Shown here piece after piece: positions 1 through 64,000 of a stretch of DNA of 64,000 nucleotides. Made by a program: the position numbers and the translations under genes. The stretch's first letter is position 1. Each line of letters starts with the position of its first letter. The stretch is from an uncultured Erysipelotrichaceae bacterium (GTDB taxonomy: Bacteria; Bacillota_I; Bacilli_A; RF39; UBA660). The notes below the pieces were generated by a model. The model did not search any database. It was given only the letters and a program-made list of their open reading frames with translations, and was not told where the DNA came from. The stretch spans positions 4,414 through 68,413 of the forward strand of contig CADCJQ010000005.1 in assembly GCA_902801795.1 (NCBI GenBank). The letters run 5' to 3'.

Positions 1-1107
1 AACAGTTGGATAACCTATATAAGGTATTCTTATATTAACAACTCCAATTATCATATCTTCCGTAATCTTATAATTATCAATATCATAATTAGCATCACCT
101 TTAGTATAGTAATATAATTCATCCCCTACTTTTATATTTTTAACTAACCGATGAACAATAATTCTTTTATCATATCGATAGGCAATAATATCACCTATTT
201 GAATATCTTTTTTATTTATTTTTTCAATAACTACAACATCACCTTTTAAAATATTAGGTTCCATAGAACCACTTGCTATAACAATTGCATGATAATGAAA
301 ATAACCGGATGTTATATATACTAAAAAAATCACTAACATTACAGGAATAACTAAATTTCCAATTCTCTTTTTTTGATAATCTCTTTCGATTTTCTCATCT
401 TTTTCTCTTTTATAATATTTATATATTCCATACATAAAAAACATTGGTACAAGTAATTCTACTATTGAATAAATATATTGATTAGGATTTGGAATAATTG
501 GAACAAAGAAGGAATATAAACTAATTATTAAATAATACATGATAGTTGGTTTATATCCTGTTTTATAAGATATATAAGTTGTCAAGATATTTCTTGTAAT
601 TGTTGGTAATATAGTAGTTGCAACATAAATAAAAATTGTATAACTAGAATAAAAAATACTTGTTTCCAATGTTCCTCGTAAATCAGATAAAATAAAGAAA
701 AGAGTGGTTAAAATAATTAGTGTTCTTGATTCTTCTGATTTTTTTACCATCATATAACGTAATATTTCTCTTAAGATAATAGTTACTATAAGTGGTAAAA
801 TTACTTTTATAATACCATTTAAATGTAAATAACTACTTGTTTTAGCAAAAGATAAAATAATTCCTGATAAATAATATAAAAGAAAATATATTAACAAATA
901 AATAAATATTTCAATACAAATATTTTTAGTATCACGATGATTATCTTTTTCAAAACCAAAGATTATCTTAAATAAAAAAAGTAATATGCAATAATATAAA
1001 ACTTCAAAATAGTTTCCTAATATACTTGATACAAAATTATTTAAAAGAAAAGATATTATCAAAACGATAATTTGAAATAGTAATAATTTTTTATAACTTT
1101 TTTTCAT
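1..1107 (-). CDS. Signal peptidase I, SipW-like (S26 family). C-terminus is cut by the window edge. The catalytic domain follows a ~265-aa polytopic membrane extension.
   Basis: Absent from the ORF track because no stop lies in the window. ATG at 1107 follows a GGAG. My translation reads MKKSYKKLLLFQIIVLIISF..., with about 8 hydrophobic helices, then ...HAIVIASGSMEPNILKGDVVVIEKINKKDIQIGDIIAYRYDKRIIVHRLV...YTKGDANYDID... The SGSMEP nucleophile box and GDAN box are typical of SipW/archaeal-type S26 peptidases. The frame stays open to base 1. Confidence 0.75.
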   Translation of the reverse strand, partial: MKKSYKKLLLFQIIVLIISFLLNNFVSSILGNYFEVLYYCILLFLFKIIFGFEKDNHRDTKNICIEIFIYLLIYFLLYYLSGIILSFAKTSSYLHLNGIIKVILPLIVTIILREILRYMMVKKSEESRTLIILTTLFFILSDLRGTLETSIFYSSYTIFIYVATTILPTITRNILTTYISYKTGYKPTIMYYLIISLYSFFVPIIPNPNQYIYSIVELLVPMFFMYGIYKYYKREKDEKIERDYQKKRIGNLVIPVMLVIFLVYITSGYFHYHAIVIASGSMEPNILKGDVVVIEKINKKDIQIGDIIAYRYDKRIIVHRLVKNIKVGDELYYYTKGDANYDIDNYKITEDMIIGVVNIRIPYIGYPTV

Positions 1108-1177
1108 AATTCATCTCCTAAATAATCTTGTTAAAATATATTAAGATATAATATTGCTACTATATCTCAATATTCTT

Positions 1178-1939
1178 TTAAGGATTTGGATTAGTACTTA
1201 CATATACAACCGTTATGTTGCCAGCACTAACAGTAATATCACCATCTAAAGTTGCTGCAATAGTATCTGCTTCTGCATTACCACTAGCATTTCCTTTATA
1301 AGCAAGTTTTACAATTACTGGAGCCGTTCCTGTTTTAGCAGGTAATGTATGACTATATGTTCCACTATATGAAGAACTATATTCTGTTCCCGCAATAGAA
1401 ACTGTTAAATCAAACATTTTAGCACAATCTTCATTACTTATCGTTACAGTATTACCTCCACCCATTTGAGAACCAGCATTCGCAGTTCCTTCGATAGTTG
1501 TCCAATTATTAGTACCAGATGAAGTTGCATTAGTACATGTTAAAGCAACATTACTAAAGTCAACACTATCCAAATAAGCAGTAATTGAACCTTTATTAAG
1601 TAAAGATAATGTATATGTTACTTGTGAACCATAGACCGTTTTAAGAGTAGCATTGGCACCATTTGTTTGTCCAATCGTATATTTAGTAACGTCAACCGTT
1701 CCTCCTGCTAATGTATTATCAGCATTAACACCAGTTTTAGTTCTCGCCGTAGTTACATTTTCAATATCAAGACCATCAGTTGAAAAACCTACATTCCAAT
1801 TATTATCATTAGGTTTAACATCTGAAGTTGTTGAAATTTGAAGACTCGTTGAATAGGCAGCGAATCCAAGAGACAAACCAACGACAGCAACAAATAAAGC
1901 AACAAGAGCAATAATTCTGCTATTTCCATTTTTTTCCAC
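1178..1939 (-). CDS. Secreted Thr/Ser/Asn/Gly-rich protein with a SipW-cognate-like signal peptide (TasA-like candidate substrate)
   Basis: ORF track. The N-terminus is RIIALVALFVAVVGLSLGFAAYSTSLQISTT. The gene lies 70 nt upstream of the SipW-like peptidase on the same strand. Confidence 0.55.
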   Translation of the reverse strand: MEKNGNSRIIALVALFVAVVGLSLGFAAYSTSLQISTTSDVKPNDNNWNVGFSTDGLDIENVTTARTKTGVNADNTLAGGTVDVTKYTIGQTNGANATLKTVYGSQVTYTLSLLNKGSITAYLDSVDFSNVALTCTNATSSGTNNWTTIEGTANAGSQMGGGNTVTISNEDCAKMFDLTVSIAGTEYSSSYSGTYSHTLPAKTGTAPVIVKLAYKGNASGNAEADTIAATLDGDITVSAGNITVVYVSTNPNP

Positions 1940-2363
1940 TTAATTCACCTCCTTCATTTCATAACAAAATAAAGAATAAGTATTAGATAATACCTCAATC
2001 TTTACTACTGTATTCTATTTAATTATGTTTACATTGTAATTTTATCATAATATATTATAATTGTAAAGTAATACTTAAGATTCAATTATTAATTCCAATA
2101 TTAGCGATGATTATTTTTGAAAGAAACCACTATTTCCATTAACTAGAATACAGGAGTTAACATATAAATAGGCTATTAAAATATTATTTTCTTGTCCTAA
2201 TACCAAAAATATTATAAACTTTTTTTCTAAAAATATACTTTTATCTTATATTTATTATAAAACATCTAAATATAAGATAAATAATAAAAAAAATAGCAAA
2301 CTTATTAAATAAAAACTCCCAAAATCATAAAATGTGATATACTATATTATATAGGAGGAAAAG

Positions 2364-2609
2364 ATGTCTTTAGGAGAAATTATTACCAGTTTATTAATTG
2401 GTGCTATTGCTGGAGGTATTGCAGGATTTATTATGAATTCTCGTGGCGGTCTAATTCGTAATATCATTATTGGTATTATCGGTGGCTTTGTTGGTTCATA
2501 TGTTTTTGGTCTTATTGGTATCTCATGGGAAGGTATTCTAGGAACTATAGGAACAAGTTTAATTGGTGCTTGCATTCTTATTTTCTTAGGAAAATTATTA
2601 TTTAAATAA
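2364..2609 (+). CDS. GlsB/YeaQ/YmgE family transglycosylase-associated stress membrane protein
   Basis: 81 aa with Gly-rich TM repeats (LLIGAIAGGIAGFIM...IIGIIGGFVGSYVFGLIG). A GGAGG RBS is present and a terminator follows. Confidence 0.85.
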   Translation: MSLGEIITSLLIGAIAGGIAGFIMNSRGGLIRNIIIGIIGGFVGSYVFGLIGISWEGILGTIGTSLIGACILIFLGKLLFK

Positions 2610-2615
2610 AAAAAT

Positions 2616-2641
2616 TGTTAGAGAAATCTAACATTTTTTTA
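2616..2641 (+). terminator. Rho-independent terminator after the glsB-like gene
   Basis: Stem tgttaga, loop gaaa, stem tctaaca, followed by a T7 run. Confidence 0.6.
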
Positions 2642-2644
2642 TTA

Positions 2645-2671
2645 AAGAAAAACTCTTGTAAAAACAAGAGT
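2645..2671 (-). terminator. Rho-independent terminator after tRNA-Ala
   Basis: On the minus strand: ACTCTTGT, TTTT loop, ACAAGAGT, followed by TTTTCTT. Confidence 0.55.
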
Positions 2672-2684
2672 CTGAATACAAAAA

Positions 2685-2760
2685 TGGTGGAGCATAACGG
2701 GATCGAACCGTTGACCTTCACGGTGCAAACGTGACGCTCTCCCAGCTGAGCTAATGCCCC
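2685..2760 (-). tRNA. tRNA-Ala (anticodon UGC)
   Basis: The reverse complement is GGGGCATTAGCTCAGCTGGGAGAGCGTCACGTTTGCACCGTGAAGGTCAACGGTTCGATCCCGTTATGCTCCACCA. It forms a cloverleaf with the G3:U70 identity pair, anticodon loop TTTGCAC and an encoded CCA. Confidence 0.92.
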
Positions 2761-2830
2761 AATAAATGTTGCTTTTTTCAATCAACATTTAAGATTATAC
2801 ACATTTCTTTTATTAAAGTCAACTATTTTA

Positions 2831-4522
2831 TTACATTTTTTTTAGTAATTTATGATATTCTTGATTATTTTTTATTAAATCTTTATGATTACCTTCTCCA
2901 ATAACTTTACCATAAGCAAAAAAGATAATTTTATCAACATTATTATTTTTTAATATATCAATATTACGACTTACAACAATAATAGTATGTTCATTTTTCA
3001 ATTTAATAAGCATATCAAAAATTTGTTTATGAACAGGACGACTAACATGATCTAAAATATTATTTATTAAAATAATTTTACTTTTTCTTAAAAAGATTCT
3101 TGCAAAAGCTAGTAAATACCTTACATCATTATTAATATTACTAGCATCACTATTTAAAATAGTTTCATAACCATTAGGTAAACTCATAATATATTCATCA
3201 ATTTCCAGTTCTTTACAAATATTAACGATATTTTCAAAATTACTATCAAATATTAATAAATTATCCCGAATGGAAGTATTAAAAAAAGTTGGATATTCCA
3301 TAATAAATCCCATAATATTACTAATATTTTCTCTTGAATAATCATTAATATCAATATTATCAATTAATATCTTACCTGAATGTTCCCTATTATATCTTAA
3401 TAATAAATCAATAATTCCTTCACAAGACTTAGTACTACCAGATAGAATCGTTAAACTATTTTTGGTAATACTAAAATTAACTTCATTTAATAATGGAGAC
3501 ATTTTATTACCATATAAAATATTATTAAAATTAATATTTCCTAAAACGTCATTATTATTATCTTGATCAACTTCATGATTATTAGCGTATTGAAATAACT
3601 TCGTTACACGAATTTCGGATACTTTTTTATTATTAAGACTTTCTGATAAAATAATAATGGAAGTAAATAATTCACTTAACTTCGTATAATAACTATAAAT
3701 AATTGTAATTGTACCAAGTGTCATATTCCCATCCATAATTAATTTAATACCAATAATTAATGATAATATTTTAAAAAAATCTACTATTCCTAAAGTTGTC
3801 TCTCTTAAATTAAAACGATTCATATTAAGTTTAGTATGCCATTTAATATAATCATCAACAATAGTATTAAGTCTTTTTTTAATAACCTTTAAAATATTAA
3901 ATCCTTTAATGGTTTTAACACTTAAAAAGATTTCTTGAAATAAACTTATTCTTTTATCATTTCTTATTTTTCTTTCGGTATTTACAAGAGAAATAAATTT
4001 ATTAAAATAAAATAGTATAAAAATTACAATCATGCTAGAAACTAACGTAATTATTCCTATTAAAGTATTAATGAAAAAGAAATAAATAATTATATAAATA
4101 AACTCTAATATCTCAACAATTCTAATAACTAAAGTACTATAATAATCACTAATCATTTCAAAGTCTTCCGATAAAATATTACTATATTCTGATAAACTAA
4201 ATCTTGATAAACTATATAAGGAATTATTAAAAGTTTTATTAATACCTAAATTCATATATGATTTATATAAAGATAAATATAACCAAAAATATATTTTTTG
4301 ATTAAAGTATTCAATAAAACGATAACTAATTGTTAAAATACCAAAGATAATTGAAAAGAAATAAGCATTGTTAAAGTTAGTTTCAGTTATCGCATCAATT
4401 AAATTACTATAGTAAATAGGAATAACTAGCAATAAAACATTTAGTATAATACTAATAATGAATTTCCAAATAAACTTTCCTTTATGTGAAAATAAGATTT
4501 TTTTATTTTCTTCTTTTGACAT
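2831..4522 (-). CDS. ABC exporter-like protein (6-TM domain plus nucleotide-binding domain) in which every catalytic NBD motif is degenerate
   Basis: 563 aa with type I exporter architecture. Walker A reads LSGSTKSCEG, the signature region DASNINNDVRY, Walker B IILINNILDH, and the H-loop position IIVVSRN. Confidence 0.75.
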   Translation of the reverse strand: MSKEENKKILFSHKGKFIWKFIISIILNVLLLVIPIYYSNLIDAITETNFNNAYFFSIIFGILTISYRFIEYFNQKIYFWLYLSLYKSYMNLGINKTFNNSLYSLSRFSLSEYSNILSEDFEMISDYYSTLVIRIVEILEFIYIIIYFFFINTLIGIITLVSSMIVIFILFYFNKFISLVNTERKIRNDKRISLFQEIFLSVKTIKGFNILKVIKKRLNTIVDDYIKWHTKLNMNRFNLRETTLGIVDFFKILSLIIGIKLIMDGNMTLGTITIIYSYYTKLSELFTSIIILSESLNNKKVSEIRVTKLFQYANNHEVDQDNNNDVLGNINFNNILYGNKMSPLLNEVNFSITKNSLTILSGSTKSCEGIIDLLLRYNREHSGKILIDNIDINDYSRENISNIMGFIMEYPTFFNTSIRDNLLIFDSNFENIVNICKELEIDEYIMSLPNGYETILNSDASNINNDVRYLLAFARIFLRKSKIILINNILDHVSRPVHKQIFDMLIKLKNEHTIIVVSRNIDILKNNNVDKIIFFAYGKVIGEGNHKDLIKNNQEYHKLLKKM

Positions 4523-4855
4523 AACATCACCATTATTAGTTTTGGTATTTTACGATAAATTATGTACTATTTATTTAAAATCTTTTTCGTTAAAACAACA
4601 CTTATTGAATTATTCAAAAAAATTATCAAAAATTTTATTAACATATCTTGACTATTAAAGAAATCATACTATATAATTTATTTTGTTAGAGTTACTTGCT
4701 AATTGCTCACAAATTTAATTTAGGTCGATAATTTATCTTTTAGGCAAGAAAGAGATATCTATTCGGGCGTACCACTTGGTATTATGTGAAATATACATAA
4801 TATTTGTTCGCAAAGTGGGACGCCCTTTTTCTATACATTTAGGGAGGTAATAAAA

Positions 4856-5860
4856 ATGAATAATGTAATTGAAAAAAATGAATTTGACGAAGTAGTATCT
4901 ATTATTGAGACAAGAAAAAGAAATGCTTATGTAAAAGTTAATGAGGAATTAATTAATATGTATTGGGATGTTGGTAAATATGTTAGTGAAAAAGTTAATA
5001 ATTCTCTTTGGGGAAGTAAAATTGTTCAAAAACTAGCAGATTACATTAAAACGAAATATCCTAATTTATCGGGATTTGATAGAACAGGTATTTACAGAAT
5101 GAAACAATTTTATGAAATGTACTATGATGATGAAATTGTCGCACCATTGGTGCGACAAATAAGTTGGTCAAATAATTTATTAATAATGAGTAGAACAAAA
5201 TCAAATAAAGAACGAGAGTTTTATATCAAAATGTGCATCAAAAATCATTATAAAAAACGCGAACTAGATAGACAAATATCTAGTGCATATTATGAAAGAT
5301 ATATGTTATCCTCTAATAAAGCTAATGAAGGTATTATAAGTACTATTGATGAAGACGATTATCCAAATACAAAATTACTTGATACTTATAGTTTGGAATT
5401 TTTAGATTTACCAAATGAGTTTAAAGAAAAAGACTTAAAAGAAGCTTTAATTCATAATATGAAGAATTTTATTTTAGAAATTGGTAAAGATTTTACTTTT
5501 ATTGGTGAAGAATATTGTATTCGTGTAGGCGATGAAGATTTTTTTATAGATTTATTAATGTTTAATCGTTCAATTAATTGTTTGGTAGCTTTTGAACTTA
5601 AAATTGGTAAATTTAAACCTGAGTATTTATCTAAAATGAATTTTTATTTAGAAGCACTCGATAGACAAGTAAAACAAAAAGATGAAAATCCTAGTGTTGG
5701 AATAATACTTTGTTCTAGTAAAAATAATGAAGTTGTCGAATATTCAATGAGTAGAAATTTATCACCAACAATGATATCAAATTATACTTTAAAATTACCT
5801 GATAAAAAAATATTAGAAAAAAAACTTAAAGAAATAAAGGAATTATTAGATAATCATTAA
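4856..5860 (+). CDS. PDDEXK nuclease, DUF1016/YhcG family
   Basis: 334 aa. The N-terminal YhcG-like region is WDVGKYV...IVAPLVRQISWSNNLLIM. The C-terminal PD-(D/E)xK core is GDEDFFIDLLMFNRSINCLVAFELKIGKF. A GGGAGG RBS is present. Confidence 0.85.
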   Translation: MNNVIEKNEFDEVVSIIETRKRNAYVKVNEELINMYWDVGKYVSEKVNNSLWGSKIVQKLADYIKTKYPNLSGFDRTGIYRMKQFYEMYYDDEIVAPLVRQISWSNNLLIMSRTKSNKEREFYIKMCIKNHYKKRELDRQISSAYYERYMLSSNKANEGIISTIDEDDYPNTKLLDTYSLEFLDLPNEFKEKDLKEALIHNMKNFILEIGKDFTFIGEEYCIRVGDEDFFIDLLMFNRSINCLVAFELKIGKFKPEYLSKMNFYLEALDRQVKQKDENPSVGIILCSSKNNEVVEYSMSRNLSPTMISNYTLKLPDKKILEKKLKEIKELLDNH

Positions 5861-5915
5861 ATTGTCGCACCATTGGTGACACAATTTATTTTGCATACAT
5901 AAGAAGGAAAAGAAA

Positions 5916-6665
5916 AATGAATGAATTCAAAGGTAGATTAGAGCTAAATTAGTACAAAGTGTTATTGATAAAAAGGTTGATACTTACTTTGTAAATAAAA
6001 ATGAACTAACACATTACTACAACGTTGGAAAAAAAATTATTGAGGCTCAAGGTGGAGAGTCAAGAGCAAAATATGGTGATGGTCTTATTAGAAAATTTTC
6101 AAAAAGATTAACAAAAGAATTAAATAAAGGATATAGTTATCGCTCATTAAACTTAATGAGAAAGTTTTATTTATTTCAAAAAGTGCAGCCAGTTGCTGCA
6201 CAATTAAGCTGGTCACATTATATAGAACTATTGTCAATTAAAGATATTAATGAAATAAATTATTATATTGATATTTATCTTAATCAAAATTTAAGCCGCA
6301 ATAAATTAAGAGAAAAAATTAAATCAAAAGAATATCAAAGATTGGATAACAAGACAAAAAATAAATTAATAAATAATGAAGAATTAAATGTTTATGATAA
6401 TATTAAGAATCCAATTTATGTTAATACATATAATAGTAATATTAATAAAGAAGATATACAGGAAAAAGCACTAAAATCATTTATATTAAGAGATAAAGAT
6501 CATTTAGGACAAATTCAAGTTTATATGAATTATGTAGATAAGCACATAAAAAATAATAATCAAAATAAAACTATTGGAATCATTGTATGCAAGAAAGATA
6601 ATAAATATTTAATTGAATACTCATCTGATGAAAGAATAAGAATAACAACTTATGAGTTAGTTTAA
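5916..6665 (+). pseudogene. Decayed DUF1016/YhcG paralog (N-terminal frameshift, nuclease core deleted)
   Basis: The ATG at 5916 with an RBS reads MNEFKGRLELN then stop. The next frame continues AKLVQSVIDKKVDTYFVNKNELTHYYNVGKKIIEAQGG...VQPVAAQLSWSHYIELL, joining track ORF 6156..6665. The segment equivalent to the D...ELK nuclease core of the neighbour is missing. Confidence 0.6.
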
Positions 6666-6778
6666 TAATCTTAATTTCATAGTTACTATTATATTAATCT
6701 AATTATGAGTTTAAAGATTTATTTTTACACATTCATTTAACTTTCTGGTGCAAAAGAATCATAAATAAAAAGAAAGAT

Positions 6779-8398
6779 TTACTCTTCCCTTTCATCTTTA
6801 TCAATAGTTACTTCTCTTTTTTTAATACTATTATTAGTATTAGAACTATTATTTTCAACTTCTATTTTCTTCTCTTCTTTAGGTTCTTCTTTTTTAATAG
6901 AATTGTCTATTTTATTAGTTATTCCTTCTTTTACTGTTTCGTTTTTATTAGACGTAATATCTCCAACATTTTTTTCTTCTTTTTTTATTTTCTTTTTCTT
7001 ATTAACTAGTTTTATAATTACAAATGTCACTAATGCAAGTATAATAGCACCAATTACGCCAAACAATATTATTTCTTTGGAATTATTCTTTTCTACTTTT
7101 TTAGTATCTGGTTCCGTTTTGGGAATATCTTTTATTGGTTCTTTTGGAATATTATTATCATCGTCCATAAAAACAATTACAAATTCATTTTGATATTTTA
7201 CGATATATAAATCACTGGCATGCTCATGATTTTCATTCTTATAATACCACCAATTGGTATATTTATATAAAGTTGTTCCTTTAGGAATAACTCCTTTATT
7301 ATATTTATTCTTGATATTTTCATCAACAACTTCACTATCATTATTTTTAAGATAATTATATAAATCAATATTATACATTTTGATTTCTTCTTTAGTTACA
7401 ATAGTATCTGGTTTTTCATCTTTTCCAAATAAAATAACATTTTCATCTTTAATAAATCCTTTAGTTCCTTTATATTCAACATAAAAATAACAGTTTTTGC
7501 CAATACATACTGGTTCTTGTGGACCATCCCAAGTAATATCTCTGTAATATACTTTATCAATAATTTCTCCACCATTAACAGCGGTTCTTACTTTTCCATC
7601 TAATGTAGTAATACCAACACTTTTTAATATTAATAAGTTATAATACTCACTTAAAATAGCATAATCAAAACTATATAGGTATCCTTTATCACCATTTCTT
7701 ACACCAATATAACCTTCTTCTCCATTATAATTAACTAAATACTTACTTCCATCAGTTAAATAATAAAGATTATTTTTATTAATTAATGTTTCTTTTGGTA
7801 TCGTAGAAAGATAATTATTATTATCATCAACCATTTTAGTATCAGTAAGTAATAAAATATCTAAATAATTACGTAAAGCAATTGTATCATCAGTTGATAC
7901 CCATCCTTTATATTCTCCATCATCAACATAATACCAATAACCTGCTTCATAAGTTACATTTACCTTTGTTTTATAAGGAACTATTTTATCGTATTTTTTA
8001 TATATGGAAGATGGTCCTTTACTTAACTTTAAACCATTTTTTTCATATATTATTATATCTTTTGATATTTTCTCTAATGACAATCCATCATAATAATCTG
8101 TACTTTCCTTAATATCTTTATCACTCGGTATATATTCTTCACGATATGGAGCAATATCTTTTTTATTTATTGTATAATCTTTTTTATTATTCCATTCTAC
8201 TTCTACATAATCTTCATATTCATTATAAACATGTATTTTCGCATTATAAGGAATTATGGTTTCTCCATAACTTTCTTTTGCTCCATTCTTATTAGTTACA
8301 ATTGCATCATATCCCATAATTGTTGGTCCGCCAGCATCTGCTAATACCAAATTTGGCATCAACATTAATATTAACACTAAACAAATTATTTTCTTCAT
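6779..8398 (-). CDS. Membrane-anchored extracellular protein with SH3b-like repeats and a Lys/Glu-rich cytoplasmic tail
   Basis: Signal peptide MKKIICLVLILMLMPNLVLADA. I prefer this internal ATG, which has an RBS, over track start 8434. Repeated W/Y..V...G(Y)KGWV/KGFI motifs occur. C-terminal TM is IILFGVIGAIILALVTFVIIKL. Confidence 0.55.
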   Translation of the reverse strand: MKKIICLVLILMLMPNLVLADAGGPTIMGYDAIVTNKNGAKESYGETIIPYNAKIHVYNEYEDYVEVEWNNKKDYTINKKDIAPYREEYIPSDKDIKESTDYYDGLSLEKISKDIIIYEKNGLKLSKGPSSIYKKYDKIVPYKTKVNVTYEAGYWYYVDDGEYKGWVSTDDTIALRNYLDILLLTDTKMVDDNNNYLSTIPKETLINKNNLYYLTDGSKYLVNYNGEEGYIGVRNGDKGYLYSFDYAILSEYYNLLILKSVGITTLDGKVRTAVNGGEIIDKVYYRDITWDGPQEPVCIGKNCYFYVEYKGTKGFIKDENVILFGKDEKPDTIVTKEEIKMYNIDLYNYLKNNDSEVVDENIKNKYNKGVIPKGTTLYKYTNWWYYKNENHEHASDLYIVKYQNEFVIVFMDDDNNIPKEPIKDIPKTEPDTKKVEKNNSKEIILFGVIGAIILALVTFVIIKLVNKKKKIKKEEKNVGDITSNKNETVKEGITNKIDNSIKKEEPKEEKKIEVENNSSNTNNSIKKREVTIDKDEREE

Positions 8399-8420
8399 AT
8401 TCTTCACTTCTTTCCTCTTT

Positions 8421-9290
8421 TTAATAATTTTCATTATAGTTATTTTGTTTTTTTAGTTTATTAATTCTAATACCTAAAATAATGATAATAATAAGTAATA
8501 ACCCTATTACTCCTAAACCAGTATAAACAATATAATCATCCAAGACAATTTCATTATGGCTAACATCTTTACTATCATCATTATTAACTACATTGGTATT
8601 ATCATTATTACCTAGTTCAAAAGAAAACTCAACATTATTTTCTTTATTATATAAAAGATTCCAATTTAATCTTCTTCCATTATCTTCTATAGTACTAGCA
8701 TTACTATTTAGAACACGATTTGGTAAAATAATACTAAAACTTAAATCAACGCCATTTGCTAACATATTTTGAAGTTGTTCATCATCTATTGAACTACCTA
8801 TTGCATTATTATTTTCTAATGAATCTTCAGAATCTTGATTGTTATCAGTAATGTTTTCATTTTCTGTAATACTTTTACTAAAATCAATTTTAAATTTAGC
8901 ATAATATGTATTTTTATTATTTCCTCTTTCAATTTTAAACATATATGGATTATTGTCCATACCTTCAAGCATTTTATTTAAATCAAAAACGACATCACTT
9001 GCTGTACTTATAGTATCAATATTAGGAATCTTTTGAGTAAAAACATAACCCTTCATATCACCATTATCATAATCTTCTAATTTAAAGCCTGCTTTCTTCA
9101 TGCTTTCTAATGATTCTTCATCAATTAATGATTCTTCTTCAGTATATTGTTCTAATATTTCTTTCTTTATGGCATAAAGCATTTTAAATTCCATCGATTT
9201 ATCATCTTTAATTTCCATACTTAAATTCATTTTCATACAGCCAGTTAACAAAACTGTAACTAATAACATTCCTATAATTAATTTCTTCAT
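8421..9290 (-). CDS. Lipoprotein with a C-terminal TM anchor, function unknown
   Basis: Lipobox LLTGC at the N-terminus (MKKLIIGMLLVTVLLTGC). C-terminal hydrophobic helix is VYTGLGVIGLLLIIIIILGI. Confidence 0.65.
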   Translation of the reverse strand: MKKLIIGMLLVTVLLTGCMKMNLSMEIKDDKSMEFKMLYAIKKEILEQYTEEESLIDEESLESMKKAGFKLEDYDNGDMKGYVFTQKIPNIDTISTASDVVFDLNKMLEGMDNNPYMFKIERGNNKNTYYAKFKIDFSKSITENENITDNNQDSEDSLENNNAIGSSIDDEQLQNMLANGVDLSFSIILPNRVLNSNASTIEDNGRRLNWNLLYNKENNVEFSFELGNNDNTNVVNNDDSKDVSHNEIVLDDYIVYTGLGVIGLLLIIIIILGIRINKLKKQNNYNENY

Positions 9291-9292
9291 AT

Positions 9293-10330
9293 TTACCTCT
9301 CTTTATTTTTTTCTTCTTTTTTTATATTTTCAGCAACTTCTGTTATATAATGAATAGAATTAAGATACTCTTTTTCAATAGAACTCAATTCTTTTACTTG
9401 GTATTTTTTATATTCACTTGTTGCTTTATCCATAGCAACTTTATGGCTTATATTACCTGCATCCATTAATACTTTCGTATCTAGTGATGCTAATATTTTA
9501 TCAAGTTGATTAATATAATCTTGCATCCTCATTGGTTTATGTTTCATAGCTTGAAATTCAGCAAAATCAAAGTATCCAGACACTAAATTATTTAACATCA
9601 ATAATTCCTCTTCCGTCAAATAATTTTTAGCAATAGTTATATCATTAATACTCGGCAATTCTCCTTTAAAATTAGTTAATCCCATAAAAGGTTTATTAGC
9701 ATCTGCTCGTTCATAAATTACTTCAGCGGCTGTATGATTATGTGCTGCATAATGAAATTTATTTTGAACTATTTTAAAGAATTTAATTGTTTCTTCTGCC
9801 TTTGGATTATAATCAATTGCAGTAGCATACAAATCTAGTACTTGGCGATATAATACTTTTTCGGATGATCTTATATCTTTAATACGATTAAGAAGCTCAT
9901 AAAAATATTTTCCGCCACCAAGATTTTTTAATCTTTCATCATCCATCGTATAACCTTTAACAATATACTCTTTTATTCTTTCTGTTGCCCATTTTCGAAA
10001 ACGAATGCCTTCATTTGATTTAACACGATAGCCTACACTGATTACAACATCAAGATTATAATAATCAATATTTCTTTCAACTACTCTTTCTCCTTCTTTT
10101 TGAACTGTTGCAAATTTTGCAACAGTTGATGCTTCATCTAGTTCTTCTTCCTTAAAAACATTTTTTATATGTCTTGAAATAACTGATTTATCTCTTCCAA
10201 ATAACTTAGCCATTTGTTCTAATGATAACCAAACAGTTTCATTCTCTAAATTAACATCTAACTTAATGTTTCCTTCTTTTGATTCATAAATTATTAATTC
10301 TCCTGTATTTTCTTGGGTCACGTTGTTCAT
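9293..10330 (-). CDS. rhuM: RhuM family virulence-associated protein
   Basis: 345 aa containing IYESKEGNIKLDVNLENETVWLSLEQMAKLFGRDKSVISRHIKNVF...ISVGYRVKS..GIRFRKWATERIKEYIVKGYTMDDERLK, which is the characteristic RhuM pattern. Confidence 0.85.
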   Translation of the reverse strand: MNNVTQENTGELIIYESKEGNIKLDVNLENETVWLSLEQMAKLFGRDKSVISRHIKNVFKEEELDEASTVAKFATVQKEGERVVERNIDYYNLDVVISVGYRVKSNEGIRFRKWATERIKEYIVKGYTMDDERLKNLGGGKYFYELLNRIKDIRSSEKVLYRQVLDLYATAIDYNPKAEETIKFFKIVQNKFHYAAHNHTAAEVIYERADANKPFMGLTNFKGELPSINDITIAKNYLTEEELLMLNNLVSGYFDFAEFQAMKHKPMRMQDYINQLDKILASLDTKVLMDAGNISHKVAMDKATSEYKKYQVKELSSIEKEYLNSIHYITEVAENIKKEEKNKER

Positions 10331-10498
10331 TTTTCACCTCATCATGAATATAGAAAAATATATTTTTTGATTAACGATATACTAAAATATTACTTTTTTC
10401 ATAAATCATCATGCTTACAATATAATTTTATCACAAAACAAATAAAACACCAAATAAATATAATTAAATTTTTAAATATATTTGGTGTTGACATAATT

Positions 10499-11350
10499 TT
10501 ACATAAATAGTTTTTTCAAATTAAGAGAAGCATCATAAACAATATTTTTATTATAATGATATTTTTCACTAACAACTTTAATAGCATCCTTCATAGTAAT
10601 CTTATTTTTAATCATTTCATCGATGATTAATGATTCAATAGTATTCTCTTCTTTAGTTTCTATCTTTTCTTCATGCTTTTTTTCTATAATTAAAACATAT
10701 TCTCCTAATTCCGTATTAGGATTATTATGAAGAGTATTTAAGACATCACTTACTCGACCATAATATTTCTTTTCAAATTTTTTCGTTAAGTCATTACATA
10801 AACATATATTAGGATTATCTAGTATTTCATTTATTATTTCTAAAGTATTTATTATTCTTTTGGGAGATTCATAAATAACTGATAAATTACTAGGAGCATT
10901 TTTTATATTAGATAACTCTTCTTTCATTTTTTTCTTTTCTCTATCTAAGAAACCATAAAAACTAAAACTAGATGTATCCATACCACTACACATTAAACTA
11001 GTAATGACTGCCGATGGACCTGGAATACTTATAACTTCAATATTATGTTCTATAGCATCTTTTACTAAAATATAACCTGGATCTGATATACAAGGACATC
11101 CGGCATCTGTTATTAAAGCAATATCTTTATTATTTAGTAAATCATGAATTAAACTACTACTTTTTTCTTTTTCATTAAATTTATGATAACTAACTAATCT
11201 TTTATCAATATCAAAATGTTTTAATAAAACACTAGAGGTTCTAGTATCTTCACAAGCAATTAAATCAACATTTTTTAATGTATTAATCGCTCTTTCACTC
11301 ATATCTGATAAATTACCTATCGGTGTTCCAACAATATATAAAATTCCCAT
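10499..11350 (-). CDS. rsmI: 16S rRNA (cytidine1402-2'-O)-methyltransferase
   Basis: LYIVGTPIGNLSDMSERAINTLKNVDLIACEDTRTSSVLLKHFDI. I chose the start at MGILY, which has a GAAGG RBS; the track ORF begins 18 nt upstream. Confidence 0.9.
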   Translation of the reverse strand: MGILYIVGTPIGNLSDMSERAINTLKNVDLIACEDTRTSSVLLKHFDIDKRLVSYHKFNEKEKSSSLIHDLLNNKDIALITDAGCPCISDPGYILVKDAIEHNIEVISIPGPSAVITSLMCSGMDTSSFSFYGFLDREKKKMKEELSNIKNAPSNLSVIYESPKRIINTLEIINEILDNPNICLCNDLTKKFEKKYYGRVSDVLNTLHNNPNTELGEYVLIIEKKHEEKIETKEENTIESLIIDEMIKNKITMKDAIKVVSEKYHYNKNIVYDASLNLKKLFM

Positions 11351-11529
11351 AAAAACCTTCTTTCTCATTAATATTATAACAAAATCTATAAACTAATGCT
11401 ATTTTTTGATTTAATAATTGATTAAAAGACCTTAGTATTCTTGACATTTTTGTACAAAAATAAAGGTAAATTTCAAAAATAAGTAGAAAAAAGATAACAA
11501 ATATAGTATAATTTAACGTAGGTGATGTT

Positions 11530-12099
11530 GTGAATTATCCAAATGGTATAAAAAAGTCATCGAATAATATTATTTCAAGTAAAATAGATTATAAAAATCG
11601 AGGAATGAACTTAGAAGATGATTTAAATAATACCAATAACTATTATATTGAAAAAGAAAAGGCATATATTTATAAGAAACCTACTCCTATTAAGTTAGTA
11701 AAGGTTGATTATAAAAAAGGGAAAATAACAGAAGCTTATTTTTCAATGCCATCAACAACTGATTATAATGGTATTTATAAAGGAAAATATATTGATTATG
11801 AGGCAAAAGAAACAAATAATATCAAAGGTTTTCCTCTTATTAATATTCATGAACATCAAATAACTCACATTAGAAATATATATAAAGAAAATGGAATATG
11901 TTTTTTAATAGTGAGATTTACAAAATTAAATGTAACATATTTATTAATGGCTAAAGATTTTTTATGGTATATTGATAATAATAAAAAAAGTTATATACCA
12001 AAAGAATATTTTATGGAAAAAGGTTATCAAATAAAAGATAAGTTTATTCCACGAGTAGATTATTTAGAGATAATAGATAGTTTGGAGGATGTAAAATGA
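11530..12099 (+). CDS. recU: Holliday junction resolvase RecU
   Basis: GTG start after AGGTGA. Contains NRGMNLEDDLNNTNNYY...KPTPIKLVKVDY...DYNGIYKGKYIDYEAKET...HEHQ. It forms the classic recU-ponA pair, with a stop/start ATGA overlap. Confidence 0.9.
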   Translation: MNYPNGIKKSSNNIISSKIDYKNRGMNLEDDLNNTNNYYIEKEKAYIYKKPTPIKLVKVDYKKGKITEAYFSMPSTTDYNGIYKGKYIDYEAKETNNIKGFPLINIHEHQITHIRNIYKENGICFLIVRFTKLNVTYLLMAKDFLWYIDNNKKSYIPKEYFMEKGYQIKDKFIPRVDYLEIIDSLEDVK

Positions 12100-15017
12100 A
12101 AAAAGAAGAACCAAAAAAGAAAAAGAAAGTAATGGAAGAAGAACCTAAATTAAAAAAGAAAACTGTAGTAAAGAAAAGTTATGAAAATACTAATCATAAT
12201 AATATCAATTTTACTGGTCTTATTGTTTTAGCAGTAGTACTTGCAGTTATTGGTGGTCTTTTATATTATTTCTTAGGATTAATTGAAAGCGCTATTATTA
12301 TGGTTGGCTTATTATTAGTCTTATTGATTGGATACTTTCTTGATAAACCAAAAACGAAATCTAAAAGAAGAAAAGTAATTAAGATAATATTAATTATTAT
12401 GTTAGTTGGTATTATTCTTGTTTTAGTCGGTGGCTGTGCTTTTATATTTTATGTTATTAAAAAAGCCCCTGACTTTAAAGAAGAATTATTTAAAGCAAGA
12501 GAATCAACAATTATTTATGATAGCGAAGGAAAAGAATACGCTAAATTAGGTAAAGAATTACGTGAAAATATTGAATATGATGAATTATCTGAAGTCTTTA
12601 TTGATGCCTTAATTGCAACGGAAGATTCAAGATTCTTCCAACATAATGGATTTGACTTGATGCGTTTTACAAAAGCGGCTGTTGGACAGGCTTTAGGTCA
12701 AGGAGATTCTGGTGGTGGTTCAACCCTTACAATGCAATTATCTAAAAACACTTTAACAAATAAAAATGATAGAGGTTTTGCTGGTATTGTTCGTAAATTT
12801 ACAGATATTTATATTTCAATCTTTCAAATTGAAAGAAACTATACCAAAGAACAAATAATTGAATTTTATGCTAATAATCACCCACTTGGTGGATTAATCT
12901 TTGGTGTTCAAGAAGCATCACAATATTTCTTTAATAAAGATGCGAAAGACTTGAACTTATCAGAAGCAAGTATTATTGCAGGTATGTATCAAGCACCTAC
13001 ATCTTATAATCCATTTAATCACCCACAAGCAGCTGAAAAAAGACGTAATACCGTATTATATTTAATGTTACGTCATGGTTATATTACTGAAGAAGAATAT
13101 AAAATAGCATCAAGTATTCCAGTTGAAAGCTTATTAACAGAAGAAACTGGTTCAACAAATGAATATCAAGGATATATTGATTTAGTATGTCAAGAAATGG
13201 AAGATAAATATGGTCTTAACCCTTATGAAACACCAATGCTTGTCTATACTAATATGGTACGTTCTAACCAAGATGGAATTAATAAGATATATAATAATGA
13301 AAAAACCGGAAGTTTCAAATGGAAAGATGAAGAAATGCAAGCTGGTGTTGCCGTTATTGATTCAACAAGTGGAAAAGTAATGGCCATTGGAGCTGGAAGA
13401 AATCGAAATGGTCTTCGTACATTTAACTATGCAACCTTTGATCCTAAGAAAAAGTTAACCCAAAGACAAATTGGTTCAACCGCTAAACCATTATTCGACT
13501 ATGGTCCGGGTATGGAATATAATAATTGGTCAACGTATACTTTATTTAAAGATGAACCTTATTCATACTCTAATGGTAAACCAATAAGTAACTTTGATGG
13601 AAAATATTATCATGGTGATAATGGATGGTTAACATTGCGACAAGCATTAGCCAATTCATATAATGTTCCTGCTCTTAAAGCATTCCAACAAGTTGATAAC
13701 AAGAAAATCGTTGATTTTGTTACTAAAATAGGAATTACACCAGAAATTGATAATGGTTATATTCATGAAGCCCATTGTATTGGTTCCTTCACAGGAAGTA
13801 ATCCACTTGCAATGGCCGGAGCATATCAAATCTTTAGTAATGGTGGATATTATTATGAACCATACACGGTTAGTAAAATAATTTTCCGTGATGGTGAAAC
13901 AGAAACAATTGAATATTCTGCTCCTAAGGTAAAAGTCATCAGTGATTCAACAGCATTTATGATAAGTGATATACTAAAATATATTGGAAGTAGAGTTACT
14001 GGTTTAAGCCGTGATCATGTTGCCGCTAAAACAGGAACTACCAATGTTGACTCTGCAACTATTAAAGCCCAAAAATTACCATCAAATATCGTTCGTGACT
14101 ATTGGATAATGGGATATACACATAATGTTGTTGTTGGAATATGGTATGGATATAAAAACTTAAGTAAAGAACATTACTTAAGATATGGTGGCGAAGATAG
14201 TGCTCTAAGATATTCTTTATTAAGTGAAGTTGGAAAAGTTTCCTTTAAACACGATGGTAAAGACTTTGTTAAACCAAATTCTGTTGTAGCATCTAAAGTT
14301 GAAAAAGGAAGTAATCCACCAAAATTACCAAGTTCAGCAACTCCAGAAAATGAAATAATTACTGAATACTTTAAACGTGGTACTGAACCAACCGAGGTGT
14401 CGACTAAATATCTCTCCGTAGGCGTACCTACTAATTTATCAGTTACAAATCATGGTAGTTACGCAACAGTGAGCTGGACAGGAATTCCAAACCCAGATTA
14501 TGTAGAAAATGGTATTTTTGGTTATTATGTAACGTTTAATGGAAAAACAAATTTTACAACAAATACAACTTATACAATAAGCAATGAATCATCTTATTAT
14601 GGTACATATTCAGTACGCGCTGGATATAAAGATACTAATGCTTCAATGGGAAATGCCGTTTCTTATGAATTAAAACAAATAACATATAATTTATCAGCTC
14701 CTTCATCAGTAACTTATACTGTTGGTGATACTGTTAATCAAACATTATATAATGGTAATGGTGTTAGTTTAACAGCAGGAGGTTCTCCTGTAACAGGATT
14801 TACTGTTAATACGACAATAACTGATAAAAATGGTAATGTTGTTCAAAGTGTTAATTCAAATGAACCTAATACTTATAAAATAACATATAGAGTAACTTAT
14901 AATGATTATACTGGTACATGTACTAATACAATAATTATTAAAGAAAAAGAGGTTGTTACACCTCCTCCAACACCAGAAAATAATCAAGAAACACAAAATA
15001 GTGATACTGAAAATTAG
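12096..15017 (+). CDS. ponA: Class A penicillin-binding protein 1A (glycosyltransferase plus transpeptidase) with a C-terminal Thr/Asn-rich Ig-like extension
   Basis: GT51 motifs ATEDSRFFQHNGFD and GGSTLTMQL. Transpeptidase motifs STAKP, SYN and KTGTT. Lies downstream of recU. Confidence 0.92.
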   Translation: MKKEEPKKKKKVMEEEPKLKKKTVVKKSYENTNHNNINFTGLIVLAVVLAVIGGLLYYFLGLIESAIIMVGLLLVLLIGYFLDKPKTKSKRRKVIKIILIIMLVGIILVLVGGCAFIFYVIKKAPDFKEELFKARESTIIYDSEGKEYAKLGKELRENIEYDELSEVFIDALIATEDSRFFQHNGFDLMRFTKAAVGQALGQGDSGGGSTLTMQLSKNTLTNKNDRGFAGIVRKFTDIYISIFQIERNYTKEQIIEFYANNHPLGGLIFGVQEASQYFFNKDAKDLNLSEASIIAGMYQAPTSYNPFNHPQAAEKRRNTVLYLMLRHGYITEEEYKIASSIPVESLLTEETGSTNEYQGYIDLVCQEMEDKYGLNPYETPMLVYTNMVRSNQDGINKIYNNEKTGSFKWKDEEMQAGVAVIDSTSGKVMAIGAGRNRNGLRTFNYATFDPKKKLTQRQIGSTAKPLFDYGPGMEYNNWSTYTLFKDEPYSYSNGKPISNFDGKYYHGDNGWLTLRQALANSYNVPALKAFQQVDNKKIVDFVTKIGITPEIDNGYIHEAHCIGSFTGSNPLAMAGAYQIFSNGGYYYEPYTVSKIIFRDGETETIEYSAPKVKVISDSTAFMISDILKYIGSRVTGLSRDHVAAKTGTTNVDSATIKAQKLPSNIVRDYWIMGYTHNVVVGIWYGYKNLSKEHYLRYGGEDSALRYSLLSEVGKVSFKHDGKDFVKPNSVVASKVEKGSNPPKLPSSATPENEIITEYFKRGTEPTEVSTKYLSVGVPTNLSVTNHGSYATVSWTGIPNPDYVENGIFGYYVTFNGKTNFTTNTTYTISNESSYYGTYSVRAGYKDTNASMGNAVSYELKQITYNLSAPSSVTYTVGDTVNQTLYNGNGVSLTAGGSPVTGFTVNTTITDKNGNVVQSVNSNEPNTYKITYRVTYNDYTGTCTNTIIIKEKEVVTPPPTPENNQETQNSDTEN

Positions 15018-15022
15018 TATCA

Positions 15023-16426
15023 CTATTTTTTTCTTTTAATTTTAAGTAACATCATTTTTTTAATATCCATAATTAATCCTTTATTAGTTATATAAACATA
15101 AATAATAGAAATAACTAAAGAAACAATATTTAACCAAAAATTCTTAACATAATATAATCCTGTTATTAATATTAACATTAATATTGCTAAATAATAATTA
15201 TTTAAGCGATGTAAACTTAGATAATCTTTTAACTTTGTTTTACGATATAAGCAAACAGCATAATTAGATAAAAGTGTGGAAATAATAGCTGCATAAATAC
15301 CAATAAATTTAATTAAAGATAAATGAATAACTAAATTAATAATCGCTCCCACAATCGTTGATTTACCAATTATTTTACTTTCTTTAAAAGCCGTAAATAA
15401 AGTTCCATAAAACCCAGCCATATTACCATAATAAAGTGCAATAACTAAAAGTGGAATATAATTAAAGGCTTCAATATAATCTTTTTTTATAAAAATATTA
15501 AAGATAAACGGAAGAACAGAAATGATTAATAAAGAAATAGCAATAAAGGAATTATGAACTATATCGTAAATATTATTATAGTATTCTTCATAATTTTTTC
15601 TTTTTATTGCAATAGCAACATTCTCTTTAAAAGCTGTAAAGAAAAAACTTGAGAAATTATTCATTATGTTAGGAAACTTATTAGCCATAGCATAAATTCC
15701 ATTAACAGCACTTCCAAGTACTGATACAACGATAATACGATCAGAAATATTAATAATATACCAACTAATATTATTAGGAACTAAGGGAAAAGAATACTTA
15801 AGCATTTCGTTTAATCTTTTCTTTTCAAAGTATTTAATTCTAATTAACTTATAGACTTTTAATTTAATTAAAACAAATAAACAAGTTAAAGCATTAGCAA
15901 GTATTGTTGAATAAAGAAGTCCATAAACTCCCCAACGGAAATAAGCAATAAATAAAATATTTAGTCCAATAGTTAAGATACTTAAAATAAAATTAGATAA
16001 AGAATATACTTTTATTTTAGACATTCCTCTTGAAATACCATTTGTCAACTTCATTAAAATAGATGATATCATATAAAGAAGAAAGACATCACGATACTCA
16101 TAATGTAAAATACTTAAAACAATAAAGCCTATACTACTCCAAATTAGTGTTGATATTAAAGCATAAAGACAAGCCGTACTCATTACTTTTTGTTTACCAA
16201 CATCAGTTTCTTCATCAATTAAGAAGCGAAACATGGATTCTTCCATCATGATAGTAATTAAAGGAATAACAAAAATACATATCGTTACTAATAAATCATA
16301 TGTACCATATTCGCTTGTTGTTAGAATTGTTGTATAAAGAGGTAATAATAAATAAGATATTACTTGGGTACTAAACTTCCCTATTGCAATAATAATAGTA
16401 TTTTTAAATAAATCTTTTTTCATCAC
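15023..16426 (-). CDS. MOP-superfamily polysaccharide/oligosaccharide flippase (Wzx-like)
   Basis: 467 aa with about 12-14 TM helices and the typical N-terminus KNTIIIAIGKFSTQVISYLLLPLYT. Confidence 0.7.
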   Translation of the reverse strand: MMKKDLFKNTIIIAIGKFSTQVISYLLLPLYTTILTTSEYGTYDLLVTICIFVIPLITIMMEESMFRFLIDEETDVGKQKVMSTACLYALISTLIWSSIGFIVLSILHYEYRDVFLLYMISSILMKLTNGISRGMSKIKVYSLSNFILSILTIGLNILFIAYFRWGVYGLLYSTILANALTCLFVLIKLKVYKLIRIKYFEKKRLNEMLKYSFPLVPNNISWYIINISDRIIVVSVLGSAVNGIYAMANKFPNIMNNFSSFFFTAFKENVAIAIKRKNYEEYYNNIYDIVHNSFIAISLLIISVLPFIFNIFIKKDYIEAFNYIPLLVIALYYGNMAGFYGTLFTAFKESKIIGKSTIVGAIINLVIHLSLIKFIGIYAAIISTLLSNYAVCLYRKTKLKDYLSLHRLNNYYLAILMLILITGLYYVKNFWLNIVSLVISIIYVYITNKGLIMDIKKMMLLKIKRKK

Positions 16427-16548
16427 ATCACCTTAGTTGATTATACCATTCTTTTTAATAATTGTGAATTATCTAAAGAAAAAAAACATATTTGACACTA
16501 CCTATTAGACATTTTTTATTTATTGTTTTATAATTTTATTGGTGACTT

Positions 16549-17688
16549 ATGGATAAAATAAAAGAAATAATTAAAGAATTTAACTTTATTGGTAATTTTG
16601 TTAAATATGAAGAAAATAACCAAGGTAATATTAATAAAACATATATTATTGTATATGAAAAAAATAATCAAGAACATAAATATTTATTACAAAAAATAAA
16701 TTCTAATGTTTTTAAAGAACCTTATTTAGTAATGAAAAATATTGAACTTGTTACTAATCATATTAAAAAGAAATTAGAAGAAAATAATGATACTGTTCAC
16801 AAAACCTTAAATATTATTAAAACAAAAGATAATGAAAACTTATTTACATATATAAATAGTGCTGGGGAAAAAGAATATTTTAGAGCGTTTGATTATATTG
16901 ATAATTGTATCTCATATGATAATTTAAATGATGGTAACGACCCTCAAAGTCTTGCTTATGAAGCTGGTAAAAGTTTTGGATTATTTGGGAGAATGTTAAA
17001 TGATTTCCCTGCAAATCTATTAGGTGAAACCATTAAAGACTTTCATAATACCAAAAAACGATTTAATGATTTATTATTAAGTATTGAAAATAAAGTTACT
17101 AATCGGTCTTTTGAATATCCTAAAAAAATAATAGATTTAATATCTATGTCTAAAGAATGTAGTGTTATTGTTGAAGAACTTGGAAAAACTATTCCTTTAC
17201 GAGTTACTCATAATGATACCAAATTAAATAATATCTTAATGGATAAAAATAATGGTACTGGTATTTCTATTATTGATCTTGATACTGTTATGCCAGGATC
17301 TAGCCTTTTCGATTTAGGAGATGGCATTCGTTCTGCTTGTTCTAATTCATTTGAAGATGAAAAAGATATTAATAAAATATATTTAAATCTTGATTTAACA
17401 AAATCCTATTTAAAAGGATATTTAGAAGAAATGGCTCTATATTTAAATCAAAATGAAATAAACTATATTGGTTTATCTATTAAAATATTAACTTATGAAC
17501 TTGCCCTACGCTTCTTAACTGATTATATTAATGGTGATACTTATTTCAAAATAAAATATGCTAAACACAACGCTGATCGTTTTAATAACCAATATATTTT
17601 ATTAAAAGATATTGATAATAAATTAGATGAAATCAATAAATTTGTTAAGAAAACCGTTAAGGATATTAAAAAGCCCCATCTTTCATAA
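16549..17688 (+). CDS. Aminoglycoside-phosphotransferase-fold kinase, possibly N-acetylhexosamine 1-kinase-like
   Basis: Catalytic loop VTHNDTKLNNILMD and metal-binding IIDLDTVMPG. The specific substrate call is from memory of NahK-like proteins. Confidence 0.6.
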   Translation: MDKIKEIIKEFNFIGNFVKYEENNQGNINKTYIIVYEKNNQEHKYLLQKINSNVFKEPYLVMKNIELVTNHIKKKLEENNDTVHKTLNIIKTKDNENLFTYINSAGEKEYFRAFDYIDNCISYDNLNDGNDPQSLAYEAGKSFGLFGRMLNDFPANLLGETIKDFHNTKKRFNDLLLSIENKVTNRSFEYPKKIIDLISMSKECSVIVEELGKTIPLRVTHNDTKLNNILMDKNNGTGISIIDLDTVMPGSSLFDLGDGIRSACSNSFEDEKDINKIYLNLDLTKSYLKGYLEEMALYLNQNEINYIGLSIKILTYELALRFLTDYINGDTYFKIKYAKHNADRFNNQYILLKDIDNKLDEINKFVKKTVKDIKKPHLS

Positions 17689-17710
17689 AATATACTAAAA
17701 AAGAAACTTT

Positions 17711-18727
17711 TTACTTAGTTTCTTTTTCTTTATCTAATATCCATTCATTAAAAGAATTAATTTTAAATTCACAATAATCACAATGTCCCTTTGTTATATC
17801 AATAGATGCACCACAATTAGGGCATTTATGATAATTAGTACCATTATTAATCTTTAATACCTGATTATTTCTATTTAAATACAAAACTTCTTCTTGATAA
17901 TCACTAACTATTCTACCATTTTTTAAATATATTAATCGTATATCTAACTTAACACTAATTTTATCCTTGGTAATTTCCTTAAATTCTAAATAATCAAGAA
18001 TATCATAATCAATAATGTTTTTATCAAAACAATATTTTGTTGTTAACTCATAATTTAAATTATTATAAAACTTCTTTTTATCAATTTTAGTTTTATCCCA
18101 AAATAATTTTTGCTTTTCATTTTGTTTATTTTTATATTTTTTTATTGGTTCTAAAATGATATATCCATCTATTATATAAAAGAAATAATATAAAACTATT
18201 GCAAGAATTATTCCATAAATAAATATTTTTGAAATATCATAGTTATTAAATGTCCTAGAAGTTAACTTAATAAAAATAAATGATAATAAAATACTTATGA
18301 TAATGTCAACTACTAAAGTAATAATACGGTATGTTTTCTTTCTAATTACTAAATCATAATGATATTTGCCACCTAAATCCTTATCTTTATAATCTATATT
18401 ATAATATGTACCACAATATGGGCATCCATCAATAAAATCTTTCATTTTGGATTTATTACCACAATTAACACATTCAAAATCTTTATCGTTATTCTCTTTA
18501 TTAACGAAAGTGTATTCTATTCTTGAATCAAAGATTGTTTCTTTTTTTAATAATTTATTATTAAAAAAGTAATCTTTTTCACAAATAATACCATTTGCTA
18601 TATCATCACAATATGAGTTATCACTATTTCTTTCTAAAATACTATTACCAACAATATATTTTGTTTTAATATTAATATTATGTTTTTTTAAAATATCTTG
18701 GTGTTCTTTTTCTCCTATTAAAGCCAT
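17711..18727 (-). CDS. Membrane protein with two zinc-ribbon motifs and 2 TM helices, function unknown
   Basis: CVNCGN...CPYCG and CPNCGA...CDYCEF flank TM helices IITLVVDIIISILLSFIFI and IFIYGIILAIVLYYFFYII. It is the last gene of the rSAM cluster. Confidence 0.6.
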   Translation of the reverse strand: MALIGEKEHQDILKKHNINIKTKYIVGNSILERNSDNSYCDDIANGIICEKDYFFNNKLLKKETIFDSRIEYTFVNKENNDKDFECVNCGNKSKMKDFIDGCPYCGTYYNIDYKDKDLGGKYHYDLVIRKKTYRIITLVVDIIISILLSFIFIKLTSRTFNNYDISKIFIYGIILAIVLYYFFYIIDGYIILEPIKKYKNKQNEKQKLFWDKTKIDKKKFYNNLNYELTTKYCFDKNIIDYDILDYLEFKEITKDKISVKLDIRLIYLKNGRIVSDYQEEVLYLNRNNQVLKINNGTNYHKCPNCGASIDITKGHCDYCEFKINSFNEWILDKEKETK

Positions 18728-18738
18728 TTGTTCACTTC

Positions 18739-19095
18739 CTATCTATTATTATTGTTATTATTATTGTTATTGTTGTTATTGTTATTCGAAGAACTTCCTC
18801 CAAATGACGAACCACCATTTGATGGTGTATAATGTGGAATTATCTTTAATATAGTATTACTTAATAATAAACCATCAATAGCACTACTAATACATTTACA
18901 GTTAATAACAGAATTTTCTTTTCCATTAATAAGAGCTATACCCTGATTATTACCTTTTATTTGCCCATCTTTATTATTTTTTAAAAACTCATATACTTTA
19001 TCTAATTCTTCTTTGGTTAAATTATAATATTTTGTTAAATCAATACATCTTTTTTTACGTATTAATTCTTCATAAGTTTCTGGTTCTTTATCCAT
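18739..19095 (-). CDS. 118-aa protein with a helical N-terminal region and a C-terminal ...SNGGSSFGGSSS-Asn14-R tail
   Basis: The start overlaps the rSAM stop (ATGGATAA). The tail is encoded by mixed AAT/AAC codons. Confidence 0.6.
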   Translation of the reverse strand: MDKEPETYEELIRKKRCIDLTKYYNLTKEELDKVYEFLKNNKDGQIKGNNQGIALINGKENSVINCKCISSAIDGLLLSNTILKIIPHYTPSNGGSSFGGSSSNNNNNNNNNNNNNNR

Positions 19096-20821
19096 TTTCT
19101 TCCTCCTTTACATAATAAAATTCTATATTTTGAAATGGTAAATTAATTGCTTGAATATGATAAAAAGCATTATTCTTTTGTTTTGTATAATGATAATCTC
19201 TTAATGAAGATGTTGTAAAGAAAATATTATTTAAAGAAGAATATTCATCTTTATATTCTTTTATTAAATTAGATATATCAACTACATAATAATCATCATC
19301 TATATTTTTTTCTAATACGCCTTTATATATTTGATGTGTTGCAACATGTCTTTGTTTATTTCTTTCTTCATCACCATAAGTAATCATATCGCCACTAAGA
19401 ATCATAATATATAAAGAATTATTGTTAGGATAATCACAAACTTCATTTATTAAATGCTTTTTCATATATATCTTAACAACACTTTTATCACCAATATAAA
19501 TAATATCTCGAGTTTTTTTTAATATTTGCGATTCTAAAAAATGTTTTACACTGTCTATTTCTAAAATAAAAGAATTCGAATCATAAATATATTTTAAATT
19601 CTCGTCTTTTATGATAATACTTTCTAAAGATGGATATTCATTATTAACTTTATTTGGAATATAATTACTAACGTCTTCTAAACGCATCTTATTAACATAT
19701 TGATAAACACTTTCTTCATTAAAATTATCTTTTAAATATCCTCTATCCAAGTACATTTCTTTTTGTAACTTACAAGTATAACTTTTATTAGAATGATAAT
19801 TATTCTTTACAAACGGACATCCTGTTTTGCATAAATATAAATATCCACATTTAATACATTCATCATTTAATTTCTCTTTATTATGATTAAGAAAAATTTT
19901 TTGAAAGGCTGTATTAAGTATTTCAGAAACTGTATTTTGATAAATATTACCATAATAGTAATCTTTATTTTTTTGTCCTCTAACACAAGAATAAATATCA
20001 CCATTTTTCTCTAATAAGAAAAATTTTTCACCGCAGTTATCGCAATTAGAACAATATGTTGGTCCAAATTCATCAAACCAAGGACCATTCACCCCATAAT
20101 CTAAATCCGTTCCATCAAATTCTTTGTGCATTCTCTTATAAAAAGCAACTTGTTCTTCTTCGTTCATATGATGAAGAATACCATTAGAATTATAATCAAA
20201 GCCAATCATAAAATTAAAATCATTCATGTCAAGACAAGTATTTTTATGCAGATATTTAATATCTTCAATAATTTCATCTATTTTATCATAATGTTCTTTA
20301 AAAATTGTTGCTGATACTTTCTTTTTATTCGGAATATCTTCTAATAGTTTAATATTATCTAAAATCTTTTCTAATGTTTTTTGATTACCTTTTGTTACCC
20401 TATAAGTATTATGTAATGAAAATGGCAAATCCAGACTACCTGATATAGAAACATTAAATTTTTTTATTGTATCTAAGTGTTTTTCTATATTATATAAGTT
20501 TGTTTTAATATGTACATTTCCAACTTTAAAACCATTAGCCTTAATAACATCCTTATTTTGATTATAATAATTATCTATATATTCAACAATTTCATAAAAT
20601 TCATTTTTAGATAATGTGGTAACCTCACCTCCATGAAGTGATATATTAAATGGCATAACATTACTTTTATGAAATTTATCAACAGCATATTTTAACGTAT
20701 CAATTGCTTTATATTTTTGATATTCATCTTTAGTGTTATCTTCTAGATAACAATATTTACATGCCATATTACAATTCATTGTAGGAACATATAATAAATG
20801 TATAAATTTTGTTTCAACCAT
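19088..20821 (-). CDS. Radical SAM/SPASM-domain enzyme with a ~200-aa C-terminal extension of unknown function
   Basis: CNMACKYCY (CxxxCxxC) near the N-terminus. SPASM-type cysteines are CSNCDNCGEKF...SC and CIKCGYLYLCKTGCP (Cx2Cx5Cx3C). I place the start at MVETKF (ATG 20821), which follows AGGGGA and lies 13 nt after the upstream stop. The track start at 20881 would overlap the upstream gene. Confidence 0.85.
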   Translation of the reverse strand: MVETKFIHLLYVPTMNCNMACKYCYLEDNTKDEYQKYKAIDTLKYAVDKFHKSNVMPFNISLHGGEVTTLSKNEFYEIVEYIDNYYNQNKDVIKANGFKVGNVHIKTNLYNIEKHLDTIKKFNVSISGSLDLPFSLHNTYRVTKGNQKTLEKILDNIKLLEDIPNKKKVSATIFKEHYDKIDEIIEDIKYLHKNTCLDMNDFNFMIGFDYNSNGILHHMNEEEQVAFYKRMHKEFDGTDLDYGVNGPWFDEFGPTYCSNCDNCGEKFFLLEKNGDIYSCVRGQKNKDYYYGNIYQNTVSEILNTAFQKIFLNHNKEKLNDECIKCGYLYLCKTGCPFVKNNYHSNKSYTCKLQKEMYLDRGYLKDNFNEESVYQYVNKMRLEDVSNYIPNKVNNEYPSLESIIIKDENLKYIYDSNSFILEIDSVKHFLESQILKKTRDIIYIGDKSVVKIYMKKHLINEVCDYPNNNSLYIMILSGDMITYGDEERNKQRHVATHQIYKGVLEKNIDDDYYVVDISNLIKEYKDEYSSLNNIFFTTSSLRDYHYTKQKNNAFYHIQAINLPFQNIEFYYVKEEENG

Positions 20822-20834
20822 AACTTTTCCCCTA

Positions 20835-22448
20835 TTAATAATACTCAATATATGTTGGACTTTCTTTAAATGCACGTTCATTTATGATAACATCTCGAGG
20901 TAATGTAATCGTTTCTAAACTATCACATCCCCTAAATGCCGATGATCCAATTTCTTTTAATAAACTATCACTTGGAATTGCAACTTCTTTTAAAGATATA
21001 TCTCCATAAAATGCATGAGCTGCAATTCTAGTTACATTCTTAGGAATATTAATCGATTTTAGTGATATGCAATTTTCAAATGTATTACCTCTAATTTCTG
21101 TTATTCCAGAAGGAATATTAATAAATTCTAAACTTGTGGCATTATAAAATGATTCTCCTCCTAAATATGTTAAAGTGCTCGGTAATTCCACCTTTTTTAT
21201 TGACGAGCAATTTTCAAATGCACCGCCACCTAAATATTGTAAATTCTTTGGAAGACGTACTTCCTTTAAACTAACATCATTGTAAAATGCTTCACCACGA
21301 ATTTCTCTAATTGAATCTGGCAATGTTACACTTTGTAATAAAAACATATTAGAAAAAGCGTTTCCTCTTAAACTTATTACACGTTCTCCTTTATATGTTT
21401 CAGGAATAGAAACAGTTTTAAAATTGCTTAACCCAAAGACATAATAACGAACAGCATAACCTCCATCTACTTTTTCATATAATATTCGAGGTTTAATAAA
21501 TAATAGCAACGACAAAACAATAGCTACCAATATACCACTAAGTTTTAAAACAATTAAATTATTTTCAACCAAAGAATTTTTAGTATTCATAACAATATTA
21601 CTAATCTTTTCATTTGGTCTTGCCTTAACTTCTTTTTTTAAATATTTTAATAAATCATATTTTTTAGTAATTTTAGAAAATATGATTAAAATAATCAATC
21701 CTATTAAATAAGTTAATATTGGAAAATGAAAAAATATCATAGTTAGATAAACAAAAACCAAAAATGAAAAAATAATTGTTAATATTCTTTTTCTTTTTAT
21801 AACTTCTGAAGGAATAAGTTTTTTGCTTAAATCAATACCAGCCTTTGTCATTTCTTTCTTTAAAAATTCTTCTAATAATAAATCTTCAGAATTACTATAT
21901 ATTGAATCATAATCACTGCTTTTGGCAAAAGTAACTGGAATTACTTTGACATTATCATTTTCAAAAGGCGCCCCACATTTAGAACAAACTTTATCATTTA
22001 CGTCTAAAGTATTTCCACAATAAGTACATTTTAAGGTAACTCGATTATCATTTGCATCTTTAATTGTATTACTTTTTAATTTATTTAAATTACTACCAAA
22101 AGGTGATTTTTTGGTTATTAATGCCGTAATTGGGACAATAACAAATGCTCCAATAAAAACTAATCCAAAATCAAAAAAAGCTATTGATGTAGTTACAAAG
22201 AAATCAAAAAATAATAATATTCCTACTCTTATACCAAACATTATCCAGAATAATCTCTTCGAATTATCTTTAGCTAACATTTCCGAAAGAGGTTTTAAAA
22301 CAAAAACAGACATATGAATGGATACAAAAGCTTCCATCATTATTGCCCCTAAAACACCAATTGATGAACCTTCTAAAGAAGAGCTTGCATTAACAATTTG
22401 AGGGATAAACATTAAAAATCCAATTAAAAAATACTTTATTTTTTTCAT
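20835..22448 (-). CDS. Polytopic membrane protein with an internal zinc ribbon and a C-terminal BspA-type leucine-rich repeat (LRR_5-like) domain
   Basis: Signal/TM segments, CTYCGN...CSKCGA, then repeats of the pattern IP..V..I...AF..C.SL (for example NCSSIKKVELPSTLTYLGGESFYNATSLEFINIPSGITEIRGNTFENCISLKSINIP). Confidence 0.7.
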   Translation of the reverse strand: MKKIKYFLIGFLMFIPQIVNASSSLEGSSIGVLGAIMMEAFVSIHMSVFVLKPLSEMLAKDNSKRLFWIMFGIRVGILLFFDFFVTTSIAFFDFGLVFIGAFVIVPITALITKKSPFGSNLNKLKSNTIKDANDNRVTLKCTYCGNTLDVNDKVCSKCGAPFENDNVKVIPVTFAKSSDYDSIYSNSEDLLLEEFLKKEMTKAGIDLSKKLIPSEVIKRKRILTIIFSFLVFVYLTMIFFHFPILTYLIGLIILIIFSKITKKYDLLKYLKKEVKARPNEKISNIVMNTKNSLVENNLIVLKLSGILVAIVLSLLLFIKPRILYEKVDGGYAVRYYVFGLSNFKTVSIPETYKGERVISLRGNAFSNMFLLQSVTLPDSIREIRGEAFYNDVSLKEVRLPKNLQYLGGGAFENCSSIKKVELPSTLTYLGGESFYNATSLEFINIPSGITEIRGNTFENCISLKSINIPKNVTRIAAHAFYGDISLKEVAIPSDSLLKEIGSSAFRGCDSLETITLPRDVIINERAFKESPTYIEYY

Positions 22449-22527
22449 ACTACCACCTACATTATATTAATAGTATAACATATTTTTTCTTAATTTTAAA
22501 AAAAAGATTTAACTAAATGCTAAATCT

Positions 22528-25500
22528 CTATATTTTTTTATATTTACTATCTATAATTGAATATAAATAAAGATTAACTTTTTTAGAAGATATTTTACTT
22601 ATGTAATCACGATAACCAGATAGTTGCTTTATATAGGCTTCATCATCAATATTTTTTAATTTATAATCAATAATATCAATATAATCAGGATATTCTAGCA
22701 TTAAGTCAATAACTCCATTTTTTTCCTCTTCTAAATTATTATCAATAAATTCATATTCTTGATATACTTTAGCCTCTTGAATATTCTTCATTAATTCACT
22801 ATTCATCAATTCTTTAATTTTTATGACATATTCTTCTTCAATTCCATCATAATTAGGTTCATGAAAATCCATTGTTTCTAAATAATAATGTATTTTAGTA
22901 CCAAAGTCCATTACTTCTTTTTGGTTTTTATCAATTAAATGAACATTACTTTTTGAAAAATGACTTTTCTCTTTTTCACATTTCGTTATTTTAGGATAAT
23001 TTACTAAATTTATTTTTTGATTACTCTTTTTCATATTATTAAATAAATTATTACCATTAATTAAATTATAATCTTTGGTTAAATTTAAAGTATTTACATC
23101 TATTTCTTTAATATAAGTATTAACCTTTGATTTAATAGATTCTAAGATATCAGAAAAACAACGATACCCTTCTCTTACAGAACTATCTACAAGACCATCA
23201 TTATCATATATTTCATCTTTATCTTTTAACGGAAGAATAAAAATCATTTTTTCTTTCGCTCTTGTTAAGGCAACATAAAATAACCTTATTTTCTCACTTA
23301 TCTCTTCTTGTAAATATTTCTTTTTAAATAATTCACGATAAATAGTACTTCCTATTCCTTCATCAAAAAATGGTGTAATAATACCTAATTCATTATCAAA
23401 AATAATACGATCTTTTAAATCACTATCATTAAATTTCTTAGTTAAACCAGGGAAATAACAAATATGATATTCAAGTCCCTTTGATTTATGAATCGTCATT
23501 ATTTTAACACTATTACCATCTTCTTTATTTAATGGAAAAGTTATATTAGTTCCACTATCAAAAATGTTATTTAAGAAATCAACAAAATGAGTATAATCAT
23601 ATCCCATACTATTTAATGTTTCTGATAAAGTATATAGGTATTCTACTTTAACTAAATTTTCATTAAGAGAAGATATCTTTCTTAATTTATTATAAATATC
23701 AAATTTATTAATGATTTCATCTAATATCATTGATATTGTTTTTTCCGAAACATTAGTTGATATATCACGAATAATTTTAAATATATCTGTTTCTTCATAA
23801 CTATTATTTCTTATTACATCAAATAAATAATTATCATTTAAATCACATAAAAAACTTCTTCCAATGGATAAAAAACAATACTCTATTTCTTGTTTATTAC
23901 CATTATTACTTAATAAATTAATTAAACGAAAGATATTCTTAATAACTAAAAATAAATTACTATTCGTTAAATATTCATCTTTATAAATACTTAAAGGAAT
24001 ATGCTTGTAAAGAAAGATTTTTTTATATAATTCAAACGTTGTACTTCGATCTATTAAAATTGAAAAATCATTATAAGTAATATCTCTTAATATTTTATTA
24101 TCTTTATCAAATACTTGATAATGAGAACTTATCTTTTTATTAATATCATCTGCAATAATAAAAGCTTCGATTTCATCTTTATCAAAACCTATTTCTTTAT
24201 CATACAAATAATTATATATTTCAAAATCATTATTTTGGGAGGTTTTACCTTCTTCATTATAAGTAATATTACCAAAATTCATTCGATGTGATTTAATATA
24301 ATCTGCTCCTCCAATACTATCACTCATAATATAATCAAAGATTAAATTAATATTATTTAATACTTCTTCACGAGATCGAAAATTCTTTAATAAATCTATT
24401 TTCATTCCACCATTATTCTTTTCATAATTATTATATTTTTCACGAAAGATATTCGGGTTAGCATTACGAAAACGATAAATAGATTGTTTAACATCACCAA
24501 CCATATACAAGTCATCATTACAAATAAGTGATATAAAAGCTTCTTGCAAATCAGAAGTATCTTGGTATTCATCAACTAATATTTCTAAAAAATAATTTTT
24601 TATTTCATCACGAATATTATTGTTTTCCATAACTACTTTAATAGCCATTTTACTAATATCAACAAAGTCATATAAATCATTTTCATGTTTATAAAATTCT
24701 ATTTCACTATCTAATTTATTAATAATATCAATGATAGTCTCAACATAAGGTTTAGTCATTAAGATATTATTTTTTATTTCATCAATACTTGCAAAAGAAG
24801 TTAAACTCTTTATTTCATCTAAAACCCCTTTTAAATCATCCTTTGTTTTTTTAGTAAATTCATCACTTCCTCTTGGAAGATTAGGAAGTCTTGTAATATT
24901 ATCAACACCTGTTTTTATATCAAGATAATTATCACTATTAATTAAGCTATTACACATATCCATTAGTTTAGTAAAATAATCGGTATCTACCATATCACCT
25001 AGTTTATATAAAGTAATATCAAATAATTTAACCTTACTTTTAAGTAATTCTTCATATTGTTTTACTTTATCCATAATGTATTCTTCACTATAATATTTTT
25101 CAAGATAATTATCTAAGTATTCTTTCTTATCATATTTCATATTAAGTTTATTATTTAAATTTAAGATAGATGCTTTAATATCATCATCATCTTTAATACA
25201 AAAATCATTAATAAGTTTACAAAAATTATCATCTTTTTCTTGATACTTTTCTTCCATAACTTCATCTAAATATTCTTGTGTTTTAATATTTAATACATTA
25301 TTTTCGATAATATTAACATTCTTTTTAACATTTAATAAATAATGATATTTCTTAACTATCGATAAAGAATAACTATCAAAGGTTGTTATATAACTATTAT
25401 CTAATTTATTTAATTGTTCAACTAAATTATTTTTTTTTATTTTCTTCCTTATTCTTTCTTTCATTTCAGCGGCAGCGGCTTTCGTAAAAGTAAGTATTAA

Positions 25501-25650
25501 TAATCTATCCACATCCGTTCCATGCATAACTTTTTCTAATACACGTTCGGACAATACTGCTGTTTTACCACTACCGGCTCCTGCAGATACAATTATATTT
25601 TTTCCACATTCATAAATTGCACTTTCTTGTTCTTTGGTCCAACTTGGCAT
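22528..25650 (-). CDS. addA: ATP-dependent helicase/nuclease subunit A (AddA/RexA)
   Basis: UvrD-like N-terminus (WTKEQESAIYECGKNIIVSAGAGSGKTAVLSERV), the VDEYQDT motif, and a C-terminal PD-(D/E)xK region (GVIDLMLEY...IIDYK). Confidence 0.9.
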   Translation of the reverse strand: MPSWTKEQESAIYECGKNIIVSAGAGSGKTAVLSERVLEKVMHGTDVDRLLILTFTKAAAAEMKERIRKKIKKNNLVEQLNKLDNSYITTFDSYSLSIVKKYHYLLNVKKNVNIIENNVLNIKTQEYLDEVMEEKYQEKDDNFCKLINDFCIKDDDDIKASILNLNNKLNMKYDKKEYLDNYLEKYYSEEYIMDKVKQYEELLKSKVKLFDITLYKLGDMVDTDYFTKLMDMCNSLINSDNYLDIKTGVDNITRLPNLPRGSDEFTKKTKDDLKGVLDEIKSLTSFASIDEIKNNILMTKPYVETIIDIINKLDSEIEFYKHENDLYDFVDISKMAIKVVMENNNIRDEIKNYFLEILVDEYQDTSDLQEAFISLICNDDLYMVGDVKQSIYRFRNANPNIFREKYNNYEKNNGGMKIDLLKNFRSREEVLNNINLIFDYIMSDSIGGADYIKSHRMNFGNITYNEEGKTSQNNDFEIYNYLYDKEIGFDKDEIEAFIIADDINKKISSHYQVFDKDNKILRDITYNDFSILIDRSTTFELYKKIFLYKHIPLSIYKDEYLTNSNLFLVIKNIFRLINLLSNNGNKQEIEYCFLSIGRSFLCDLNDNYLFDVIRNNSYEETDIFKIIRDISTNVSEKTISMILDEIINKFDIYNKLRKISSLNENLVKVEYLYTLSETLNSMGYDYTHFVDFLNNIFDSGTNITFPLNKEDGNSVKIMTIHKSKGLEYHICYFPGLTKKFNDSDLKDRIIFDNELGIITPFFDEGIGSTIYRELFKKKYLQEEISEKIRLFYVALTRAKEKMIFILPLKDKDEIYDNDGLVDSSVREGYRCFSDILESIKSKVNTYIKEIDVNTLNLTKDYNLINGNNLFNNMKKSNQKINLVNYPKITKCEKEKSHFSKSNVHLIDKNQKEVMDFGTKIHYYLETMDFHEPNYDGIEEEYVIKIKELMNSELMKNIQEAKVYQEYEFIDNNLEEEKNGVIDLMLEYPDYIDIIDYKLKNIDDEAYIKQLSGYRDYISKISSKKVNLYLYSIIDSKYKKI

Positions 25651-25747
25651 AACATCACCTTCTTTTATATCTTATCATAAAATGATATTTTTTTATTAAA
25701 AAACTTTTGTCACTATTAATAACAAAAGTTTATATTAATACATTAAT

Positions 25748-27751
25748 TTATTTAATTACATAAGGTTTACTTGCAGTTCCATCGGCATCATTATCAACGA
25801 TTGTAATGCCATTTTTAAGGGATAAAACTGGACGAAGACCACGACTCTTATTTACAATGCCATAATAAATAGCTCCATTTAGTGTAGAAAAGTCTGCGGA
25901 ATTATTAACACTAGTAAAATTGTAAGGCGACATCAACCAATAATCTGTTCCATTATTCAAATAGCTTATCACCGAACCTAAAACACCTCCACCAGATAAA
26001 ATCATTTCATCTGAAGATAATAATGCTACCGGATAATCTAAAGCTCCATTTCCTTTGCCATTTTTAATTGTAAAAGCATCATTTTTTCTACAAGATAAAC
26101 TCGGCCTTTTTATCACATTTTGTCTTTCATATCCAGAATAATATACAGTACTATTACTTATTCCTATCATTCCATCATTTGGATTTAATCCACCTAAAGA
26201 ATATATACTTCTATCATTACAAAATAATGTATCTTCTAATTTGTTTTCATAACTAGTATTATCAATATTATCCTCATACCAAGAATCTATCATTTTTTTT
26301 GCATTAGAATCATTATTGTTTTCTTGCATTTCTTTTAGTGCATCTTCAATGCTTTTTCCATTAATTAATGTAAAGTACAGATAATATTGTTTTCCGTTTC
26401 TTGTACCATACGCATAATAGTATCTTATATTTTCGCAAGTTCCATCAGTTGTTGTTAAATTGCATGTATAGTGATGATTATAATCTATCCATTCTTTAAC
26501 ATTTGTTAATGTATATAAATTATTGGTACTATCATAAATAAAACTATTACCAAAATATGCACTATCTTCTGCCTCTCCATTTGTTACCTCATACACGCTT
26601 CCATACATATAGCCAACATATGCTGGTGAATTAGCATTTTCGTTAAATGCAAATGTATTTACATCTGTTCCATCGATATTCAATGTTATTTGAGAATCAG
26701 TTCCTGTATTATCGCAATCTGGTACTTCACTTGTTCCTTTATTTTCGCCATTATATATTAATTTAACACCACCAGTATCGGTTGTTCTTACCATCTTCCA
26801 ACATTTATTAGCAAATAATACATTATTGTTTTCTACTGCTCCTCGATAATACATTACTGGATATGCATCATTTGATGTACTACTAAATGTATATACTCCT
26901 TTTCCATTGGTATCACTTGATATATTACTAAAATCTATTCCTGGCGTTGTATTATTTACGTATGTACTATTAATATTATCCATTACTGTTTGTCTTTCTA
27001 CTACATCATATAATGTTTCTTCTACCCAGATATCTTCATTTGCTTCTACTTTTACTTGGAATGATATTCCATTTTGTTGTAAAGAATTCCATTCATCAGT
27101 TGTTAATACTACTCTTCCATCTACCCAATCATTAGTTGTTCCCATTAAATCTGTTTCATTTCCATCATAGGTATCTGATATGGCTATTTTATTTTTATCT
27201 AAATAAGCTTTAATGGTTATTTTTCCATTTATCCCACTTGGTGTTCCTAAGGTAGTATTCTGTGGTATATATCCTACTAAGATATTACCATCTCCCATAA
27301 TACCATTACCTGATAATCTTTTATATATTTTAGTATCTTTACTTTCTCTTTCTTCAAAATAATTATTTTCATACGTTCCAAGTCCTTCAACACTTATATC
27401 TAAACTTATCGGTACTATTTGACCTGTTGATGTTGTAACATGAGAGTTTACTGCTGATACTAAATATTCAATACCACCTACATAATCAGTATCTCCTTCT
27501 ACTTCTATTTCAAATGTTCCAACTTTAGTTGTATCATTCATTATTCCTGTTTCTGTTGGATCTATTGGAAATAAATTAGTTAAATTAATTGTTTCTGTTT
27601 GTCTTGAAATAAAACTTATTCTTCCTGTCTTAATTACATTAGCTTCCCCTGTTCTTGTATAATTAAAGAATGCATACGTTACACTACCTACTGTTAATAT
27701 TAACGTAAATATTGTTATTACTAATAACATTTGTTTTTTACTTTTTATCAT
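25748..27751 (-). CDS. Secreted large protein: SipW-cognate-like signal, conserved N-terminal module, and a C-terminal domain ending in a YWLMSP...RGLRPVLSL motif
   Basis: N-terminus MIKSKKQMLLVITIFTLILTVGSVTYAFFNYTRTGEANVIKTGRISF. It is paralogous to 28024..29930 and, in the N-terminal module only, to 44911..48078. Confidence 0.75.
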   Translation of the reverse strand: MIKSKKQMLLVITIFTLILTVGSVTYAFFNYTRTGEANVIKTGRISFISRQTETINLTNLFPIDPTETGIMNDTTKVGTFEIEVEGDTDYVGGIEYLVSAVNSHVTTSTGQIVPISLDISVEGLGTYENNYFEERESKDTKIYKRLSGNGIMGDGNILVGYIPQNTTLGTPSGINGKITIKAYLDKNKIAISDTYDGNETDLMGTTNDWVDGRVVLTTDEWNSLQQNGISFQVKVEANEDIWVEETLYDVVERQTVMDNINSTYVNNTTPGIDFSNISSDTNGKGVYTFSSTSNDAYPVMYYRGAVENNNVLFANKCWKMVRTTDTGGVKLIYNGENKGTSEVPDCDNTGTDSQITLNIDGTDVNTFAFNENANSPAYVGYMYGSVYEVTNGEAEDSAYFGNSFIYDSTNNLYTLTNVKEWIDYNHHYTCNLTTTDGTCENIRYYYAYGTRNGKQYYLYFTLINGKSIEDALKEMQENNNDSNAKKMIDSWYEDNIDNTSYENKLEDTLFCNDRSIYSLGGLNPNDGMIGISNSTVYYSGYERQNVIKRPSLSCRKNDAFTIKNGKGNGALDYPVALLSSDEMILSGGGVLGSVISYLNNGTDYWLMSPYNFTSVNNSADFSTLNGAIYYGIVNKSRGLRPVLSLKNGITIVDNDADGTASKPYVIK

Positions 27752-27804
27752 TTTTACTATCTCCTTTTCTTAATTAATTATTATCTTATATAATCATATA
27801 TCAT

Positions 27805-27854
27805 CAACTATCATTATAAAAAAGGATTACAACTATCATTATAAAAAAGGATTA
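27805..27854. repeat. Perfect tandem duplication of a 25-bp unit (caactatcattataaaaaaggatta x2)
   Basis: Read directly from the sequence. On the minus strand each unit reads TAATCCTTTTTTATAATGATAGTTG and contains a TATAAT box. It lies 54-103 nt upstream of ATG 27751. Confidence 0.9.
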
Positions 27855-27871
27855 ATGGTCTATAAAAATGA

Positions 27872-27881
27872 CCCCCCCCCC
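27872..27881. repeat. C10 (G10 on the coding strand) homopolymer in the promoter region
   Basis: Ten consecutive C counted at 27872..27881. This stands out in such an AT-rich sequence. Confidence 0.9.
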
Positions 27882-28023
27882 AATATTAGTATTAGTTAAC
27901 ATTGCTACCTCCTATTTTTATACTATAATCTTAGCACAGTTTTTAATGGTTGTAAATAATGAAATTATAAAAATGATATGAATATTACCAATCAATATTC
28001 ATATCATATTTTAATAAATAACT

Positions 28024-29930
28024 TTATTTAATTACATAAGGTTTACTTACTGTTCCATCTGCATCATTATCAACTATTGTAGTGCCATTTTTTAGGGATA
28101 AAACTGGACGAAGCCCCCTATTATTCACCAAATTATCACTATATATTGATCCATTCGACAAAATTCTATTCATATAAGACATTCGATCAAAGCTTCGGGG
28201 TGACATTAGATAATAACTTGTCCCAATTGATAAGTAATATGACTCATTCGTCGTATTTTTTTTTCCTCCTGCTAATATTGCTTCATCATCTATCAATAAT
28301 GCTATAGGATAATTCAACATTCCATTTCCTCTTCCGTTTGTCAAAGTAAAAGCATCATTTCTTCGACAATAAAAATTAGGTTTAAATTTCAACGCATCTT
28401 TTGAATAAATTAATACTGCACCTGAGCTAGCATTACCTGCATAACCTCCATTTGGATTTAATCCTCCTAATTGATAAATGCTTCTATCATTACAATATAT
28501 AGTATCTTCTATTCGATTATCAAAATCAGTATTATCAATATTTTCTGCATACCATCTTTCAATTTTATCTTTAGCATTTGAATTAATTATATTTAATTGC
28601 ATTTCGTCTATCGCATCTTTTATACTTTTTCCATCAGATAAAGTAAAATACTCTAGTCCCCAAAAATAATATCTTATACTTAAACATGTTCCATTGCTTG
28701 TTGTTTCATTGCAAGTATAGTGGTGAAATTCATCTATACCTACTTTTGCATCTGTCAATGTATATAAATTGTTAATGTTATCGTATGTATATCCACTTCC
28801 AAAGTATACATTATTTGCTGGTGCTCCAATATTCGTGTCATAAATAGCCCCATACATATACCCATTATATGCTGGTGAATTATTCTTTACATTAAAAGCA
28901 AATTTGTTTGTTTCTGTTCCGTCTATGTTTAATGTCATTAATGTTTCTTCACCAGTATTATCACAATTAGGTGCTTCTTCTGTTCCTTTGTTTTCTCCAT
29001 TATAAATTAATTTAACACCACCTGTATCTGTCGTTCTTACCATTTTCCAACATTTATTGGCAAACAAGACATTATTGTTTTCTACTGCTCCTCTATAATA
29101 CATTACTGGATAGGCATCATTCGCAGTACTACTGAAGGTATATACTCCTTTTCCATTAGTATCACTTGATATATTACTAAAATCTATTCCTGGTGTTGTA
29201 TTATTTACAAAAGTACTATTAATATTATCCATTACTGTTTGTCTTTCAATAATATCATAAAGTGTTTCTTCTACCCATAATCCTTCATTAGCTTCAACTT
29301 TTACTTGAAAACTGATTCCATTTTGTTGTAATGCATTCCATTCTTCTGTTGTTAAATTAACTCTTCCATTTACCCATTCATTCGTTGTTCCCATTAAATC
29401 TGTTTCATTTCCATCATAGGTATCTGATATTGCTATTTTATTTTTATCTAAATATGCTTTAATAGTTATTTTTCCATTTACTCCATTTGCTGTTCCTAAA
29501 GTAGTATTTTGTGGTATATATCCTACTAAGATATTACCATCTCCCATAATTCCATTACCTGATAATCTTTTATATATTTTAGTATCTTTACTTTCTCTTG
29601 CAGTAAAATAATTAGTGTTTTGAGTACCTAATCCTTCTACTGTTACATCTAAGCTTATTGGTACTATTTGACCTGTTGATGTTGTAAGATGAGAGTTTAC
29701 TGCTGATACTAAATATTCAATACCACCTACATAATCAGTATCTCCTTCTACTAATTTGTTAAATTAATTGTTTCTGTTTGCCTTGTTATAAAATTAATTC
29801 TTCCTACTTTTAATGTATTTGCTACTCCTGTTCTTGTATAATTAAAGAAGGCATACGTAATGCTACCTACTGTTAATATTAACGTAAATATTGTTATTAC
29901 TAATAACATTTGTTTTTTACTTTTTATCAT
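28024..29930 (-). pseudogene. Disrupted paralog of 25748..27751 (about 70-nt deletion and frameshift after the signal peptide)
   Basis: ATG 29930 gives MIKSKKQMLLVITIFTLILTVGSITYAFFNYTRTGVANTLKVGRINFITRQTETINLTN then stop. The next frame resumes VEGDTDYVGGIEYLVSAVN... and joins track ORF 28024..29547. Confidence 0.7.
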
Positions 29931-29995
29931 TTTGATTCTCCATATTTTTATAAATTAATACTATCATATTTTGGAATTAAAGTAAATATTTTTTA

Positions 29996-32356
29996 TTATT
30001 CTTCGATTAATTCCTCATCTTCATCTTGTTCCGAATCACTTGTTAAATAAACTTTATTCTTTTCTTCCATATAACAAATATCTTTAAATTCACAATATTT
30101 ACAAGATTCATTTTTTCCTTTAATTATTTTAGGATTAATACTAAAGTCTCCTTCTAAAATATTATTCATCGCATTAATTATTTTATCTTCGGTAATCTTT
30201 AAAATACTATTTATGGCTTCATCACTTAGTGGATGAGCAGAACTACCTAAATTACCATCTTTATTGACTTTCATTCCTTTAATCATTTCACTATTTTCAT
30301 AAGTTGCATCAAATACTTCTAGTCTTTCCATATTATCAGAACTATATCCAACTAATTTTAAATTATCATATTTTTGATCAAGATAACTTTTTTTACCTTT
30401 TTTAATATTTATATTTAAAATATGTTGTAAGTAAAAACCTGTAAACTTCATATTATTTAAAAGATTACTATTATTAACTAAATATAAATATATTGGTAAC
30501 TGCATGGATAAACCAAATTCTAAATTATCAATTTTAATATCAGGATTACCTGTTTTATAATCAATTATACTTACTAATGTTTCCCCATTTTTTTCTTTAT
30601 ACATTATTTTATCGACAAATCCTTTAAAATGAACATAAGGACTATTCTTTAATGTAATATCTATCTTTTCTTCATATAACATTTTATTAAAACCTGTAAT
30701 AAACTGATGTTTTTTTATTACTTCAATAACGTAGGCTAAATCATTTTTTAATTTATTTAAAAAGAATGTTTCTTTATTACTAAATACACGATCTTTTAAA
30801 AATAATTCATATCTTTTATCTAAATCAAAGTCATCATCATTCATATGTCTTAATACATCATGAAATAAATTACCAATAATAGTCATAAAGGTTTCTTCAA
30901 AAATATTAATCTTTAAAATATTACTTAAATAATATTTAAAACCACATTTATAGTAATTATCAATACTACTATAAGATAATGTTAATTCATTATTTAGGTA
31001 ATTAATTAAATTATCTTTATTTATTCCACTAAACTCATTATCATAACTTAAATAATCATTTTCACCATAATTATCATATAACATATCCATATTATTGTTT
31101 TTAATACCAAATTTAACATAATCATCTAAATATGTTGTATATAAGTTTTTATTAGACATTTCAGAATAATTAAAACTTCTTTGATATTCTTTTTCTTCAT
31201 AATCCATATCATCTAATAAAATACTAGGATAATATGAATTAAAGGATGATGTTTCTTTATAGGAAATAGTTAAGTTATTAATACTACTTAGATAATTTAA
31301 AGTATTTTCTTTACTTAATTTATTAATATCACTAACGAAAGGTAAACCAACTAAATCTTTAATATTATCTGTGATATATTCCGTATCTAACATTAATCTT
31401 GGAATACTAGGATTATTAAAACCAACTAAGAAAATATATTCATCATCACCAACATAATCAAAAACATTTTTTATTTTAATGGTATTATCATAGTTTTTAC
31501 TACTTACTTTAGTATTTAATAAATCATACTTTATTAACTCTTTAATATCTTTTAAATCAAAATCATGATATTTATTTAAAAGATTAATTAATATTCCATA
31601 AAGATTATTATCTTGGTAATTATCTAAAAAAGAATTTATTTCTTCCATACTTTTTTCTTCAATAATCATTTGATAAAATTTATTACCAATAACTGTTCCT
31701 AAGATATTATCAGTATTATTTATAGAAAGAGGAATTTGGTAGTAAATAGAATATTTTTTTAATAAGGTATTATATTCACTATCTATATTCATTAAACTAA
31801 TTTTATTAATATCAATACCTTTATTTAGTAAATCAATTATTTGTTGAAAAACCATTTCTACTTCATCATTAATATTTTTTATATTATAGATAGTAAATTT
31901 ATCATTTTTCTTTTCATAATTAATTATTTGAGGTTCATTAAATAAACTTAGTTTCCATTTGTCTAAATTACCATAACCATAAATAACTACTTGATATTTC
32001 TTTAATGTTTTAGAAAATAATTTATCATAAATAAGTAAATGATTATCATCTAATTCTTTTTTTAATTTTACTAAATAATCTAGTTTTTCATTATGATATT
32101 CTTTATCTTCAATATATAATAAATTATCTAAAAAAGTAATGGCATTATCAACTTTCATTCCTTTTTTTACTAAATAATTAATAGTTTTAATATCATAATC
32201 AAATTTTATTTTTTTAATGTATTCTTCCATTGTCATAAACTTAAGAACAAGAAGTTTTTTATTATTACTTAAGTAATTTAAAATAGCTTTCTTATAACTA
32301 TTAGGACATATAATTAATAAATTATTTTTAAGAAATTCAAACATCATTATCACCAT
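29996..32356 (-). CDS. addB: ATP-dependent helicase/nuclease subunit B (AddB/RexB)
   Basis: 786 aa. The C-terminal nuclease has four Fe-S cluster cysteines (CGFKYY... and CKYCEFKDIC) and an IIDYKTG motif. Walker A is degenerate. The true start may be the MMFEF ATGs 9-12 nt downstream of the track start. Confidence 0.85.
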   Translation of the reverse strand: MVIMMFEFLKNNLLIICPNSYKKAILNYLSNNKKLLVLKFMTMEEYIKKIKFDYDIKTINYLVKKGMKVDNAITFLDNLLYIEDKEYHNEKLDYLVKLKKELDDNHLLIYDKLFSKTLKKYQVVIYGYGNLDKWKLSLFNEPQIINYEKKNDKFTIYNIKNINDEVEMVFQQIIDLLNKGIDINKISLMNIDSEYNTLLKKYSIYYQIPLSINNTDNILGTVIGNKFYQMIIEEKSMEEINSFLDNYQDNNLYGILINLLNKYHDFDLKDIKELIKYDLLNTKVSSKNYDNTIKIKNVFDYVGDDEYIFLVGFNNPSIPRLMLDTEYITDNIKDLVGLPFVSDINKLSKENTLNYLSSINNLTISYKETSSFNSYYPSILLDDMDYEEKEYQRSFNYSEMSNKNLYTTYLDDYVKFGIKNNNMDMLYDNYGENDYLSYDNEFSGINKDNLINYLNNELTLSYSSIDNYYKCGFKYYLSNILKINIFEETFMTIIGNLFHDVLRHMNDDDFDLDKRYELFLKDRVFSNKETFFLNKLKNDLAYVIEVIKKHQFITGFNKMLYEEKIDITLKNSPYVHFKGFVDKIMYKEKNGETLVSIIDYKTGNPDIKIDNLEFGLSMQLPIYLYLVNNSNLLNNMKFTGFYLQHILNINIKKGKKSYLDQKYDNLKLVGYSSDNMERLEVFDATYENSEMIKGMKVNKDGNLGSSAHPLSDEAINSILKITEDKIINAMNNILEGDFSINPKIIKGKNESCKYCEFKDICYMEEKNKVYLTSDSEQDEDEELIEE

Positions 32357-32483
32357 TAATATTATACAAAAATAGTATAGATATTTCTATACTATTTGAC
32401 AGAGATAATAATAAACATAAATATTAATAGTATTTCTTTATTATAGTGTAAGAAAGAACACTTGTAAATTTCACTAATATTGC

Positions 32484-32512
32484 TTGACGAGGACAAAAGT
32501 AGTTTCTATAAT
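32484..32512 (+). promoter_or_regulatory. Sigma-A-like promoter for the ORF6N gene
   Basis: TTGACG, a 17-nt spacer, then TATAAT, about 30 nt upstream of the RBS GGGGG. Confidence 0.5.
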
Positions 32513-32544
32513 CATATTAACAATTGCAAAGGGGGAAAATAATT

Positions 32545-33309
32545 ATGTATGAGGTAATTGAAAAAGAAAATGTTGATATTAAAAATTTAATTTATGAAAT
32601 TAATGGTGTTCAGTTCATGCTTGATTCTGATTTAGCAAATCTTTTTGAAGTTGAGACAAAACGAATTAATGAGGCAGTGAAAAATAATCTAGATAAATTT
32701 CCACAAAAATATTCTTGGGTTTTAAATAATGATGAGTGGAATTTTCTAAGGTCGAAATTTTCGACCTTAGAAAATCAACAATCTGGACGAGGACATTATA
32801 GGAAATATTTACCTAGAGTTTTTACAGAGCCAGGAATATATATGTTATCAACAATACTTAAATCTAAAGTAGCAATAAATGCTAGTGTTCGTATTATGGA
32901 TACATTTACAAATATGAGAAAATTTATAAATGAAAATAAAGATGTCTATAAATCAATTAACATCATAAATAATAAATTATTGGAACACGATGAAAAATTT
33001 AACTACTTGTTCTCTAAATTCGACAAAAAAGAGCAATTATTTTTAAAAGACCAAACATATACTGCATATGGAAATATTTTAGAGATATTAAATAGTGCTA
33101 AAGACAACATAATTATTATTGATGAATATGCAGATATTACCTTTTTAGATTTAATTAGAAGTATAAGGTGTAATATTACATTAATTACAAGAGATAGCAA
33201 CAGATTAAGTAATATAGAAATAGAAAAGTATAACAAAGAATATAATAATCTTACTGTTTTTCGAAATAATTCTTTTCATGATAGATTTTTTATATTATAC
33301 CTTAATTAA
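32545..33309 (+). CDS. ORF6N (KilA-N-related) domain protein
   Basis: IYEINGVQFMLDSDLANLFEVETKRINEAVKNN.DKFP...LPRVFTEPGIYMLSTILKSKVAINASVRIMDTF. I prefer the ATG at 32545 after GGGGG to the track's TTG at 32524. Confidence 0.8.
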   Translation: MYEVIEKENVDIKNLIYEINGVQFMLDSDLANLFEVETKRINEAVKNNLDKFPQKYSWVLNNDEWNFLRSKFSTLENQQSGRGHYRKYLPRVFTEPGIYMLSTILKSKVAINASVRIMDTFTNMRKFINENKDVYKSINIINNKLLEHDEKFNYLFSKFDKKEQLFLKDQTYTAYGNILEILNSAKDNIIIIDEYADITFLDLIRSIRCNITLITRDSNRLSNIEIEKYNKEYNNLTVFRNNSFHDRFFILYLN

Positions 33310-33339
33310 ATCTTATTGCCTCATCATTAAAATATCACT

Positions 33340-33840
33340 TTATGCCCAAGGATTTTCACTTTCAGGTTTTCTAATATCTGTAAGTAATCCTATCATCGAA
33401 TCACTCCATACATAATAATTACCATCTTTTGCAAGACGTAGGGTAATAGGCCTTTGGTTATCCGCTCCACCACTAGTTAATAATAATCTTTTATATCCTT
33501 GTTCACTATCAGTATAAGCATTATCACTAACTTCTATTTCATAAGGTATTGTTGGATTATAATCATTACTTGGAATCGCTCCTACAAAATAAGATTTTCC
33601 AATATAAGGATATTTATTATTTTGTAGCATACGATCTTTAATATTTTGTTTCATTAATGCACTAATTGGTTGCATATCTCCCATTAAATAAGTAAGCATA
33701 TCATAGAAATTATTAGTGTTATTTATATCATAATTACAAATTGTATGTACTAATAAAGCCGCTACATTATAGGGATTAGTTCTATCAATATTCATTATTT
33801 CTTCTTTATTCGTTAATATTTTATCAAATTTAATTCTCAT
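33340..33840 (-). CDS. Hypothetical protein (166 aa)
   Basis: ORF track only. I recognise no motif. Confidence 0.5.
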   Translation of the reverse strand: MRIKFDKILTNKEEIMNIDRTNPYNVAALLVHTICNYDINNTNNFYDMLTYLMGDMQPISALMKQNIKDRMLQNNKYPYIGKSYFVGAIPSNDYNPTIPYEIEVSDNAYTDSEQGYKRLLLTSGGADNQRPITLRLAKDGNYYVWSDSMIGLLTDIRKPESENPWA

Positions 33841-33851
33841 TTTCTTCTCCT

Positions 33852-35210
33852 TTATAAATACTTTTTTAATTCATTTTCAAATTCATCTTTTATAACATCT
33901 AAACGTTCTTTGGTTTTTGCTTCAAACCTCATTGTAATATTAGGTCCTGTATTCGAAGCTCTAACAAGTGCAAAACCATCATCATATTTTACTTTAACAC
34001 CGTCAATAGTAATAAAATGATAATCTTTATTTTCACAATAATCTTTCATTTTATCAATTATGAAGAATTTCTTATCATCATCAACTTTTATTTTTATTTC
34101 TGGTGTTGAATAATATTTCTCTAAATTTTCTAAATAACTACTAAGTGGTTTATCACTATTTGATAATAATTCAATTAAACGCATTCCAACATAGATTCCA
34201 TCATCATATCCTGGCCATTTATCTCGAAAATAAACATGACCTGATAATTCTCCACTTAATGGATAATCTCCTTTACTTGAAGCCATTCTTGTATAAGAAT
34301 TCCCAGTTCTGTATTCAATTTTCTTAACACCTAATTTATCTAGTTCATCTTCAAGAGTTTTGGAACATTTAACATCATATAAACATTCTTTTTTATCAAC
34401 TTTATCATATAAATAATCCCACATAATTGCAAGAAATTTATCTATTTCAATAAAGTTTCCTTTTTCATCAACAAAACCAACACGGTCTCCATCACCATCA
34501 TAACCAATACCAACATCGGCTTTTTCTTCTAAAACTTTTTGTTTTAATAATGTTAGATTTTCTTCAACACATGGATCTGGATGATGATTAGGAAAATTAC
34601 CATCTGATATATCAAATAAAGGAATACTATCAATCATTGGTAATCTATTAAAAATATCTCTTGCAATAACACTTGTTGTTCCATTACCACAATCATAAAC
34701 GACTTTAATACGTTTATGAAAGTATAATTTATTAATTACTAAATTAATGTAATCTTCTCTTATATCAATATCTTCTACTTTTCCATGACCATTTTCATAA
34801 TCTTGTTTATCAATTAAATCATAGATTTCTTTAACGGATTCTCCATATGCATTATGAATACCATTATAAGAAAACTTAAATCCATTATATTCTTTGGGAT
34901 TATGTGATGCTGTAATCATCATACTTGTATTCGTTCCTAGGAAATTAGCGGCATAATAACACATTGGTGTGGTAGCAAGTCCTATTCTTTTAACAATAAT
35001 ACCAGTATCTATTAAACCTTTTACTAAACTTTTTTGTAAGTTATCACTTGATAAACGATTATCATAAGCCAATACTGTTTCATGAAGATTTTGTCTTATA
35101 AGTTTAGTACCAAAAGCTCTTCCTATATGATAAGCCGTTTCATCATCCATTTCTTTTCCATATATTCCCCTTATATCATATTCTCGAAAAATATTTTTTA
35201 AAAGTATCAT
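33852..35210 (-). CDS. Phosphomannomutase/phosphoglucomutase (alpha-D-phosphohexomutase family)
   Basis: Active-site TASHNPKEYNGFK, metal loop GYDGDGDR, and sugar loop GELSGH. Confidence 0.9.
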   Translation of the reverse strand: MILLKNIFREYDIRGIYGKEMDDETAYHIGRAFGTKLIRQNLHETVLAYDNRLSSDNLQKSLVKGLIDTGIIVKRIGLATTPMCYYAANFLGTNTSMMITASHNPKEYNGFKFSYNGIHNAYGESVKEIYDLIDKQDYENGHGKVEDIDIREDYINLVINKLYFHKRIKVVYDCGNGTTSVIARDIFNRLPMIDSIPLFDISDGNFPNHHPDPCVEENLTLLKQKVLEEKADVGIGYDGDGDRVGFVDEKGNFIEIDKFLAIMWDYLYDKVDKKECLYDVKCSKTLEDELDKLGVKKIEYRTGNSYTRMASSKGDYPLSGELSGHVYFRDKWPGYDDGIYVGMRLIELLSNSDKPLSSYLENLEKYYSTPEIKIKVDDDKKFFIIDKMKDYCENKDYHFITIDGVKVKYDDGFALVRASNTGPNITMRFEAKTKERLDVIKDEFENELKKYL

Positions 35211-35277
35211 ACTTCCATCCTTTCATAAATTTATTGTATCAAATTTCTAACAAAAAGTCTTTACTTTTAACAAAAAT

Positions 35278-35943
35278 TTAACTTAACAAACTACCTCCAT
35301 ATACTTGTGGTACTTTTCCTTGAATTAATTTAATTGCAATAGGAACATAGTTAGTAATATTAACATAATCGGTACTAAAAGGTAAAATAACCATTAATTC
35401 TACTTTTATTTCAACAGAGACGGTTATTAAAGAATTATTAATACCATACTCCTTAACATCTGTAACAATACCACTAGTAACATTCCCAATCATTTTTAAA
35501 CTAACTGGAATCTTTGGTCCTATTGAACTTATAACACTATTATTAAATAAAATACCACTAGGAACTAAAAAGTATTCTTCACCAATATTAAATTTCTTTT
35601 TTAATTCACTAAATTGATGTTCTTCCACAAGTCTTAAATTATCTTCACAAGCATCACTAATTCGATTAGTTATTTTATTAACAATTCCACTATCTAACGT
35701 TATTGAAATAACTTCTTCTTCCCTACTTTTACTCACGATAAACATCTTATCCAAATCATCTTGTGTTAATGTATCATCTCTAATACTTCGATTAATAATT
35801 GTTGAAGCTACTCTTTTCATTTCACTAATACTATAATCCATTATACGAGGTGCTATTTTACTATTTATAAACATAATTACTAAAATAGATAATATAAAAA
35901 TAATAACAATAATAAAAATAAATATTCCTACTTTTCTTTTCAT
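35278..35943 (-). CDS. yunB: Sporulation protein YunB-like
   Basis: N-terminal TM followed by a ~190-aa domain ending ...GPKIPVSLKMIGNVTSGIVTDVKEYGINNSLITVSVEIKVELMVILPF. The family assignment is from memory. Confidence 0.5.
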   Translation of the reverse strand: MKRKVGIFIFIIVIIFILSILVIMFINSKIAPRIMDYSISEMKRVASTIINRSIRDDTLTQDDLDKMFIVSKSREEEVISITLDSGIVNKITNRISDACEDNLRLVEEHQFSELKKKFNIGEEYFLVPSGILFNNSVISSIGPKIPVSLKMIGNVTSGIVTDVKEYGINNSLITVSVEIKVELMVILPFSTDYVNITNYVPIAIKLIQGKVPQVYGGSLLS

Positions 35944-36030
35944 ATTAAATTATATGTTATCTTTTATTACTTTTTCTTAATAATTTATAAAGAAAAGAAC
36001 TAGACAATTACATCTAGTTCTTATAAATAT

Positions 36031-38151
36031 CTAATCTTTCTTTTTAAAACAATAACTATAGAGAATAAATCCGGTTCCTGCAACTGCTAAAAAGGCAACA
36101 GCAATATAAATGATTTTACTAACATCAAAATCTGTTTTTGGAACTTCGGTAATTGGTTCATGACACTCATCTTGATTAACACCACTAACAAGGCTATATG
36201 CACTATCTTTTTCGTATTTTCCCCAAACATATTTACCTGTTGATATATTCTTGTAACATGCTTCTACTTCCTTTTTAACACAATTAGTTTCAACATCAAT
36301 TGAATCAACTACTTTATAATCATCTGATGGTGGTAGTGCATCCCACTTATAGTCATCATCTTTTGAACTATAATAACAGAATGGCTGACATTTATCCTTG
36401 GAATTAATTTGAGTAATTTCAACTAATTCTGGAATTGTTATTTCTGATTTTCTTTGCCATATATATTCTTTTTTATTATTATCATAGTAGCAGACATCCT
36501 TACAATAATTCACAGAAGAAACACCTTGAACTATTTTATATCCAGTTTTTGGAGAATTAGTCCAATCATATTCTCCTGTACTACTATTGTAATAACATGC
36601 TTCTTCTTTTTCATTTTTTATTGATAAATATGCACTCCTTGTGGCTGACGTTGATCTATTATATAAATTGCTTGCATTTGCTATTGTCATTGTACCTGTA
36701 CTAGATACTGTTACAGTAATTTCCGTTTGATTTAATTTATAACCTGTTGGTGCTTCTATCTCTTTTAGTTTATATGTTCCTGGACTCAATTTTGATAATG
36801 AAAAACCAAACCCTATACCTTTTGTTTCATTATAATTATTTGGTCCTGTAATTTTTATTTTGGCGCCTGTTAAAAAAGCTCCTTTCTCATCAACTTTTAA
36901 TATAGTCAATACATTACATTGTGCTTCTTGTGTATTAGCAACTAGAGTATAATTTGAATTACCTTCATATTTCCCCCAGACATATTTTGCTATTTCACCA
37001 TCTCCTGTTTTTTCTTGATAACATGCTGGAACTTCTTCTAATTTATTCTTTATTGATAAGTATGCATTAATTGTTGGTGTTGTTGATTTTTCATATAAAT
37101 TGCTTGCGTTTGAAACAGTTATTTCTCCAGTATTTGATACAGTCACTTTAATTTCCGTTTGATCTAATATATAACCTGTTGGTGCTACTGTTTCTTTAAT
37201 ATAATATTCACCAGATTCTAAGAATTCTTGTGTATATGGTATTACACCAGTATAAATTGATGTTCCATTTTTTGTTATTGTTACTTTCGCACCTGTTTTT
37301 TCAGTACCATTTTCATCAACCTTTTTTATATACAATCTATTACATTCTGATTGTTGTTTATTCTCTACTAAAGTATAATTCGAATCGCCTTCATATTTCC
37401 CCCACACATATTCAACTATTCCTCCTGGTGCTGTTAACTTTTTATAGCATGCTGGTTCTTCCATTTTTGTGTTTTTTATTGATAAAGTAAGATTATTCGT
37501 AGCTGACACTGATTCACCACTTACCGATATTTCCCCGTCAGGATTTACAAACAATCCAATTGATGTATTATTATTTTCATAACCCGTTGGTGCAACAGTT
37601 TCTACTATTGTATAATTACCAGGAACCAAATTATATAATGCAACACTTCCTATCGTCGCATTTCTACTATAGTTTGGTCCCGTTATTGTTATTGTTGCTC
37701 CACTTAATAAAGTATTCTTATTTTGGCTATCTACTTTTTTTATAATCAAACTATTACATTGTCCATGCGGTATACTTTCTTCTTTAGTATATCCAGGAAC
37801 ACCGTAATAATTCCCCCATTTATAAATTTTCGTACCGCTAGTTGTAGTAGCACTATAACATGCTTCTTCAACAACAGGATTATCAGGATTACAATCATCA
37901 CAACAATCGCTAAGATTAGGAAGTTGATGCATACCATCTGGACAACTGGTTAATCCAGTAGTCGCTTGTGAAATCATTTCTTTATTTGTACCGTCAGTGC
38001 AACATCCAAGCCATTGATTTTGACCACCATCTTCTGTCCAACATTGATCATCATTATCAGCAACTTTTATTTCTGAATGATAATTATTATTAAACCTTAA
38101 TCCTATAAAAACACTTATAAAGAAAATCATTACCAAAACATACTTTTTCAT
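36031..38151 (-). CDS. Cell-surface protein: three SpaA/Cna-B-like prealbumin-fold domains interleaved with seven Cys-bracketed modules, plus a C-terminal anchor
   Basis: Repeats of the form KKVD..G..L.GA.I.ITGPN...PG.Y.I.E..APTGY...T. Modules of the form (A)CY...Y.WGKYEG.SNYTLV....(E/Q)CN. The tail is VPKTDFDVSKIIYIAVAFLAVAGTGFILYSYCFKKKD. Confidence 0.75.
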   Translation of the reverse strand: MKKYVLVMIFFISVFIGLRFNNNYHSEIKVADNDDQCWTEDGGQNQWLGCCTDGTNKEMISQATTGLTSCPDGMHQLPNLSDCCDDCNPDNPVVEEACYSATTTSGTKIYKWGNYYGVPGYTKEESIPHGQCNSLIIKKVDSQNKNTLLSGATITITGPNYSRNATIGSVALYNLVPGNYTIVETVAPTGYENNNTSIGLFVNPDGEISVSGESVSATNNLTLSIKNTKMEEPACYKKLTAPGGIVEYVWGKYEGDSNYTLVENKQQSECNRLYIKKVDENGTEKTGAKVTITKNGTSIYTGVIPYTQEFLESGEYYIKETVAPTGYILDQTEIKVTVSNTGEITVSNASNLYEKSTTPTINAYLSIKNKLEEVPACYQEKTGDGEIAKYVWGKYEGNSNYTLVANTQEAQCNVLTILKVDEKGAFLTGAKIKITGPNNYNETKGIGFGFSLSKLSPGTYKLKEIEAPTGYKLNQTEITVTVSSTGTMTIANASNLYNRSTSATRSAYLSIKNEKEEACYYNSSTGEYDWTNSPKTGYKIVQGVSSVNYCKDVCYYDNNKKEYIWQRKSEITIPELVEITQINSKDKCQPFCYYSSKDDDYKWDALPPSDDYKVVDSIDVETNCVKKEVEACYKNISTGKYVWGKYEKDSAYSLVSGVNQDECHEPITEVPKTDFDVSKIIYIAVAFLAVAGTGFILYSYCFKKKD

Positions 38152-38352
38152 TTTACCTCCAATACCTTAATTCTCTTAAAAATAATAACATTCTGCTATT
38201 ACAGTCACTATTACTATAATCAGTATAGCATAAAAATAATATATTTACAACTTTTTTAATAAAAGTAAATCCTGGCAAAAAATGCGGTAATAAATAGATT
38301 TTGTTAAAATAATTACTTAATAATGATATCCATAATAATAAACTTAATAATA

Positions 38353-39084
38353 TTATTTCATATTAAAGTATTTATTTAATACCTTTTTTTCACATTGATA
38401 ATTAATAAAGTGTTCTCTATCACGATAAAAATCTTTAATACTTTTAATGTATTTTATTTTAGAAAATGAATAAGAATATAAAAAACGTTCTAATAACAAC
38501 CTATTATAATAATAATATCTTTTTTGATATACTTCTAATAATTTTATTAATAAAACAATTAACATCATTAACATATTTAAATTATAATGAACAATATGAT
38601 AATAAAATAAAATTATAATCCCTATTATGGAAACAATAACTGTAATATAAATACTTCTTAAATAATTAAAGGAATAATTACATAAAATATTAAATATTTT
38701 TCCACCATCAAGTGGATAAATTGGTAACAAATTAAAAATTAATAAAGTATAGTGTAATACTTCCATATTATTAAAATAATTTTTTAAAATAAAATAACCA
38801 ACTACTTGCATTAAAGGTCCCATAATTAAAATTAAAAATTCTTTTTTTAAAGGAATATTAATTGGTAAATTAAAAGAAGTCACACCTCCATAGGGATAAA
38901 TTGTTATTTTATCTAATTGATAACCTAATAATATCCCGGTTATGGCATGACCACTTTCATGAATTAATAATAAGATAAAATATGGTAAAAAAGGATTAAA
39001 GTTCCCTGTTAAAATAATAATTAATAAAAAGAAAAGAAATAATTTATCAAGATAAATATGTTTCAATATCTTGGTATTCTCCAT
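38353..39084 (-). CDS. spoIVFB: Site-2 (M50) intramembrane metalloprotease, SpoIVFB-like
   Basis: HESGH motif in a TM helix (LLLIHESGHAITG) and LLPIYPLDGG. Position downstream of mreCD matches Bacillus. Confidence 0.7.
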   Translation of the reverse strand: MENTKILKHIYLDKLFLFFLLIIILTGNFNPFLPYFILLLIHESGHAITGILLGYQLDKITIYPYGGVTSFNLPINIPLKKEFLILIMGPLMQVVGYFILKNYFNNMEVLHYTLLIFNLLPIYPLDGGKIFNILCNYSFNYLRSIYITVIVSIIGIIILFYYHIVHYNLNMLMMLIVLLIKLLEVYQKRYYYYNRLLLERFLYSYSFSKIKYIKSIKDFYRDREHFINYQCEKKVLNKYFNMK

Positions 39085-39643
39085 TTCTTAATATTGTTAT
39101 ATATAATGTATCATTATCTACTTCTCCTAAGAATTTCCCCTTATTTACAAAATCATATAATTTTAAATCGGTATTTTTAATATTACCATAAGTAATCGTA
39201 GAATTATCTTCTCCTTCTATAGTTATTACTTTGCCTATATCTTCTTTTTCACCAATAAAGACAATAACACCACTTGTTATTGCAGGAACTAAATAATTAT
39301 TATTAACTTTTAATTTATAACCATCTTGATATACTTCTTTTTCTAAATAATTTATTTTTTCATTAAAAACTGGAACTTCATCTTCTTGCTTTTCTGGTAA
39401 TACTTCACCAAAATATTTATGATATAAGTTTCCTAAAAAAGCGAATGAAATATTTTTATCTAATACTTCTTCATGCATAAAAGTTTTAAATTTTGGACTA
39501 TATTCCATAACAATAAGTGAAATAATCCCTAAAAGAATAGCCATTAATACTTTATTAATAAAACGAATTGCTTTGCCACCTTTTTTATTTTCTTTATTAA
39601 CTCCAAGTTTTTCTAAACATTTATATTTCATTCTTATCACCAT
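39047..39643 (-). CDS. Degenerate M23/LytM-domain membrane protein, SpoIVFA-like
   Basis: N-terminal TM. A LytM-like C-terminus lacks the metal-binding histidines (GKVITIEGEDNSTITYGNI...TLYITILRNGEYQDIETYL). Lies immediately upstream of the spoIVFB-like gene. Confidence 0.55.
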   Translation of the reverse strand: MVIRMKYKCLEKLGVNKENKKGGKAIRFINKVLMAILLGIISLIVMEYSPKFKTFMHEEVLDKNISFAFLGNLYHKYFGEVLPEKQEDEVPVFNEKINYLEKEVYQDGYKLKVNNNYLVPAITSGVIVFIGEKEDIGKVITIEGEDNSTITYGNIKNTDLKLYDFVNKGKFLGEVDNDTLYITILRNGEYQDIETYLS

Positions 39644-40119
39644 TAAATAATATGCTTTATATCTCTTTTTTTGAATAAAAAGTAGTAAAAAAAACTCGAC
39701 ATAATATTTAATAATAAACTATTTTTTATTTTATAAACTAAATCACTAAAAGAAACTACTTGATAATTAGTAAATTTAATTAAAAGAAAAAACATGGTAT
39801 CATAAAGAAGAATATTTATAATAACTAATAAAAGATATAAACCTAAATTATTTTTTATAACTTTCATTATCTTACTATCAACTTTACTTAAAAACAAAAA
39901 AAATAAAGCATGGTAAAGAAATAAATTAGAATATAATAAGTCATAAAGTATTCCCATAAAGAAACAGAAGCGATAATATTCTTTCATATTATTATCTAGA
40001 AGAAATGGTATTAAAGAAATAGTTAACATTGGATAAAACATATTTAATTTGTTAAAAGAACTGGGAAGAAAATATGTTAATAAACCATCAATTATTAAGA
40101 CAATAAAACTAATTATCAT
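39643..40119 (-). CDS. mreD: Rod shape-determining protein MreD
   Basis: Small polytopic membrane protein directly after mreC. I prefer the start at MIISFIV (ATG 40119), which overlaps the mreC stop, to the longer track ORF. Confidence 0.65.
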   Translation of the reverse strand: MIISFIVLIIDGLLTYFLPSSFNKLNMFYPMLTISLIPFLLDNNMKEYYRFCFFMGILYDLLYSNLFLYHALFFLFLSKVDSKIMKVIKNNLGLYLLLVIINILLYDTMFFLLIKFTNYQVVSFSDLVYKIKNSLLLNIMSSFFYYFLFKKRDIKHII

Positions 40120-40861
40120 GTACTTCTTTTCTTTGTAAAACACTAACATAACGTTCTCCTTCGATTTTAGATGATGGATGAACACGTACAATAGTTGTTA
40201 CATCATCATCTCCTATTATCATATCAAATACTTCTCCTATTAAAATTCCTTTGGGATAGATTCCCCCCATTCCTGTTGTTTCTACTCTCATTTTTTCATA
40301 TATATCTATCTTCTCATTAATAATTATTTTTAATAAATCTAATTTTTCATCATAACCATTTATTATTCCATAAACATCTTTATCTTTATTTTTAATAACC
40401 ACACTTATTTTATTTGTTACATCATTAGTTGTAATTAATTTAATATCTGAAGTAAATGCTCTAACATTAGTAGTTCTACCAATTAATCCATTACTATCAA
40501 TAACTGCCATATCTTCTTTTAAACCATTCTTTTTTCCTTTATCAATAGTTATTGTATTAAACCAATATTCTCTATTTCTTGATATTATTGTGGCATTAAC
40601 ATAATTAAATTCTGTTAAGACGTTTTCAATATTATTTAATTCTTTCAACTCATTGATTTCATTTTGTAAATTAGTAATAATACTATCATGAAAAGTATTA
40701 GAGATAACTAATTCTTTATTATCTGTTAAGGCATGCACGGGATATAAAATAATATCTTTAAATAAATAATATGGATATAGTATGTTAATATTAAAAGTAA
40801 TTGATAAATAAGTAATAACATAGATTATAACAATAAGTATAATTGTCCGAAGTTTAATCAT
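40109..40861 (-). CDS. mreC: Rod shape-determining protein MreC
   Basis: N-terminal TM, a coiled coil (LQNEINELKELNNIEN), then beta domains with VIDSNGLIGRT and ETTGMGGIYPKGILIGEV. Confidence 0.85.
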   Translation of the reverse strand: MIKLRTIILIVIIYVITYLSITFNINILYPYYLFKDIILYPVHALTDNKELVISNTFHDSIITNLQNEINELKELNNIENVLTEFNYVNATIISRNREYWFNTITIDKGKKNGLKEDMAVIDSNGLIGRTTNVRAFTSDIKLITTNDVTNKISVVIKNKDKDVYGIINGYDEKLDLLKIIINEKIDIYEKMRVETTGMGGIYPKGILIGEVFDMIIGDDDVTTIVRVHPSSKIEGERYVSVLQRKEVHDN

Positions 40862-41544
40862 ATAAATAAATCCCTTTGATTATCGTAATAACTATAATAA
40901 CTATCATCACCTATTATTATATGATCAGTTATATTGATACCTTGTATTTTCCCTATTTTTATTAAGGAATTGGTTAAATAATCATCTTCTATACTAGGTC
41001 TTATATCACCACTGGGATGATTATGCATACAAATAATTTTGGATGCGGAAGTTAAATAAGCTTCTTTAAAGATTTCTCTTGGATGAACAATACTACGATT
41101 AATAGTTCCCATAAATAATAATTTCCTTTCAATTAATTTATTTTTATTATCTAAATATAAGCAGTAAAAATACTCTTGTTTTTTTCCTTGAAATAAATAT
41201 TTATTGTTTTCATAAATAATATCTGGACTATTATAAGTAATATCTATTTCATTATTTTTTTCTAAAAAAATTCTTTTACCTAATTCAATTGATGCCATTA
41301 TCTCAATAGTTTTAACATCACCTAATCCTTTAATATCACTAAAAGTATTAATAGTAATATTAGATAAATTATTAACACTTTTAATTTTCTTTAAGACTTC
41401 ACAGGCAATTTCTTTAACTGATTTGTCTTTTGTCCCTGTTTTAATTATAATTGCTAGCAATTCTTCATTACTAATATTTTGTATTCCTATTTTTTTAACC
41501 CTTTCTCTTGGTCTTTCTTCAATAGGTAAATCTTTTATTCTCAC
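40858..41544 (-). CDS. radC: RadC-family JAB-domain protein
   Basis: IKDLPIEERPRERV...LSNEELLAIII.TG and the JAMM motif MHNHPSGD. Confidence 0.9.
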   Translation of the reverse strand: MRIKDLPIEERPRERVKKIGIQNISNEELLAIIIKTGTKDKSVKEIACEVLKKIKSVNNLSNITINTFSDIKGLGDVKTIEIMASIELGKRIFLEKNNEIDITYNSPDIIYENNKYLFQGKKQEYFYCLYLDNKNKLIERKLLFMGTINRSIVHPREIFKEAYLTSASKIICMHNHPSGDIRPSIEDDYLTNSLIKIGKIQGINITDHIIIGDDSYYSYYDNQRDLFI

Positions 41545-41563
41545 AACCTCATCCCCTTAACTA

Positions 41564-41929
41564 TTATTTTAAAAGTTTTAATATTTCTTTGTTTTTTTCC
41601 ATTATTATATTATCATCTTCTTCATTAATTATTTCTTTATCAATTTTTTTAATTTTATTCATAATATCACTATTATCGAAGTAATCATTTTTAATATATG
41701 TATAAATACCATTTTCTTCATAAATCTTTTTAAGAAGGTCAGCATTTTCAAGAATTGTTGATGCTCCAACGTATATATAATACTTGTTATCACTTTCTTT
41801 TATAAGATAGTTATCTAACTTTTTAATACTTTCTTCCATTACATCTTTTTTAGTAAAACTTGCGTATTGTAAATAGTAAATGTTTCCATCAGATGTCATT
41901 ACTTTTTCTATTTCATATGTTGAAAACAT
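41564..41929 (-). CDS. SPOR-like domain protein. The ORF is open upstream to 41995 and encodes a TM helix before the first ATG.
   Basis: NIYYLQYASFTKKDVMEESIKKLDNYLIKESDNKYYIYVGAST resembles a SPOR fold pattern. The in-frame upstream codons read I-I-K-K-N-I-G-I-I-V-L-A-I-S-L-C-I-V-F-S-K-A. Confidence 0.55.
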   Translation of the reverse strand: MFSTYEIEKVMTSDGNIYYLQYASFTKKDVMEESIKKLDNYLIKESDNKYYIYVGASTILENADLLKKIYEENGIYTYIKNDYFDNSDIMNKIKKIDKEIINEEDDNIIMEKNKEILKLLK

Positions 41930-42165
41930 GGCTTTTGAAAAGACAATACATAAACTTATTGCTAAAACTATAATGCCAATATTCTTTTTTATAATTCACC
42001 TCCATACACGATTATCTTAACAAAGAAGAAGTAAAAAATTTGTCGAAAAATAGTTTTGGTATAAAAAAACATTATTTTGTTATAATAATAATGTTAAAAA
42101 ACAGAAAAAATTTGAGAAAATACTTGTAATAATTTATCATTTATGATAATATATTCAAGTAACAC

Positions 42166-42206
42166 GGCGAGATAGCTCAGTTGGCTAGAGCGATTGGTTC
42201 ATACCC
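42166..42206 (+). other. 5' half of a split tRNA-Met(CAU) gene (left junction of the integrated element)
   Basis: ggcgagatagctcagttggctagagcgattggttcataccc is tRNA-like through the anticodon loop, then diverges (gttagatcg...). The complementary 3' half is at 49715..49759. Confidence 0.75.
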
Positions 42207-42235
42207 GTTAGATCGTTTTGGCACAATTGATAAAT

Positions 42236-42312
42236 GGCGAGATAGCTCAGTTGGCTAGAGCATGTGGTTCATACCCACAGGGTCGAGGGTTCGAATCCCC
42301 CTCTCGCTACCA
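42236..42312 (+). tRNA. tRNA-Met (anticodon CAU, elongator-like)
   Basis: GGCGAGATAGCTCAGTTGGCTAGAGCATGTGGTTCATACCCACAGGGTCGAGGGTTCGAATCCCCCTCTCGCTACCA. Anticodon stem is TGTGG/CCACA, loop TTCATAC, with an encoded CCA. Confidence 0.88.
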
Positions 42313-42323
42313 TGTGAAATTTT

Positions 42324-42351
42324 AAAGAGTGTCAAAAACGCTCTTTTTTTT
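42324..42351 (+). terminator. Rho-independent terminator after tRNA-Met
   Basis: aaagagtgt, caaaa loop, acgctcttt, followed by a T run. Confidence 0.6.
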
Positions 42352-42354
42352 GAT

Positions 42355-42389
42355 TTGTGCCGAAAAATTGTGCCATAGGTTTTTGTGCC
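42355..42389 (+). repeat. Three direct TTGTGCC repeats between the tRNA and the integrase stop (candidate arm-type recombinase sites)
   Basis: TTGTGCC at 42355, 42368 and 42383. An inverted copy (GGCACAA) lies at 42220..42226. Confidence 0.6.
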
Positions 42390-43445
42390 TTAAATACTTG
42401 TTGATTTTTCATATAATTCATCAAATATTTTGGCACATTTTTTCTTTTCATCATCAAAAGAATGAGTATATATATTTAATGTAATATCTGCATTTGCATG
42501 TCCTAATTGCTCACTTATTGTTTTAGGATCAATTCCATGACTATTTAATATACTTGCACATGTATGCCTTAACTCATGAAAAGTAATTTTAGGTAAATTA
42601 TATTTTTTTAAAAATTTTTGTAATAGTTTATTAGGTGTATCTGGATGCATGTGTTCACCATTAATAGATGTAAATAATCTATCAGTGCCAATCCACTTTT
42701 CACCCATTTCTATAATATAACAGTTTTGCCACTCTCTATAATCATTTAATAATGATAATATATCATCACCTAAATTAACATATCTAACAGAATATTCAGT
42801 TTTCGCTTTTTCTTCATCAACTATTCCATTTACAACTTTTAATGAATTATCTATAAATAGTGTTTTTTTATCATAATCAATATCAGACCAGCGAAGGGCA
42901 CATAGTTCCCCTTTTCTTATTCCCGTATATAATGCAAGAGTTATTATAGTTCTTACTTTAATAGTTTCTTTTTCTAAACAATCTAAAAGAGTTATAACTT
43001 GTTCATTATCATAAAAGTTTCTTTTCTTTCTTGTAAGTTTTGGTCTTGTAGCTTCTTCATTAGGATTATTATCAATAAATCGCCATTTTTTTGCTTGCTT
43101 GAACATTAAAGTTAATAAATTATAATAATGAATCATTGATTTAGGCGATAATCCTGCTTTTTTTCTACTACCATCTCTTAATTTAATATACATTTTATCT
43201 AACATATATGAATCAATATTTCTAAGTTTTATATCGCCTATTAAAGGTATAATTTTACTTATCATATGTTTATATCCTCGTGTTGTTACTTTACTTACAT
43301 TAGGAATACAATAATTCTTCATGAAAACTTCACTATACTCCTTAAAAGTTAAAGTCAAGACTTTTAAATTTTTACATTTATGATAACATTTTATTTTACC
43401 TGATAAAGCATATCTCATATCAGTTCTTGTATGTGTTTTATGCAT
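42390..43445 (-). CDS. int: Tyrosine-type site-specific recombinase (phage integrase family)
   Basis: The C-terminal catalytic region has ...LALYTGIRKGELCALRW..., HELRHTCASIL and LGHANADITLNIYTH (R...HxxR...H...Y). Confidence 0.88.
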   Translation of the reverse strand: MHKTHTRTDMRYALSGKIKCYHKCKNLKVLTLTFKEYSEVFMKNYCIPNVSKVTTRGYKHMISKIIPLIGDIKLRNIDSYMLDKMYIKLRDGSRKKAGLSPKSMIHYYNLLTLMFKQAKKWRFIDNNPNEEATRPKLTRKKRNFYDNEQVITLLDCLEKETIKVRTIITLALYTGIRKGELCALRWSDIDYDKKTLFIDNSLKVVNGIVDEEKAKTEYSVRYVNLGDDILSLLNDYREWQNCYIIEMGEKWIGTDRLFTSINGEHMHPDTPNKLLQKFLKKYNLPKITFHELRHTCASILNSHGIDPKTISEQLGHANADITLNIYTHSFDDEKKKCAKIFDELYEKSTSI

Positions 43446-44387
43446 AACAGAGTTTTATCTAAAATTTTATTACATCTATTCCACAATTCTTCTGATATAA
43501 TAGGAGGACAAGTTTCATTATCTTTATAAACTATCCATTCATCAGGTTTAAATTTTATCCTTTTTTTGAATAATAATCAATTGTAGTTTCTTTATGAACA
43601 CAAAAAAATCCTTTATATTTGGGATTTCGAATAATTCTCCCAATTACATTGCCTGCTAATGCTTTATTAGTTTAACTTTTAATATTATGTTCTTTATATA
43701 AATATTGACCTAATCTAGATGCTCCCATTTCTCCTTTGGAATATTCATTAAATATAAGTCTTATTAATTCTGCTTCTTCAGGAACTATTTCTAGTTTACC
43801 TTTATTTTTTCTACAACCATAAAAATTATTATTTCCTGGTACTATTCCTCTTTCAACACTTCTTTTATAACCAAATCTAATTCTTTCAGATAGTTTTCTA
43901 ATTTCATCTTGTGCAATACTTGACATGATTGTTAAACGAAGTTCTGAATCCGAATCAAAAGTGTTAATATTATCATTTAAGAAAAAATTCCAACACCATA
44001 AGACAATAGTTCTTGAGTATATTGAATACTATCAACAGTATTTTTTGGAAATCTTGATATCTCCTTTGTTAATATTAAATTAAACATTCCTTTTTTTTCA
44101 TCATTAACCATTTTAAGAAAATTATCTCTTTTATTAACACTTGTTCCACTTATTCCCTCATCAACATATCCTGAAACATATATCCAATTTGCTTGCAATT
44201 TAATATAATTTTCAAAATACATTTTTTGATTTTCTAATGAATTTAATTGTTCTTCATGATCAGTCGATACACGAGCATAATATGTAACATGAAGTGGTAA
44301 GTCTATTAATTTTTTACCCTGTGCTAAAATATTCCTAATTGTATACAGATTTAGAACCATAATATCTCCTCTTTTTTTAAACTGCAA
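43446..44387 (-). pseudogene. Large serine recombinase remnant (one frameshift, one nonsense codon, C-terminally truncated)
   Basis: The resolvase domain is YARVSTDHEEQLNSLENQ...DEGISGTS...LILTKEISRF. The frame breaks in a T-run near 43975. It continues LTIMSSIAQDEIRKLSERIRFG... to a TAA at 43672, then NKALAGNVIGRIIRNPKYKGFF...LWNRCNKIL, ending at the integrase start. Confidence 0.7.
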
Positions 44388-44910
44388 TTTTAATTATCAT
44401 CTTTGTCATATCTTCCTTTATATTTAATTTGTCTCTTAATTTAACAATATCTTCATGTAACTTTTTTAATATATTATTACATTGACAAAAATCTATTAAA
44501 CCTTTTTTATAAAGCTCATTAATAATTTCCTTTTCGATTTTTTTTTGCAATATTTGTGGAATGATTGTTTTTCAATTTTTTCCTCCTCATTTAAACATAT
44601 TAAAAAAAATGAAAAAAAAGAAGTCATATTTTGAATTCTAAAAGGATATTTAAAAAACTCCATATAAAATGAATATATAAATAATTTATTATAATATTAC
44701 CATCATTTATTGCAAAAAGACAAGTTGTGTTAACTTGTCCTCTTTACTTTTTAATCATATTCTCATCTATCATTCTTAAAGCCAATGCTTCCTTTATAGC
44801 ATCTTCTGGTTCTATACCACCACCAGCACTACTTAACAAGAAAATAAACATTATTACAATTATAAGGTAATATAGCTACTATCCTTTTTTATTTTTTTAC
44901 TAATTATAAT

Positions 44911-47900
44911 TTAATTTGTCTTAAGTGTTAAAAAGCCTTGCTGTCCTAACTTATCAATAACTGCATAGTCTTTATCAATATAACTTGTGCCTACTTGTGC
45001 AGAATTTGCTATATCAACATATTTAGTTCCATTTCCACCTACAAGTGAAGTATTATTGTAAAACATTGCGCCAGACGTTACTGAATTAGATGGATTCCAA
45101 ACATTAGACACATAAATTGTTGTTAATTTAGGGCAATCATAAAACATAGTTCCTAAATATGAAACATTATTTATATTAAATGAACTTAAATCTAATGTTG
45201 TTAAATTTGTGCAGCTATTAAACATATCAGACATATCGTTTATATTTGATGTATTCCATGTATCTAAACCAATAACGTTTTTTAATGATGAACCGCTACC
45301 AAAAAGTCCACTAATATTTGTTGTTAAACTTAAATCCCAGCCTGTAACATCAACTGTTTCTATAGTACCAGCTGCCCACTGGCGATATAGCCAATTAGTA
45401 AATTGACTAGGAAGTTTCCAATATCTACATATTAATGTCTTTAAAGAAGAAGTTCCACTAAAAAGTCCTCCAACCGAGCTATAATTTATATTACGCAAAT
45501 CCCAGTTATTTAATTCAATACTAACTAAATTACTACAATTTTGAAATAAGCTAGATATATTACTTATTTGACTAAAATTAGGATTATTTAAATAAATATG
45601 TTCTACGCTAGTAAGATTATAAAATGGACTTTTATTTCCATTGGAATAAAAAACAGTCTTTCCAAAATTAAAATTATTCATTATAATTGTTTTTAATTTA
45701 CTGCAATTTTTAAACATATCTGCCATATTCGTAAGAGCTGAACTACCAAATCCAGTTAAATTGATACTTTCTATATTTTTACAACCATAAAACATAGCGC
45801 CCATATTTGTTACACTGTCTGTTTTCAAAAGCGTAAAATCAATATCTAATAGACTTTCACATCCATAAAACATACCCGACATATTTGTTACTTTAGTGGT
45901 AAGAAAACTTGTTATAAAAGAGTTTCCACTAAGATTTTCAAATGTAATAAACCCTGGAATGCTGACTAAACTTTCACATCTCATAAACATATACGACATA
46001 TCTGTTACTTCACCTGAATCAAAATCAAAAAAATCAACTGTTTTTAACAACTCAGAACCTAAAAACATGTTTGACATATTTGTTACATAAAGAGCTCTTG
46101 CATTATTTAAACTAACATATTCTAATTCTCTTAAGCCACACGCATCTCCGGAAAACAGAACACTCATACTTGTTGCTTTTCCAAAATTAAAACCACTCAT
46201 ATTTATGTTTTTTAATTTATTACATTGAGTAAAAATGTAATTTATATTAATAAGGTTGTTACCGCCTAAATTACTTAAGTTCACACTCTCTAATTTTTTA
46301 CAATCTTGAAACATAAATGATATATCAGTAGCACTTTGCATATTTAACCATGATAAATCAATACTACTTATTTCAGATTGATAAAACATCATAGACATAT
46401 TAGTTACATTACTCGTATCCAGTCCTTTTATAGAAGATATATTATGACACTGCCAAAAAGCCATATACATATTTTCAACACTATGCGTATCAGCTTGAGT
46501 AAAATCAATTTCCTCTAATTCATTACATAAAGCGAATATCATTTCAAATGATCTTACACTACCAATATCAGCACCCTTTAAAGAAACTTCCTTTAATGAC
46601 GTTAATTTGTAAAACATACCATAAGCATCAGTTACATTACTAGCCTTAATATTACTAAGATCTATAAATTCTACATTTGCTAATTCATAAAAAATTGGAG
46701 CGCCATTAGTCATAGTACGATCTAGAGCAAATGAAGTAACTACTCCAAAATCAAAGCCACTCATATTTATCTCTTTTAAAGAATTGCAGTGATAAAATAA
46801 TTTACTAACATTTCGTAAAATATCACTACCTAAATTACTTAAATCAATACTTTTAAGTTTTTTGCAGTCAAGAAACATATATGACATAGTAGTTAATCTC
46901 GAAGTATTTACATTATTAAAAATTATATTTTCAGTATTAGAAAAAGTTCCTATTCCACTTTCATTACTAAACAACTGATAAGTTTGAGAACTACCCTCAT
47001 TATTTAAGTATGTGTCGCCATTACTAACAATATGCAAAATATACATTGTTTCATTGTCTACTTTTTCTATATTTTCATTTTGTTGAACGCTTAAAAATTG
47101 AGGAGTTATCTTTTTTGATGGTATTAAACTATTTGTTGTTGATGGTTGAATACTAACTTCTTCAAGCCAAGATAATACTTTACCTTCATTATTATATGTT
47201 AAATCTGCTTTAAAAGTAGCAGCATTATATTCATTTATCATCTCTGATGTTTTCATTCTTTCAAAGACAACCTTTTGTATTTTACCCACTTTATCATTAT
47301 AAATACCGCTAGCCGGATTAAAATTACTCATTGAATTTATTGTTACAACTTCTTCTACCCATATTCCTTCATTAGCTTCTGCTTTAATATTAAATGAAAT
47401 TGGTGATTCTTGCAAATAATTCCATTCTTCGGTTGTAAAAACAGTTCTATCACCTACCCATCTTAATGTATTACTATTTTCAATAGTATCAGTAATAGCA
47501 ATTTTATCTTTATCAATAAATGCTTTAATCGTTAATATGCCTTGTACTTCAGTATTTGCTGGGATATATCCTACTAATAATTGCTCTTCATCAAAGACAT
47601 TGTTATAATCTGTTTCCTTATATATTGCTACGCTACTATTTTCTCTCACATTTTCATCAAAATATGTGTTTGTGCTTGTTCCTAATGTTTTATTATTTAC
47701 ACCTTCTACTGATGTAGAAATTGTTATAGGAATTTTTTTATTGTTTATTGTTGCATTATTAAAATTTTCGACACTAATTACATACTCGATACCATTATTA
47801 TAAGTTGTACTGCCATTTATATTAACTTTTACAACTCCTATATTATTTTCATCAATTAAATTACTATCAATAGAAGAACTATCAATGGGAAAAGCATTTG

Positions 47901-48078
47901 TTAATTCAATTATCCCATTTTGACTTGTTTCAAAAGAAATATTACCAACTCTCAATATGTTTGAATTCCCTGTTCTTGTATAATTAAAAAAAGAATATGT
48001 TACTCCTCCAATTACCCCTATTAATATAAATAATCCTAAAATAATTAATATTTTTTGCGATGTTTTTTTATTTTCCAT
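44911..48078 (-). CDS. Large secreted surface protein: SipW-cognate-like signal, the shared N-terminal module, and a long DUF285/BspA-type leucine-rich repeat array
   Basis: N-terminus ...IGVIGGVTYSFFNYTRTGNSNILRVGNISF. The module LLVGYIPANTEVQGILTIKAFIDKDKIAITDT...ISFNIKAEANEGIWVEE matches the 25748 family. Many repeats follow of the type T.NVTNMS.MF..C..L..IDLS.F. Confidence 0.8.
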   Translation of the reverse strand: MENKKTSQKILIILGLFILIGVIGGVTYSFFNYTRTGNSNILRVGNISFETSQNGIIELTNAFPIDSSSIDSNLIDENNIGVVKVNINGSTTYNNGIEYVISVENFNNATINNKKIPITISTSVEGVNNKTLGTSTNTYFDENVRENSSVAIYKETDYNNVFDEEQLLVGYIPANTEVQGILTIKAFIDKDKIAITDTIENSNTLRWVGDRTVFTTEEWNYLQESPISFNIKAEANEGIWVEEVVTINSMSNFNPASGIYNDKVGKIQKVVFERMKTSEMINEYNAATFKADLTYNNEGKVLSWLEEVSIQPSTTNSLIPSKKITPQFLSVQQNENIEKVDNETMYILHIVSNGDTYLNNEGSSQTYQLFSNESGIGTFSNTENIIFNNVNTSRLTTMSYMFLDCKKLKSIDLSNLGSDILRNVSKLFYHCNSLKEINMSGFDFGVVTSFALDRTMTNGAPIFYELANVEFIDLSNIKASNVTDAYGMFYKLTSLKEVSLKGADIGSVRSFEMIFALCNELEEIDFTQADTHSVENMYMAFWQCHNISSIKGLDTSNVTNMSMMFYQSEISSIDLSWLNMQSATDISFMFQDCKKLESVNLSNLGGNNLININYIFTQCNKLKNINMSGFNFGKATSMSVLFSGDACGLRELEYVSLNNARALYVTNMSNMFLGSELLKTVDFFDFDSGEVTDMSYMFMRCESLVSIPGFITFENLSGNSFITSFLTTKVTNMSGMFYGCESLLDIDFTLLKTDSVTNMGAMFYGCKNIESINLTGFGSSALTNMADMFKNCSKLKTIIMNNFNFGKTVFYSNGNKSPFYNLTSVEHIYLNNPNFSQISNISSLFQNCSNLVSIELNNWDLRNINYSSVGGLFSGTSSLKTLICRYWKLPSQFTNWLYRQWAAGTIETVDVTGWDLSLTTNISGLFGSGSSLKNVIGLDTWNTSNINDMSDMFNSCTNLTTLDLSSFNINNVSYLGTMFYDCPKLTTIYVSNVWNPSNSVTSGAMFYNNTSLVGGNGTKYVDIANSAQVGTSYIDKDYAVIDKLGQQGFLTLKTN

Positions 48079-48471
48079 TTTTCCACTCTCCTTAACATTT
48101 TAAAACAACATTTTCAAATTAATTAAAGGCAAAAGTTTTCATTCTATTAATATAATTAATAAATTATCTTGAAAATTTTAGTTTTTCTTTATATAACATT
48201 TAATCATTAAATAATTACTATTAGTAATACAACTATCACTAACTAAAATATCTATATTACCTAAGAATTGTTTATTTTCTAAATTAACATGCATTCAAAA
48301 ATACGTTATTTAAAATTCTTCCTTTCATTTTGTTAAAAAACTTGGGTTAGGTATATACTCTTATTTTTTACCACAAAAGACATTTTATGACATCTGCTAT
48401 TATTACTACATTAGTTTATCACTAATTCAAATTTTTAACAATAATTTTACAATTTTTGATAAAAAAATCTC

Positions 48472-48657
48472 CTATTCAGTTAGTTTTTTTAAATCTTCAT
48501 TATCAAATACTTTAAAAGGATGATTTTCAAAGGTATCTAGCAAAGAAATGTCTATTTCTTCTACCTTTTCCTTTTTCATATCATCTCTTTCTTCTTGTGT
48601 TGTGAAGAAATCATCTATCTTGAGCGGCATCTTTATTTTGCTTTCTCTCTCGTCCAA
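48472..48657 (-). pseudogene. ParB/Spo0J-like N-terminal stub (truncated)
   Basis: 61 aa ending ...EIDISLLDTFENHPFKVFDNEDLKKLTE. This is the start of a ParB N-terminal domain (HPF box) with no HTH or dimerisation region. It overlaps the parA 3' end. Confidence 0.5.
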
Positions 48658-49444
48658 TTTCTATCACCTCACTTGCGAAATTATCATAACAAAAACTTGC
48701 TTTATTATTTCTATCATAGGATAAAATTGATTTCCCTTCGGCTGTTGATTCTGCAACTTTAATTGCAGTTGGAATAACTGAATCAAATACTTTAAATACC
48801 ATTCCATGCTGACTTCTTAATTCACTTATCATTTTTTTAGATAAATTAGTTCTATTATCTACCATAGTAATAAGTATTCCTATTCCACTTATATCCAAAT
48901 TAGGATTGATTTTTTGTTTTACCTTTAATATAGTAGAGAGTAGATGATTCATTCCTTTTGCTGCTAAAAACTGTGATTGAACGGGAATAATAACCTTATC
49001 ACTAGCTGCTAAAGAATTTATCGTTATCATGCCTAAACTTGGCATACAATCGATAAGTATATAATCATAGTTTTCTCTTAATGGAGTTAAAACATTTTTC
49101 ATAGTGTTTTCCCTGCTCATTACATTAACAAGTTCTATTTTCAAAGATGATAATTCCAAATTTGATGGAATAACATCTACACCTTCGGCATGATGTAATA
49201 TGGTATCTTTATAATTTAATTCTTTATCGTTAATAACATCATTCATAAGAGTTGCTAGTGTATTAGGAATATCATCAGGATTTTGCCAACCCATACAAGT
49301 TGTTAAATCACCTTGTGGATCTGCATCGACTAATAATACTTTTTTACCTCTATTTTTTAATGCTACTCCCAAATTAAAAGATGTAGTTGTTTTACCAACT
49401 CCACCTTTTTGATTGGCTATTGAAATTATTTCACATTTTGTCAT
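48611..49444 (-). CDS. parA: ParA/Soj-family partition ATPase
   Basis: Deviant Walker A in IISIANQKGGVGKTTTSFNLG, plus VLLVDADPQGDLT and ILIDCMPSLG. Confidence 0.9.
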   Translation of the reverse strand: MTKCEIISIANQKGGVGKTTTSFNLGVALKNRGKKVLLVDADPQGDLTTCMGWQNPDDIPNTLATLMNDVINDKELNYKDTILHHAEGVDVIPSNLELSSLKIELVNVMSRENTMKNVLTPLRENYDYILIDCMPSLGMITINSLAASDKVIIPVQSQFLAAKGMNHLLSTILKVKQKINPNLDISGIGILITMVDNRTNLSKKMISELRSQHGMVFKVFDSVIPTAIKVAESTAEGKSILSYDRNNKASFCYDNFASEVIEIGRERKQNKDAAQDR

Positions 49445-49574
49445 TTTCCCTCCTTTTATTTTGAAGGAAGTGTTTTATCAAAGATTATAATTTTTACATT
49501 TATTTTTATTTCAATTTAATAGCACTTTTTTTTAACTACTTTTATTAGATGTATAAGTGACCTAAAAAAAAATC

Positions 49575-49593
49575 TTGTGCCGAAAATTGTGCC
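49575..49593 (+). repeat. Two direct TTGTGCC repeats near the right end of the element
   Basis: tcTTGTGCCgaaaaTTGTGCCc is nearly identical to 42355..42374. Confidence 0.6.
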
Positions 49594-49610
49594 CAAATTA
49601 AAAATAAATG

Positions 49611-49640
49611 GTGATATTTAGTGATATTTTGTGATATTTT
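49611..49640 (+). repeat. Three tandem 10-bp iterons (GTGATATTTa/t) upstream of parA
   Basis: gtgatattta gtgatatttt gtgatatttt, read directly from the sequence. Confidence 0.85.
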
Positions 49641-49714
49641 AGAAATTATTAAAGCTTAACGAAACCCCTGTAAAATAAGGGCACGAGCTGATTTTTCATT
49701 ACCTCTTATTTTGT

Positions 49715-49759
49715 TTCATACCCAATAGGTCGAGGGTTCGACCCCCCCTCTCGCTACCA
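49715..49759 (+). other. 3' half of the split tRNA-Met(CAU) gene (right junction of the element)
   Basis: ttcatacccaataggtcgagggttcgaccccccctctcgctacca. CCAAT pairs perfectly with ATTGG of the 5' half at 42166..42206, and the acceptor 3' strand TCTCGCT matches GGCGAGA. Confidence 0.75.
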
Positions 49760-49769
49760 TTAGAAATTT

Positions 49770-49797
49770 AAAGAGCGTTAAAAAACGCTCTTTTTTT
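49770..49797. terminator. Bidirectional rho-independent terminator
   Basis: aaagagcgtt, aaaa loop, aacgctcttt, with T7 on the plus strand and an A-run on the other side. It is homologous to the terminator at 42324..42351. Confidence 0.6.
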
Positions 49798-50716
49798 AAT
49801 TAGATTCTTTAAATAATCCATTAGGAACTTTAGCAACAAAATTGTCTGGTATATCAATCCCTAAAGCATAAAGAACGATAGGCGCAGCATCACGATTATG
49901 CGTCTCAGCATCAAAGTTGGTCTTATTAACAGAATTACCTGCTACAGCAAGGATTGCTGAAGTTTCTTCTTTAGAATTTCCTCCATGACTAGTAACGGTT
50001 TCACCATGATCTGCTACAACCATAAAAAGTGTATCTTTCAATTGTTTTTTAGAATCCAAAACATCATATATTTTTCCAATATATTCATCAATGGTTTCTA
50101 ACGTATTATAATATTCATTGCTAAAGCCACCATTTTTATGAGCACTAATATCTGCAGAACCGAAATAAATAAACATAAGTGTTGGTATATCATTTTTAGA
50201 TAAATAGTCAACAGATGCATTCAACACCTCTAAATCAGAATTATGATTAATTAAATTTACTCCAATATCATTTTCAACTATCCCATTATTTATAGATTTC
50301 CAGTCTACTATTGAAACTAAATTAGCATCTGGAATAGCTTTTCTTACATAGCCAAAAATGGATAAAATTCCTGTAGAATAATGTGTTTTCTCACTAATCG
50401 AATCATTGGTATACTTATGTGTTTCACAAGCAACACCAGTTAATATTGAACCCCAATTTTGAGCACTATACGTTATATTTTCTGTTTTAGTATCATGCCT
50501 CAAAGCATAGTTTGAAAAAATTCTATCAATATTAGGCGATGATACTTTTTCAAAAGCCATTCCAGCTCCATCAACACCTATTATAATTACATGTTTATAT
50601 CCGTTAAAACTTTGATTGACAATAAAATAATAATAAATTAAACCAATTATACTTAATAATAAAATACATATTAGCACATTGAGTTTTCTTCCAAATCTTC
50701 GATTATAATTATCCAT
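49796..50716 (-). CDS. Alkaline-phosphatase-superfamily protein (nucleotide pyrophosphatase/phosphodiesterase-like) with an N-terminal TM
   Basis: IIIGVDGAGMAF, YSAQNWGSILTG and MVVADHGE. I prefer the ATG at 50716 after GAGGTG to the track's GTG at 50722. Confidence 0.75.
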   Translation of the reverse strand: MDNYNRRFGRKLNVLICILLLSIIGLIYYYFIVNQSFNGYKHVIIIGVDGAGMAFEKVSSPNIDRIFSNYALRHDTKTENITYSAQNWGSILTGVACETHKYTNDSISEKTHYSTGILSIFGYVRKAIPDANLVSIVDWKSINNGIVENDIGVNLINHNSDLEVLNASVDYLSKNDIPTLMFIYFGSADISAHKNGGFSNEYYNTLETIDEYIGKIYDVLDSKKQLKDTLFMVVADHGETVTSHGGNSKEETSAILAVAGNSVNKTNFDAETHNRDAAPIVLYALGIDIPDNFVAKVPNGLFKESN

Positions 50717-51281
50717 TAACACACCTCATTTAAATACTATTTAAATTATATAATCATGCCAATTAGCATTTAATTTTTTAATTAAGTAATTGAAAATATC
50801 TTTCTAATACATTATCAACAATAAACTTATCATTTATTGTACTTGATAGTATTGAAACCATATTTTATCAATATCATTTCCATTGCATACAAAGATTAAT
50901 ACCATCCTAATTACATTTATAGTATCACATTTATTATAACTTCGCAATATTTTACAATATATTTCATACCAAAATGTTAAATAACAACATATTTTTTAAT
51001 AATAACTTTATCGCAATAATTTTTTACTTTATCTGAGAAATTAAAATATCTAGAAGTTTTTTTATATTCGATTACTACATTATTCAATAGTTTATATGAA
51101 TCTCTTATAAATGTTCTTGAAAAAGCAGAATTTGGCCTTTAGTTTGCAATAATATCTGCATCAATACTATTTTTCATATTAATGATTTGTTCTTTATAAG
51201 TGACTTAAAAAATCTTGTGCCATAATTTATGCGAAAATGAAAAAAAAGCATCTTCTTTCAAAGATACTTTCATTACTTTAT

Positions 51282-51358
51282 TGGTGACCAGTACGGGATT
51301 CGGACCCATGAATGCTGCCGTGAAAGGGCAGTGTGTTAAGCCACTTCACCAACTGGCC
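51282..51358 (-). tRNA. tRNA-Glu (anticodon UUC) with an atypical T-loop
   Basis: The reverse complement is GGCCAGTTGGTGAAGTGGCTTAACACACTGCCCTTTCACGGCAGCATTCATGGGTCCGAATCCCGTACTGGTCACCA. The anticodon loop is CTTTCAC. The T-loop reads TCCGAAT instead of TTCGAAT. Confidence 0.75.
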
Positions 51359-51475
51359 AGTTCAGGCTCTAACCACCAGAACATCGAGATTCCTCACGAA
51401 ATACTCATTTCTACTTGTACTAAATACTTATAGACACACCGGATGGTCGCCACCCTGTATACAATATAATAAAAA

Positions 51476-51552
51476 TGGCGCCTCAACTAGGACTTGAACC
51501 TAGGACCCCTTGATTAACAGTCAAGTGCTCTAACCAACTGAGCTATTGAGGC
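51476..51552 (-). tRNA. tRNA-Asn (anticodon GUU)
   Basis: The reverse complement is GCCTCAATAGCTCAGTTGGTTAGAGCACTTGACTGTTAATCAAGGGGTCCTAGGTTCAAGTCCTAGTTGAGGCGCCA. Confidence 0.9.
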
Positions 51553-51559
51553 ATATATA

Positions 51560-51636
51560 TGGTGGGCCTGGATGGACTTGAACCAACGACCTCTGACTTA
51601 TCAGATCAGCGCTCTAACCACCTGAGCTACAAGCCC
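51560..51636 (-). tRNA. tRNA-Ile (anticodon GAU)
   Basis: The reverse complement is GGGCTTGTAGCTCAGGTGGTTAGAGCGCTGATCTGATAAGTCAGAGGTCGTTGGTTCAAGTCCATCCAGGCCCACCA. Confidence 0.9.
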
Positions 51637-51655
51637 ATTTGCTTGTTACTTGATA

Positions 51656-51684
51656 ATTCTATCATAAAGAGATTGATTTATCAA
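51656..51684 (-). promoter_or_regulatory. Sigma-A-like promoter for the tRNA-Ile/Asn/Glu unit
   Basis: On the minus strand: TTGATA, a 17-nt spacer, then TAGAAT, ending about 20 nt before the tRNA-Ile 5' end. Confidence 0.45.
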
Positions 51685-51748
51685 GTCTTTTTTATTATTT
51701 TTTCCAAAATTTATCATTTTATACCTTTGAAAAACAATAAATAAAATA

Positions 51749-51824
51749 TGGTGTCCGGCTAGGGATTCGAACCCTAGACCCACTGATTAAGAGTCAGTTG
51801 CTCTACCAACTGAGCTAGCCAGAC
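51749..51824 (-). tRNA. tRNA-Lys (anticodon CUU)
   Basis: The reverse complement is GTCTGGCTAGCTCAGTTGGTAGAGCAACTGACTCTTAATCAGTGGGTCTAGGGTTCGAATCCCTAGCCGGACACCA. Confidence 0.88.
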
Positions 51825-51881
51825 AAATTCACCAAGCAATAAATATTGTATATTAATTTATGCTTGGTGTCAACATTTTTT

Positions 51882-52358
51882 TTAATTTATTGCCGATATT
51901 TTAACTTGATAAACACCATTAGGACTATCAACGTCAACAATATCACCTACACGATGATTAAATAATGCTTTCGCAATAGGACTTTCATTAGAAATCTTGA
52001 AAGCAAATGGGTCTGCTTCTTGAGATCCAACAATCGTATATTCTTCAACATCATCGCTGCCATCTAAGTATTTTATTTCAACTTTACTTCCAATCCCGAC
52101 ATTTTCTTTACTTTGATTAGAATTATCAATTATTTCAACATTTTCAAGTAATTTCTCTAATTGTTTAATTCTTCCTTCAATTTCAGCTTGTTCATTTCTC
52201 GCAGCATCATAATCGGCATTTTCAGATAAATCTCCTAAACTTCTAGCATCTTTAATAGCTTTTATATTCTCTGGACGTTTAACATTAATTAAATGATCAA
52301 GTTCATCTTTTAATTCTTGATAACCTTGTTCAGTTAATAAAGTCTTTGTTTTTTCCAT
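51882..52358 (-). CDS. greA: Transcription elongation factor GreA
   Basis: LTEQGYQELKDELDHL...RPE...AR.LGDLSENADYDAAR.EQ...GRI..LE. Length is 158 aa. Confidence 0.95.
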   Translation of the reverse strand: MEKTKTLLTEQGYQELKDELDHLINVKRPENIKAIKDARSLGDLSENADYDAARNEQAEIEGRIKQLEKLLENVEIIDNSNQSKENVGIGSKVEIKYLDGSDDVEEYTIVGSQEADPFAFKISNESPIAKALFNHRVGDIVDVDSPNGVYQVKISAIN

Positions 52359-52453
52359 TTATATGCACCTCTTTTTAAAAAATATACCTATTAATTATAT
52401 TATAACTGACTACAAAAGTCAATCATTTTTTTGTGTAATTTATGTGATATCTA

Positions 52454-53566
52454 TTACACTATTTTTAAACTATTATTAAGGTTTTGATATTCATTCATTA
52501 AATACTCATCGGTCATTAATGATAGATAATCTATAACTTTTCTTTTATTAGATGTCTTAAGATATTCACTACTCATATTATTAAGAAAATTACTATATAT
52601 AGAACTATTATAATCATTATTTTCTAAGTCATTTAAGTATTTATTATATAGTTCATTAAATATTTTTTCATAAAACGATAATTGTTCTTTCGTATTTGCT
52701 TTATTATAAATAAAATGATAATTAAATTCTACTAAATCTTTTAAAGCAAGATAAACATCATCACTTAATTTAATATAGTTATTCCCCCCACTATTTTTTA
52801 TAATATCACAAACTAAAGTATTAACAATATCACGATTACAATTACCTAATATGTTAATAATACTTTTAGGAATATCATTACGATTAACAAAACCAAGTCT
52901 TATGGCATCTTCTAAATCTCTTCCAGCATAACTTATAACATCACATATTTTAACGACACAACCTTCTAGTGTCATAGGATTAAAATCTACTTTATCAAAA
53001 TGTAGTTTATAAGATTGTTCATAGTTTTTAAGAAATTCTTCTTTGCTCTTATGAACTGGCTTATATATTTTATGTAATTTCTCGCCATTATGACACAAAA
53101 TTCCATCCATTACTTGAATTGTTAGATTAGCACCTTTACCATCTCGTTCTAAGACTAAATAATTACGTACTCCTTCAATGTTATGCAAAAATGTTTCATT
53201 TAATTCACGAATACTTATTTTATTTAAAATTTTCTCTCCAACATGTCCTAATGGAACATGACCAATATCATGAGAAAGTGCAATCGCTTCTATTAAATCT
53301 TCATTTAAATTCAAGGCTCTTCCGATAGTTCTTGATATTCTACTAACTAACAAAACATGAACTAATCTTGTTTGGATATTATCATTATTTTTAAAAGAAA
53401 AGACTTGGGTTTTATTCATATATCTTGTAAAGGAAGCAAAATTAATAATTCTATCGGCATCGCGCGAAAATGGTGAACGAAAATCTTGTTCCTCATCAAT
53501 TAATCTTATGGCATCACAAGATTTCGTAGCGTATTTTGATAAACTATCTTCAAACATTATCTTCAT
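52454..53566 (-). CDS. HD-domain dNTP triphosphohydrolase-like protein (dGTPase family)
   Basis: SPFSRDADRIINFASFTRYMNKTQVF, RLVHVLLVSRISR and ALSHDIGHVPLGHVGE. Confidence 0.8.
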   Translation of the reverse strand: MKIMFEDSLSKYATKSCDAIRLIDEEQDFRSPFSRDADRIINFASFTRYMNKTQVFSFKNNDNIQTRLVHVLLVSRISRTIGRALNLNEDLIEAIALSHDIGHVPLGHVGEKILNKISIRELNETFLHNIEGVRNYLVLERDGKGANLTIQVMDGILCHNGEKLHKIYKPVHKSKEEFLKNYEQSYKLHFDKVDFNPMTLEGCVVKICDVISYAGRDLEDAIRLGFVNRNDIPKSIINILGNCNRDIVNTLVCDIIKNSGGNNYIKLSDDVYLALKDLVEFNYHFIYNKANTKEQLSFYEKIFNELYNKYLNDLENNDYNSSIYSNFLNNMSSEYLKTSNKRKVIDYLSLMTDEYLMNEYQNLNNSLKIV

Positions 53567-54731
53567 ACCTCCTCATCATAGAACCAAAAGGAATATCTTC
53601 CTTAATATAGAAGGAAAGAATTTCTTCCGCATGATTTGCTTTCTCTACTTCTTCCATATTTTCATTATATAGTTTTTCAACATTATATTTTATTCTTCTT
53701 CCATCTGGAGTAAAGATTAAAATGGTATCTCCAACACTAAAGTAATTTCTTTGTGAAAATGTACATAATTTAGTTTCTTTATTATAATTAATTACAAAAC
53801 CTAAATAATCTTGATTAGATACTTCCCATCTACCAGAATAATATTGATCAGATAAATCCGCTTCTTTCGTAAAGAAATGTGTACTATTATCACGATTAGA
53901 TACCCGTGATAATATTTTATTTTCTTCTTTTAAAATAGCATCATTTAAAGTACCATCATAATAAGCATCAATTATCTTTCGATAACTAGAAATAACAGTT
54001 GCTAAATAATAAGGTGAACGCATTCTTCCTTCAATTTTTAAACTTCTAATACCCGCTTCAATCATATCTTTAATAATATATGAAGCATTTAAATCTTTTA
54101 CTGCCATGCTAAATGGTTTATCTTCAATTAGGAAATTAAAACGACAGACTTGAGCACAACCACCACGATTGGAATCACGATTTGTAAAGTAATTGGATAA
54201 AACACAACGTCCAGAATAAAAAGTACACATTGCGCCATGAATAAATACTTCAATATCAATTCCAGTTTCATCAATTATTCTTTTAATATCTTTTATTCCT
54301 ACTTCACGCGCTAAGACAACCCGATCTATGCCTTCTTCTTTTAAATATTTAACACTTTCCACATTAGTTGTTGATGCTTGAGTACTTAAATGTACTTCCA
54401 CATTAAAATTATCTTTAATATACTTAACAATAAATAAATCACTAACAATAAAAGCATCGATACCGGCATCAACGACATCTTTAATATAATCATAAACTCC
54501 ACTTATGTCTTCATTATGAAAGACAATATTTAATGTTAAATATACTTTCTTACCTAAATTATGGGCAAAAATACATGCTTCTTTTATTTCATCAATACTA
54601 AAATTATTAGCATTAGCCCTTAGCGAATAATCTTTTCCACCAATATACACAGCATCTGCCCCATATAAACAGGCAATCTTTAGTCTTTCTAAATCCCCAG
54701 CGGGACTTAATAATTCTATTTTATTTCTCAT
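53550..54731 (-). CDS. Peptidase U32 family protein (YrrO/TrhP-like)
   Basis: ELLSPAGDLERLKIACLYGADAVYIGG and the U32 signature EVFIHGAMCTFYSGRCVLS. Confidence 0.85.
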   Translation of the reverse strand: MRNKIELLSPAGDLERLKIACLYGADAVYIGGKDYSLRANANNFSIDEIKEACIFAHNLGKKVYLTLNIVFHNEDISGVYDYIKDVVDAGIDAFIVSDLFIVKYIKDNFNVEVHLSTQASTTNVESVKYLKEEGIDRVVLAREVGIKDIKRIIDETGIDIEVFIHGAMCTFYSGRCVLSNYFTNRDSNRGGCAQVCRFNFLIEDKPFSMAVKDLNASYIIKDMIEAGIRSLKIEGRMRSPYYLATVISSYRKIIDAYYDGTLNDAILKEENKILSRVSNRDNSTHFFTKEADLSDQYYSGRWEVSNQDYLGFVINYNKETKLCTFSQRNYFSVGDTILIFTPDGRRIKYNVEKLYNENMEEVEKANHAEEILSFYIKEDIPFGSMMRRYEDNV

Positions 54732-55587
54732 CTTTCACCTTATAAATGGTCTTTTTATAATAAAAGACTGTATCATCACTATTAGTTAATTCATATATTT
54801 TATTATTTGCACTTTCGACATCTATTTTATTATCTAATAAATCTTTATAAACGGCTAAGCATTTAATAAATAAATCATGTTCCATTAATTCTTCATTTAA
54901 AAGTGCATAATCAAGAGTATTTCTTAATTCATTAAATGGTTTAATACCATTCATAATATTTCCGTAAAGAATTCTTGTACCTAAAGGACTTTCTTTAATA
55001 AAATAACTATTTTGGTTATCACTACTTATACTATACCAATCTTTTTCTTTAACTTCATTATTATGTAGAAAGTAATTAGTTAATAACTTTCTTTTACTAA
55101 AAGATACTTCTGGATATCCAAAAACAAAGGCTATTAATTTTATTTGACTTTTTTCTTTTATTTCTTTCATTTCTGAAAGTGTAATATCACTTGATAAATA
55201 AGCATATTGACAACCTTTATCATAATAATAGTTACATGTATTATAATTAGTTGTTAAATGTTCACCACTCCATACTAAAGGAAGTTTTAAATTATTTTTT
55301 TTGCATAAAGAAAGAATACTTAAATCATAAAAGAAAACTCCTTTAAGATTTAACTTATCAAGTTCTATTAAATTTTTCTCTAAATCACTTAAGTCATCAT
55401 TAAATATATTTTTATTTAGAGAAATAAATAATTCTATTTCTGGATAACTCTTTATTAATTCTTTTATTTCTTCAAGAGAATATTCTAAATAATTAATACT
55501 AAAATCTTTTAAACCAATAATAAAAGAATTAGTATAATCTAAATAATCAAGAATATTCTTCTTATTTAAACCTACTAAAACTCTCAT
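54721..55587 (-). CDS. Peptidase U32-related protein (YrrN-like partner)
   Basis: Size and position between the O-methyltransferase and the U32 gene match B. subtilis yrrM-yrrN-yrrO. Direct motif support is weak. Confidence 0.55.
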   Translation of the reverse strand: MRVLVGLNKKNILDYLDYTNSFIIGLKDFSINYLEYSLEEIKELIKSYPEIELFISLNKNIFNDDLSDLEKNLIELDKLNLKGVFFYDLSILSLCKKNNLKLPLVWSGEHLTTNYNTCNYYYDKGCQYAYLSSDITLSEMKEIKEKSQIKLIAFVFGYPEVSFSKRKLLTNYFLHNNEVKEKDWYSISSDNQNSYFIKESPLGTRILYGNIMNGIKPFNELRNTLDYALLNEELMEHDLFIKCLAVYKDLLDNKIDVESANNKIYELTNSDDTVFYYKKTIYKVKDEK

Positions 55588-55589
55588 AA

Positions 55590-56180
55590 TTACCTTCTTT
55601 CAGTAACGGCAATACCATCACCTATTTTATAAATAATGGTTTTATATTGCATATTATTTTCTAAGAAATATATATAATCTTTTATTTTTCTGACAATACC
55701 ACGAATATTTTTACTTTCAATTTCTTCTTCATTCATCTCGACATATCCATGAAACCCCATATTATCTGTTATAATATAACCATTTTCTTTGAGATTCTTT
55801 TCGAAATGATTAAAGAAATCAATATTTTTTCCTTTAGCAGCATCAATAAATATTAAATCATATTCGCCATTATCTTCAATATTTAAGGCATCATTAAATA
55901 CTAAAGTAATTCTCTCTTCCATATGAAACTTTTTAATATTTTTAAGAGCTTCTAAGTATCTTGCTTCATCACGTTCAATCGTTGTTATATGAATATCGCT
56001 ATTTACATGAGCCATCATAATAGCAGAATACCCAATTGCTGTTCCTATTTCTAAAATATTTTTGATATTCTTTTTCTCAATAAATGATGTTAGAAATTCT
56101 ATTCCATCATCCTGCATTATCGGAATATTCTCTTCACGAGCATATTCCTTCATGATATTTATTTTGGATTCAAAATCCAT
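55590..56180 (-). CDS. SAM-dependent O-methyltransferase (YrrM/TrmR-like)
   Basis: ILEIGTAIGYSAIMMA (SAM motif I), IFIDAAKG, and operon context. Confidence 0.8.
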   Translation of the reverse strand: MDFESKINIMKEYAREENIPIMQDDGIEFLTSFIEKKNIKNILEIGTAIGYSAIMMAHVNSDIHITTIERDEARYLEALKNIKKFHMEERITLVFNDALNIEDNGEYDLIFIDAAKGKNIDFFNHFEKNLKENGYIITDNMGFHGYVEMNEEEIESKNIRGIVRKIKDYIYFLENNMQYKTIIYKIGDGIAVTERR

Positions 56181-56192
56181 TGATAAAACCTC

Positions 56193-57263
56193 CTAATAGC
56201 CTTTATTAACACTTGATAATTCACTTTTCTTTTTTTCAAAATCACTGGAATTAGTATAGAAGAAAGTTTCTCCGGTATTAATATTGGCAATAAAATATAA
56301 ATAATCCGTCTCAGTATAGTTTATGCTCGCTAAAATACTTGATGATGATACCATACCAATAGGCCCTGCTGGTAATTTTCCAGCCATAGTACTACTTCTT
56401 GTATTATAAGCATTGACACTATTATATTCACTTACTTTTAAAGCACGTTTTTCATCTAATTTAATAGCATAACGTGTTGTCACATCACTACCTAAACTCA
56501 TACCACGTTTTAATCTATTAACAAAAACACTGATTACTTTTTCGCGATAATCATCTTTATCTCTAACTTCCATTTCCGCAATAGAAGCAAGAGTTAATAG
56601 TTCATGAACACTAAATTCACTCTTTTCGATTTGTTCTTTATATGGTGATAACACACTATCCATTTTCTTAAGTAATTTGTAAAAGATTTCTTCAACACTA
56701 ACCGAAGCACTTGAAAAGCGATAAGTATCAGGATATAAATAACCTTCTAAAGAATAATAGATATCGGTATTTAAAATATCTTCTGTAATAAACCAATATT
56801 CATTAATAAGTTTTTTTAAATATTCTTGATCTTTTAATAATTTATAAACATCATCTTCAGTATTATCAGTATTATTACTAATAATAGATGCTATTTTACG
56901 CATATTAATTCCTTCTTGAAAAGTAAGGGTTATTTCGTTTTCATTATAACTATTGCCTTTTTGTAAAACCTCAAGAATTTCTTTAAGTTCCATATTTTTA
57001 TTTAATTCATACTTTCCAGCTTTTAAATCATTAATACCAAATAGTTTTAAATAAATTTTGAAAAAGCCAGTACTTCTTATTAAATCTTTTTCTTTTAGTA
57101 TTTCACCAATTTTAACACTAGTGGAACCAGATTCAATTATAACTTCTACTTTTTCATCACCACCAACGGCTGACGAATAATGATTAAATAAAACTCCTAA
57201 AAGAATTAATCCTCCACCAACAACAAGCATAAAGATGAGCATGATATTTCGCATTTTTTTCAT
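56193..57263 (-). CDS. mltG: Endolytic murein transglycosylase MltG (YceG-like)
   Basis: N-terminal TM, then LEGYLYPDTY, LASIAEMEV, and YNTRSSTMAGKLPAGPIG. Confidence 0.9.
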   Translation of the reverse strand: MKKMRNIMLIFMLVVGGGLILLGVLFNHYSSAVGGDEKVEVIIESGSTSVKIGEILKEKDLIRSTGFFKIYLKLFGINDLKAGKYELNKNMELKEILEVLQKGNSYNENEITLTFQEGINMRKIASIISNNTDNTEDDVYKLLKDQEYLKKLINEYWFITEDILNTDIYYSLEGYLYPDTYRFSSASVSVEEIFYKLLKKMDSVLSPYKEQIEKSEFSVHELLTLASIAEMEVRDKDDYREKVISVFVNRLKRGMSLGSDVTTRYAIKLDEKRALKVSEYNSVNAYNTRSSTMAGKLPAGPIGMVSSSSILASINYTETDYLYFIANINTGETFFYTNSSDFEKKKSELSSVNKGY

Positions 57264-57272
57264 AGAACACCA

Positions 57273-57572
57273 TTAATTGTTATTTGATGGTTTACCATTA
57301 ATTTCTTCTTGTAGTGTTTCAAGAATTGTATCAATAACTTTCCATTCTTTTTCCGTTTTAATTTCTTCAAGTTTCATCTTTGGATCTTTAGGATCATAAA
57401 TTGATGCATAAACCTGAATCTTTCCTTCAGCATCTTTACTATTGTCTGTATAAACAATATAACTTTTCTTTGTTTCTTCATTGTCGAATGTAAATAAAAT
57501 ATCACATATTACTTCATTTCCATTTTCATCGTATACTTTAATTGTATTTTTGTTTTCTAATTCATTTTTCAT
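57273..57572 (-). CDS. DUF1292 (YrzB-like) protein
   Basis: IKVYDENGNEVICDILFTFDNEETKKSYIVYTDN...VYASIYDP. I chose the ATG at 57572 after AGGAGAAAAG; the track start is a TTG inside the RBS. Confidence 0.8.
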   Translation of the reverse strand: MKNELENKNTIKVYDENGNEVICDILFTFDNEETKKSYIVYTDNSKDAEGKIQVYASIYDPKDPKMKLEEIKTEKEWKVIDTILETLQEEINGKPSNNN

Positions 57573-57981
57573 TTTCTTTTCTCCTATCAAGGTATGACTG
57601 AAGTATTATAACACTTGCCACACCATCCACCTTTTCTTTTCTTTTTTTTCTTCGTGTATCAGCATTTATTAAAGCATTATTAGCAACAACACTGGTTAAT
57701 CTTTCATCTTCCATAATTACTTCTAAATGTGTCTTTTCTTCTAATTTGTTTTTAAACTCTAAAGTAAGAGAAGCACGTTCTCCAATCGTATTATTCATAT
57801 TTTTAGGAAAACCAAGAATTATTTTATTAATATGTTCTTCCTTAACTAATTTGGTAACTTCATCGACTAAATAATCATAATCTTCATTATGTCTTAAAGT
57901 CATATAATTAGTTGCAATAATACCATTTGAGATACTAATACCTAAAGTTTTTGTTCCTAAATCTAGTCCAATATAACGCAT
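57562..57981 (-). CDS. ruvX: Holliday junction resolvase-like / pre-16S rRNA nuclease RuvX (YqgF)
   Basis: MRYIGLDLGTKTLGISIS..., GFPKNMNNTIGERA, DERLTS and ILQSYLD. Confidence 0.9.
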   Translation of the reverse strand: MRYIGLDLGTKTLGISISNGIIATNYMTLRHNEDYDYLVDEVTKLVKEEHINKIILGFPKNMNNTIGERASLTLEFKNKLEEKTHLEVIMEDERLTSVVANNALINADTRRKKRKEKVDGVASVIILQSYLDRRKENEK

Positions 57982-58059
57982 AACAACTCCGATAGATATA
58001 TCTTACCATTATTTCATTGTTTTTTCAACTATTAGAAAAAAGATTTCTTAACGAAACCT

Positions 58060-59211
58060 TTAATTAAGTGATAAAATAACATCTTCTAAATAATAATTAT
58101 TATAATAATTCTCTTTCTTTAGTTTATCCTGCCATTCACGAACTTGTTTCTTGGTATTTTCATCAGCTTTTCGATAAACAATTCGAAGTAGCATGCCTAG
58201 TTTATTAAGAAGATCTAATTCATCTTCTTCATTTATTTGACTATCATAATACGCTTCAATAATACTTTGAACAATTTTAAATGTTTCACTAAAGTTATTA
58301 TCTTTTAAATATTCTCTAGCATCAGATAAATATTCTTTTATCATATTATCATATCCATCATCTAATACTAATGAATTATATAAATTATTGTAATAATATT
58401 CATAACTTTGTGTAGGCAGATATTTTCTAAAATGTTCATTAAAAGCTCTCATATTTACAGATACATTATCAAGACCTTCATCCGATAACATATATTTTTT
58501 AAGTTCGTCTGCAGGGATTTTTTCAATTGTTTCTTTAAGTGTCGCAATATCACGAGATACTTCATCTTTTAAATTTACAACATCATAATCACCTTCAGAT
58601 ATTGCAATTAATGTAGCATATGCATGTTTACACGGATATTCACATGGACAATCACAACAATAATCAGCATCATCTTCATTATAAATAGTAATCATAACAT
58701 CATATTTTTTATTATCATGACCTAATACTTTAGCATAATAACGATTATCAACTTTATGAACACTAATTACTTTTCCATCATCATAATATTCTTCACCTCT
58801 TTCAACTATTGAAGGTGAAAAATCTTCAATTAAAGTTTCAGGAAGAATTTCTTCATCATACGCATGTTTTTCATGACAACAACAATTGCAATCATCACAA
58901 TTACATTCGTCACAATCACATTCATTAGAGCAACATCCACAGTGACAATCCTCGCAATCGCAGTTATCGCAATCACAATCTTCACAATGACAATTATCAC
59001 ATTCACATTTTTCACAATGGCATTTTTTTATTTCATTTTCATCATAAAAATCATCAGCATATTCTTCGGAATGTCCATTATCACTTGTAACATTTACTTT
59101 AATTTCATTATCATCTTTTTCTCGATATTCTTTTTCCATACAATACTCCTTTTCATTAAATTCTTTTTTCTTAGACAATAATATCTTATCATTAATTATT
59201 TTATTCGTCAA
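58060..59211 (-). CDS. SWIM-like zinc-finger protein with an N-terminal metallothionein-like CxC array
   Basis: CHCEKCECDNCHCEDCDCDNCDCEDCHCGCCSNECDCDECNCDDCNCCCH, then later DYCCDCPCEYPCKHAYATL (CxC...CxH). Confidence 0.65.
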   Translation of the reverse strand: MTNKIINDKILLSKKKEFNEKEYCMEKEYREKDDNEIKVNVTSDNGHSEEYADDFYDENEIKKCHCEKCECDNCHCEDCDCDNCDCEDCHCGCCSNECDCDECNCDDCNCCCHEKHAYDEEILPETLIEDFSPSIVERGEEYYDDGKVISVHKVDNRYYAKVLGHDNKKYDVMITIYNEDDADYCCDCPCEYPCKHAYATLIAISEGDYDVVNLKDEVSRDIATLKETIEKIPADELKKYMLSDEGLDNVSVNMRAFNEHFRKYLPTQSYEYYYNNLYNSLVLDDGYDNMIKEYLSDAREYLKDNNFSETFKIVQSIIEAYYDSQINEEDELDLLNKLGMLLRIVYRKADENTKKQVREWQDKLKKENYYNNYYLEDVILSLN

Positions 59212-59213
59212 TT

Positions 59214-60302
59214 TTAGTCTATAAAATTTTCTAAGATATTATTTTCAACATACAAGTATTTTTCATTTACTTTAAGATATTCATTATCTAAAATTAAATA
59301 TTCCTTATCAATTAATTCTTTTATATTATAAAGGCCTTCGATATCTTCATGATATTTATTAAAGAAATCTTGTTTATTAATTCCCTTAGTTAATCGTAAA
59401 CCAAGGATTAATTCATAACTTATTTTATCTTTTTTAGATAATATTTCCTTACTAAGGATATATCTTCCATTTAAGTAACTATTAATACTTTTTGTATTAT
59501 CATAACGAATGTTATTATAATAACCTGAAGCGCCTAAACCAAAACCATAGTATTCTTCATTATGCCAATAAACTAAATTATGACGAGAATAATAATTATC
59601 TTTACCAAAATTACTTATCTCATAATGTTGAAAGCCATTATTTTTTAAGGTATTGGTAATTACTTCATACATCTCTCTATCTAATTCTTCGCTAATATTC
59701 TTTTCCTTTTTTATTCCTAAAATAGTATTATTATGAATTTCTAAGGAATATGTTGAAATATGATTAATATCTAAACTTAAAAGATTATCTAAATCTTTTT
59801 TTAAATCATTTATAGTTTCATGAGGTAAGGCGTATATTAAATCAACATTGATATTAGAAAAACCTAATTCTTTTATTAACTTAATTTTTTCTTTTACTAA
59901 CTTAAAGTCATGAAAACGTCCTAAATACTTCAAGTGTTTTAATGATGTACTTTCAACTCCCATACTAATTCTATTAACACCATTTTCTTTTAATAAAAGG
60001 AGTTTTTCTTTAGTTATATTTTCTGGGTTAACTTCAAAAGTAAATTCATAATCTTTATCTATCTGAAATATTTTAATTATTTTCATTAATTTTTTTAAAT
60101 TATCTATACTTAAAGAACTAGGAGTTCCCCCACCAATATAAAGTGTTTTAATTTTTTCTCCTTGATAATTATTTTTTATTTCTATTTCCAAAGAATCTAA
60201 ATATTTTGAACATAATTCTTCATTATAAAACATCTTACAAAAATCACAATAAGTACAGATATGTTCACAAAAAGGAAGATGAATATATACACTAGTTGTC
60301 AC
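59214..60302 (-). CDS. hemW: Radical SAM heme chaperone HemW (HemN-like)
   Basis: [17 protein letters not shown] and YIGGGTPS. It lies downstream of lepA, as in many Firmicutes. Confidence 0.9.
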
Positions 60303-62103
60303 TTATTTCCTCATTACTTAATACAGTTAAGAAGGCTTCTTGTGGTACAACAACACTTCCTAAGTTCTTCATCCGTTTTTTGCCTTCTTTTTGTTTTTCA
60401 AGAAGTTTCTTTTTACGAGAAACATCACCACCATAGCATTTTGCTAAAACATCTTTTCTTAAGGCTTTAATATCGGCTCTTGCAATAATCTTACTTCCAA
60501 TGGCCGCTTGAACTGGTACCACAAACATTTGTCTTGGAATCAATTTCTTTAAGTTTTCCACAACAACTTTTCCTCTTTGATAAGCAAAATCTTTATGAAC
60601 TATTGTACTTAAAGCATCAATAATCTCACCATTAAGTAAAATATCCATTTTAACTAAATCATTTTCTTTATAACCAATTAATTCATAATCAAAAGAGGCA
60701 TAACCTTTCGTACTACTTTTTAATTTATCAAAAAAATCATAAACAATTTCACTTAACGGAAGTTCATAATGAATAATAACACGTTTACTATCAATATATT
60801 CTAAATTTAAGTAATTACCTCGTTTATTTTGACATAATTCCATAATGGAGCCAATATATTCAGATGGTGTAAAAATATTAGTTTTAATATATGGTTCACT
60901 AATACTAGCAATATTAACTCTATCAGGCATTTTTTGTGGTGAATCAATCATGATATTCTCACCATTCGTTAATTTAACATCATAAATAACACTAGGACTT
61001 GTAGCGATTAAATCAATTTTAAATTCTCGCATCACTCGTTCTTCAACAATTTCCATATGAAGAAGACCTAAAAACCCACAACGAAAACCGAAACCTAAAG
61101 CATGTGATGTTTCTGGCTCAAAAGAAAGGGAAGCATCATTTAATTTAAGTTTTTCTAAAGCATCTCTTAATTCATTATATTTATTTGTTTCGGTAGGATA
61201 AATCCCAGCAAAGACAACTTGTTTCATTGGTTTATATCCAGGTAACATACTAGTTGCTTCTTTTCCAATAACTGTTACCGTATCTCCTACTTGAACATCA
61301 CTAACACTTTTAATACTACCCCAAAGATACCCGGTTTCTCCACAAACTAATTTATCTTTTTTCTTAATATTAGGTGTATAAACTCCTACTTCTGTTACAT
61401 CATAAATAGCATTAGTTGACATTAATTTAATTTTATCTCCTGCTTTTATTTCACCATTCATAAGACGTAACATAATGATTGCACCTTTATATGAATCATA
61501 TAAACTATCAAAGATTAATCCTTGTGTGGGATTATTAATACTTCCTTTAGGACTAGGTATTCTTTCAATAATGGCTTCGACTAGTTCTTGAATACCAACA
61601 CCATTTTTAGCGCTTGTTAAAATAATTTCATCTTCATTAAATCCAAAAGTATCCACAAGTTCTTTAGTTACTTTATCTACATCCGCATTTGGTAAATCAA
61701 TTTTATTAATAACTGGGATAATCTTTAAATTATTATCCAAGGCTAAAAATAAATTAGCAAGTGTCTGAGCTTCAATCCCTTGAGCAGCATCAACTACTAA
61801 TATGGCTCCTTCTGTAGCCGCTAGTGAACGACTTACTTCATATGAAAAGTCAACATGACCAGGAGTATCAATCAAATTCAAGATATAATCTTCATTATTA
61901 TAATGATAATTAAGTTCTACGGCATTTAATTTAATTGTTATTCCACGTTCTCTTTCAATATCCATACTATCTAACATCTGATTTTTCGAATCATGTAAAC
62001 TAACAGCATTAGTAATTTCTAAGATTCGATCTGCTAAAGTACTTTTCCCATGATCAATATGGGCAATTATCGAAAAATTTCGAATATTTTCTTGCTTTAT
62101 CAT
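60292..62103 (-). CDS. lepA: Translation elongation factor 4 (LepA)
   Basis: [35 protein letters not shown], and the C-terminal LepA domain ...[28 protein letters not shown]. Confidence 0.97.
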
Positions 62104-62124
62104 TTTGTCACTTCCTTAAATTTA

Positions 62125-62586
62125 TTATTTATTATTATTTTCAAACATTAAGGCTTCATATAGTAAATCAACTAAATGATTAGAAGGCTCTAATTGATAT
62201 TTAGTAATTATTTTATCAAATACATCATCAGATATTTCCAAACCTAAATATTTAAAAACCGATTCTTTTTTATTTTCAATACTTTTTAAGTAATCAATTG
62301 TATAATAATTATCAATAATTAATAACTTATCTTTACCAATAAACTCTTTAAATTCCTTTATAATATCATCTTTATTATCTTTATATTGAAACATTTCTTT
62401 ATCATAACTAATCATCTTTAATAAATCATTATTAGTTATTAATTTATCATTAACACGTAAATCAATTCGGTCTATTATTTTATTATCATTTATTTTTAAA
62501 GCTTGCAATTGGACAATAAAACCTATTTTACTATTCGAATGATTAGGTATTATTTCAACAATAACATATTTTTTTGGTAATTTCAT
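62125..62586 (-). CDS. Hypothetical protein, possibly a degenerate DEDD-exonuclease-like fold
   Basis: YVIVEIIPN (in place of a DxE box), LLIIDNYYTIDYL and SNHLVDLLYEALMF loosely follow the Exo I/II/III spacing, but the acidic residues are lost. Resemblance is weak. Confidence 0.4.
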   Translation of the reverse strand: MKLPKKYVIVEIIPNHSNSKIGFIVQLQALKINDNKIIDRIDLRVNDKLITNNDLLKMISYDKEMFQYKDNKDDIIKEFKEFIGKDKLLIIDNYYTIDYLKSIENKKESVFKYLGLEISDDVFDKIITKYQLEPSNHLVDLLYEALMFENNNK

Positions 62587-63317
62587 TTTGTCACCTCTTT
62601 TAATACTTTTATTAATTCTATATTTTTTTCATAAGATTCTGTATACCATCGATGATAAGGACTTGGTAATTTGTAATACTCTAAAAAATCAATTATTATA
62701 TGACCTAAGTCAATATACATACATTTAGCATTTTGAAACTTCTTTCCACATAATACATTTACTCCAGATAAATCAATAATTTCCGGATTATAATCTTTAT
62801 ACAAAACATTATAATCTCTTTCATTAATACCTGTTGGATGATATAAATCTTCTTGACTAATTTGATTATCTTCTAGTTCCTTAATTTTTTCTAATAAACT
62901 TTTTAAAATTAAATAGACTCTTTTTTTATCATCAATTGGTAGATTCTCTAATTTATCATAATCTTTATGATAAGGAATAATTATCCCTGGTATAATACCA
63001 TTATTGGAATAACCGGCATCCGTAAGTTTTAAAATACCTTGTGGTAATTTAGTTAACTTAACATCCTTTTGTTTTTCCGACAACCAATAAATTTGTTCCT
63101 CACTATCAAAATCTTCTCTTCCACCTAGATAACGATAGTATACTTTTTTTTCACTTAGAGCAATGTCATTGTTTTTTAATAAATCATATAAAATATTATC
63201 AAGTTTAATTAATCGATCTTGGTAGGTAAAAACACTTCCATAATGTCCTTTTCCAATAAACTGACCTTCTTCAATTAATTCTTTTAACTTCCTTGGTGAT
63301 ATTTTTAAAACTTCCAT
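62583..63317 (-). CDS. Atypical protein-kinase-like fold protein
   Basis: Gly-rich loop IGKGHYGSVF, then RLIKL (Lys). Catalytic-loop-like region is QEDLYHPTGINERDYNVLY and the DFG-like region is IIDLSG. Confidence 0.45.
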   Translation of the reverse strand: MEVLKISPRKLKELIEEGQFIGKGHYGSVFTYQDRLIKLDNILYDLLKNNDIALSEKKVYYRYLGGREDFDSEEQIYWLSEKQKDVKLTKLPQGILKLTDAGYSNNGIIPGIIIPYHKDYDKLENLPIDDKKRVYLILKSLLEKIKELEDNQISQEDLYHPTGINERDYNVLYKDYNPEIIDLSGVNVLCGKKFQNAKCMYIDLGHIIIDFLEYYKLPSPYHRWYTESYEKNIELIKVLKEVTK

Positions 63318-64000
63318 TATTCTTCACACTTATCATCTAAAACAAGTGGTATTGTATGATAATATATTTCATCATTATCATCCAAAGCTTTTATTTCTAA
63401 ATAAAAACTATTTTTATTAAACTCTTGACATAACTTTAAATAATTATCTACATTAAATGATACATTTTTCATAAAATCTTCAATAGTTATTGGTTTATCA
63501 TCATAATAATAGGAACTAATTTGTTTAGTTACATCTCCGTTTTTTTCAAATAAAGTACAATTAATTTCTTTATATAATATTTTCTTTTCTTCACCACAAT
63601 ACTCTATTTTAGGAATGTAGATAGATGACTTAGATTTATTATAGGCAATGACTCCTGATATTTTATAATCTTTACACATTGAACTAATGGTTTTAGTATC
63701 AAAATCATCATTTCCTTTTCTAACCAAAATAATTAATCCGATTAATAAAAGTAAACTTATTATTATAATTACAACTAATAAGGTTTTATTTTTCTTTTTC
63801 TCTTCTAAATTACCTTCCATTAAATTATCAATACTGACATTAAAATCATCACTTATTTGTTTCATTAACGTAATATCTGGAAGATTTTTACCATTTTCCC
63901 ATTTACTAACTGCTTGATAAGTTACATGATATTTATCCGCTAAATCCTTTTGGGTTAAATGATTTTTCTTTCTGATTTCACGAATTAATTTTCCAAACTT
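63317..64000 (-). CDS. XRE-family HTH protein with a TM helix and an extracytoplasmic domain. N-terminus lies beyond the window edge.
   Basis: The frame is open from base 64000: KFGKLIREIRKKNHLTQKDLADKYHVTYQAVSKWENGKNLPDITLMKQISDDF... The TM is LLVVIIIISLLLLIGLIILV. The track ORF 63317..63865 is its C-terminal part. Confidence 0.7.
   Translation of the reverse strand, partial: KFGKLIREIRKKNHLTQKDLADKYHVTYQAVSKWENGKNLPDITLMKQISDDFNVSIDNLMEGNLEEKKKNKTLLVVIIIISLLLLIGLIILVRKGNDDFDTKTISSMCKDYKISGVIAYNKSKSSIYIPKIEYCGEEKKILYKEINCTLFEKNGDVTKQISSYYYDDKPITIEDFMKNVSFNVDNYLKLCQEFNKNSFYLEIKALDDNDEIYYHTIPLVLDDKCEE

Follow-up and report, generated by a model that had tools for sequence, protein, structure and literature searches.

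Genes at the left edge of the window

Throughout, "the window" is the whole 64-kb stretch of DNA that was analysed, which comes from an uncultured low-GC bacterium of the gut or rumen. At the left edge of the window, a gene that joins a signal peptidase to a large membrane domain lies next to a gene for a small secreted protein, and genes carrying a second type of signal, FFNYT, are dispersed further along. The features are as follows (a slash in a motif marks the predicted cleavage site).

1..1107, minus strand: signal peptidase fusion; 369 open codons running off the left edge of the window, residues 1-369 of 374
1..309, minus strand: ER/archaeal-type S26 catalytic domain (PF10502 and TIGR02228), without a C-terminal anchor
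310..372, minus strand: ninth transmembrane (TM) helix, approximately residues 246-266 (AF2 helix 238-266)
400..1107, minus strand: eight-helix membrane domain, residues 1-236 (AF2 model), without a Pfam or NCBIfam family
1178..1939, minus strand: 253-aa secreted beta-sandwich protein, candidate fibre subunit; open reading frame with N-terminus ...LSLGFAAYSTS
2039..2067, minus strand: promoter-like sequence ahead of the 253-aa gene, TTTACA-17-TAAAAT with TG; from a consensus scan in which the number of sites was not above that in shuffles
25748..27751, minus strand: 667-aa FFNYT protein, signal ...VTYA/FFNYTRTG; N-terminal domain conserved over some 215 residues, C-terminal part with a weak DUF6273 match
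28024..29930, minus strand: disrupted paralogue of the 667-aa gene, from six-frame reading and DNA alignment to the paralogue
44911..48078, minus strand: 1055-aa FFNYT protein, ...VTYS/FFNYTRTG; DUF285/PARCEL repeats

The last five residues of the peptidase (WINEL) and its stop codon lie past the window edge in the source contig, and because homologues and the source contig show the complete protein, its full length is 374 aa. Also past the edge, the source contig carries a DUF5305 gene directly downstream of the peptidase (PF17231, 40.8 bits against a cut-off of 29), an adhesin gene (879 aa), and the fourth of the FFNYT genes. No terminator-like site was found between the 253-aa gene and the peptidase gene.

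An ER-type signal peptidase with nine predicted membrane helices

The SGSMEP and GDAN boxes that an earlier, sequence-only reading of this DNA had pointed out in the 1..1107 frame are present, at residues 279-284 (nt 256..273) and 337-340 (nt 88..99) on the minus strand. The catalytic part scores above the cut-offs of TIGR02228 (87.5 bits; cut-off, 51.85) and PF10502 (29.2; cut-off, 22.9) and below that of the SipW equivalog NF046067 (66.4 bits; cut-off, 190). The catalytic residues are Ser281, His319 (nt 151..153), and Asp338, that is, the set with a histidine where P-type enzymes carry a lysine; among 107 relatives with 27-48% identity, these three are kept in 95-98% (94-98% when D344 is included). 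The top Foldseek matches of the catalytic domain are human SEC11A/C (7p2p and 7p2q, E 1e-4), and SipA (4n31) is also among the top fold matches.

About 265 residues with roughly eight helices had been noted ahead of the catalytic domain, and the AF2 model agrees: this helical membrane region consists of eight TM helices (residues 3-25, 27-50, 60-84, 96-123, 128-142, 155-182, 186-201, and 210-233) and a ninth, anchoring helix, the model having ten helical segments before the catalytic domain in total. The loops contain 23 lysine and arginine residues on the predicted cytoplasmic side versus 2 outside. The ninth helix places the catalytic domain of this 9-TM protein outside the cell, and the N-terminus is inside. 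In the same reading this layout was set against a small SipW with a single N-terminal anchor. The size was right, as SipW has approximately 190 aa, but SipW has a second, C-terminal anchor, so that its anchors flank the catalytic domain.

The peptidase has more than 1,400 homologues, and the best 120 (53-90% identity) are nearly all 373-377 aa long. The membrane domain is matched by 1,002 clusters at 50% identity, the complete ones being almost all 365-390 aa long and fused, and the same peptidase gene was found, identical, in three independent assemblies. Membrane domain and peptidase are permanently joined in this family. Databases label the protein only "signal peptidase I."

Neither the isolated 8-TM domain nor 11 members of its family matched any family in Pfam or NCBIfam, and a PDB sequence search with the TM-domain profile gave chance matches only. 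A search for a 4+4 internal repeat with hhalign placed helix 4 on helix 8 without significance (E 0.043). Two residues at the cytoplasmic end of helix 4, E114 (nt 766..768) and R117 (nt 757..759), are near-invariant in the same 107 relatives with 27-48% identity.

The secreted neighbour of the peptidase

The secreted protein with a signal ending in GFAAYSTS, which had been reported beside the peptidase, is indeed there: it is the 253-aa product of 1178..1939. Its predicted cleavage site follows A27 (GFA/AYS), the residues G25, F26, and A27 are invariant in 93 homologues, and the candidate donor strand comprises residues 28-41 (nt 1817..1858). In the AF2 monomer, residues 45-250 form a confident beta-sandwich, and residues 4-42, which hold the signal helix and the candidate strand, are unplaced (pLDDT <50). 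This small-protein family adjoins the peptidase at every locus examined.

The neighbour had been called TasA-like, a claim for which we found no support. A Pfam scan of 51 family members found nothing; a PDB profile search with the family found no TasA-type chain, its sole match being a spurious one to WD40 repeats; Foldseek found nothing below E 0.03 and no TasA-type entry among the 50 matches listed; and in hhalign comparisons of the family with AbpX and TasA, alignment was confined to short stretches in the signal and strand region. Neither TasA nor AbpX nor any other solved pilin gave a significant match to the protein. [quoted passage not shown] At position 2, almost every member has F or Y (mostly F, but Y in the protein from this window); position 6 is L and position 8 is I, and position 4 is T or S in the small subunit and D in a 745-aa adhesin of locus L001.

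FFNYT proteins

Three genes with FFNYT signals had been listed, two of which (25748..27751 and 44911..48078) are intact. The third, 28024..29930, carries a frameshifting 70-bp deletion relative to its paralogue, with the junction at about 29752/29753, and is either a pseudogene or an assembly error. The three signals are paralogous and so are not independent occurrences.

These signals had been likened to the SipW-cognate class of TasA and TapA. A profile of the FFNYT family aligns with TasA residues 1-66 (hhalign E 4.1e-5, probability 70%), and the FFNYT N-termini are in register with the SipW cleavage site of TasA and its first 37 mature residues; the mature start of TasA at A28 is confirmed by PDB 8aur. 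Both share the cleavage context T-[WY]-A/x-F-N and the motif ..INL[ST]NL.P.D at the same distance. The likeness to TasA is confined to the first 66 or so residues, and a PDB search with the FFNYT profile found no TasA match. PF12389 aligned with FFNYT residues 3-64 over profile positions 3-62 (E 0.0056) at 17.0 bits, below its cut-off of 22.5; one FFNYT homologue has a precomputed PF12389 match. TIGR04088, which had been named for this class, does exist as an accession (cut-off, 19 bits), but it found no match in the window: when the 253-aa protein, 25748..27751, and the pseudogene candidate 28024..29930 were scanned, their N-termini gave nothing at E<=10, a result in which HMMER filters may hide weaker matches. 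A 216-aa "GGTYAYF" protein of locus L003 scored 14.4 bits with this model.

When the FFNYT family was aligned with the 253-aa family by hhalign, the signal region alone aligned; therefore, past the N-terminus, homology between the two classes of substrate is not demonstrated. In the two contigs that were checked, no FFNYT genes lie near the peptidase. Since FFNYT genes elsewhere are usually not close to it, what links them to the peptidase is motif similarity and one adjacency.

Predicted cleavage junctions and a conserved gene set

Two classes of junction can be distinguished. Class A, G[FWY][AS]/[AS][YF]S.SL.I, is found on the 253-aa protein and on adhesins of 740-880 aa, and class B, TYA/FFNYTRTG.AN.I..GRI.F, on the dispersed FFNYT proteins. 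In both substrate families, conservation peaks in the 10-20 residues that surround the predicted cleavage site, with a mean column identity of 0.93 and 0.82 at the junction versus approximately 0.6 elsewhere, and the small residues at -1 and -3 are invariant. Class A and class B motifs are absent from the window's remaining secreted proteins, whose signals are of the ordinary kind or carry lipoboxes.

The gene order is kept from the small secreted beta-sandwich protein through the peptidase to the DUF5305 membrane protein, often with large adhesin genes next. This set was seen in seven loci with 30-100% identity (L001, L002, L005, L008, L009, L010, and L013, where L005 is the source contig); L003 has the same genes in a different order. 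Outside the source contig, DUF5305 was also found in L001, L002, L008, L009, L010, L013, and L014, and in L003 by resemblance only. Adhesins bearing the same N-terminal motifs adjoin the peptidase, one of them being the fourth FFNYT gene of the source contig.

Comparison with known systems

[quoted passage not shown] However, SipW lacks an 8-TM domain, whereas the 374-aa peptidase has all nine of its TM helices ahead of the catalytic domain; TapA is missing here, DUF5305 takes the place of partner, and the candidate substrates include modular adhesins of 400-1055 aa. The eukaryotic signal peptidase complex (SEC11A/C, SPC12, SPC22/23, and SPC25) provides the best structural match of the catalytic domain and likewise has extra helices around a single-anchor Ser-His-Asp peptidase, but these helices belong to separate subunits with no detected similarity to the 8-TM domain. 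The haloarchaeal Tat-fimbriae (TafA/C/E, TafD, and TafG) also combine a dedicated S26 peptidase, TafD, whose deletion blocks TafA processing, with TafG, which is a DUF5305 protein, and with fibre subunits of the donor-strand type; unlike the peptidase described here, TafD is archaeal, crosses the membrane with four TM helices, carries an additional external domain at its C-terminus, and serves substrates of the Tat pathway (PMC11821415).

A preprint of January 2026 reported AbpX loci with dedicated signal peptidases of "ten TM helices" and DUF5305 (bioRxiv 10.64898/2026.01.04.697558). Compared by that description, the two kinds of loci, both of which occur in Bacillota, have in common a small secreted subunit whose amphipathic N-terminal strand (here a candidate donor strand) has an aromatic residue at mature position 2, and a dedicated signal peptidase I, with ten TM helices there and ten helical segments before the catalytic domain in the model here. 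DUF5305 as an accessory protein, and tip or minor subunits and adhesins close by, are further shared features. On the other hand, neither by sequence nor by fold could the 253-aa protein be matched to AbpX; it has T or S rather than an acidic residue at position 4, and contains 8% acidic residues versus 15%; nor were regulators, SLH anchors, or LPXTG anchors found among the neighbours of the 253-aa gene. This kind of system was first noted in the preprint.

A proposed dedicated peptidase for surface fibres and adhesins

We propose, with a probability of roughly 0.6, that the peptidase is dedicated to a fibre subunit and to adhesins, on which it exposes N-termini that serve as donor strands, in a surface system of the TasA-superfamily type. 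A dedicated peptidase-substrate system had already been suggested from the window sequence; the gene set conserved down to about 30% identity, the adjacent adhesins with the shared motifs, the TasA register, and the genuine fusion speak for it. The TasA-likeness of the neighbour and the TIGR04088 match that were part of the suggestion found no support, and the failure to match TIGR04088 had been set in advance as a point against it. After Sec export, the peptidase would cut past the small residue at -1 (GFA/A and TYA/F), much as SipW cuts TasA at TWA/AFND. The cut would expose an amphipathic N-terminal beta-strand, which would insert into the next subunit by donor-strand complementation, so that the 253-aa protein would polymerise into a fibre; through the same strand, the adhesins may be taken up into this fibre or form related ones, and DUF5305 would be an accessory subunit. 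For the peptidase family as such, we infer cleavage, polymerisation, and substrate specificity from these lines of evidence. As for the fused 8-TM domain, our guess is that it serves, without catalysis of its own, as a scaffold for binding or positioning the signal helix or for thinning the membrane, as the accessory subunits of the eukaryotic complex supposedly do.

Alternatively, the peptidase could be a general housekeeping enzyme that happens to be encoded beside an abundant secreted protein, with the N-terminal motifs serving some other purpose. Its plain database name fits such a role, as does the finding of no P-type or second signal peptidase motif in the 64-kb window, although most of the genome lies outside the stretch scanned. 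This is quite improbable, however, given that the small subunit and DUF5305 stay tied to the peptidase across approximately 30-100% identity and that the window's other secreted proteins do without the motifs; among Bacillota, SipW and other ER-type peptidases are known as dedicated enzymes. A different suggestion comes from SipA, a signal-peptidase homologue without catalytic residues that acts in pilus polymerisation in Streptococcus pyogenes: the N-termini could be uncleaved membrane anchors, and the peptidase domain mainly a chaperone or assembly factor. The fold match to SipA and the long hydrophobic segments (17-20 residues or so) are in keeping with this, but Ser281, His319, and Asp338 are retained here, the residues at -1 and -3 do not vary, and the register agrees with the known cleavage site of TasA, all of which makes uncleaved anchors highly doubtful.

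The 8-TM domain might itself be a second active protease, a CPBP/Rce1-type intramembrane enzyme with a part in processing these substrates or in degrading the freed signal peptide. Foldseek gave a weak match between this domain and Rce1 of M. maripaludis (4cad; probability 0.94, E 0.11) with a TM-score of 0.37/0.50, values of about 0.4-0.5 being common between unrelated 8-helix bundles. CPBP enzymes carry the motif EExxxR on helix 4, the very helix of the near-invariant Glu-x-x-Arg. Yet of the CPBP motifs EExxxR, FxxxH, and HxxxN/D, the domain keeps ExxR alone, which is itself spaced differently from ExxxR: F159...A163 stands at the FxxxH position, HxxxN/D and with it the catalytic Asn are missing, there is no conserved histidine across the domain, and PF02517 does not match even at E 10. 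With the catalytic residues missing, an active protease is therefore very unlikely. Finally, a missed stop or frameshift might have joined two separate genes into an artefactual fusion, which the sequence-only reading had named as one way in which it could be wrong. Nothing was found in favour of this, and it is refuted by the homologue lengths, the fused state of nearly all complete clusters, and the identical gene on three independent assemblies, which leave it a negligible chance.

Our preferred reading of a dedicated peptidase could be carried further, to a speculative form that we consider unlikely, in which the 9-TM peptidase and DUF5305 would together be a membrane assembly platform of monoderm bacteria. 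Here the 8-TM domain, possibly a dead CPBP/Rce1-like descendant, would hold the cognate signal helix, cleavage would be coupled directly to the hand-over of the new strand to the growing fibre, and many unrelated adhesin domains would be displayed via a shared N-terminal module. Such a platform would be the functional counterpart of the usher of chaperone-usher pili, and in architecture it would resemble the eukaryotic signal peptidase complex condensed into one bacterial chain.

TasA-type fibres keep Bacillus biofilms and archaeal mats together, and their processing and assembly at the membrane are poorly understood. The peptidase family is a compact and widespread case: DUF5305 is its constant partner, and it has a recognisable class of candidate substrates, large modular adhesins among them. 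If the proposal is true, GFA/AFS.. and TYA/FFNYTRTG offer a practical means of listing the fibre or surface-displayed proteins in these uncultured bacteria, E114 and R117 become obvious targets for studying the role of the extra domain, and the proposed connection with the accessory subunits in the eukaryotic complex can be put to the test.

Two unusually long matches to the TM domain, of 812 aa and 458 aa, were considered as fusions with DUF5305 and rejected: their sequences are truncated peptidases joined to unrelated sequence, and they are probably assembly or gene-calling artefacts. The named sources among the approximately 1,000 clusters are uncultured low-GC Bacilli or rumen assemblies.

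A signal peptidase fused to a membrane domain

The left edge of the window carries a signal peptidase gene preceded by the gene for a small secreted protein (a slash within a sequence marks the predicted cleavage point):

1..1107, minus strand: signal peptidase ORF, 369 open codons, start at 1107, 3' end interrupted by the left window edge
256..273, minus strand: SGSMEP box (residues 279-284, from translation)
88..99, minus strand: GDAN box (residues 337-340, from translation)
1178..1939, minus strand: 253-aa protein gene; basic N-terminus, hydrophobic stretch, ...GLSLGFA/AYSTSLQISTTSDV

The two boxes by which the sequence-only reading had recognized a SipW-like S26 peptidase are present, and the C-terminal part of the protein exceeds the curated cut-offs of both TIGR02228, the model for signal peptidase I of the archaeal/ER type (87.5 bits versus 51.85), and Pfam PF10502. 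With the Bacillus SipW equivalog model, the peptidase falls far short (66 versus 190 required). The gene is almost complete, because the best 120 homologues are nearly all 373-377 aa long and the copy on the source contig (L005; ENA ERZ27280724 k141_541453, 74 kb) reaches its stop only five residues further, ending in ...PTVWINEL. In Foldseek, the catalytic domain matches best two human subunits of the signal peptidase complex, SEC11A and SEC11C (E 1e-4); S. pyogenes SipA and LexA/UmuD come next.

An AlphaFold2 model (63 sequences in the alignment, mean pLDDT 82) bears out the roughly eight hydrophobic helices proposed earlier ahead of the catalytic domain (3-25, 27-50, 60-84, 96-123, 128-142, 155-182, 186-201 and 210-233) and adds a charged helix that runs on into a ninth membrane helix (238-266). 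The catalytic domain (272-361) is rich in beta structure, and no C-terminal anchor is present in the model. Because 23 loop Lys/Arg residues lie on one face of the membrane and 2 on the opposite face, the N-terminus is predicted to be cytoplasmic and the catalytic domain to lie outside.

No Pfam or NCBIfam model covers the eight-helix domain. Its profile, compared with 1.84 billion representative proteins, matched 1002 clusters at E<=1e-3 (578 at E<=1e-10); the complete proteins among the 150 matches listed are nearly all 365-390 aa long, which indicates that the domain practically never occurs without the peptidase. The concern that the extension is a separate gene, joined by a missed stop or frameshift, is ruled out by this recurrence, and, judged from the homologues, the fusion is real and old. 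In 107 relatives, the near-invariant residues are E114 and R117, both in helix 4 at its cytoplasmic end; G82, F87, N173, P203, P206 and P221 are likewise conserved. An internal 4+4 repeat was tested for and did not reach significance.

The small secreted protein and its neighbourhood

The 253-aa gene lies 70 nt from the peptidase gene, with no terminator-like site found in the gap. Its family (93 homologues) had no Pfam match in the 51 members scanned. The sole PDB-sequence result for the family profile, a WD40 match, was judged spurious. The model of the protein contains a confident beta-sandwich (residues 45-250), with residues 4-42 unplaced; Foldseek returned nothing below E 0.03 and no TasA-type structure among the 50 matches listed. 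Thus, neither Pfam, the PDB-sequence profile search nor Foldseek supports the earlier description of this protein as TasA-like.

The shared feature is the N-terminus, compared here with that of AbpX of Pyrodictium abyssi, which reads ...GLTYA/QWSETLSLSATI (preprint supplement, bioRxiv 10.64898/2026.01.04.697558). [quoted passage not shown] At position 12, most family members have Ala, the window protein Ser and AbpX Ile. Unlike AbpX, the predicted mature end has no acidic residue at position 4, and Asp and Glu make up 8% of the mature protein (pI 4.4) versus 15% of AbpX. The large adhesins with the same G[FWY][AS]-type junction maintain the register, and the one in locus L001 has Asp at position 4.

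Past the window edge, the L005 cluster continues with a DUF5305 protein (401 aa listed, 393 aa by gene calling on the contig; PF17231, 40.8 bits versus 29), an 879-aa DUF285/PARCEL and Flg_new protein (N-terminus ...LSFGWA/SYNASLRVSLGALV) and an additional FFNYT gene, truncated where the contig stops. The arrangement small protein, peptidase, DUF5305 is also found in five related loci (L001, L002, L008, L009 and L010; peptidase identity 55-69%) and in the more distant L013 (5821..16166; ~30% identity; 38% G+C, the window having 25%). There, a 272-aa protein with ...IAYA/ALSSTLNIDG precedes the peptidase, and DUF5305 is followed by a 4391-aa beta-helix protein whose N-terminus, ...VVYA/ALCS, resembles that of the small subunit. 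Locus L014 has the peptidase and DUF5305 only, and L003 has all three genes in a different order.

In L003 (2741..4752), a 216-aa protein with a classical ...GGTYAYF SipW-type signal (TIGR04088, 14.4 bits versus a cut-off of 19) and a type-IV-pilin-like gene (165 aa, KGFSLVEVLAVV...) adjoin these genes. This record is labelled Muribaculaceae; its gene content and a G+C of 27% point to mis-binning. Sporulation genes (SpoIVA; SpoVAC/SpoVAD/SpoVAEB; Cse60) lie near the cluster in L001 (5323..6819), L010 (7292..9016) and L008 (17042..17218), and the uncultured low-GC Bacilli carrying these loci are therefore probably spore formers.

FFNYT proteins and their possible TasA-type N-terminus

25748..27751, minus strand: FFNYT gene, 667 aa, intact
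28024..29930, minus strand: FFNYT paralogue, frameshifted by a deletion of 70 bp compared with its intact neighbour (junction ~29752/29753)
44911..48078, minus strand: FFNYT gene, 1055 aa, PARCEL repeats, intact

Two of the three larger genes to which such signals had been ascribed are intact; in the third, the deletion takes out the codons for ...LFPIDPTETGIMNDTTKVGTFEIE and reflects either pseudogene formation or an error in the assembly. The family is set by its first ~245 residues (211 homologues detected, mostly 400-428 aa), and FFNYTRTG is invariant although its sequences are just 44-64% identical. Conservation in both substrate families peaks in the ten to twenty residues at the predicted cleavage site (mean column identity 0.93 and 0.82, versus ~0.6 elsewhere); we know of no such peak in ordinary Sec signals. 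The suggested membership of the SipW-cognate class TIGR04088 was not borne out: no window protein matched (N-termini of the 253-aa, 25748..27751 and 28024..29930 products scanned).

Set against TasA, the FFNYT proteins show a signal that is consistent, though weak. The isolated FFNYT N-terminus matches PF12389 (camelysin/TasA) at positions 3-62 with an E value of 0.0056, under the cut-off, and a 103-sequence FFNYT profile aligned by hhalign with TasA residues 1-66 at E 4.1e-5 (probability 70%); residues 28-261 of the TasA sequence used were confirmed against PDB 8aur. That chain begins at A28, which places SipW cleavage of TasA at TWA/AFND. In the aligned register, TWA/AFND... is equivalent to TYA/FFNY..., and ..VNLSNLKPGD of TasA lies at the same distance from the cleavage point as ..INLTNLFPID. 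The detectable similarity to TasA stops at FFNYT residue ~66.

A proposed export and assembly pathway

The window gene set belongs to a known kind of system, represented by TasA, AbpX and tafi. AbpX loci of bacteria and archaea encode a dedicated signal peptidase I with ten membrane helices and a DUF5305 protein, the likely accessory subunit and sometimes peptidase-fused; donor-strand complementation brings tip and minor subunits into the fibre (bioRxiv 10.64898/2026.01.04.697558, January 2026 preprint). In Haloarcula, cells in which the TafD peptidase is deleted neither process TafA nor form fimbriae, and TafG belongs to DUF5305 (PMC11821415). A multi-helix peptidase with a DUF5305 partner has already been noted in print. 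The literature searched contained no mention of TIGR04088 and nothing on a nine-helix peptidase family in low-GC Bacilli. What is new is a large bacterial branch of the family, so far uncharacterised, substrates without a recognisably TasA-like core, a dispersed modular adhesin family whose N-terminus resembles that of TasA, and E114/R117 as a defined signature of the unexplained eight-helix domain.

We propose, with a probability of about 0.6 for the mechanism as a whole, that Sec exports the cognate pre-proteins, which their hydrophobic signals would hold until cleavage by the external Ser-His-Asp domain, on the C-terminal side of the small residue at -1. The freed N-terminal strand would be given to an adjacent subunit, yielding a fibre of the 253-aa protein, and adhesins with a like strand may join such fibres or build related ones. 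DUF5305 would assist in an accessory role, and positioning of the signal helix may fall to the fused eight-helix domain.

Processing by a housekeeping peptidase instead of a dedicated enzyme appears less likely. Uncleaved anchors served by a chaperone-like peptidase are also a less probable arrangement; the peptidase should be an active enzyme of the Ser-His-Asp type, since Ser281, His319 and Asp338 are kept in 95-98% of 107 relatives (27-48% identity). A second active protease within the membrane domain could draw on its sole structural lead, a weak similarity in Foldseek to Rce1, a CAAX protease (4cad; TM-score 0.37/0.50, E 0.11), but the domain is without the histidines and asparagine that define that class. 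This reading, too, is less likely, and we regard the domain as a scaffold without catalytic activity whose origin is uncertain.

Other genes in the window

In the region 22528..32356 (minus strand), the FFNYT paralogue pair is flanked by the genes of an AddB-like PD-(D/E)XK nuclease (29996..32356) and an AddA/UvrD-like helicase (22528..25650), and looks like an insertion within an addBA pair. A tRNA-Met gene (42236..42312, plus strand) adjoins a phage-type integrase gene (42390..43445, minus strand), beyond which lie the 1055-aa FFNYT/PARCEL gene and a ParA-like ATPase (48611..49444); the region 42236..49444 may be an integrated element with the adhesin gene as cargo. A secreted 706-aa protein (36031..38151, minus strand) has three SpaA prealbumin-like domains, a type known from Gram-positive pilins and adhesins; no LPXTG-like motif occurs in window ORFs over 150 aa. 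At 19088..22448 (minus strand), the gene of a radical SAM/SPASM enzyme (19088..20881) overlaps its neighbour (20835..22448) at the latter's end; this neighbour encodes a leucine-rich-repeat protein of the BspA type that has a zinc ribbon. Two DUF1016/YhcG nuclease-like genes stand side by side at 4856..6665 (plus strand; 334 and 169 aa), the second of which looks like a shortened copy.

Follow-up and report, generated by a model that had tools for sequence, protein, structure and literature searches.

The locus raised the question of what a radical SAM/SPASM enzyme does beside two membrane proteins and a small protein that ends in a run of asparagines. Much new chemistry on peptides and proteins comes from radical SAM/SPASM enzymes, most known members of which recognise a leader peptide via an RRE and act on specific residues. 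An earlier note on the window, the 64-kb stretch of DNA analysed here, had read the four genes as a possible maturation module whose substrate was the 118-aa protein or, possibly, the LRR protein.

Organization of the locus

The four closely packed genes were found on the minus strand where the earlier note had placed them. The first, LRR537 (22448..20835), encodes an LRR_5/zinc-ribbon membrane protein, and it is followed by rSAM577 (20821..19088), a radical SAM/SPASM enzyme of 577 aa, by small118 (19095..18739), a 118-aa protein ending S-N14-R, and by the last gene, ZnTM338 (18727..17711), encoding a double-zinc-ribbon membrane protein. The stop of LRR537 was separated by 13 nt from the ATG of rSAM577, which is preceded by GGGGAAAAG. 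The ATG of small118 overlapped the rSAM577 stop, as ATGGATAA, and the gap between small118 and ZnTM338 was 11 nt. The TAG stop of small118 (18739..18741, minus strand) overlapped the Shine-Dalgarno-like AGGAAG of the ZnTM338 gene, and the stop of small118 homologues was TAG in 71 of 76 loci. The mechanically called rSAM open reading frame was 597 aa long, from an upstream ATG within the LRR gene; the 577-aa start agrees with the N-termini and lengths of the homologues (577-583 aa). A weak candidate promoter, an extended -10 (TG-TATACT) at 22472..22500 on the minus strand, was located upstream of the LRR gene within a gap of 79 nt, in a scan where 54 promoter-like sites were observed compared to 52 expected by chance in this AT-rich DNA. 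No terminator was found in a scan of the window's AT-rich DNA.

Conservation of the four-gene operon

The four genes occurred in unchanged order in approximately 80 fetched genome loci from RF39-type gut Bacilli and some Lachnospiraceae, where both membrane proteins accompany the enzyme. Among 83 loci of the close family, the LRR first gene was present in 82, the rSAM gene in 83, the Asn-tailed gene in 81 and the ZnTM last gene in 79; the next most common neighbour family was present in 10, and the flanks differed. Gene junctions were tight in all loci, and the rSAM and small genes were spaced from -29 to +1 nt, mostly -8 to +1. The enzyme was 66-77% identical across the approximately 80 fetched species loci, and 226 species were matched in all, mostly RF39-type Bacilli. 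The cluster had been described as lacking a protease or exporter of its own, and indeed no protease, peptidase (C39) or exporter (ABC) was conserved near the module in the 83 loci. These findings show that only four gene families are conserved and that the operon is real and self-contained.

Domains and cysteines of rSAM577

The HMM searches that the earlier note had proposed for the 577-aa protein placed it in the radical SAM superfamily (PF04055, 47.5 bits against a cut-off of 29.5) and in the SPASM subfamily (TIGR04085, 46.3 against 27; PF13186, 26.6 bits against 21.5). No RRE was found, as there was no PqqD match in any of the four proteins, and the Radical_SAM domain begins at residue 11. 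The CxxxCxxC motif (CNMACKYC; C17-x3-C21-x2-C24) lies at residues 17-24 (nt 20750-20773, minus strand). The SPASM cysteines, tested against the seven-Cys auxiliary-cluster motif CX9-15GX4C...CX2CX5CX3C...C, lie at residues 257-350 (nt 19772-20053, minus strand) as C257, C263-x10-G274-x4-C279, C322/C325/C331/C335 and C350. Both sets had been recognised from the letters alone, and both were invariant in homologues down to 27% identity; the family has 11 invariant cysteines, all assigned as cluster ligands.

The approximately 200 extra C-terminal residues in which the earlier note saw no motif proved to be a conserved, family-specific, beta-rich domain (approximately residues 370-577, nt 19091-19714, minus strand). 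It was kept down to 27% identity, with the motifs YGDExRxKxxH, TTxxxRxxHY and NAFYHIQAxNLPF. The domain had no PDB or Pfam match, including a PDB sequence search with the domain alone, and a PDB sequence search with the enzyme profile gave no match. In an AF2 model of moderate confidence (pLDDT 69), the best Foldseek match was the anSME structure 4k36 (1.2e-9), over the core only. The family was defined here by two features: the C-terminal motifs YGDxxRxKxxH, TTxxxRxxHY and NAFYHxQxxNxP, all present in rSAM577, and an adjoining same-strand gene whose product ends Ser-(Asn)n plus zero to few residues, here S-N14-R.

The gene combination had seemed to fit no described RiPP or maturase family, and the database searches agreed. 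No NCBIfam RiPP rSAM maturase model (DynA, DarE, PapB, HxsB, GrrM, SCIFF, MftC, QhpD and others) scored above its cut-off; the best score was 85.2 against equivalog cut-offs of 265-855, and four distant homologues were likewise below. No model in NCBIfam, Pfam or PADLOC describes the poly-Asn-tail-associated enzyme family. The phage family phrog_1802, a 'radical SAM domain-containing protein', matched rSAM577 over its full length (4e-47; residues 12-568 against profile positions 49-549 of 556) and the homologue of Campylobacter phage CAM-P21 at 6e-142, but PHROGs gives it neither function nor substrate, and the link to Asn-tailed fibres is not annotated there. A literature search for radical SAM with poly-Asn, Asn-rich or tail fibre, and for phage CAM-P21, found no relevant paper; the campycin paper deals with another prophage, CJIE1, and contains no mention of a radical SAM enzyme (PMC11464564). 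The enzyme family is apparently undescribed.

The small118 carrier and its tail

The N-terminal region of small118 had been taken for a helical, leader-like segment. Instead, residues 1-92 (18820..19095, minus strand) form a predicted folded carrier domain of alpha-alpha-beta5 topology (AF2 pLDDT ~90), of which the N-terminal helix EPETYEELIRKKRCIDLTKYY was highly conserved. Foldseek returned no significant match to the carrier model from either PDB or BFVD. The C-terminal tail (18742..18819, minus strand), the proposed substrate or recognition element of rSAM577, was predicted to be disordered and reads ...TPSNGGSSFGGSSS-N14-R, as first noted. Residues 93-103, an S/G-rich linker that contains one aromatic residue and ends at the junction Ser103, are followed by the pure Asn14 run (nt 18745-18786, minus strand) and by the terminal Arg118 (nt 18742-18744, minus strand). 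The pattern conserved in the close family was ...PHYxPSS-(S/G-rich linker, one aromatic)-GGSSS-Nn-R.

This run was the only one of at least six asparagines in the six frames of the 25% GC window, and the tail is therefore more than a product of chance. The run was pure and 10-20 Asn long in 76 distinct genome loci, where AAT and AAC codons were mixed and the terminal Arg was encoded by six different codons. The AAC fraction was 37% in the Asn runs compared to 7.6% in the window's genes, and the same mixing was observed in tails from 58-68% GC genomes. Ser at position -1 of the run was the most invariant single position, present in 131 of 135 distinct proteins. The terminal residue was R or G, by clade, and run length across the family ranged from 4 to 28. 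These findings show that the Asn tail is under protein-level selection. Low-complexity drift in AT-rich DNA was rejected as its origin, given the sole long run in the window, the mixed codons and the tails of GC-rich genomes. Regulation by Asn-tRNA attenuation or a leader peptide was also rejected, as the carrier is a conserved folded protein and the tail is found on tail fibres as well; it is further contradicted by the variable order of the tail gene and the rSAM gene, the tail gene being sometimes last.

The enzyme-tail pair in other phyla and in phages

The enzyme, including its C-terminal domain, had a sporadic distribution over six phyla and was also present in tail-fibre modules of Campylobacter phages. 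Its co-occurrence with the Asn-tailed gene, a check named in the earlier note, extended from the close family to these loci: a poly-Asn-tailed ORF adjoined the enzyme in 71 of 74 evaluable loci of the distant family. For SPASM enzymes without the C-terminal domain, a tailed ORF adjoined in 1 of 18. Across all loci, 148 of 7224 ORFs were tailed, and all but approximately three of them adjoined the rSAM gene. The pair was verified in Beggiatoa alba, Pseudoalteromonas luteoviolacea, Archangium, Rapidithrix and Corynebacterium, and also in a Campylobacter blaseri prophage and phage CAM-P21-like contigs. These findings show that enzyme and tail are linked across phyla.

The pair was the only part conserved in the distant modules. 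The tailed carriers ranged from small folded proteins to tail fibres and were unrelated or undetectably related, which makes the tail their common recognisable element; in hhalign, the RF39 carrier had no significant similarity to the type A or type B carriers (probability 0.1). In phages, the enzyme gene was surrounded by genes for tail fibres and tail assembly, and it was the fibres, proteins of 240-340 aa, that carried the tail. Phage tails were short (N4-N7) and sometimes interrupted, and phage locus L174 was without one. One copy was located in a P2-like prophage between tail fibre and sheath, a known cargo hotspot.

The membrane proteins

LRR537 is a polytopic protein with several TM helices; its N-terminus is signal-like, and an LRR_5 domain of BspA type forms its C-terminal part (approximately residues 334-537; Pfam, 1e-46). 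Its zinc ribbon (residues 141-158, nt 21975-22028, minus strand) matched Zn_Ribbon_1 at 24.1 bits, just under the Pfam cut-off of 25, and the four ribbon cysteines were 91% conserved among 77 homologues. The hydrophobic segments and the positive-inside rule suggest that the ribbon would be cytoplasmic and the LRR_5 domain extracellular. In ZnTM338, a first zinc ribbon (residues 86-105, nt 18413-18472) is followed by two TM helices (approximately residues 134-192), and then by a soluble domain and a second ribbon (residues 302-319, nt 17771-17824; both ribbons minus strand). Pfam gave only weak zinc-ribbon matches, and the eight ribbon cysteines were invariant among 67 homologues.

Both proteins were absent from the distant modules, and their roles are read from co-occurrence. 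Membrane proteins accompanied the pair in most cellular modules and were missing from phage modules and locus L127. They were not homologous between module types, and hhalign of ZnTM338 against the type A TM partners gave no significant homology. Pfam and NCBIfam searches with the partner proteins of the distant modules gave nothing informative. The suggestion that the LRR protein might be the substrate is unlikely to be right, as LRR537 has no Asn tail and the distant modules keep the rSAM and tail pair without it.

Comparison with known radical SAM systems

The closest likeness was to anSME (PDB 4K36-4K39; TIGR03942), the best structural match to the rSAM577 core, which shares a radical SAM domain from the N-terminus, the lack of an RRE and three fully Cys-ligated [4Fe-4S] clusters. 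anSME oxidises Ser or Cys at C-beta on a protein substrate rather than acting on a leader-bearing peptide, and by analogy rSAM577 would also act on a protein. However, rSAM577 scored 84.9 against the TIGR03942 equivalog cut-off of 349. Moreover, no sulfatase domain was present in the four proteins or conserved in the 83 loci, no (C/S)xPxR was found nearby, and rSAM577 has the additional C-terminal domain of approximately 200 aa and a partner that ends Ser-(Asn)n. DynA (dynobactin) was the top NCBIfam match, tied with anSME at 85 bits, far under its cut-off of 450. DynA forms a Trp-to-Asn C-beta bond, and many tails here carry an aromatic residue shortly before the Asn run, but this residue is not universal (type B tails are without it) and DynA has no such C-terminal domain.

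MftC/MftA (mycofactocin) and PqqE/PqqA are also SPASM systems that modify the product of a neighbouring gene with no dedicated exporter, and in MftA the modified residues are the extreme C-terminus. They differ in needing an RRE partner (MftB, PqqD), in their short peptide substrates (Val-Tyr or Glu...Tyr) and in NCBIfam scores of 20-29 bits here. QhpD/QhpC (quinohemoprotein amine dehydrogenase gamma-subunit) resembles the present pair in that the enzyme modifies a protein of approximately 100 aa which stays as a complex subunit, but its chemistry is a Cys-to-Asp/Glu thioether, the small118 tail has no Cys, and the TIGR03906 score was 39.5 bits against a cut-off of 453. The proteusin epimerases (PoyD) and YydG/EpeE act repeatedly along a peptide, and polytheonamide cores are Asn-rich. 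Radical SAM peptide epimerases of the YydG/EpeE type use a conserved non-cluster Cys as hydrogen-atom donor, whereas the rSAM577 family has no invariant cysteine of this kind, although it may use a different donor, and no NHLP/Nif11 leader.

Proposed function and alternatives

The pairing of enzyme and tail, and the absence of a characterised family to which the enzyme belongs, favour, on comparative grounds, the earlier suggestion of a maturation module with the 118-aa protein as substrate. The operon probably serves radical-SAM-dependent protein maturation in which the tail is substrate or handle. As to how it would work, we infer the tail as substrate, the type of chemistry and the part played by the membrane proteins. 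With its anSME-like core, three Cys-ligated clusters and no RRE, rSAM577 would bind the disordered Ser-(Asn)14-Arg tail of the carrier through the C-terminal domain and then perform radical chemistry on it. The likeliest first step, a guess, would be removal of a hydrogen atom from C-beta, either of the junction Ser or of Asn residues, after which a two-electron oxidation or a cross-linking step would be performed by the auxiliary clusters. LRR537 and ZnTM338, both with zinc ribbons that would lie in the cytoplasm, may be the membrane partners with which the matured carrier works on that side, and the LRR domain of LRR537, of adhesin type, would be displayed on the cell exterior. The broader reading is about as likely as not: a dedicated rSAM/SPASM family, recognisable by its C-terminal domain, would mature C-terminal Ser-(Asn)n tails as a portable tag on unrelated proteins, namely phage fibres and small cytoplasmic carriers that work with membrane complexes.

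It is possible, though we think it rather unlikely, that the poly-Asn run is a recognition handle (follower) bound by the C-terminal domain, that modification or cleavage takes place at the junction Ser or elsewhere in the carrier, and that the run might be removed afterwards. The near-invariant Ser, the Ser or Cys specificity of the enzyme closest in fold and a run length that varies freely, as for a handle rather than a defined product, are consistent with this. However, no protease was conserved, and a run so pure, with a conserved R/G at its end, suggests that the tail matters as a whole. This account overlaps with tail maturation, as it involves the same pair with a different site.

It is improbable that the Asn-tailed protein is an accessory subunit (a chaperone, regulator or polar-zipper scaffold) and that the enzyme acts on a membrane partner, a small molecule or a cell-envelope component. 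A folded carrier is predicted, most cellular modules include membrane proteins, and Asn-rich tracts are known to self-associate, all of which would agree with such a role. Nevertheless, different module types have non-homologous membrane partners, phage modules and locus L127 have none, phage tail-fibre proteins themselves carry the tail, and there is no third conserved candidate substrate.

Still more doubtful is an anti-phage defence or abortive-infection module, with an extracellular LRR sensor and membrane effectors under rSAM control. The sporadic distribution outside RF39, the membrane proteins and the copy in the P2-like prophage would fit such a module, but none of the four proteins matched PADLOC-DB 2.0 at E up to 0.1, the enzyme is highly conserved across the fetched species loci, like a core gene, and the phage copies sit among tail genes with the tail on the fibres. 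A classical secreted RiPP, with a helical leader cut at Gly-Gly and a low-complexity core exported, is very improbable: SPASM enzymes often make RiPPs and the two Gly-Gly pairs described earlier are present in the window protein, but these are not conserved sites in homologues, no C39 peptidase, other peptidase or ABC exporter is conserved in the 83 loci, the 'leader' is a predicted folded domain, there is no RRE, and the same tails occur on proteins as large as the tail fibres.

Significance

Folded proteins that end in a homopolymeric Asn tail, and a new C-terminal domain that apparently reads this tail, point to a new mode of substrate recognition, and probably imply new chemistry on Asn or Ser. 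If maturation of the tail is correct, this would be a previously unrecognised post-translational modification system of at least six bacterial phyla and of phage tail-fibre proteins, and a modified homopolymeric tail would represent a novel type of protein structure or cross-link with a bearing on adhesion or receptor-binding machinery. The simple Ser-(Asn)n-R/G signature could serve to annotate hundreds of 'hypothetical' proteins. The presence of the enzyme within phage tail-fibre modules suggests that it may have a part in assembling the fibres or in binding receptors, and this would bear on the host range of phages and on their engineering. In gut microbiology, the system is of interest as one conserved across 226 species, mostly poorly understood, uncultured RF39-type Bacilli that are common in the human gut.

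Gene organization and conservation of the module

The four minus-strand genes described in the earlier note were confirmed exactly when coordinates and spacing were re-read from the sequence. LRR537 (22448..20835), a polytopic membrane protein, contains the Pfam LRR_5 domain ascribed to it, and the zinc ribbon also proposed for it matched Zn_Ribbon_1 just below the cut-off, with its Cys residues 91% conserved among homologues. The enzyme rSAM577 (20821..19088) matched Pfam Radical_SAM and SPASM, as had been recognized without database searches. The 118-aa protein small118 (19095..18739) had no real Pfam match, and the membrane protein ZnTM338 (18727..17711) gave weak zinc-ribbon Pfam matches only, its zinc-ribbon Cys residues being invariant in homologues. 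The rSAM577 ATG lies 13 nt past the LRR537 stop and is preceded by GGGGAAAAG, the small118 start overlaps the rSAM577 stop in ATGGATAA, and 11 nt separate small118 from ZnTM338. A 597-aa reading of the enzyme was rejected as mechanical; its homologues have lengths of 577-583 aa and share the start MxExKFIHLLYVPT.

A convergent plus-strand gene (379 aa, 16549-17688) reaches to within 22 nt of the ZnTM338 stop, and the terminator scan detected no terminator-like hairpin between the two. The minus-strand genes for a 667-aa protein (25748-27751), whose N-terminus has a hydrophobic, pilin- or signal-anchor-like segment (MIKSKKQMLLVITIFTLILTVGSVTYAFF...), and a 507-aa protein (28024-29547) fall into one ORF cluster and lie just upstream of AddA, outside the module.

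When one genome per GTDB species was scanned, close relatives of rSAM577 were found in 226 species, with 66-77% identity across the 80 loci that were fetched. The majority were gut MAGs labelled Bacilli, Tenericutes, Mollicutes or 'Clostridium/Mycoplasma sp. CAG', which belong to the RF39 lineage; a few were Lachnospiraceae, among them the cultured Waltera hominis, whose strain CLA-AA-H183 (L084) has the module with all four genes. All four genes were present in unchanged order in the 80 fetched loci by tblastn. Clustering of all ORFs from 83 loci returned only four conserved families (82, 83, 81 and 79 loci), the fifth-commonest neighbour family occurring in just 10 of 83, and no conserved protease or exporter. 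The junctions were tight in all loci (rSAM/small gene overlap -29 to +1 nt, mostly -8 to +1), the flanks varied, and AddA, the neighbour in the window, was adjacent in only three. These findings show that the four genes are a conserved, self-contained operon. At one locus (L123, 1600-3600) the module was degraded, with the rSAM gene broken up into several short ORFs and a truncated small gene, which represents either pseudogenization or poor assembly.

The small gene ended in TAG in 71 of 76 loci (window 18739-18744 and equivalents in L001-L085), whereas TAA was the usual stop of the genes in the window (17 of 23). This TAG overlaps the Shine-Dalgarno-like AGGAAG of the downstream ZnTM gene, suggesting that translational coupling constrains the stop codon.

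The poly-Asn tail and its carrier

All homologues of small118 were found to end ...IIPHYxPSS-(S/G-rich, one aromatic residue)-GGSSS-N(10-20)-R. The window protein itself has the terminal sequence ...IIPHYTPSNGGSSFGGSSSN14R. Across 76 distinct genome loci the Asn run was uninterrupted and encoded by interspersed AAT (638) and AAC (375) codons in an arrangement that differed per species, and six different codons specified the terminal Arg. AAC accounted for 37% of Asn codons in the runs compared to 7.6% in the genes of the window, where no other run of at least 6 Asn occurred in any frame. An origin of the tail in AT-driven low complexity was ruled out by the mixed codons, the AAC enrichment and the lack of a second run. 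The same features show that the pure Asn homopolymer is under selection, with slippery DNA probably avoided in the run. At high-GC loci (L181, L183, L086, L097 and L120), roughly 30-45% AAT was seen among AAC in the Asn runs. This admixture at 58-68% GC mirrors the AAC enrichment in low-GC genomes and is consistent with selection against a slippage-prone pure trinucleotide repeat.

AlphaFold2 predicted residues 1-92 of small118 as an alpha-alpha-beta5 domain (pLDDT about 90) followed by a disordered tail, and Foldseek returned no structural relative of the domain in PDB or BFVD. The suggestion of a leader region with Gly-Gly motifs was not borne out, given this folded domain and the lack of a conserved protease or exporter.

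Architecture of the enzyme

The Pfam Radical_SAM domain of rSAM577 begins at residue 11, so that the protein has no N-terminal RRE. No NCBIfam equivalog came near its cut-off, the best scores being 85.2 bits for DynA and 84.9 for anSME against cut-offs of 450 and 349, respectively. The closest fold to the AF2 model (mean pLDDT 69) was anSME (4k36, 1.2e-9), followed by CteB, SuiB, ChlB and PqqE, and these matches spanned only the first ~400 residues. Residues about 370 to 577 form a strongly conserved, beta-rich domain with no match in Pfam or PDB. All 11 Cys residues invariant in the family are cluster ligands.

Tailed partners across the wider enzyme family

An exhaustive HMMER search over 1.84 billion representatives, together with a profile search, recovered distant homologues that were full length (about 600 aa, 27-50% identity) and included the C-terminal domain. 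Named sources were Archangium, Aliikangiella, Pseudoalteromonas, Beggiatoa, Rapidithrix, Thalassotalea, Pelagibaculum, Corynebacterium and Campylobacter blaseri, and a poly-Asn-tailed neighbour product was found in each named genome examined. The tails were ...GLS-N17-GSNG in Beggiatoa alba B18LD (144 aa; genome GC 36%), ...ARQS-N17-G in Archangium sp. Cb G35 (148 aa; 68%), ...WNS-N18-G in Rapidithrix thailandica (143 aa; 38%), ...GGGS-N11-G in Corynebacterium sp. H78 (82 aa; 58%) and ...EMSS-N11-GNNNG in Pseudoalteromonas luteoviolacea (119 aa; 41%). The outcome was no different when metagenome and viral sequences were scanned with the distant profile.

In 71 of 74 evaluable family loci of the distant set, the enzyme gene had a tailed ORF within 1.3 kb on its own strand, compared with 1 of 18 for SPASM enzymes without the C-terminal domain. 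Over all loci, 148 of 7224 ORFs were tailed, and apart from about three weak cases these adjoined the rSAM gene. Of 135 distinct proteins, 131 had Ser directly before the run; after it came R in the RF39/Lachnospiraceae clade, and G, GNNNG or a similar ending in the other groups.

At the Beggiatoa locus (L180), an FGE-sulfatase-domain gene, a HipA_2/DUF3037 pair and a second, convergent radical SAM/SPASM gene flank the module (1873-2550 and 6406-8809). A contig labelled Staphylococcus chromogenes (L086, GCA_032468405.1; GC 58%) shares with Corynebacterium sp. H78 (L183) the order SelO, 259-290-aa TM protein, 77-82-aa poly-Asn protein and rSAM, and is probably contaminant or mislabelled rather than Staphylococcus DNA.

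Module types and phage context

Besides the RF39 arrangement of LRR537, rSAM577, small118 and ZnTM338, the enzyme occurred in type A modules (rSAM, tail protein and a protein of 250-290 aa that has TM helices at each end, in this order), in type B modules (a 155-170-aa two-TM protein, rSAM, tail protein) and, in a Bacteroidota-like locus (L127), with the tail protein alone. RF39-type carrier domains showed no significant similarity to those of types A and B on profile-profile comparison, and the same held for the membrane partners of the module types. Only the enzyme and the tail stay constant.

The enzyme was also found amid tail-fibre and tail-assembly genes of phages: in a P2-like prophage of Campylobacter blaseri, in Campylobacter phage CAM-P21, to which a viral contig is 100% identical, and in further contigs from IMG/VR. 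rSAM577 matched phrog_1802 over its full length (4e-47). The adjoining tail-fibre proteins end ...RNGNNNNNGNNNTK or ...PSGSTNNNNY, and nearby 84-109-aa proteins end ...APSNNNNNNGG, ...TFSNNNNNNNLAGNV or ...TSSNNNNNNRG. The tail thus behaves like a portable tag carried by unrelated proteins, receptor-binding fibres included.

The prophage copy (L087, CP053841, 5763-11181) lies between tail-fibre and tail-sheath genes, at the site of the Z/fun cargo hotspot of P2, and the 391-aa gene that follows its rSAM resembles a second fibre, having a YadA-like head and a coiled coil. On two phage-like metagenome contigs (L092, 100-640; L093, 124-664), the genes for a 148-aa protein and the rSAM are preceded by two consecutive small genes whose products both have short Asn tails (...APSNNNNNNGG and ...VASHNNNNH), so that one enzyme may serve several tailed substrates.

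Proposed mechanism and implications

The proposal that the radical SAM enzyme acts on the small protein encoded beside it is supported by comparative genomics. In the simplest account, the C-terminal domain would bind the Ser-(Asn)n tail and the anSME-like core would perform radical chemistry on it. Since the auxiliary clusters are fully Cys-ligated and the fold is anSME-like, H-abstraction at a C-beta would be favoured, followed by oxidation or cross-linking, and the near-invariant junction Ser is a candidate modification site. A YydG-type epimerase is disfavoured by the lack of any spare conserved Cys. In the RF39 module, both membrane proteins are predicted to turn their zinc ribbons to the cytoplasm, with the adhesin-type LRR domain of LRR537 outside the cell; with this topology, the carrier may, once matured, dock to a membrane complex.

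The system resembles anSME, MftC/MftA and QhpD/QhpC in its pairing of a SPASM maturase with a substrate. By its NCBIfam scores it falls outside every curated family, PADLOC gave no match for the module, and the literature search returned no paper tying poly-Asn tails to a radical SAM enzyme. A homopolymeric Asn tail carried by folded proteins would thus be a new type of substrate, and the C-terminal part of the enzyme a new putative recognition domain. Unexpectedly, the family extends from an operon that is core-like in gut RF39 bacteria to the tail fibres of phages.

Follow-up and report, generated by a model that had tools for sequence, protein, structure and literature searches.

A G homopolymer and a 25-bp unit in a conserved 5' leader of predicted surface-protein genes from rumen and gut Bacilli: a candidate phase-variable leader ORF

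A run of ten G and a duplicated, TATAAT-containing 25-bp unit lie upstream of a predicted surface-protein gene in the 64-kb stretch of DNA analysed here (the window), which raises the question of whether these elements switch the gene, and at which step of its expression they would act. In well-known cases of homopolymer phase variation, the tract interrupts either the spacer of a promoter or the reading frame of the gene itself. The first-pass annotation had compared the tract with phase-variation tracts in promoters or 5' regions and had proposed that changes in tract length or in repeat copy number could switch or tune expression.

The homopolymer was present exactly as described, as C10 on the plus strand (G10 on the coding strand), and its end lies 120 nt upstream of ATG 27751, in line with the earlier figure of about 120 nt. 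The perfect 25-bp tandem duplication was likewise recovered, with TAATCCTTTTTTATAATGATAGTTG occurring twice, head to tail (27854..27830 and 27829..27805), and the downstream gene was intact, as annotated (27751..25748, 667 aa). In coding-strand (minus) order, the region reads ...AGGAGGTAGCAATGTTAACTAATACTAATATT-G10-TCATTTTTATAGACCAT-(TAATCCTTTTTTATAATGATAGTTG)x2-ATGATATATG...AAAAGGAGATAGTAAAA-ATG, and comprises the following features:

27872..27881, minus strand: G10 homopolymer (C10 on the plus strand), read from the sequence and matched by homologous tracts in relatives
27830..27854, minus strand: copy 1 of the 25-bp unit (TAATCCTTTTTTATAATGATAGTTG), the conserved 3' end of the leader module, with TATAAT at 27843..27838
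27805..27829, minus strand: copy 2 of the 25-bp unit, a duplication private to the window genome and absent from the near-identical strain L001
25748..27751, minus strand: family gene of 667 aa, with an N-terminal hydrophobic helix (residues 5-29), an FFNYTRTG motif, a beta-rich body and a variable C-terminal half
28024..29929, minus strand: upstream paralog, leaderless, with its own promoter (TTTACT-17-TAGTAT) before the SD and a 70-bp deletion at 29752/29753

The G10 was the only G/C homopolymer of at least 8 nt in the window (runner-up = 7), whose overall GC is 25.3%, and the three overlapping G8 windows observed compare with 0.06 ± 0.34 expected from dinucleotide-preserving shuffles. As the same tract with the same flanks was found in independent assemblies from several projects and several assemblers (MEGAHIT, SPAdes, Stewart-scaffold and JGI assemblies, with identical tracts), a sequencing or assembly artefact was rejected. 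The tract shares with simple-sequence repeat (SSR) contingency loci a G/C run of slip-capable length (7-8 or more), over-represented for the composition. Such loci affect surface or host-interaction genes from a repeat in the promoter, the 5' region or the ORF, and the present tract occupies the 5' leader and uORF of a gene whose product is predicted to lie at the surface. According to Tandem Repeats Finder (TRF), the duplication (period 25, 2.0 copies, 100% matches, score 100) was the best-scoring and only perfect tandem repeat in the window; a degenerate 15-bp tandem array of about 8 copies (CAATCACAAT-like) was also detected by TRF at 58882..59027.

The gene order on the minus strand is an addB-like nuclease gene (32356..29996), a family paralog (from 29929), the 667-aa paralog (27751..25748) and an addA-like helicase gene (25650..22528). 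addB and addA genes are normally adjacent, and both family genes are inserted between the addB-like and addA-like genes (22528..32356). Owing to the 70-bp deletion, the reading frame that starts at ATG 29929 ends after about 60 codons and the upstream paralog is a pseudogene in the window; it is intact (658 aa) in L001, an ENA contig which also carries G10 and encodes an identical 667-aa protein. Over 10 kb, three differences separated the window from L001: the 70-bp deletion, one SNP and the copy number of the 25-bp unit. The missing 70 bp are lacking on the window side and lie in the upstream paralog, and of the three differences, only the SNP falls outside the pair that affects the two family genes or their control region, namely the deletion and the duplicated 25-bp unit. 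Elsewhere in the window, predicted surface proteins are encoded at 36031..38151 (SpaA/prealbumin-fold repeats and a C-terminal membrane segment) and at 20835..22448 (BspA-type LRR, zinc-ribbon and membrane segments), and a 118-aa ORF ending in 14 Asn adjoins a 597-aa ORF with a CxxxCxxC (radical-SAM-like) motif (18739..20881), which may form a peptide-modification pair.

The 667-aa protein belongs to an unnamed family of more than 2,700 relatives with a conserved N-terminus (FFNYTRTG...VGRI.F). Against species-representative genomes, the N-terminal profile retrieved 52 loci (L006-L057), nearly all from a few rumen/gut MAGs. These MAGs bore the labels Erysipelotrichaceae, Bacilli or 'Clostridia', and single ones encoded 20 or more paralogs. 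No domain or family in Pfam and NCBIfam was matched by the family protein. Its AlphaFold model was confident (pLDDT 86.9, pTM 0.84), showing the N-terminal helix 5-29 followed by beta-rich domains, and comparison of this model with PDB folds returned nothing at E ≤ 1e-3. Alleles were 90-100% identical across the first ~350 residues and 42-58% identical in the C-terminal half, and one leader-bearing member had the same N-terminus joined to a BspA/DUF285 leucine-rich-repeat surface-protein body. Based on the N-terminal helix, the beta-rich domains, the variable C-terminal half and the BspA/DUF285 member, a surface or secreted role is predicted as likely for the family, which is also predicted to be extracellular and is structurally unmatched. 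In the L005 locus, a signal peptidase I gene (68..577; TIGR02227, E = 3e-45) lies directly upstream of the leader-bearing family gene.

Both the G10 tract and the 25-bp unit belong to a single conserved 5' leader module. On the coding strand, the module follows the terminator of the preceding gene and opens with a sigma-70-type promoter (P1). Some 25 nt further on, a strong SD and an ATG start a short upstream ORF (uORF) with the tract inside it; a conserved block ending in the 25-bp unit comes next, and the SD and ATG of the surface-protein-family gene close the arrangement. In the window, its elements are:

27968..28013, minus strand: terminator-like AT-rich hairpin beyond the end of the upstream paralog's reading frame, with a 15-bp perfect stem followed by UUUUUAU
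27928..27956, minus strand: promoter P1, with -35 TTTACA (27956..27951), a 17-nt spacer and an extended -10 TGcTAAGAT (hexamer 27933..27928)
27908..27913, minus strand: SD AGGAGG of the uORF, 5 nt before the uORF ATG
27852..27902, minus strand: uORF of 16 codons (MLTNTNIGGGVIFIDH, then stop), with the tract as codons 8-11 and the stop TAA at 27854..27852
27861..27871, minus strand: right flank of the tract, conserved in the family as TCAYTWTTAWAGAC and reading TCATTTTTATA here, including the -35-like TTTATA (27866..27861) of a second candidate promoter, P2
27761..27767, minus strand: SD AAAGGAG of the main gene, with predicted pairing to the 25-bp unit in the window lineage

The terminator-like hairpin (-15.9 kcal/mol, z = -3.6) was matched in stability by none of 200 shuffles, and had been overlooked by the consensus scan, its stem being without G-C pairs. 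The P1 layout (TTTACA/TTGAAA-17-TAnnAT, often with TGn) was found in all ten compared leaders, 25-35 nt before the uORF ATG, with 4-5 of 6 positions matching in the -35, a spacer of exactly 17 nt and 4-5 of 6 positions matching in the -10, while in leaderless relatives the homologous promoter sits directly before the gene; the window's own leaderless paralog likewise has a promoter of this type immediately before its SD. In the window, the uORF begins with AGGAGG and ATG 27902, twenty-five nt downstream of P1, and P1 ends 46 nt upstream of the tract. Every leader possessed a homologous uORF enclosing the tract, with lengths of 16-24 codons, and in the window the uORF stop TAA forms the first three bases of the 25-bp unit. 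As P1 is conserved in every lineage and precedes the tract, the latter is most likely transcribed.

The origin of the uORF was approached through a leaderless locus (L063), which aligned twice with a leader-bearing one (L058): its promoter and 5' UTR matched as far as the uORF ATG, and its UTR and CDS matched again at the main ATG. This double alignment indicates that ~125 nt were inserted to form the leader, with a copy of the initiation region on either side, and that the uORF starts at a copy of a genuine gene start (L008-type locus). From the position of P1 and this copied gene start, we infer that the uORF is translated. Resemblances such as 'GGVT' and 'FLNY' had suggested the leader as a decayed 5' end of a family gene, which was rejected as an nhmmer search with a profile built from the 5' ends of 56 family genes gave no match, and the uORF peptides were rejected as remnants of the family N-terminus, their scores against the N-terminal profile being no better than those of shuffles. 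The uORF was also rejected as a conserved small protein, with two database entries only and with differences between L055 and L065 that were mostly nonsynonymous and included a new stop; purifying selection on the peptide was not supported in this comparison.

Among relatives, the leader is conserved across several MAG lineages and linked exclusively to the family, of which it precedes only a minority of paralogs in rumen/gut Bacilli MAGs. L002, L003 and L004, whose genes are 74-81% identical to that of the window (L004 having a different upstream gene), were base-for-base identical to the window from the uORF SD through G10, over one 25-bp unit and over the first ~140 nt of the CDS. L005, from a JGI metagenome, possessed a much more divergent family gene and kept the promoter layout and an identical uORF with G10; its unit was slightly changed (TAATCCCTTTCTATAATGATAGTTG), and similarity to the window ceased after the unit. 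G runs were found at the same position upstream of family genes in L008 (G9), L028 (G8), L040 (G10), L049 (G6) and L055 (G7). These leaders aligned with that of the window at 65% mean identity, with an invariant G core, which was the most conserved feature, and the right flank TCAYTWTTAWAGAC; the homologous counterpart of the 25-bp unit in other lineages was TATCCCTATAGAATAAGAGATTC. The leader profile search matched only loci having a G run and, conversely, all G runs of at least 8 nt in the 66 fetched loci and the window belonged to the leader element, on the coding strand. The first-pass reading was supported in that the tract is non-random, conserved and tied to surface-protein-family genes.

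A second copy of the leader was observed in L067 (545..765), comprising the promoter, the uORF, G10 and TCATTTTTATAAAAAAATAA and running into unrelated sequence with a possible start MTETNKSEWNSNFAFM. This copy was without the 25-bp unit, so that either the module's 5' half may exist independently of it or the scaffold was mis-joined. An association with phages was rejected, the single viral-contig match being a chance G6 in an unrelated phage contig of higher GC.

The tract was G10 in L001, L003, L004, L005, L067, L040 and L064, G9 in L008 and L058-L062, G8 in L028 and L065, G7 in L055 and G6 in L049. The comparisons within and between loci were distributed as follows:

Window-type leader within one locus: six readings, each G10
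L008-type locus: five assemblies spanning two alleles, each G9
L040 locus, same locus: G10 in 2 assemblies
Different leaders (paralogs, species): tract lengths of 6, 7, 8, 9 and 10
L028 and L049 leaders: the only indel is the tract, G8 versus T+G6
L055 and L065: G7 versus G8 through an A-to-G substitution, not slippage

Same-locus readings were invariant in 13/13 cases at three orthologous loci, all in consensus assemblies, where sub-consensus heterogeneity could be hidden. Between leaders, two frames were found after the tract, frame A ('V-I-I-K-D') in the window (G10), L008 (G9) and L049 (G6), and frame B ('G-H-Y-stop') in L028 (G8) and L040 (G10). The L028 and L049 loci (1144..3955 and 1164..3946, respectively) are syntenic and 91% identical over 2.8 kb upstream, with leaders ~97% identical. 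Of the tract-length changes proposed in the first-pass annotation, repeated single-nt changes in evolution (6-10) were thus found, but none among same-locus assemblies (13/13). The tract is an indel hotspot on evolutionary time, and its constant length among same-locus assemblies gives no direct sign of high-frequency switching. Two independent assemblies broke exactly inside the G tract (L002, 1..9; L067, 775..790), which fits low coverage, tract heterogeneity or the leader being a multi-copy repeat.

The change in repeat copy number was seen as two copies in the window versus one in L001 and five other assemblies, the unit being single-copy in all six related assemblies (L001-L005 and L067). 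As L001 is near-identical and yet possesses the unit once, the duplication is recent and polymorphic. De Bruijn assemblers usually collapse repeats and do not create them, and the duplication was on this ground taken as real. By comparison with the relatives, it is a recent, strain-private copy of the 3' unit of the module.

The tentatively preferred explanation of these data, possible and no more firmly held than that, is a slippage-prone tract in a translated leader ORF that would act after transcription. The tract would be transcribed and translated as part of the uORF, and a slipped-strand gain or loss of one G would put the uORF into another frame with its stop codon at a different place; the moved stop would alter the travel of ribosomes over the leader and, as a result, the translation or stability of the downstream mRNA. 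The tract would in this manner be a contingency element acting after transcription initiation, and not a promoter-spacer switch. Such a phase-variable leader ORF is made plausible by the outlier status of the tract, its exclusive leader position and the fixed distance from P1 to the uORF, as well as by the two uORF frames, the tract-only indel between L028 and L049 and the uninterrupted tract despite 65% identity. The variable family of at least 20 paralogs, the assembly breaks at the tract and the polymorphic duplication are also plausibly explained by it. Against it stand the 13/13 invariance, the L055/L065 substitution, the unconserved sequestration of the SD and the unsupported hairpins. 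Moreover, in the window the uORF stop would lie 108, 100 and 62 nt before the main ATG for G9, G10 and G11, respectively, and a fusion of the uORF to the main ORF was rejected, all three frames stopping at least 50 nt before the main ATG. As every frame ends well short of this ATG and translation of the main gene can start from a strong SD of its own, an effect of the frame on expression is not evident from the sequence.

A route by which uORF translation could affect the main gene was predicted for the window lineage, where the right flank of the tract (27861..27871) is complementary to the main gene's start region and the 25-bp unit contains UCCUUUUUU, complementary to the main SD. MFE folding of this type of leader paired UCAUUUUUAUA, immediately downstream of the tract, with the main start region, and UCCUUUUUU with the main SD. 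For a single-copy leader, the predicted unpaired probability of the main TIR was 0.19 when free and 0.98 with the uORF masked as ribosome-occupied. With the duplication, these values were 0.24 and 0.59, opening being limited to 0.59 as the second copy is still able to pair with the main SD. The second copy would offer extra sequence to pair the main SD and would lower the opening of the main RBS during uORF translation, and damped expression would be expected from the duplication. In other lineages, this SD-sequestering structure was absent and the TIR was already open (0.42-0.80). Sequestration of the SD/AUG by the unit and the right flank, found only in the window lineage, was accordingly rejected as a conserved mechanism and kept as a lineage-specific prediction.

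A G-run:pyrimidine hairpin (GGUC..GACC plus CCC/CCUUUUUU) recurred in MFE folds and was also rejected as a conserved structure, with -1.6 kcal/mol in RNAalifold, no compensatory changes and disruption in L065 and L067, the latter being without the GACC arm. Local G-run folds in 8 leaders were no better than those of dinucleotide shuffles (z -0.3 to -1.7), and a 5'-UTR SSR hairpin of the hmw type was not found in these 8 leaders. The 16-codon uORF with AGGAGG constitutes a short upstream leader ORF with its own RBS, as in ermC-type attenuators, while conserved alternative sequester and release structures were not found and covariation was absent. Rfam returned only tRNAs at gathering thresholds, and only chance-level matches at E ≤ 10 within 27700..28060.

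A fixed leader element without a switch, that is, a constitutive cis-element in which each locus keeps the tract at whatever length it has (6 to 10), is somewhat unlikely. Such an element could be a 5'-proximal ribosome-binding or stalling mRNA stabiliser (with three rare GGG) or a protein or RNA binding site. It would account for the invariance of the tract in 13/13 same-locus readings, even between alleles several SNPs apart, and it agrees with the strong SD near the predicted 5' end and with the at least two Gly codons encoded by all leaders in any frame. GGG is a rare codon (5.6% of Gly codons), and ribosomes could be slowed by three consecutive ones, which is speculation. However, changes of ±1 nt in frame are tolerated between orthologous leaders and would disrupt a frame-dependent function, the uORF peptide is not conserved, and RNA structure involving the tract is without statistical support. 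Nor does a fixed element explain the retention, at 25% GC, of an unbroken G run instead of just any sequence that is G-rich or encodes Gly.

An extension of the phase-variable leader ORF, in which slippage would toggle the uORF frame at a few leader-marked expression sites while recombination would swap the family bodies, combining SSR switching with cassette-like antigenic variation, is unlikely. Beyond their shared leader, L028 and L049 possessed unrelated family gene bodies, and identical window-type leaders preceded proteins that were 74-81% identical. Both observations suggest leader-marked 'expression sites' with recombining gene bodies.

Phase variation at the promoter level is quite improbable. 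Poly-G and poly-C tracts near promoters tune expression in Treponema and Bordetella, and in this reading P2 (TTTATA 27866..27861, 17 nt, TATAAT 27843..27838 within the 25-bp unit) would drive the gene. The tract, ending 5 nt upstream of the P2 -35, would tune an UP-element or activator site, the direct repeats 5' of the tract would be the candidate activator site, and the duplication would add a second TATAAT. P2 scores 10/12 in the window lineage, the TATAAT/TAGAAT box is kept in the homologous unit of all lineages, and short direct repeats immediately abut the 5' side of the tract (ACTAATACTAAT at 27885..27896 in the window; TGTCAA-N4-TGTCAA in L008, L028 and L049); these may mark the binding site of a protein or arise by chance from the coding sequence of the uORF. 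A promoter role of the TATAAT noted in the first-pass annotation was retained for the window lineage, where TTTATA-17-TATAAT makes a good promoter, but not elsewhere, the -35 of this box matching at only 2-3 of 6 positions in other lineages, without TGn. The distance from tract to box also varies (23 to 35 nt), and promoter-like matches in the region were not enriched (13 versus 7.6 ± 3.1 in shuffles). As the stronger and universally conserved P1 lies upstream with no terminator between, P2 is not needed. Contrary to a promoter-level picture, no -35/-10 pair brackets it and no promoter-like pair spans it, as a promoter-spacer SSR switch (repeat between -35 and -10) entails; it lies outside this spacer, within the 16-codon uORF downstream of P1. 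Judged from this arrangement, the likely site of action is the translated leader ORF rather than the promoter.

Finally, a neutral relic, i.e. a functionless scar of an old insertion or duplication at the initiation region, spread among paralogs by recombination, is very improbable: although the leader is bracketed by a duplicated initiation region, is nucleotide-identical before diverged gene bodies, as recent recombination predicts, and yielded no mechanism on analysis, an uninterrupted G6-G10 survives at ~65% leader identity despite the strong AT bias, and a leader with a decayed tract was never found by the leader profile search.

A conserved tract located in a leader ORF apart from the gene would depart from the layout of the known homopolymer switches, and literature searches brought up no example of a homopolymer within an upstream ORF or a leader peptide. 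Should the phase-variable leader ORF be a true switch, commensal uncultured rumen/gut Bacilli would be shown to use contingency loci for a surface-protein family of very large size. The combination of promoter, uORF, at least six G and TCAYTWTTAWAGAC would then serve as a signature for finding such genes in metagenomes, and the leader would offer a compact model for a uORF frame controlling a downstream gene in Firmicutes-like bacteria. If there is no switch, the leader is still a new conserved cis-element, upstream of a new and structurally unmatched extracellular protein family.

Among known systems, leader-peptide attenuation of the ermC/cat type and 5' stabiliser SD elements are established in Firmicutes. 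With the ermC type, the present leader shares a short leader ORF with its own SD and, in the window lineage, the predicted sequestration of the main SD/AUG with release on uORF occupancy, but it differs in having no conserved alternative structures across lineages and no known inducer; to our knowledge, a tract of the hypermutable type is not a feature of ermC/cat-type leaders. In the Mycoplasma vlp system (M. hyorhinis), a poly-A lies between -35 and -10, and promoter-spacer switches also operate in Neisseria porA/opc. The likeness to vlp consists in a low-GC lineage related to Bacilli/Mollicutes, a large variable surface family and a homopolymer upstream of individual genes, whereas the tract described here lies outside the -35/-10 spacer and the proteins are unrelated.

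In Neisseria, Campylobacter and Haemophilus, intragenic poly-G/C tracts lie in the gene's own ORF, and a frameshift truncates the protein. The present tract resembles these loci as a G/C tract of at least 8 nt in a reading frame, in which ±1 shifts the frame, with a surface link and as a compositional outlier, but it lies in a separate uORF of 16-24 codons and the main ORF is untouched. Poly-G/C contingency loci are treated in general terms in PMC7864442.

Haemophilus influenzae hmw1A possesses a transcribed 7-nt repeat in the 5' UTR that forms a long hairpin with a G-rich arm, and this hairpin is processed by RNase III (PMC12721329). Both systems have a simple-sequence repeat in the 5' UTR upstream of an adhesin-type gene and act post-transcriptionally (as proposed here), while the present repeat is a mononucleotide tract within a uORF, without a significant hairpin. 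In Treponema pallidum (tpr/tp0126/tprL), a poly-G tract within the promoter modulates transcription, with the start mapped experimentally (PMC7864442, references 15 and 16 therein). The two systems have in common a G tract of about 7 to 11 upstream of paralogous outer-surface protein genes. In tprL, most molecules have 9 G, while 7-11 coexist (PMC7864442); one length dominates each T. pallidum isolate with others coexisting, whereas here a single length was read per locus in the consensus assemblies. The leader described here differs from that of T. pallidum in that a conserved promoter lies upstream of the tract and the tract itself lies inside a short ORF.

Follow-up and report, generated by a model that had tools for sequence, protein, structure and literature searches.

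A host tRNA-Met gene in the window (the whole stretch of DNA analysed, 64,000 nucleotides) is split by a 7,517-bp insert (42207-49723, one core copy counted), and the insert carries an intact tRNA-Met of its own. The explanation that best covers the whole, which we consider highly probable, is that an integrated element split the host gene and carries a cognate replacement tRNA. One tRNA-Met(CAT) gene is divided between the segments 42166-42206 and 49715-49759, its two halves, and the features at and around the two junctions are as follows.

42112..42153, + strand, host tRNA-Met promoter region (promoter scan, TTGAGA-17-TATCAT; by eye also TTGTAA-17-TAATAT)
42166..42197, + strand, host tRNA-Met 5′ part: acceptor strand, D arm, anticodon stem 5′ strand ATTGG
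42198..42206, + strand, attL core copy TTCATACCC, 9 bp: anticodon loop and first two bases of the 3′ stem strand
42207..42235, + strand, element spacer of 29 nt between core and element tRNA, its first bases partly resembling a tRNA variable region
42236..42312, + strand, complete element tRNA-Met(CAT) (ARAGORN; Rfam tRNA, 64.5 bits)
42324..42354, + strand, intrinsic terminator of the element tRNA, a homologue of the host tRNA terminator
49715..49723, + strand, attR core copy TTCATACCC, an exact match to the attL copy
49724..49759, + strand, host tRNA-Met 3′ part: CCAAT completion, variable loop, T arm, acceptor 3′ strand, ACCA
49770..49800, + strand, host tRNA-Met terminator (terminator scan; also at the empty site of L017)

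The 5′ half reads GGCGAGATAGCTCAGTTGGCTAGAGCGATTGG+TTCATACCC and the 3′ half TTCATACCC+AATAGGTCGAGGGTTCGACCCCCCCTCTCGCTACCA, as the original prediction had read them, and the 9-bp core at 42198..42206, shared exactly by both junctions, is the likely crossover region. When joined, the halves are called by ARAGORN as a 77-nt tRNA-Met(cat), which bears out the claim that they make up a complete tRNA; at each junction by itself ARAGORN made no tRNA call, and Rfam gave no tRNA match at either with E-values of up to 1 allowed. L017, a related strain without the insert, has an intact tRNA-Met, scoring 63.1 bits against the Rfam tRNA model and flanked by the same genes as the window site, to which the joined halves are identical at 77/77 bases, the 5′ and 3′ parts alike. 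Its flanks align with those of the window by blastn at 98.9% and 93.6% identity, and the two alignments have 22 bp in common at the att site, a stretch that maps to the attL core; imperfect similarity around the core spans 22 bp, with 18/22 bases matching. The empty site of L017 holds this single tRNA-Met and no second tRNA, so the internal tRNA came with the insert, which split the host gene; two tandem tRNA-Met genes, the arrangement that would have spoken for another history, were not seen there. The target is presumably an elongator-type tRNA-Met rather than a tRNA-Ile2, on general grounds of Firmicute tRNA sequence. A classical restoring island was considered and set aside, because attL contains no intact hybrid tRNA: ARAGORN and Rfam make no call there, and the sequence 3′ of the core is unrelated beyond about 13 nt.

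The element tRNA, whose predicted integrity the ARAGORN and Rfam calls uphold, begins 29 nt in from the left junction and reads in the direction of the split gene. A terminator, arm-like repeats and a tyrosine integrase come after it, and no other intact tRNA-Met lies in the 64-kb window. Over 116 bp the element and host tRNAs with their terminators are 87.9% identical, and both terminators were recovered as terminator-like by the scan, in agreement with the homology that had been claimed for them. The anticodon stems, TGTGG/CCACA in the element tRNA versus ATTGG/CCAAT in the host tRNA, differ at paired positions on both strands. An identical element tRNA occurs in L016, beside a full-length integrase of 93% identity and within a different host flank. 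Between and beyond the tRNA features, the element contains the following.

42220-42227, − strand, inverted arm-like site ATTGTGCC within the spacer (motif scan)
42354..42389, + strand, three direct repeats WTTGTGCC, candidate arm-type integrase binding sites of the P′ arm (motif scan)
42390..43445, − strand, tyrosine integrase ORF, 351 aa (Pfam PF00589, E = 3.5e-33; PF14659)
43446..44387, − strand, serine recombinase debris (ORFs 43672-43926 and 43977-44387; Pfam Resolvase, E = 1.8e-16)
44911..48078, − strand, cargo: DUF285 / BspA-like leucine-rich-repeat protein, 1055 aa (Pfam DUF285, E = 3.9e-62, six stretches), with an N-terminal membrane or signal segment by eye
48472-48657, − strand, 61-aa ORF overlapping the ParA ATPase, ParB N-terminal fragment-like by eye only; no Pfam match
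48611-49444 (region 48472..49444), − strand, ParA-type ATPase (Pfam AAA_31, CbiA, ParA)
49574..49593, + strand, two arm-like repeats, CTTGTGCC and ATTGTGCC, candidate P arm, about 120-140 bp from the core

Matches to WTTGTGCC number five in the 64-kb window and all lie at the two ends of the element; the P′ arm repeats are conserved in L016 and L053.

The same arrangement recurs in 20 related tRNA-Met loci on other contigs (L008-L016, L018-L026, L050 and L054), taken as those with an integrase at least 54% identical by tblastn on a contig reaching past the integrase, L053 being the exception. In all of them a full tRNA stands behind the host 5′ half, always separated from the 9-bp core by a comparable spacer of 29-41 nt, and the matching 3′ half is found 6-10.5 kb away in 14, which are all the loci whose contig reaches far enough. 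Across these loci the spacer and full tRNA are element-specific and the 5′ half is host-specific; the host halves vary from locus to locus but pair with each other, making up 14 distinct host tRNAs, and there are 8 distinct element tRNAs. Given the same layout with differing host halves and a tRNA of the element's own in 20 loci, the layout is the element's design and not an accident or a local scar. Sister clades have it as well, at 10 tRNA-Arg(CCT) loci and one tRNA-Ser(GCT) locus (L046). Elements that are 96-100% identical sit in flanks without detectable similarity (one pair excepted) and in differing target tRNAs; judged by these comparisons, the relatives have been mobile recently. Their gene set comprises an integrase, an HTH_17 excisionase directly upstream of it, a cI-like repressor and a DnaB-like helicase, and genes for packaging or conjugation were not recognised among them. 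Viral and metagenome collections yielded neither an excised circle nor an attP junction. Individual loci also depart from the common pattern: the target tRNA of L010 is itself of element type, and L012 has two attR-type 3′ halves 839 bp apart. A close relative, L053, has a single host-type tRNA abutting an element terminator and an integrase remnant, so that either the layout can collapse or a restoring variant exists.

The alternative that survives best, although we regard it as improbable, is that the element tRNA is incidental cargo, serving codon supply or counter-defence against tRNA-cleaving nucleases, and that the split host gene was redundant and its loss neutral. The host tRNA copy number is seen for 64 kb of the genome only, so that compensation may not be essential at this site, and the mBio paper on mycobacterial phages considered below (PMC10865867) too names counter-defence as a possible selective force. 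Incidental cargo does not explain, however, why the carried tRNA matches its target in isotype and anticodon in all of the Met, Arg(CCT) and Ser(GCT) clades, and why it always adjoins the crossover in the orientation of the target. In addition, 97.6% of cells were paired in a covariation analysis of the tRNAs, and 13/21 pairs change on both sides; none of 500 shuffles reached the observed values, and controls with slid positions were 40-56% paired. The tRNAs keep their cloverleaf through compensatory changes, which argues against incidental cargo. Far less credible is the proposal, raised in the original prediction as the scar of two successive integrations, that an older or tandem event left behind the 5′ half, the spacer and the full tRNA and that the present element restored its gene classically. 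Tandem remnants such as that of L012 do exist and L010 offers an element-type target, but 20/20 related tRNA-Met loci have a 5′ half, a spacer of 29-41 nt and a full tRNA in this order, the 5′ half in the window has its perfect pairing partner in the distal 3′ half, not in the internal tRNA, and the empty site of L017 has a single tRNA; we therefore reject it. Least tenable of all is an assembly or binning artefact, in which repeated tRNA sequences gave a chimeric contig that mimics a split gene: assemblies do break at repeats (L006 ends in the tRNA region and L002 near a tRNA cluster, and L007 is a 1.3-kb contig with the integrase only), but several samples yielded the occupied arrangement in separate assemblies (L001/L005, L006), more than 20 contigs produced by different studies and assemblers show this architecture, and the junctions are base-exact relative to L017.

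We propose that an element of a small tyrosine-integrase family, integrated at 42207-49723, split the host tRNA-Met and supplies its replacement in the following way. The attP of the family shares with the target just the short core TTCATACCC(G), in the anticodon loop of the elongator-type tRNA-Met, and with so short a shared core recombination splits the host gene and rebuilds nothing at either junction. The attP region also holds a complete cognate tRNA-Met, 29-41 nt downstream of the crossover, oriented like the target and equipped with its own terminator. Following integration, this spare tRNA would stand directly behind the host tRNA promoter, be transcribed from it and take over the lost function. 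The host promoter region, whose sequence is also present upstream of the intact gene in L017, lies about 70-120 nt upstream of the element tRNA after integration. Across 21 loci, most host 5′ halves are preceded by promoter-like sites with 9-12/12 matches, their -10 box mostly ending 11-26 nt upstream of the 5′ half, and just 8-9/12 matches at scattered, distant positions occur upstream of the element tRNA in the reconstructed attP; these are consensus scans in DNA of 25% G+C, where chance matches are common. A whole carried tRNA would also remove the need for a chimera that joins the 5′ half of a host tRNA to an element 3′ half, two pieces that must pair with each other, so that host range would be restricted. 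Hypothetical chimeras of this kind have 1-4 mismatches in the acceptor or anticodon stem in 20/21 loci, and a restoring design would be costly for these elements.

The window copy is, by comparison with its relatives, a decayed descendant of the family. The tyrosine integrase that had been predicted is present, but the prediction missed its N-terminal truncation: the catalytic domain is complete, the arm-binding domain at the N-terminus, which takes up roughly the first 50 aa in homologues, is gone, the protein has 351 aa versus 380-390 aa in homologues, and homology to the full-length gene of L016 stops at 43397 in the blastn alignment. The serine recombinase debris occupies the position of the relatives' integrase 5′ end and HTH_17 excisionase, and no excisionase was found in the window element by Pfam or in the upstream sequence. 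With an integrase that has no arm-binding domain and with no excisionase (recombination directionality factor), the copy does not qualify as an excision-competent element. It is probably immobile and fixed in place, and tRNA-Met expression from the locus would consequently now come from the element tRNA.

Taken together, these observations allow a broader reading, which we put forward tentatively and at somewhat less than even odds: a widespread non-phage family of small integrative elements in uncultured gut Firmicutes, in which the attP tRNA captures the promoter of the gene it destroys, would be freed from matching the host tRNA, so that near-identical copies could cross species, and decay would leave the host dependent. 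If this is true, decayed copies such as that in the window leave their hosts permanently dependent on a foreign tRNA, the process provides a route for horizontal replacement of core tRNA genes, and L010 could represent a later round of the same replacement.

That the element disrupts its target and carries a whole replacement tRNA, as originally predicted, is borne out by the single tRNA of L017 and by the layout of the 20 related loci, and compensation itself would follow from the proposed mechanism; the novelty of the strategy was overstated. In Guerrero-Bustamante and Hatfull (mBio 2024, PMC10865867), tRNA-dependent lysogeny is shown experimentally and named in mycobacterial phages (Fionnbharth, LeBron, Gaia, Mollymur and others); the cores there are 8-17 bp long, the tRNA is not reconstituted, and lysogens are viable only with a cognate phage tRNA. 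The window element likewise combines a PF00589 integrase, an attB within a tRNA gene, no rebuilt tRNA and a cognate tRNA. Both systems have tyrosine integrases with an N-terminal arm-binding domain and arm-type sites around the core, short cores (8-17 bp there, 9-12 bp here) from which attL and attR rebuild no tRNA, and relatives close in the integrase family that resemble the classical restoring kind (here L066 and L080). The tRNA-dependent lysogeny phages are complete temperate phages of Actinobacteria, whereas the elements described here measure 6-10.5 kb, have no structural genes and come from uncultured low-G+C gut Firmicutes. A temperate phage was considered for the window element and rejected: no structural, packaging or lysis genes were found by Pfam in it or in relatives of 6.9-9 kb, there is no close relative in IMG/VR or among GenBank phages, and the integrases are 33% identical or less to those of the GenBank phage collection. 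The tRNA of Fionnbharth, as that paper describes it, is encoded at another place in the genome, on the strand opposite a gene, and has its own strong promoter, whereas here 29-41 nt separate the tRNA from the crossover, and it has the orientation of the target and no evident promoter. The targets are tRNA-Lys, Ile2 and Leu in the phages and tRNA-Met, Arg(CCT) and Ser(GCT) here, and the tRNA requirement is experimental there and inferred here. These elements work like the phage system but are not phages.

Firmicute phage satellites (PICI-like, e.g. Streptococcus 'Javan') are alike in size, 6-10 kb, and in gene set, and their integrases rank with the best matches in the phage database, weak as these are (about 29% identity); for the elements described here, neither a helper phage nor genes for packaging or capsid remodelling could be identified. 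In the Lactobacillus johnsonii prophage Lj965, which PMC10865867 treats as an earlier hint of the tRNA-dependent strategy, the tRNA is not rebuilt at the junction and the carried tRNA genes could complement it (PMC10865867, PMC3714127). As these citing papers describe it, Lj965 shares with our elements a Firmicute host, an unrestored junction and tRNA genes of its own, and differs in being a full-size prophage with four of them. In classical islands, as catalogued by Islander (PMC4383910), attP carries the 3′ part of the tRNA, so that one junction regains an intact hybrid gene. The tyrosine integrase, tRNA target, anticodon-loop crossover and displaced 3′ fragment at the far end are common to such islands and the elements described here, whereas in the latter neither junction regenerates a gene, and the element brings a whole tRNA separately. 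Their left boundary might be misplaced by a method that looks for one intact tRNA and a single displaced fragment. The strategy itself is already known; the elements that use it here are small, are not phages and belong to uncultured gut bacteria.

The host tRNA-Met gene is cut within its anticodon loop, and the insert separating its two halves carries a complete tRNA-Met of its own.

Features of the insert and its junctions (window coordinates)
42166-42206: host tRNA-Met 5′ half, GGCGAGATAGCTCAGTTGGCTAGAGCGATTGG-TTCATACCC; acceptor strand, D arm, 5′ strand of the anticodon stem, anticodon loop and two bases
42198-42206: core of the left junction (attL), TTCATACCC
Between core and element tRNA: spacer of 29 nt with one inverted ATTGTGCC
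42236-42312: element tRNA-Met; anticodon stem TGTGG/CCACA, against ATTGG/CCAAT in the host, differing on both strands
After the element tRNA: element terminator, homologous to the host tRNA terminator
Between element terminator and integrase: three direct WTTGTGCC repeats
Right of these repeats, minus strand: integrase gene
Insert interior: serine recombinase fragments; a 1055-aa DUF285/BspA-like repeat protein; ParA and an overlapping short ORF
49574-49593, near the other end of the insert: two further WTTGTGCC repeats
49715-49759: host tRNA-Met 3′ half, TTCATACCC-AATAGGTCGAGGGTTCGACCCCCCCTCTCGCTACCA

At either window junction alone, ARAGORN called no tRNA and no Rfam match reached E = 1. As the original prediction had it, the halves form one gene: joined, they are called by ARAGORN as a 77-nt tRNA-Met(cat) whose acceptor, D and anticodon stems are all perfect. 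The internal tRNA-Met, likewise predicted to be intact, was called by ARAGORN and scores 64.5 bits with the Rfam tRNA model, and the proposed homology of the terminators behind the two tRNA 3′ ends was borne out. Same-strain contigs, derived from greA or the integrase, were useless as an empty site because every one of sufficient length was occupied. An exact-protein look-up with the GTG-start ORF of the flanking phosphodiesterase gave no match; the called gene begins two codons after the start of that ORF. A homology search led to P0121, a 99%-identical homologue of this right-junction phosphodiesterase, on L017, a contig of a related strain in which it is followed directly by a 121-aa gene and radC, the genes that flank the left junction in the window. 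Between these genes lies one tRNA-Met (63.1 bits, Rfam), whose 77 bases equal the joined window halves and which has the same promoter region and terminator as the window host gene. By blastn, L017 1-1300 matches window 51010-49711 at 98.9% and L017 1279-2435 matches window 42215-41061 at 93.6%, the 22-bp overlap of the two alignments being att similarity. The window is therefore the empty site with 7,517 bp put in at TTCATACCC in the anticodon loop, and because the empty site is without a second tRNA, the internal tRNA arrived with the insert. An intact tRNA at an unoccupied site thus supports the reading that the element disrupts its target and brings a whole replacement, which would compensate for the loss. 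The alternative raised in the original prediction, a scar of two successive integrations, is rejected by the single tRNA of L017 together with a layout that recurs throughout the element family; tandem host tRNA genes at the empty site are rejected by that single tRNA-Met, and an assembly artefact was considered and rejected.

All five exact matches to WTTGTGCC within the 64-kb window fall at the two element ends, as would be expected of arm-type sites, and the element tRNA is embedded between them. The G+C content of the insert (26.5%) does not differ from that of its flanks. A possible tRNA 5′ half in degenerate form, located before the right-junction (attR) core on its upstream side (GGCACGAGCTGA... 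near 49681) was also considered, the likeness being too weak to claim. Four further tRNA genes (Glu, Asn, Ile, Lys; 51282-51824, minus strand) lie between the island and greA, 1.5 kb beyond the island's right end, and some same-strain assemblies break at this cluster (L002).

The same layout defines a family. Elements of about 9 kb encoding P0003, an integrase 67% identical to that of the window, occupy at least six genomic contexts (L008-L015) in the order host-specific tRNA-Met 5′ half, TTCATACCC, 29-nt element spacer, complete element tRNA-Met, terminator, integrase, excisionase and, last, TTCATACCC followed by the host 3′ half that matches the 5′ half; the D stem of their tRNA, TATC/GATA, is unusual and fully paired. 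A wider scripted analysis with one genome per species added L018-L026, L050 and L054. Including the window, 21 loci have a 5′ half with a full tRNA behind it, and in 15 of them the 3′ half is visible 6-10.5 kb away, and these Met loci comprise 14 distinct host tRNAs and 8 distinct element tRNAs. The elements of L019, L020 and L021 are 100% identical over 6.9 kb and those of the P0003 group 96-99.7% identical; near-identical elements have different target tRNAs and, but for one partial exception, flanks between which no similarity could be detected. By these comparisons, the elements are recently mobile and cross host lineages, the hosts being labelled as uncultured Bacilli, Clostridia, Tenericutes or Mycoplasma MAGs from human (Hadza), rabbit, mouse and ruminant gut.

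Individual loci record more complex histories. In L010, the tRNA-Met split by a P0003-type element (about 11313-11385 and about 2420-2466) is itself of element type, with D stem TATC/GATA, variable region ATGTT and acceptor GGCGGGG, and resembles the tRNA of the L026 element; an element tRNA may here have taken the place of a host tRNA gene earlier, the gene later becoming a target once more. L012 has two attR-type junctions (TTCATACCC plus tRNA-Met 3′ half) at 1509 and 2348, 839 bp apart and with different element-side sequences. A second element, different from the first, has left a remnant at this tRNA, which makes the site a hotspot for more than one element type. In L053 (5600-6270), an integrase remnant with 96% protein identity to P0001 and 94.5% DNA identity to the window is followed by an element-type terminator and arm repeats, past which lies one tRNA-Met only; it is of the window's host type, has a good promoter immediately upstream and is not accompanied by an orphan 5′ half. 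The locus represents a restoring variant of this element, or else recombination of the host 5′ half with an identical element tRNA has collapsed the arrangement.

In an alignment of 22 distinct host and element tRNAs, 97.6% of cells are paired and 13 of 21 pairs have changes on both sides, a degree of pairing or covariation reached by none of 500 shuffles (slid controls, 40-56% paired). The D-stem double changes sit in element-type tRNAs, the L010 target included. Such conservation of the cloverleaf argues for selection on tRNA structure. In a restoring element with its crossover in the anticodon loop, the element's 3′ half would have to pair with the host 5′ half over 12 bp of acceptor and anticodon stem, a constraint that a whole carried tRNA would lift. 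Chimeras of host 5′ and element 3′ halves would have 1-4 mismatches in these stems at 20 of the 21 loci, against 0-1 in the true host and element tRNAs, and the spread of identical elements over differing targets fits a lifted constraint. On this host-range view, swaps of the acceptor and anticodon stems in a target that keeps GGTTCATACCCG would leave integration frequency unchanged. The rationale is testable, near-identical elements being found in hosts with differing target tRNAs and a restored chimera being one that would be mismatched in almost all.

Upstream of the host 5′ half lie promoter-like sites matching 9-12 of 12 consensus positions, with the -10 box ending 11-26 nt upstream at most loci, whereas the best sites upstream of the element tRNA in reconstructed attP, the element's own site, match 8-9 of 12 and are scattered 51-76 nt away, the background level for this A+T-rich DNA. 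By this comparison, the spare tRNA is probably transcribed from the captured host promoter within a precursor of 5′ half, spacer and tRNA that ends at its own terminator. The tRNA-Met expressed from the window locus is probably foreign in origin.

The design extends to sister clades. Integrases 45-51% identical target tRNA-Arg(CCT) at 10 loci, in the order host 5′ half, CCTCCTAAG, 50-60-nt spacer, complete element tRNA-Arg(CCT), element body, integrase, arm repeats, and CCTCCTAAG with the host 3′ half, an order that leaves the spare tRNA next to the crossover but puts the integrase at the other end of the element; L046 has the same design with tRNA-Ser(GCT). L066 (Arg-TCT) and L080 (Arg-CCT) lack an orphan 5′ half and resemble elements of the classical, restoring kind; beside the splitting loci, they place both modes within one integrase family.

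At the element end beside the displaced host 3′ half, Arg-clade loci (L027, L029, L035-L040, L052, L056, L072 and L080, downstream of the integrase, e.g. L037 about 11250-11300; L033 about 6800) conserve TGGTGTYC, about 28-30 nt upstream of the core and in many cases with a TATAAT-like box before it. The motif, reverse-complementary to the tRNA-Arg 3′ end (GRACACCA), could pair with the host 3′ half as an acceptor-like stem; at the L033 junction ARAGORN called a 71-nt 'tRNA-Arg'. The motif could be a binding site or part of a tRNA-like junction RNA. In L074 (integrase 46% identical; 981-1066 and 11116-11330), the reverse complement of a tRNA-Leu(GAG) 5′ half lies downstream of the integrase and a full tRNA-Leu at the far end; orientation to the target appears reversed relative to the Met and Arg clades.

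Relatives encode the integrase, an HTH_17 excisionase, a cI-like HTH_3 regulator, a DnaB-like helicase (PHROG 19, E = 3.5e-46), zinc-ribbon membrane proteins and unknowns, and in most copies genes for capsid, packaging, lysis or conjugation are lacking. The integrase had no close relative in IMG/VR or GenBank phages (best 33% identical in each), Streptococcus satellite phages being among the weak GenBank matches. The family is best classed as one of small integrative elements, which may be satellites or mobilisable elements. Excised-circle (attP) junctions had no exact match in JGI metagenomes (P0003 type) or in IMG/VR and JGI metagenomes (window/L016 type), collections that may not include these gut samples.

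The window element is a decayed member of this family. Its integrase ORF has 351 aa, against 380-390 aa in homologues with an N-terminal arm-binding domain (PF14657), and nucleotide homology to L016, a relative with a 93%-identical full-length integrase, ends at 43397, upstream of which serine-recombinase debris replaces the integrase 5′ end and the HTH_17 excisionase present in relatives. The catalytic domain keeps all invariant residues. Because an arm-dependent integrase is left without its arm-binding domain and without an excisionase, excision is unlikely. A large DUF285/BspA-like leucine-rich-repeat protein adjoins the integrase remnant in two decayed islands (window 44911-48078; L053 2524-4731) and is absent from intact small relatives. 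The probable permanent loss of a host tRNA gene to a foreign substitute is worth recording, as are the evidence from across the family and the host-range rationale. Island-detection tools built to find an intact tRNA with a single displaced fragment may set the left boundary of such elements wrongly, and annotators may mistake the element tRNA for a host gene.

The strategy was at first considered unusual, but its mechanism is already known, having been described and named tRNA-dependent lysogeny by Guerrero-Bustamante and Hatfull (mBio 2024; PMC10865867), and will not surprise a specialist aware of that work. There, a tyrosine integrase uses an attB overlapping a tRNA gene, with a core of about 10 bp, the tRNA is not reconstituted, and viable lysogens need a phage tRNA of matching isotype; several actinobacteriophage clusters use this mode beside restoring relatives, likely with more than one origin (PMC10865867). 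The same authors noted Lj965 of Lactobacillus johnsonii as a possible case outside Actinobacteria and urged surveys elsewhere (PMC10865867), and a later paper states that a similar case had been described for Mesorhizobium-phage-like prophages. Our findings take the split-plus-spare strategy beyond actinobacteriophages, as the standard design of this family of small elements, recurring for at least three tRNA identities. As in the mycobacteriophage clusters, splitting and restoring modes stand side by side in this integrase family. New are the carriers, small non-phage elements; the hosts, uncultured gut Firmicutes; the targets, Met, Arg-CCT and Ser-GCT; and the position of the tRNA: whereas that of Fionnbharth lies elsewhere in its genome under its own strong promoter, here it is placed inside attP, directly behind the crossover.
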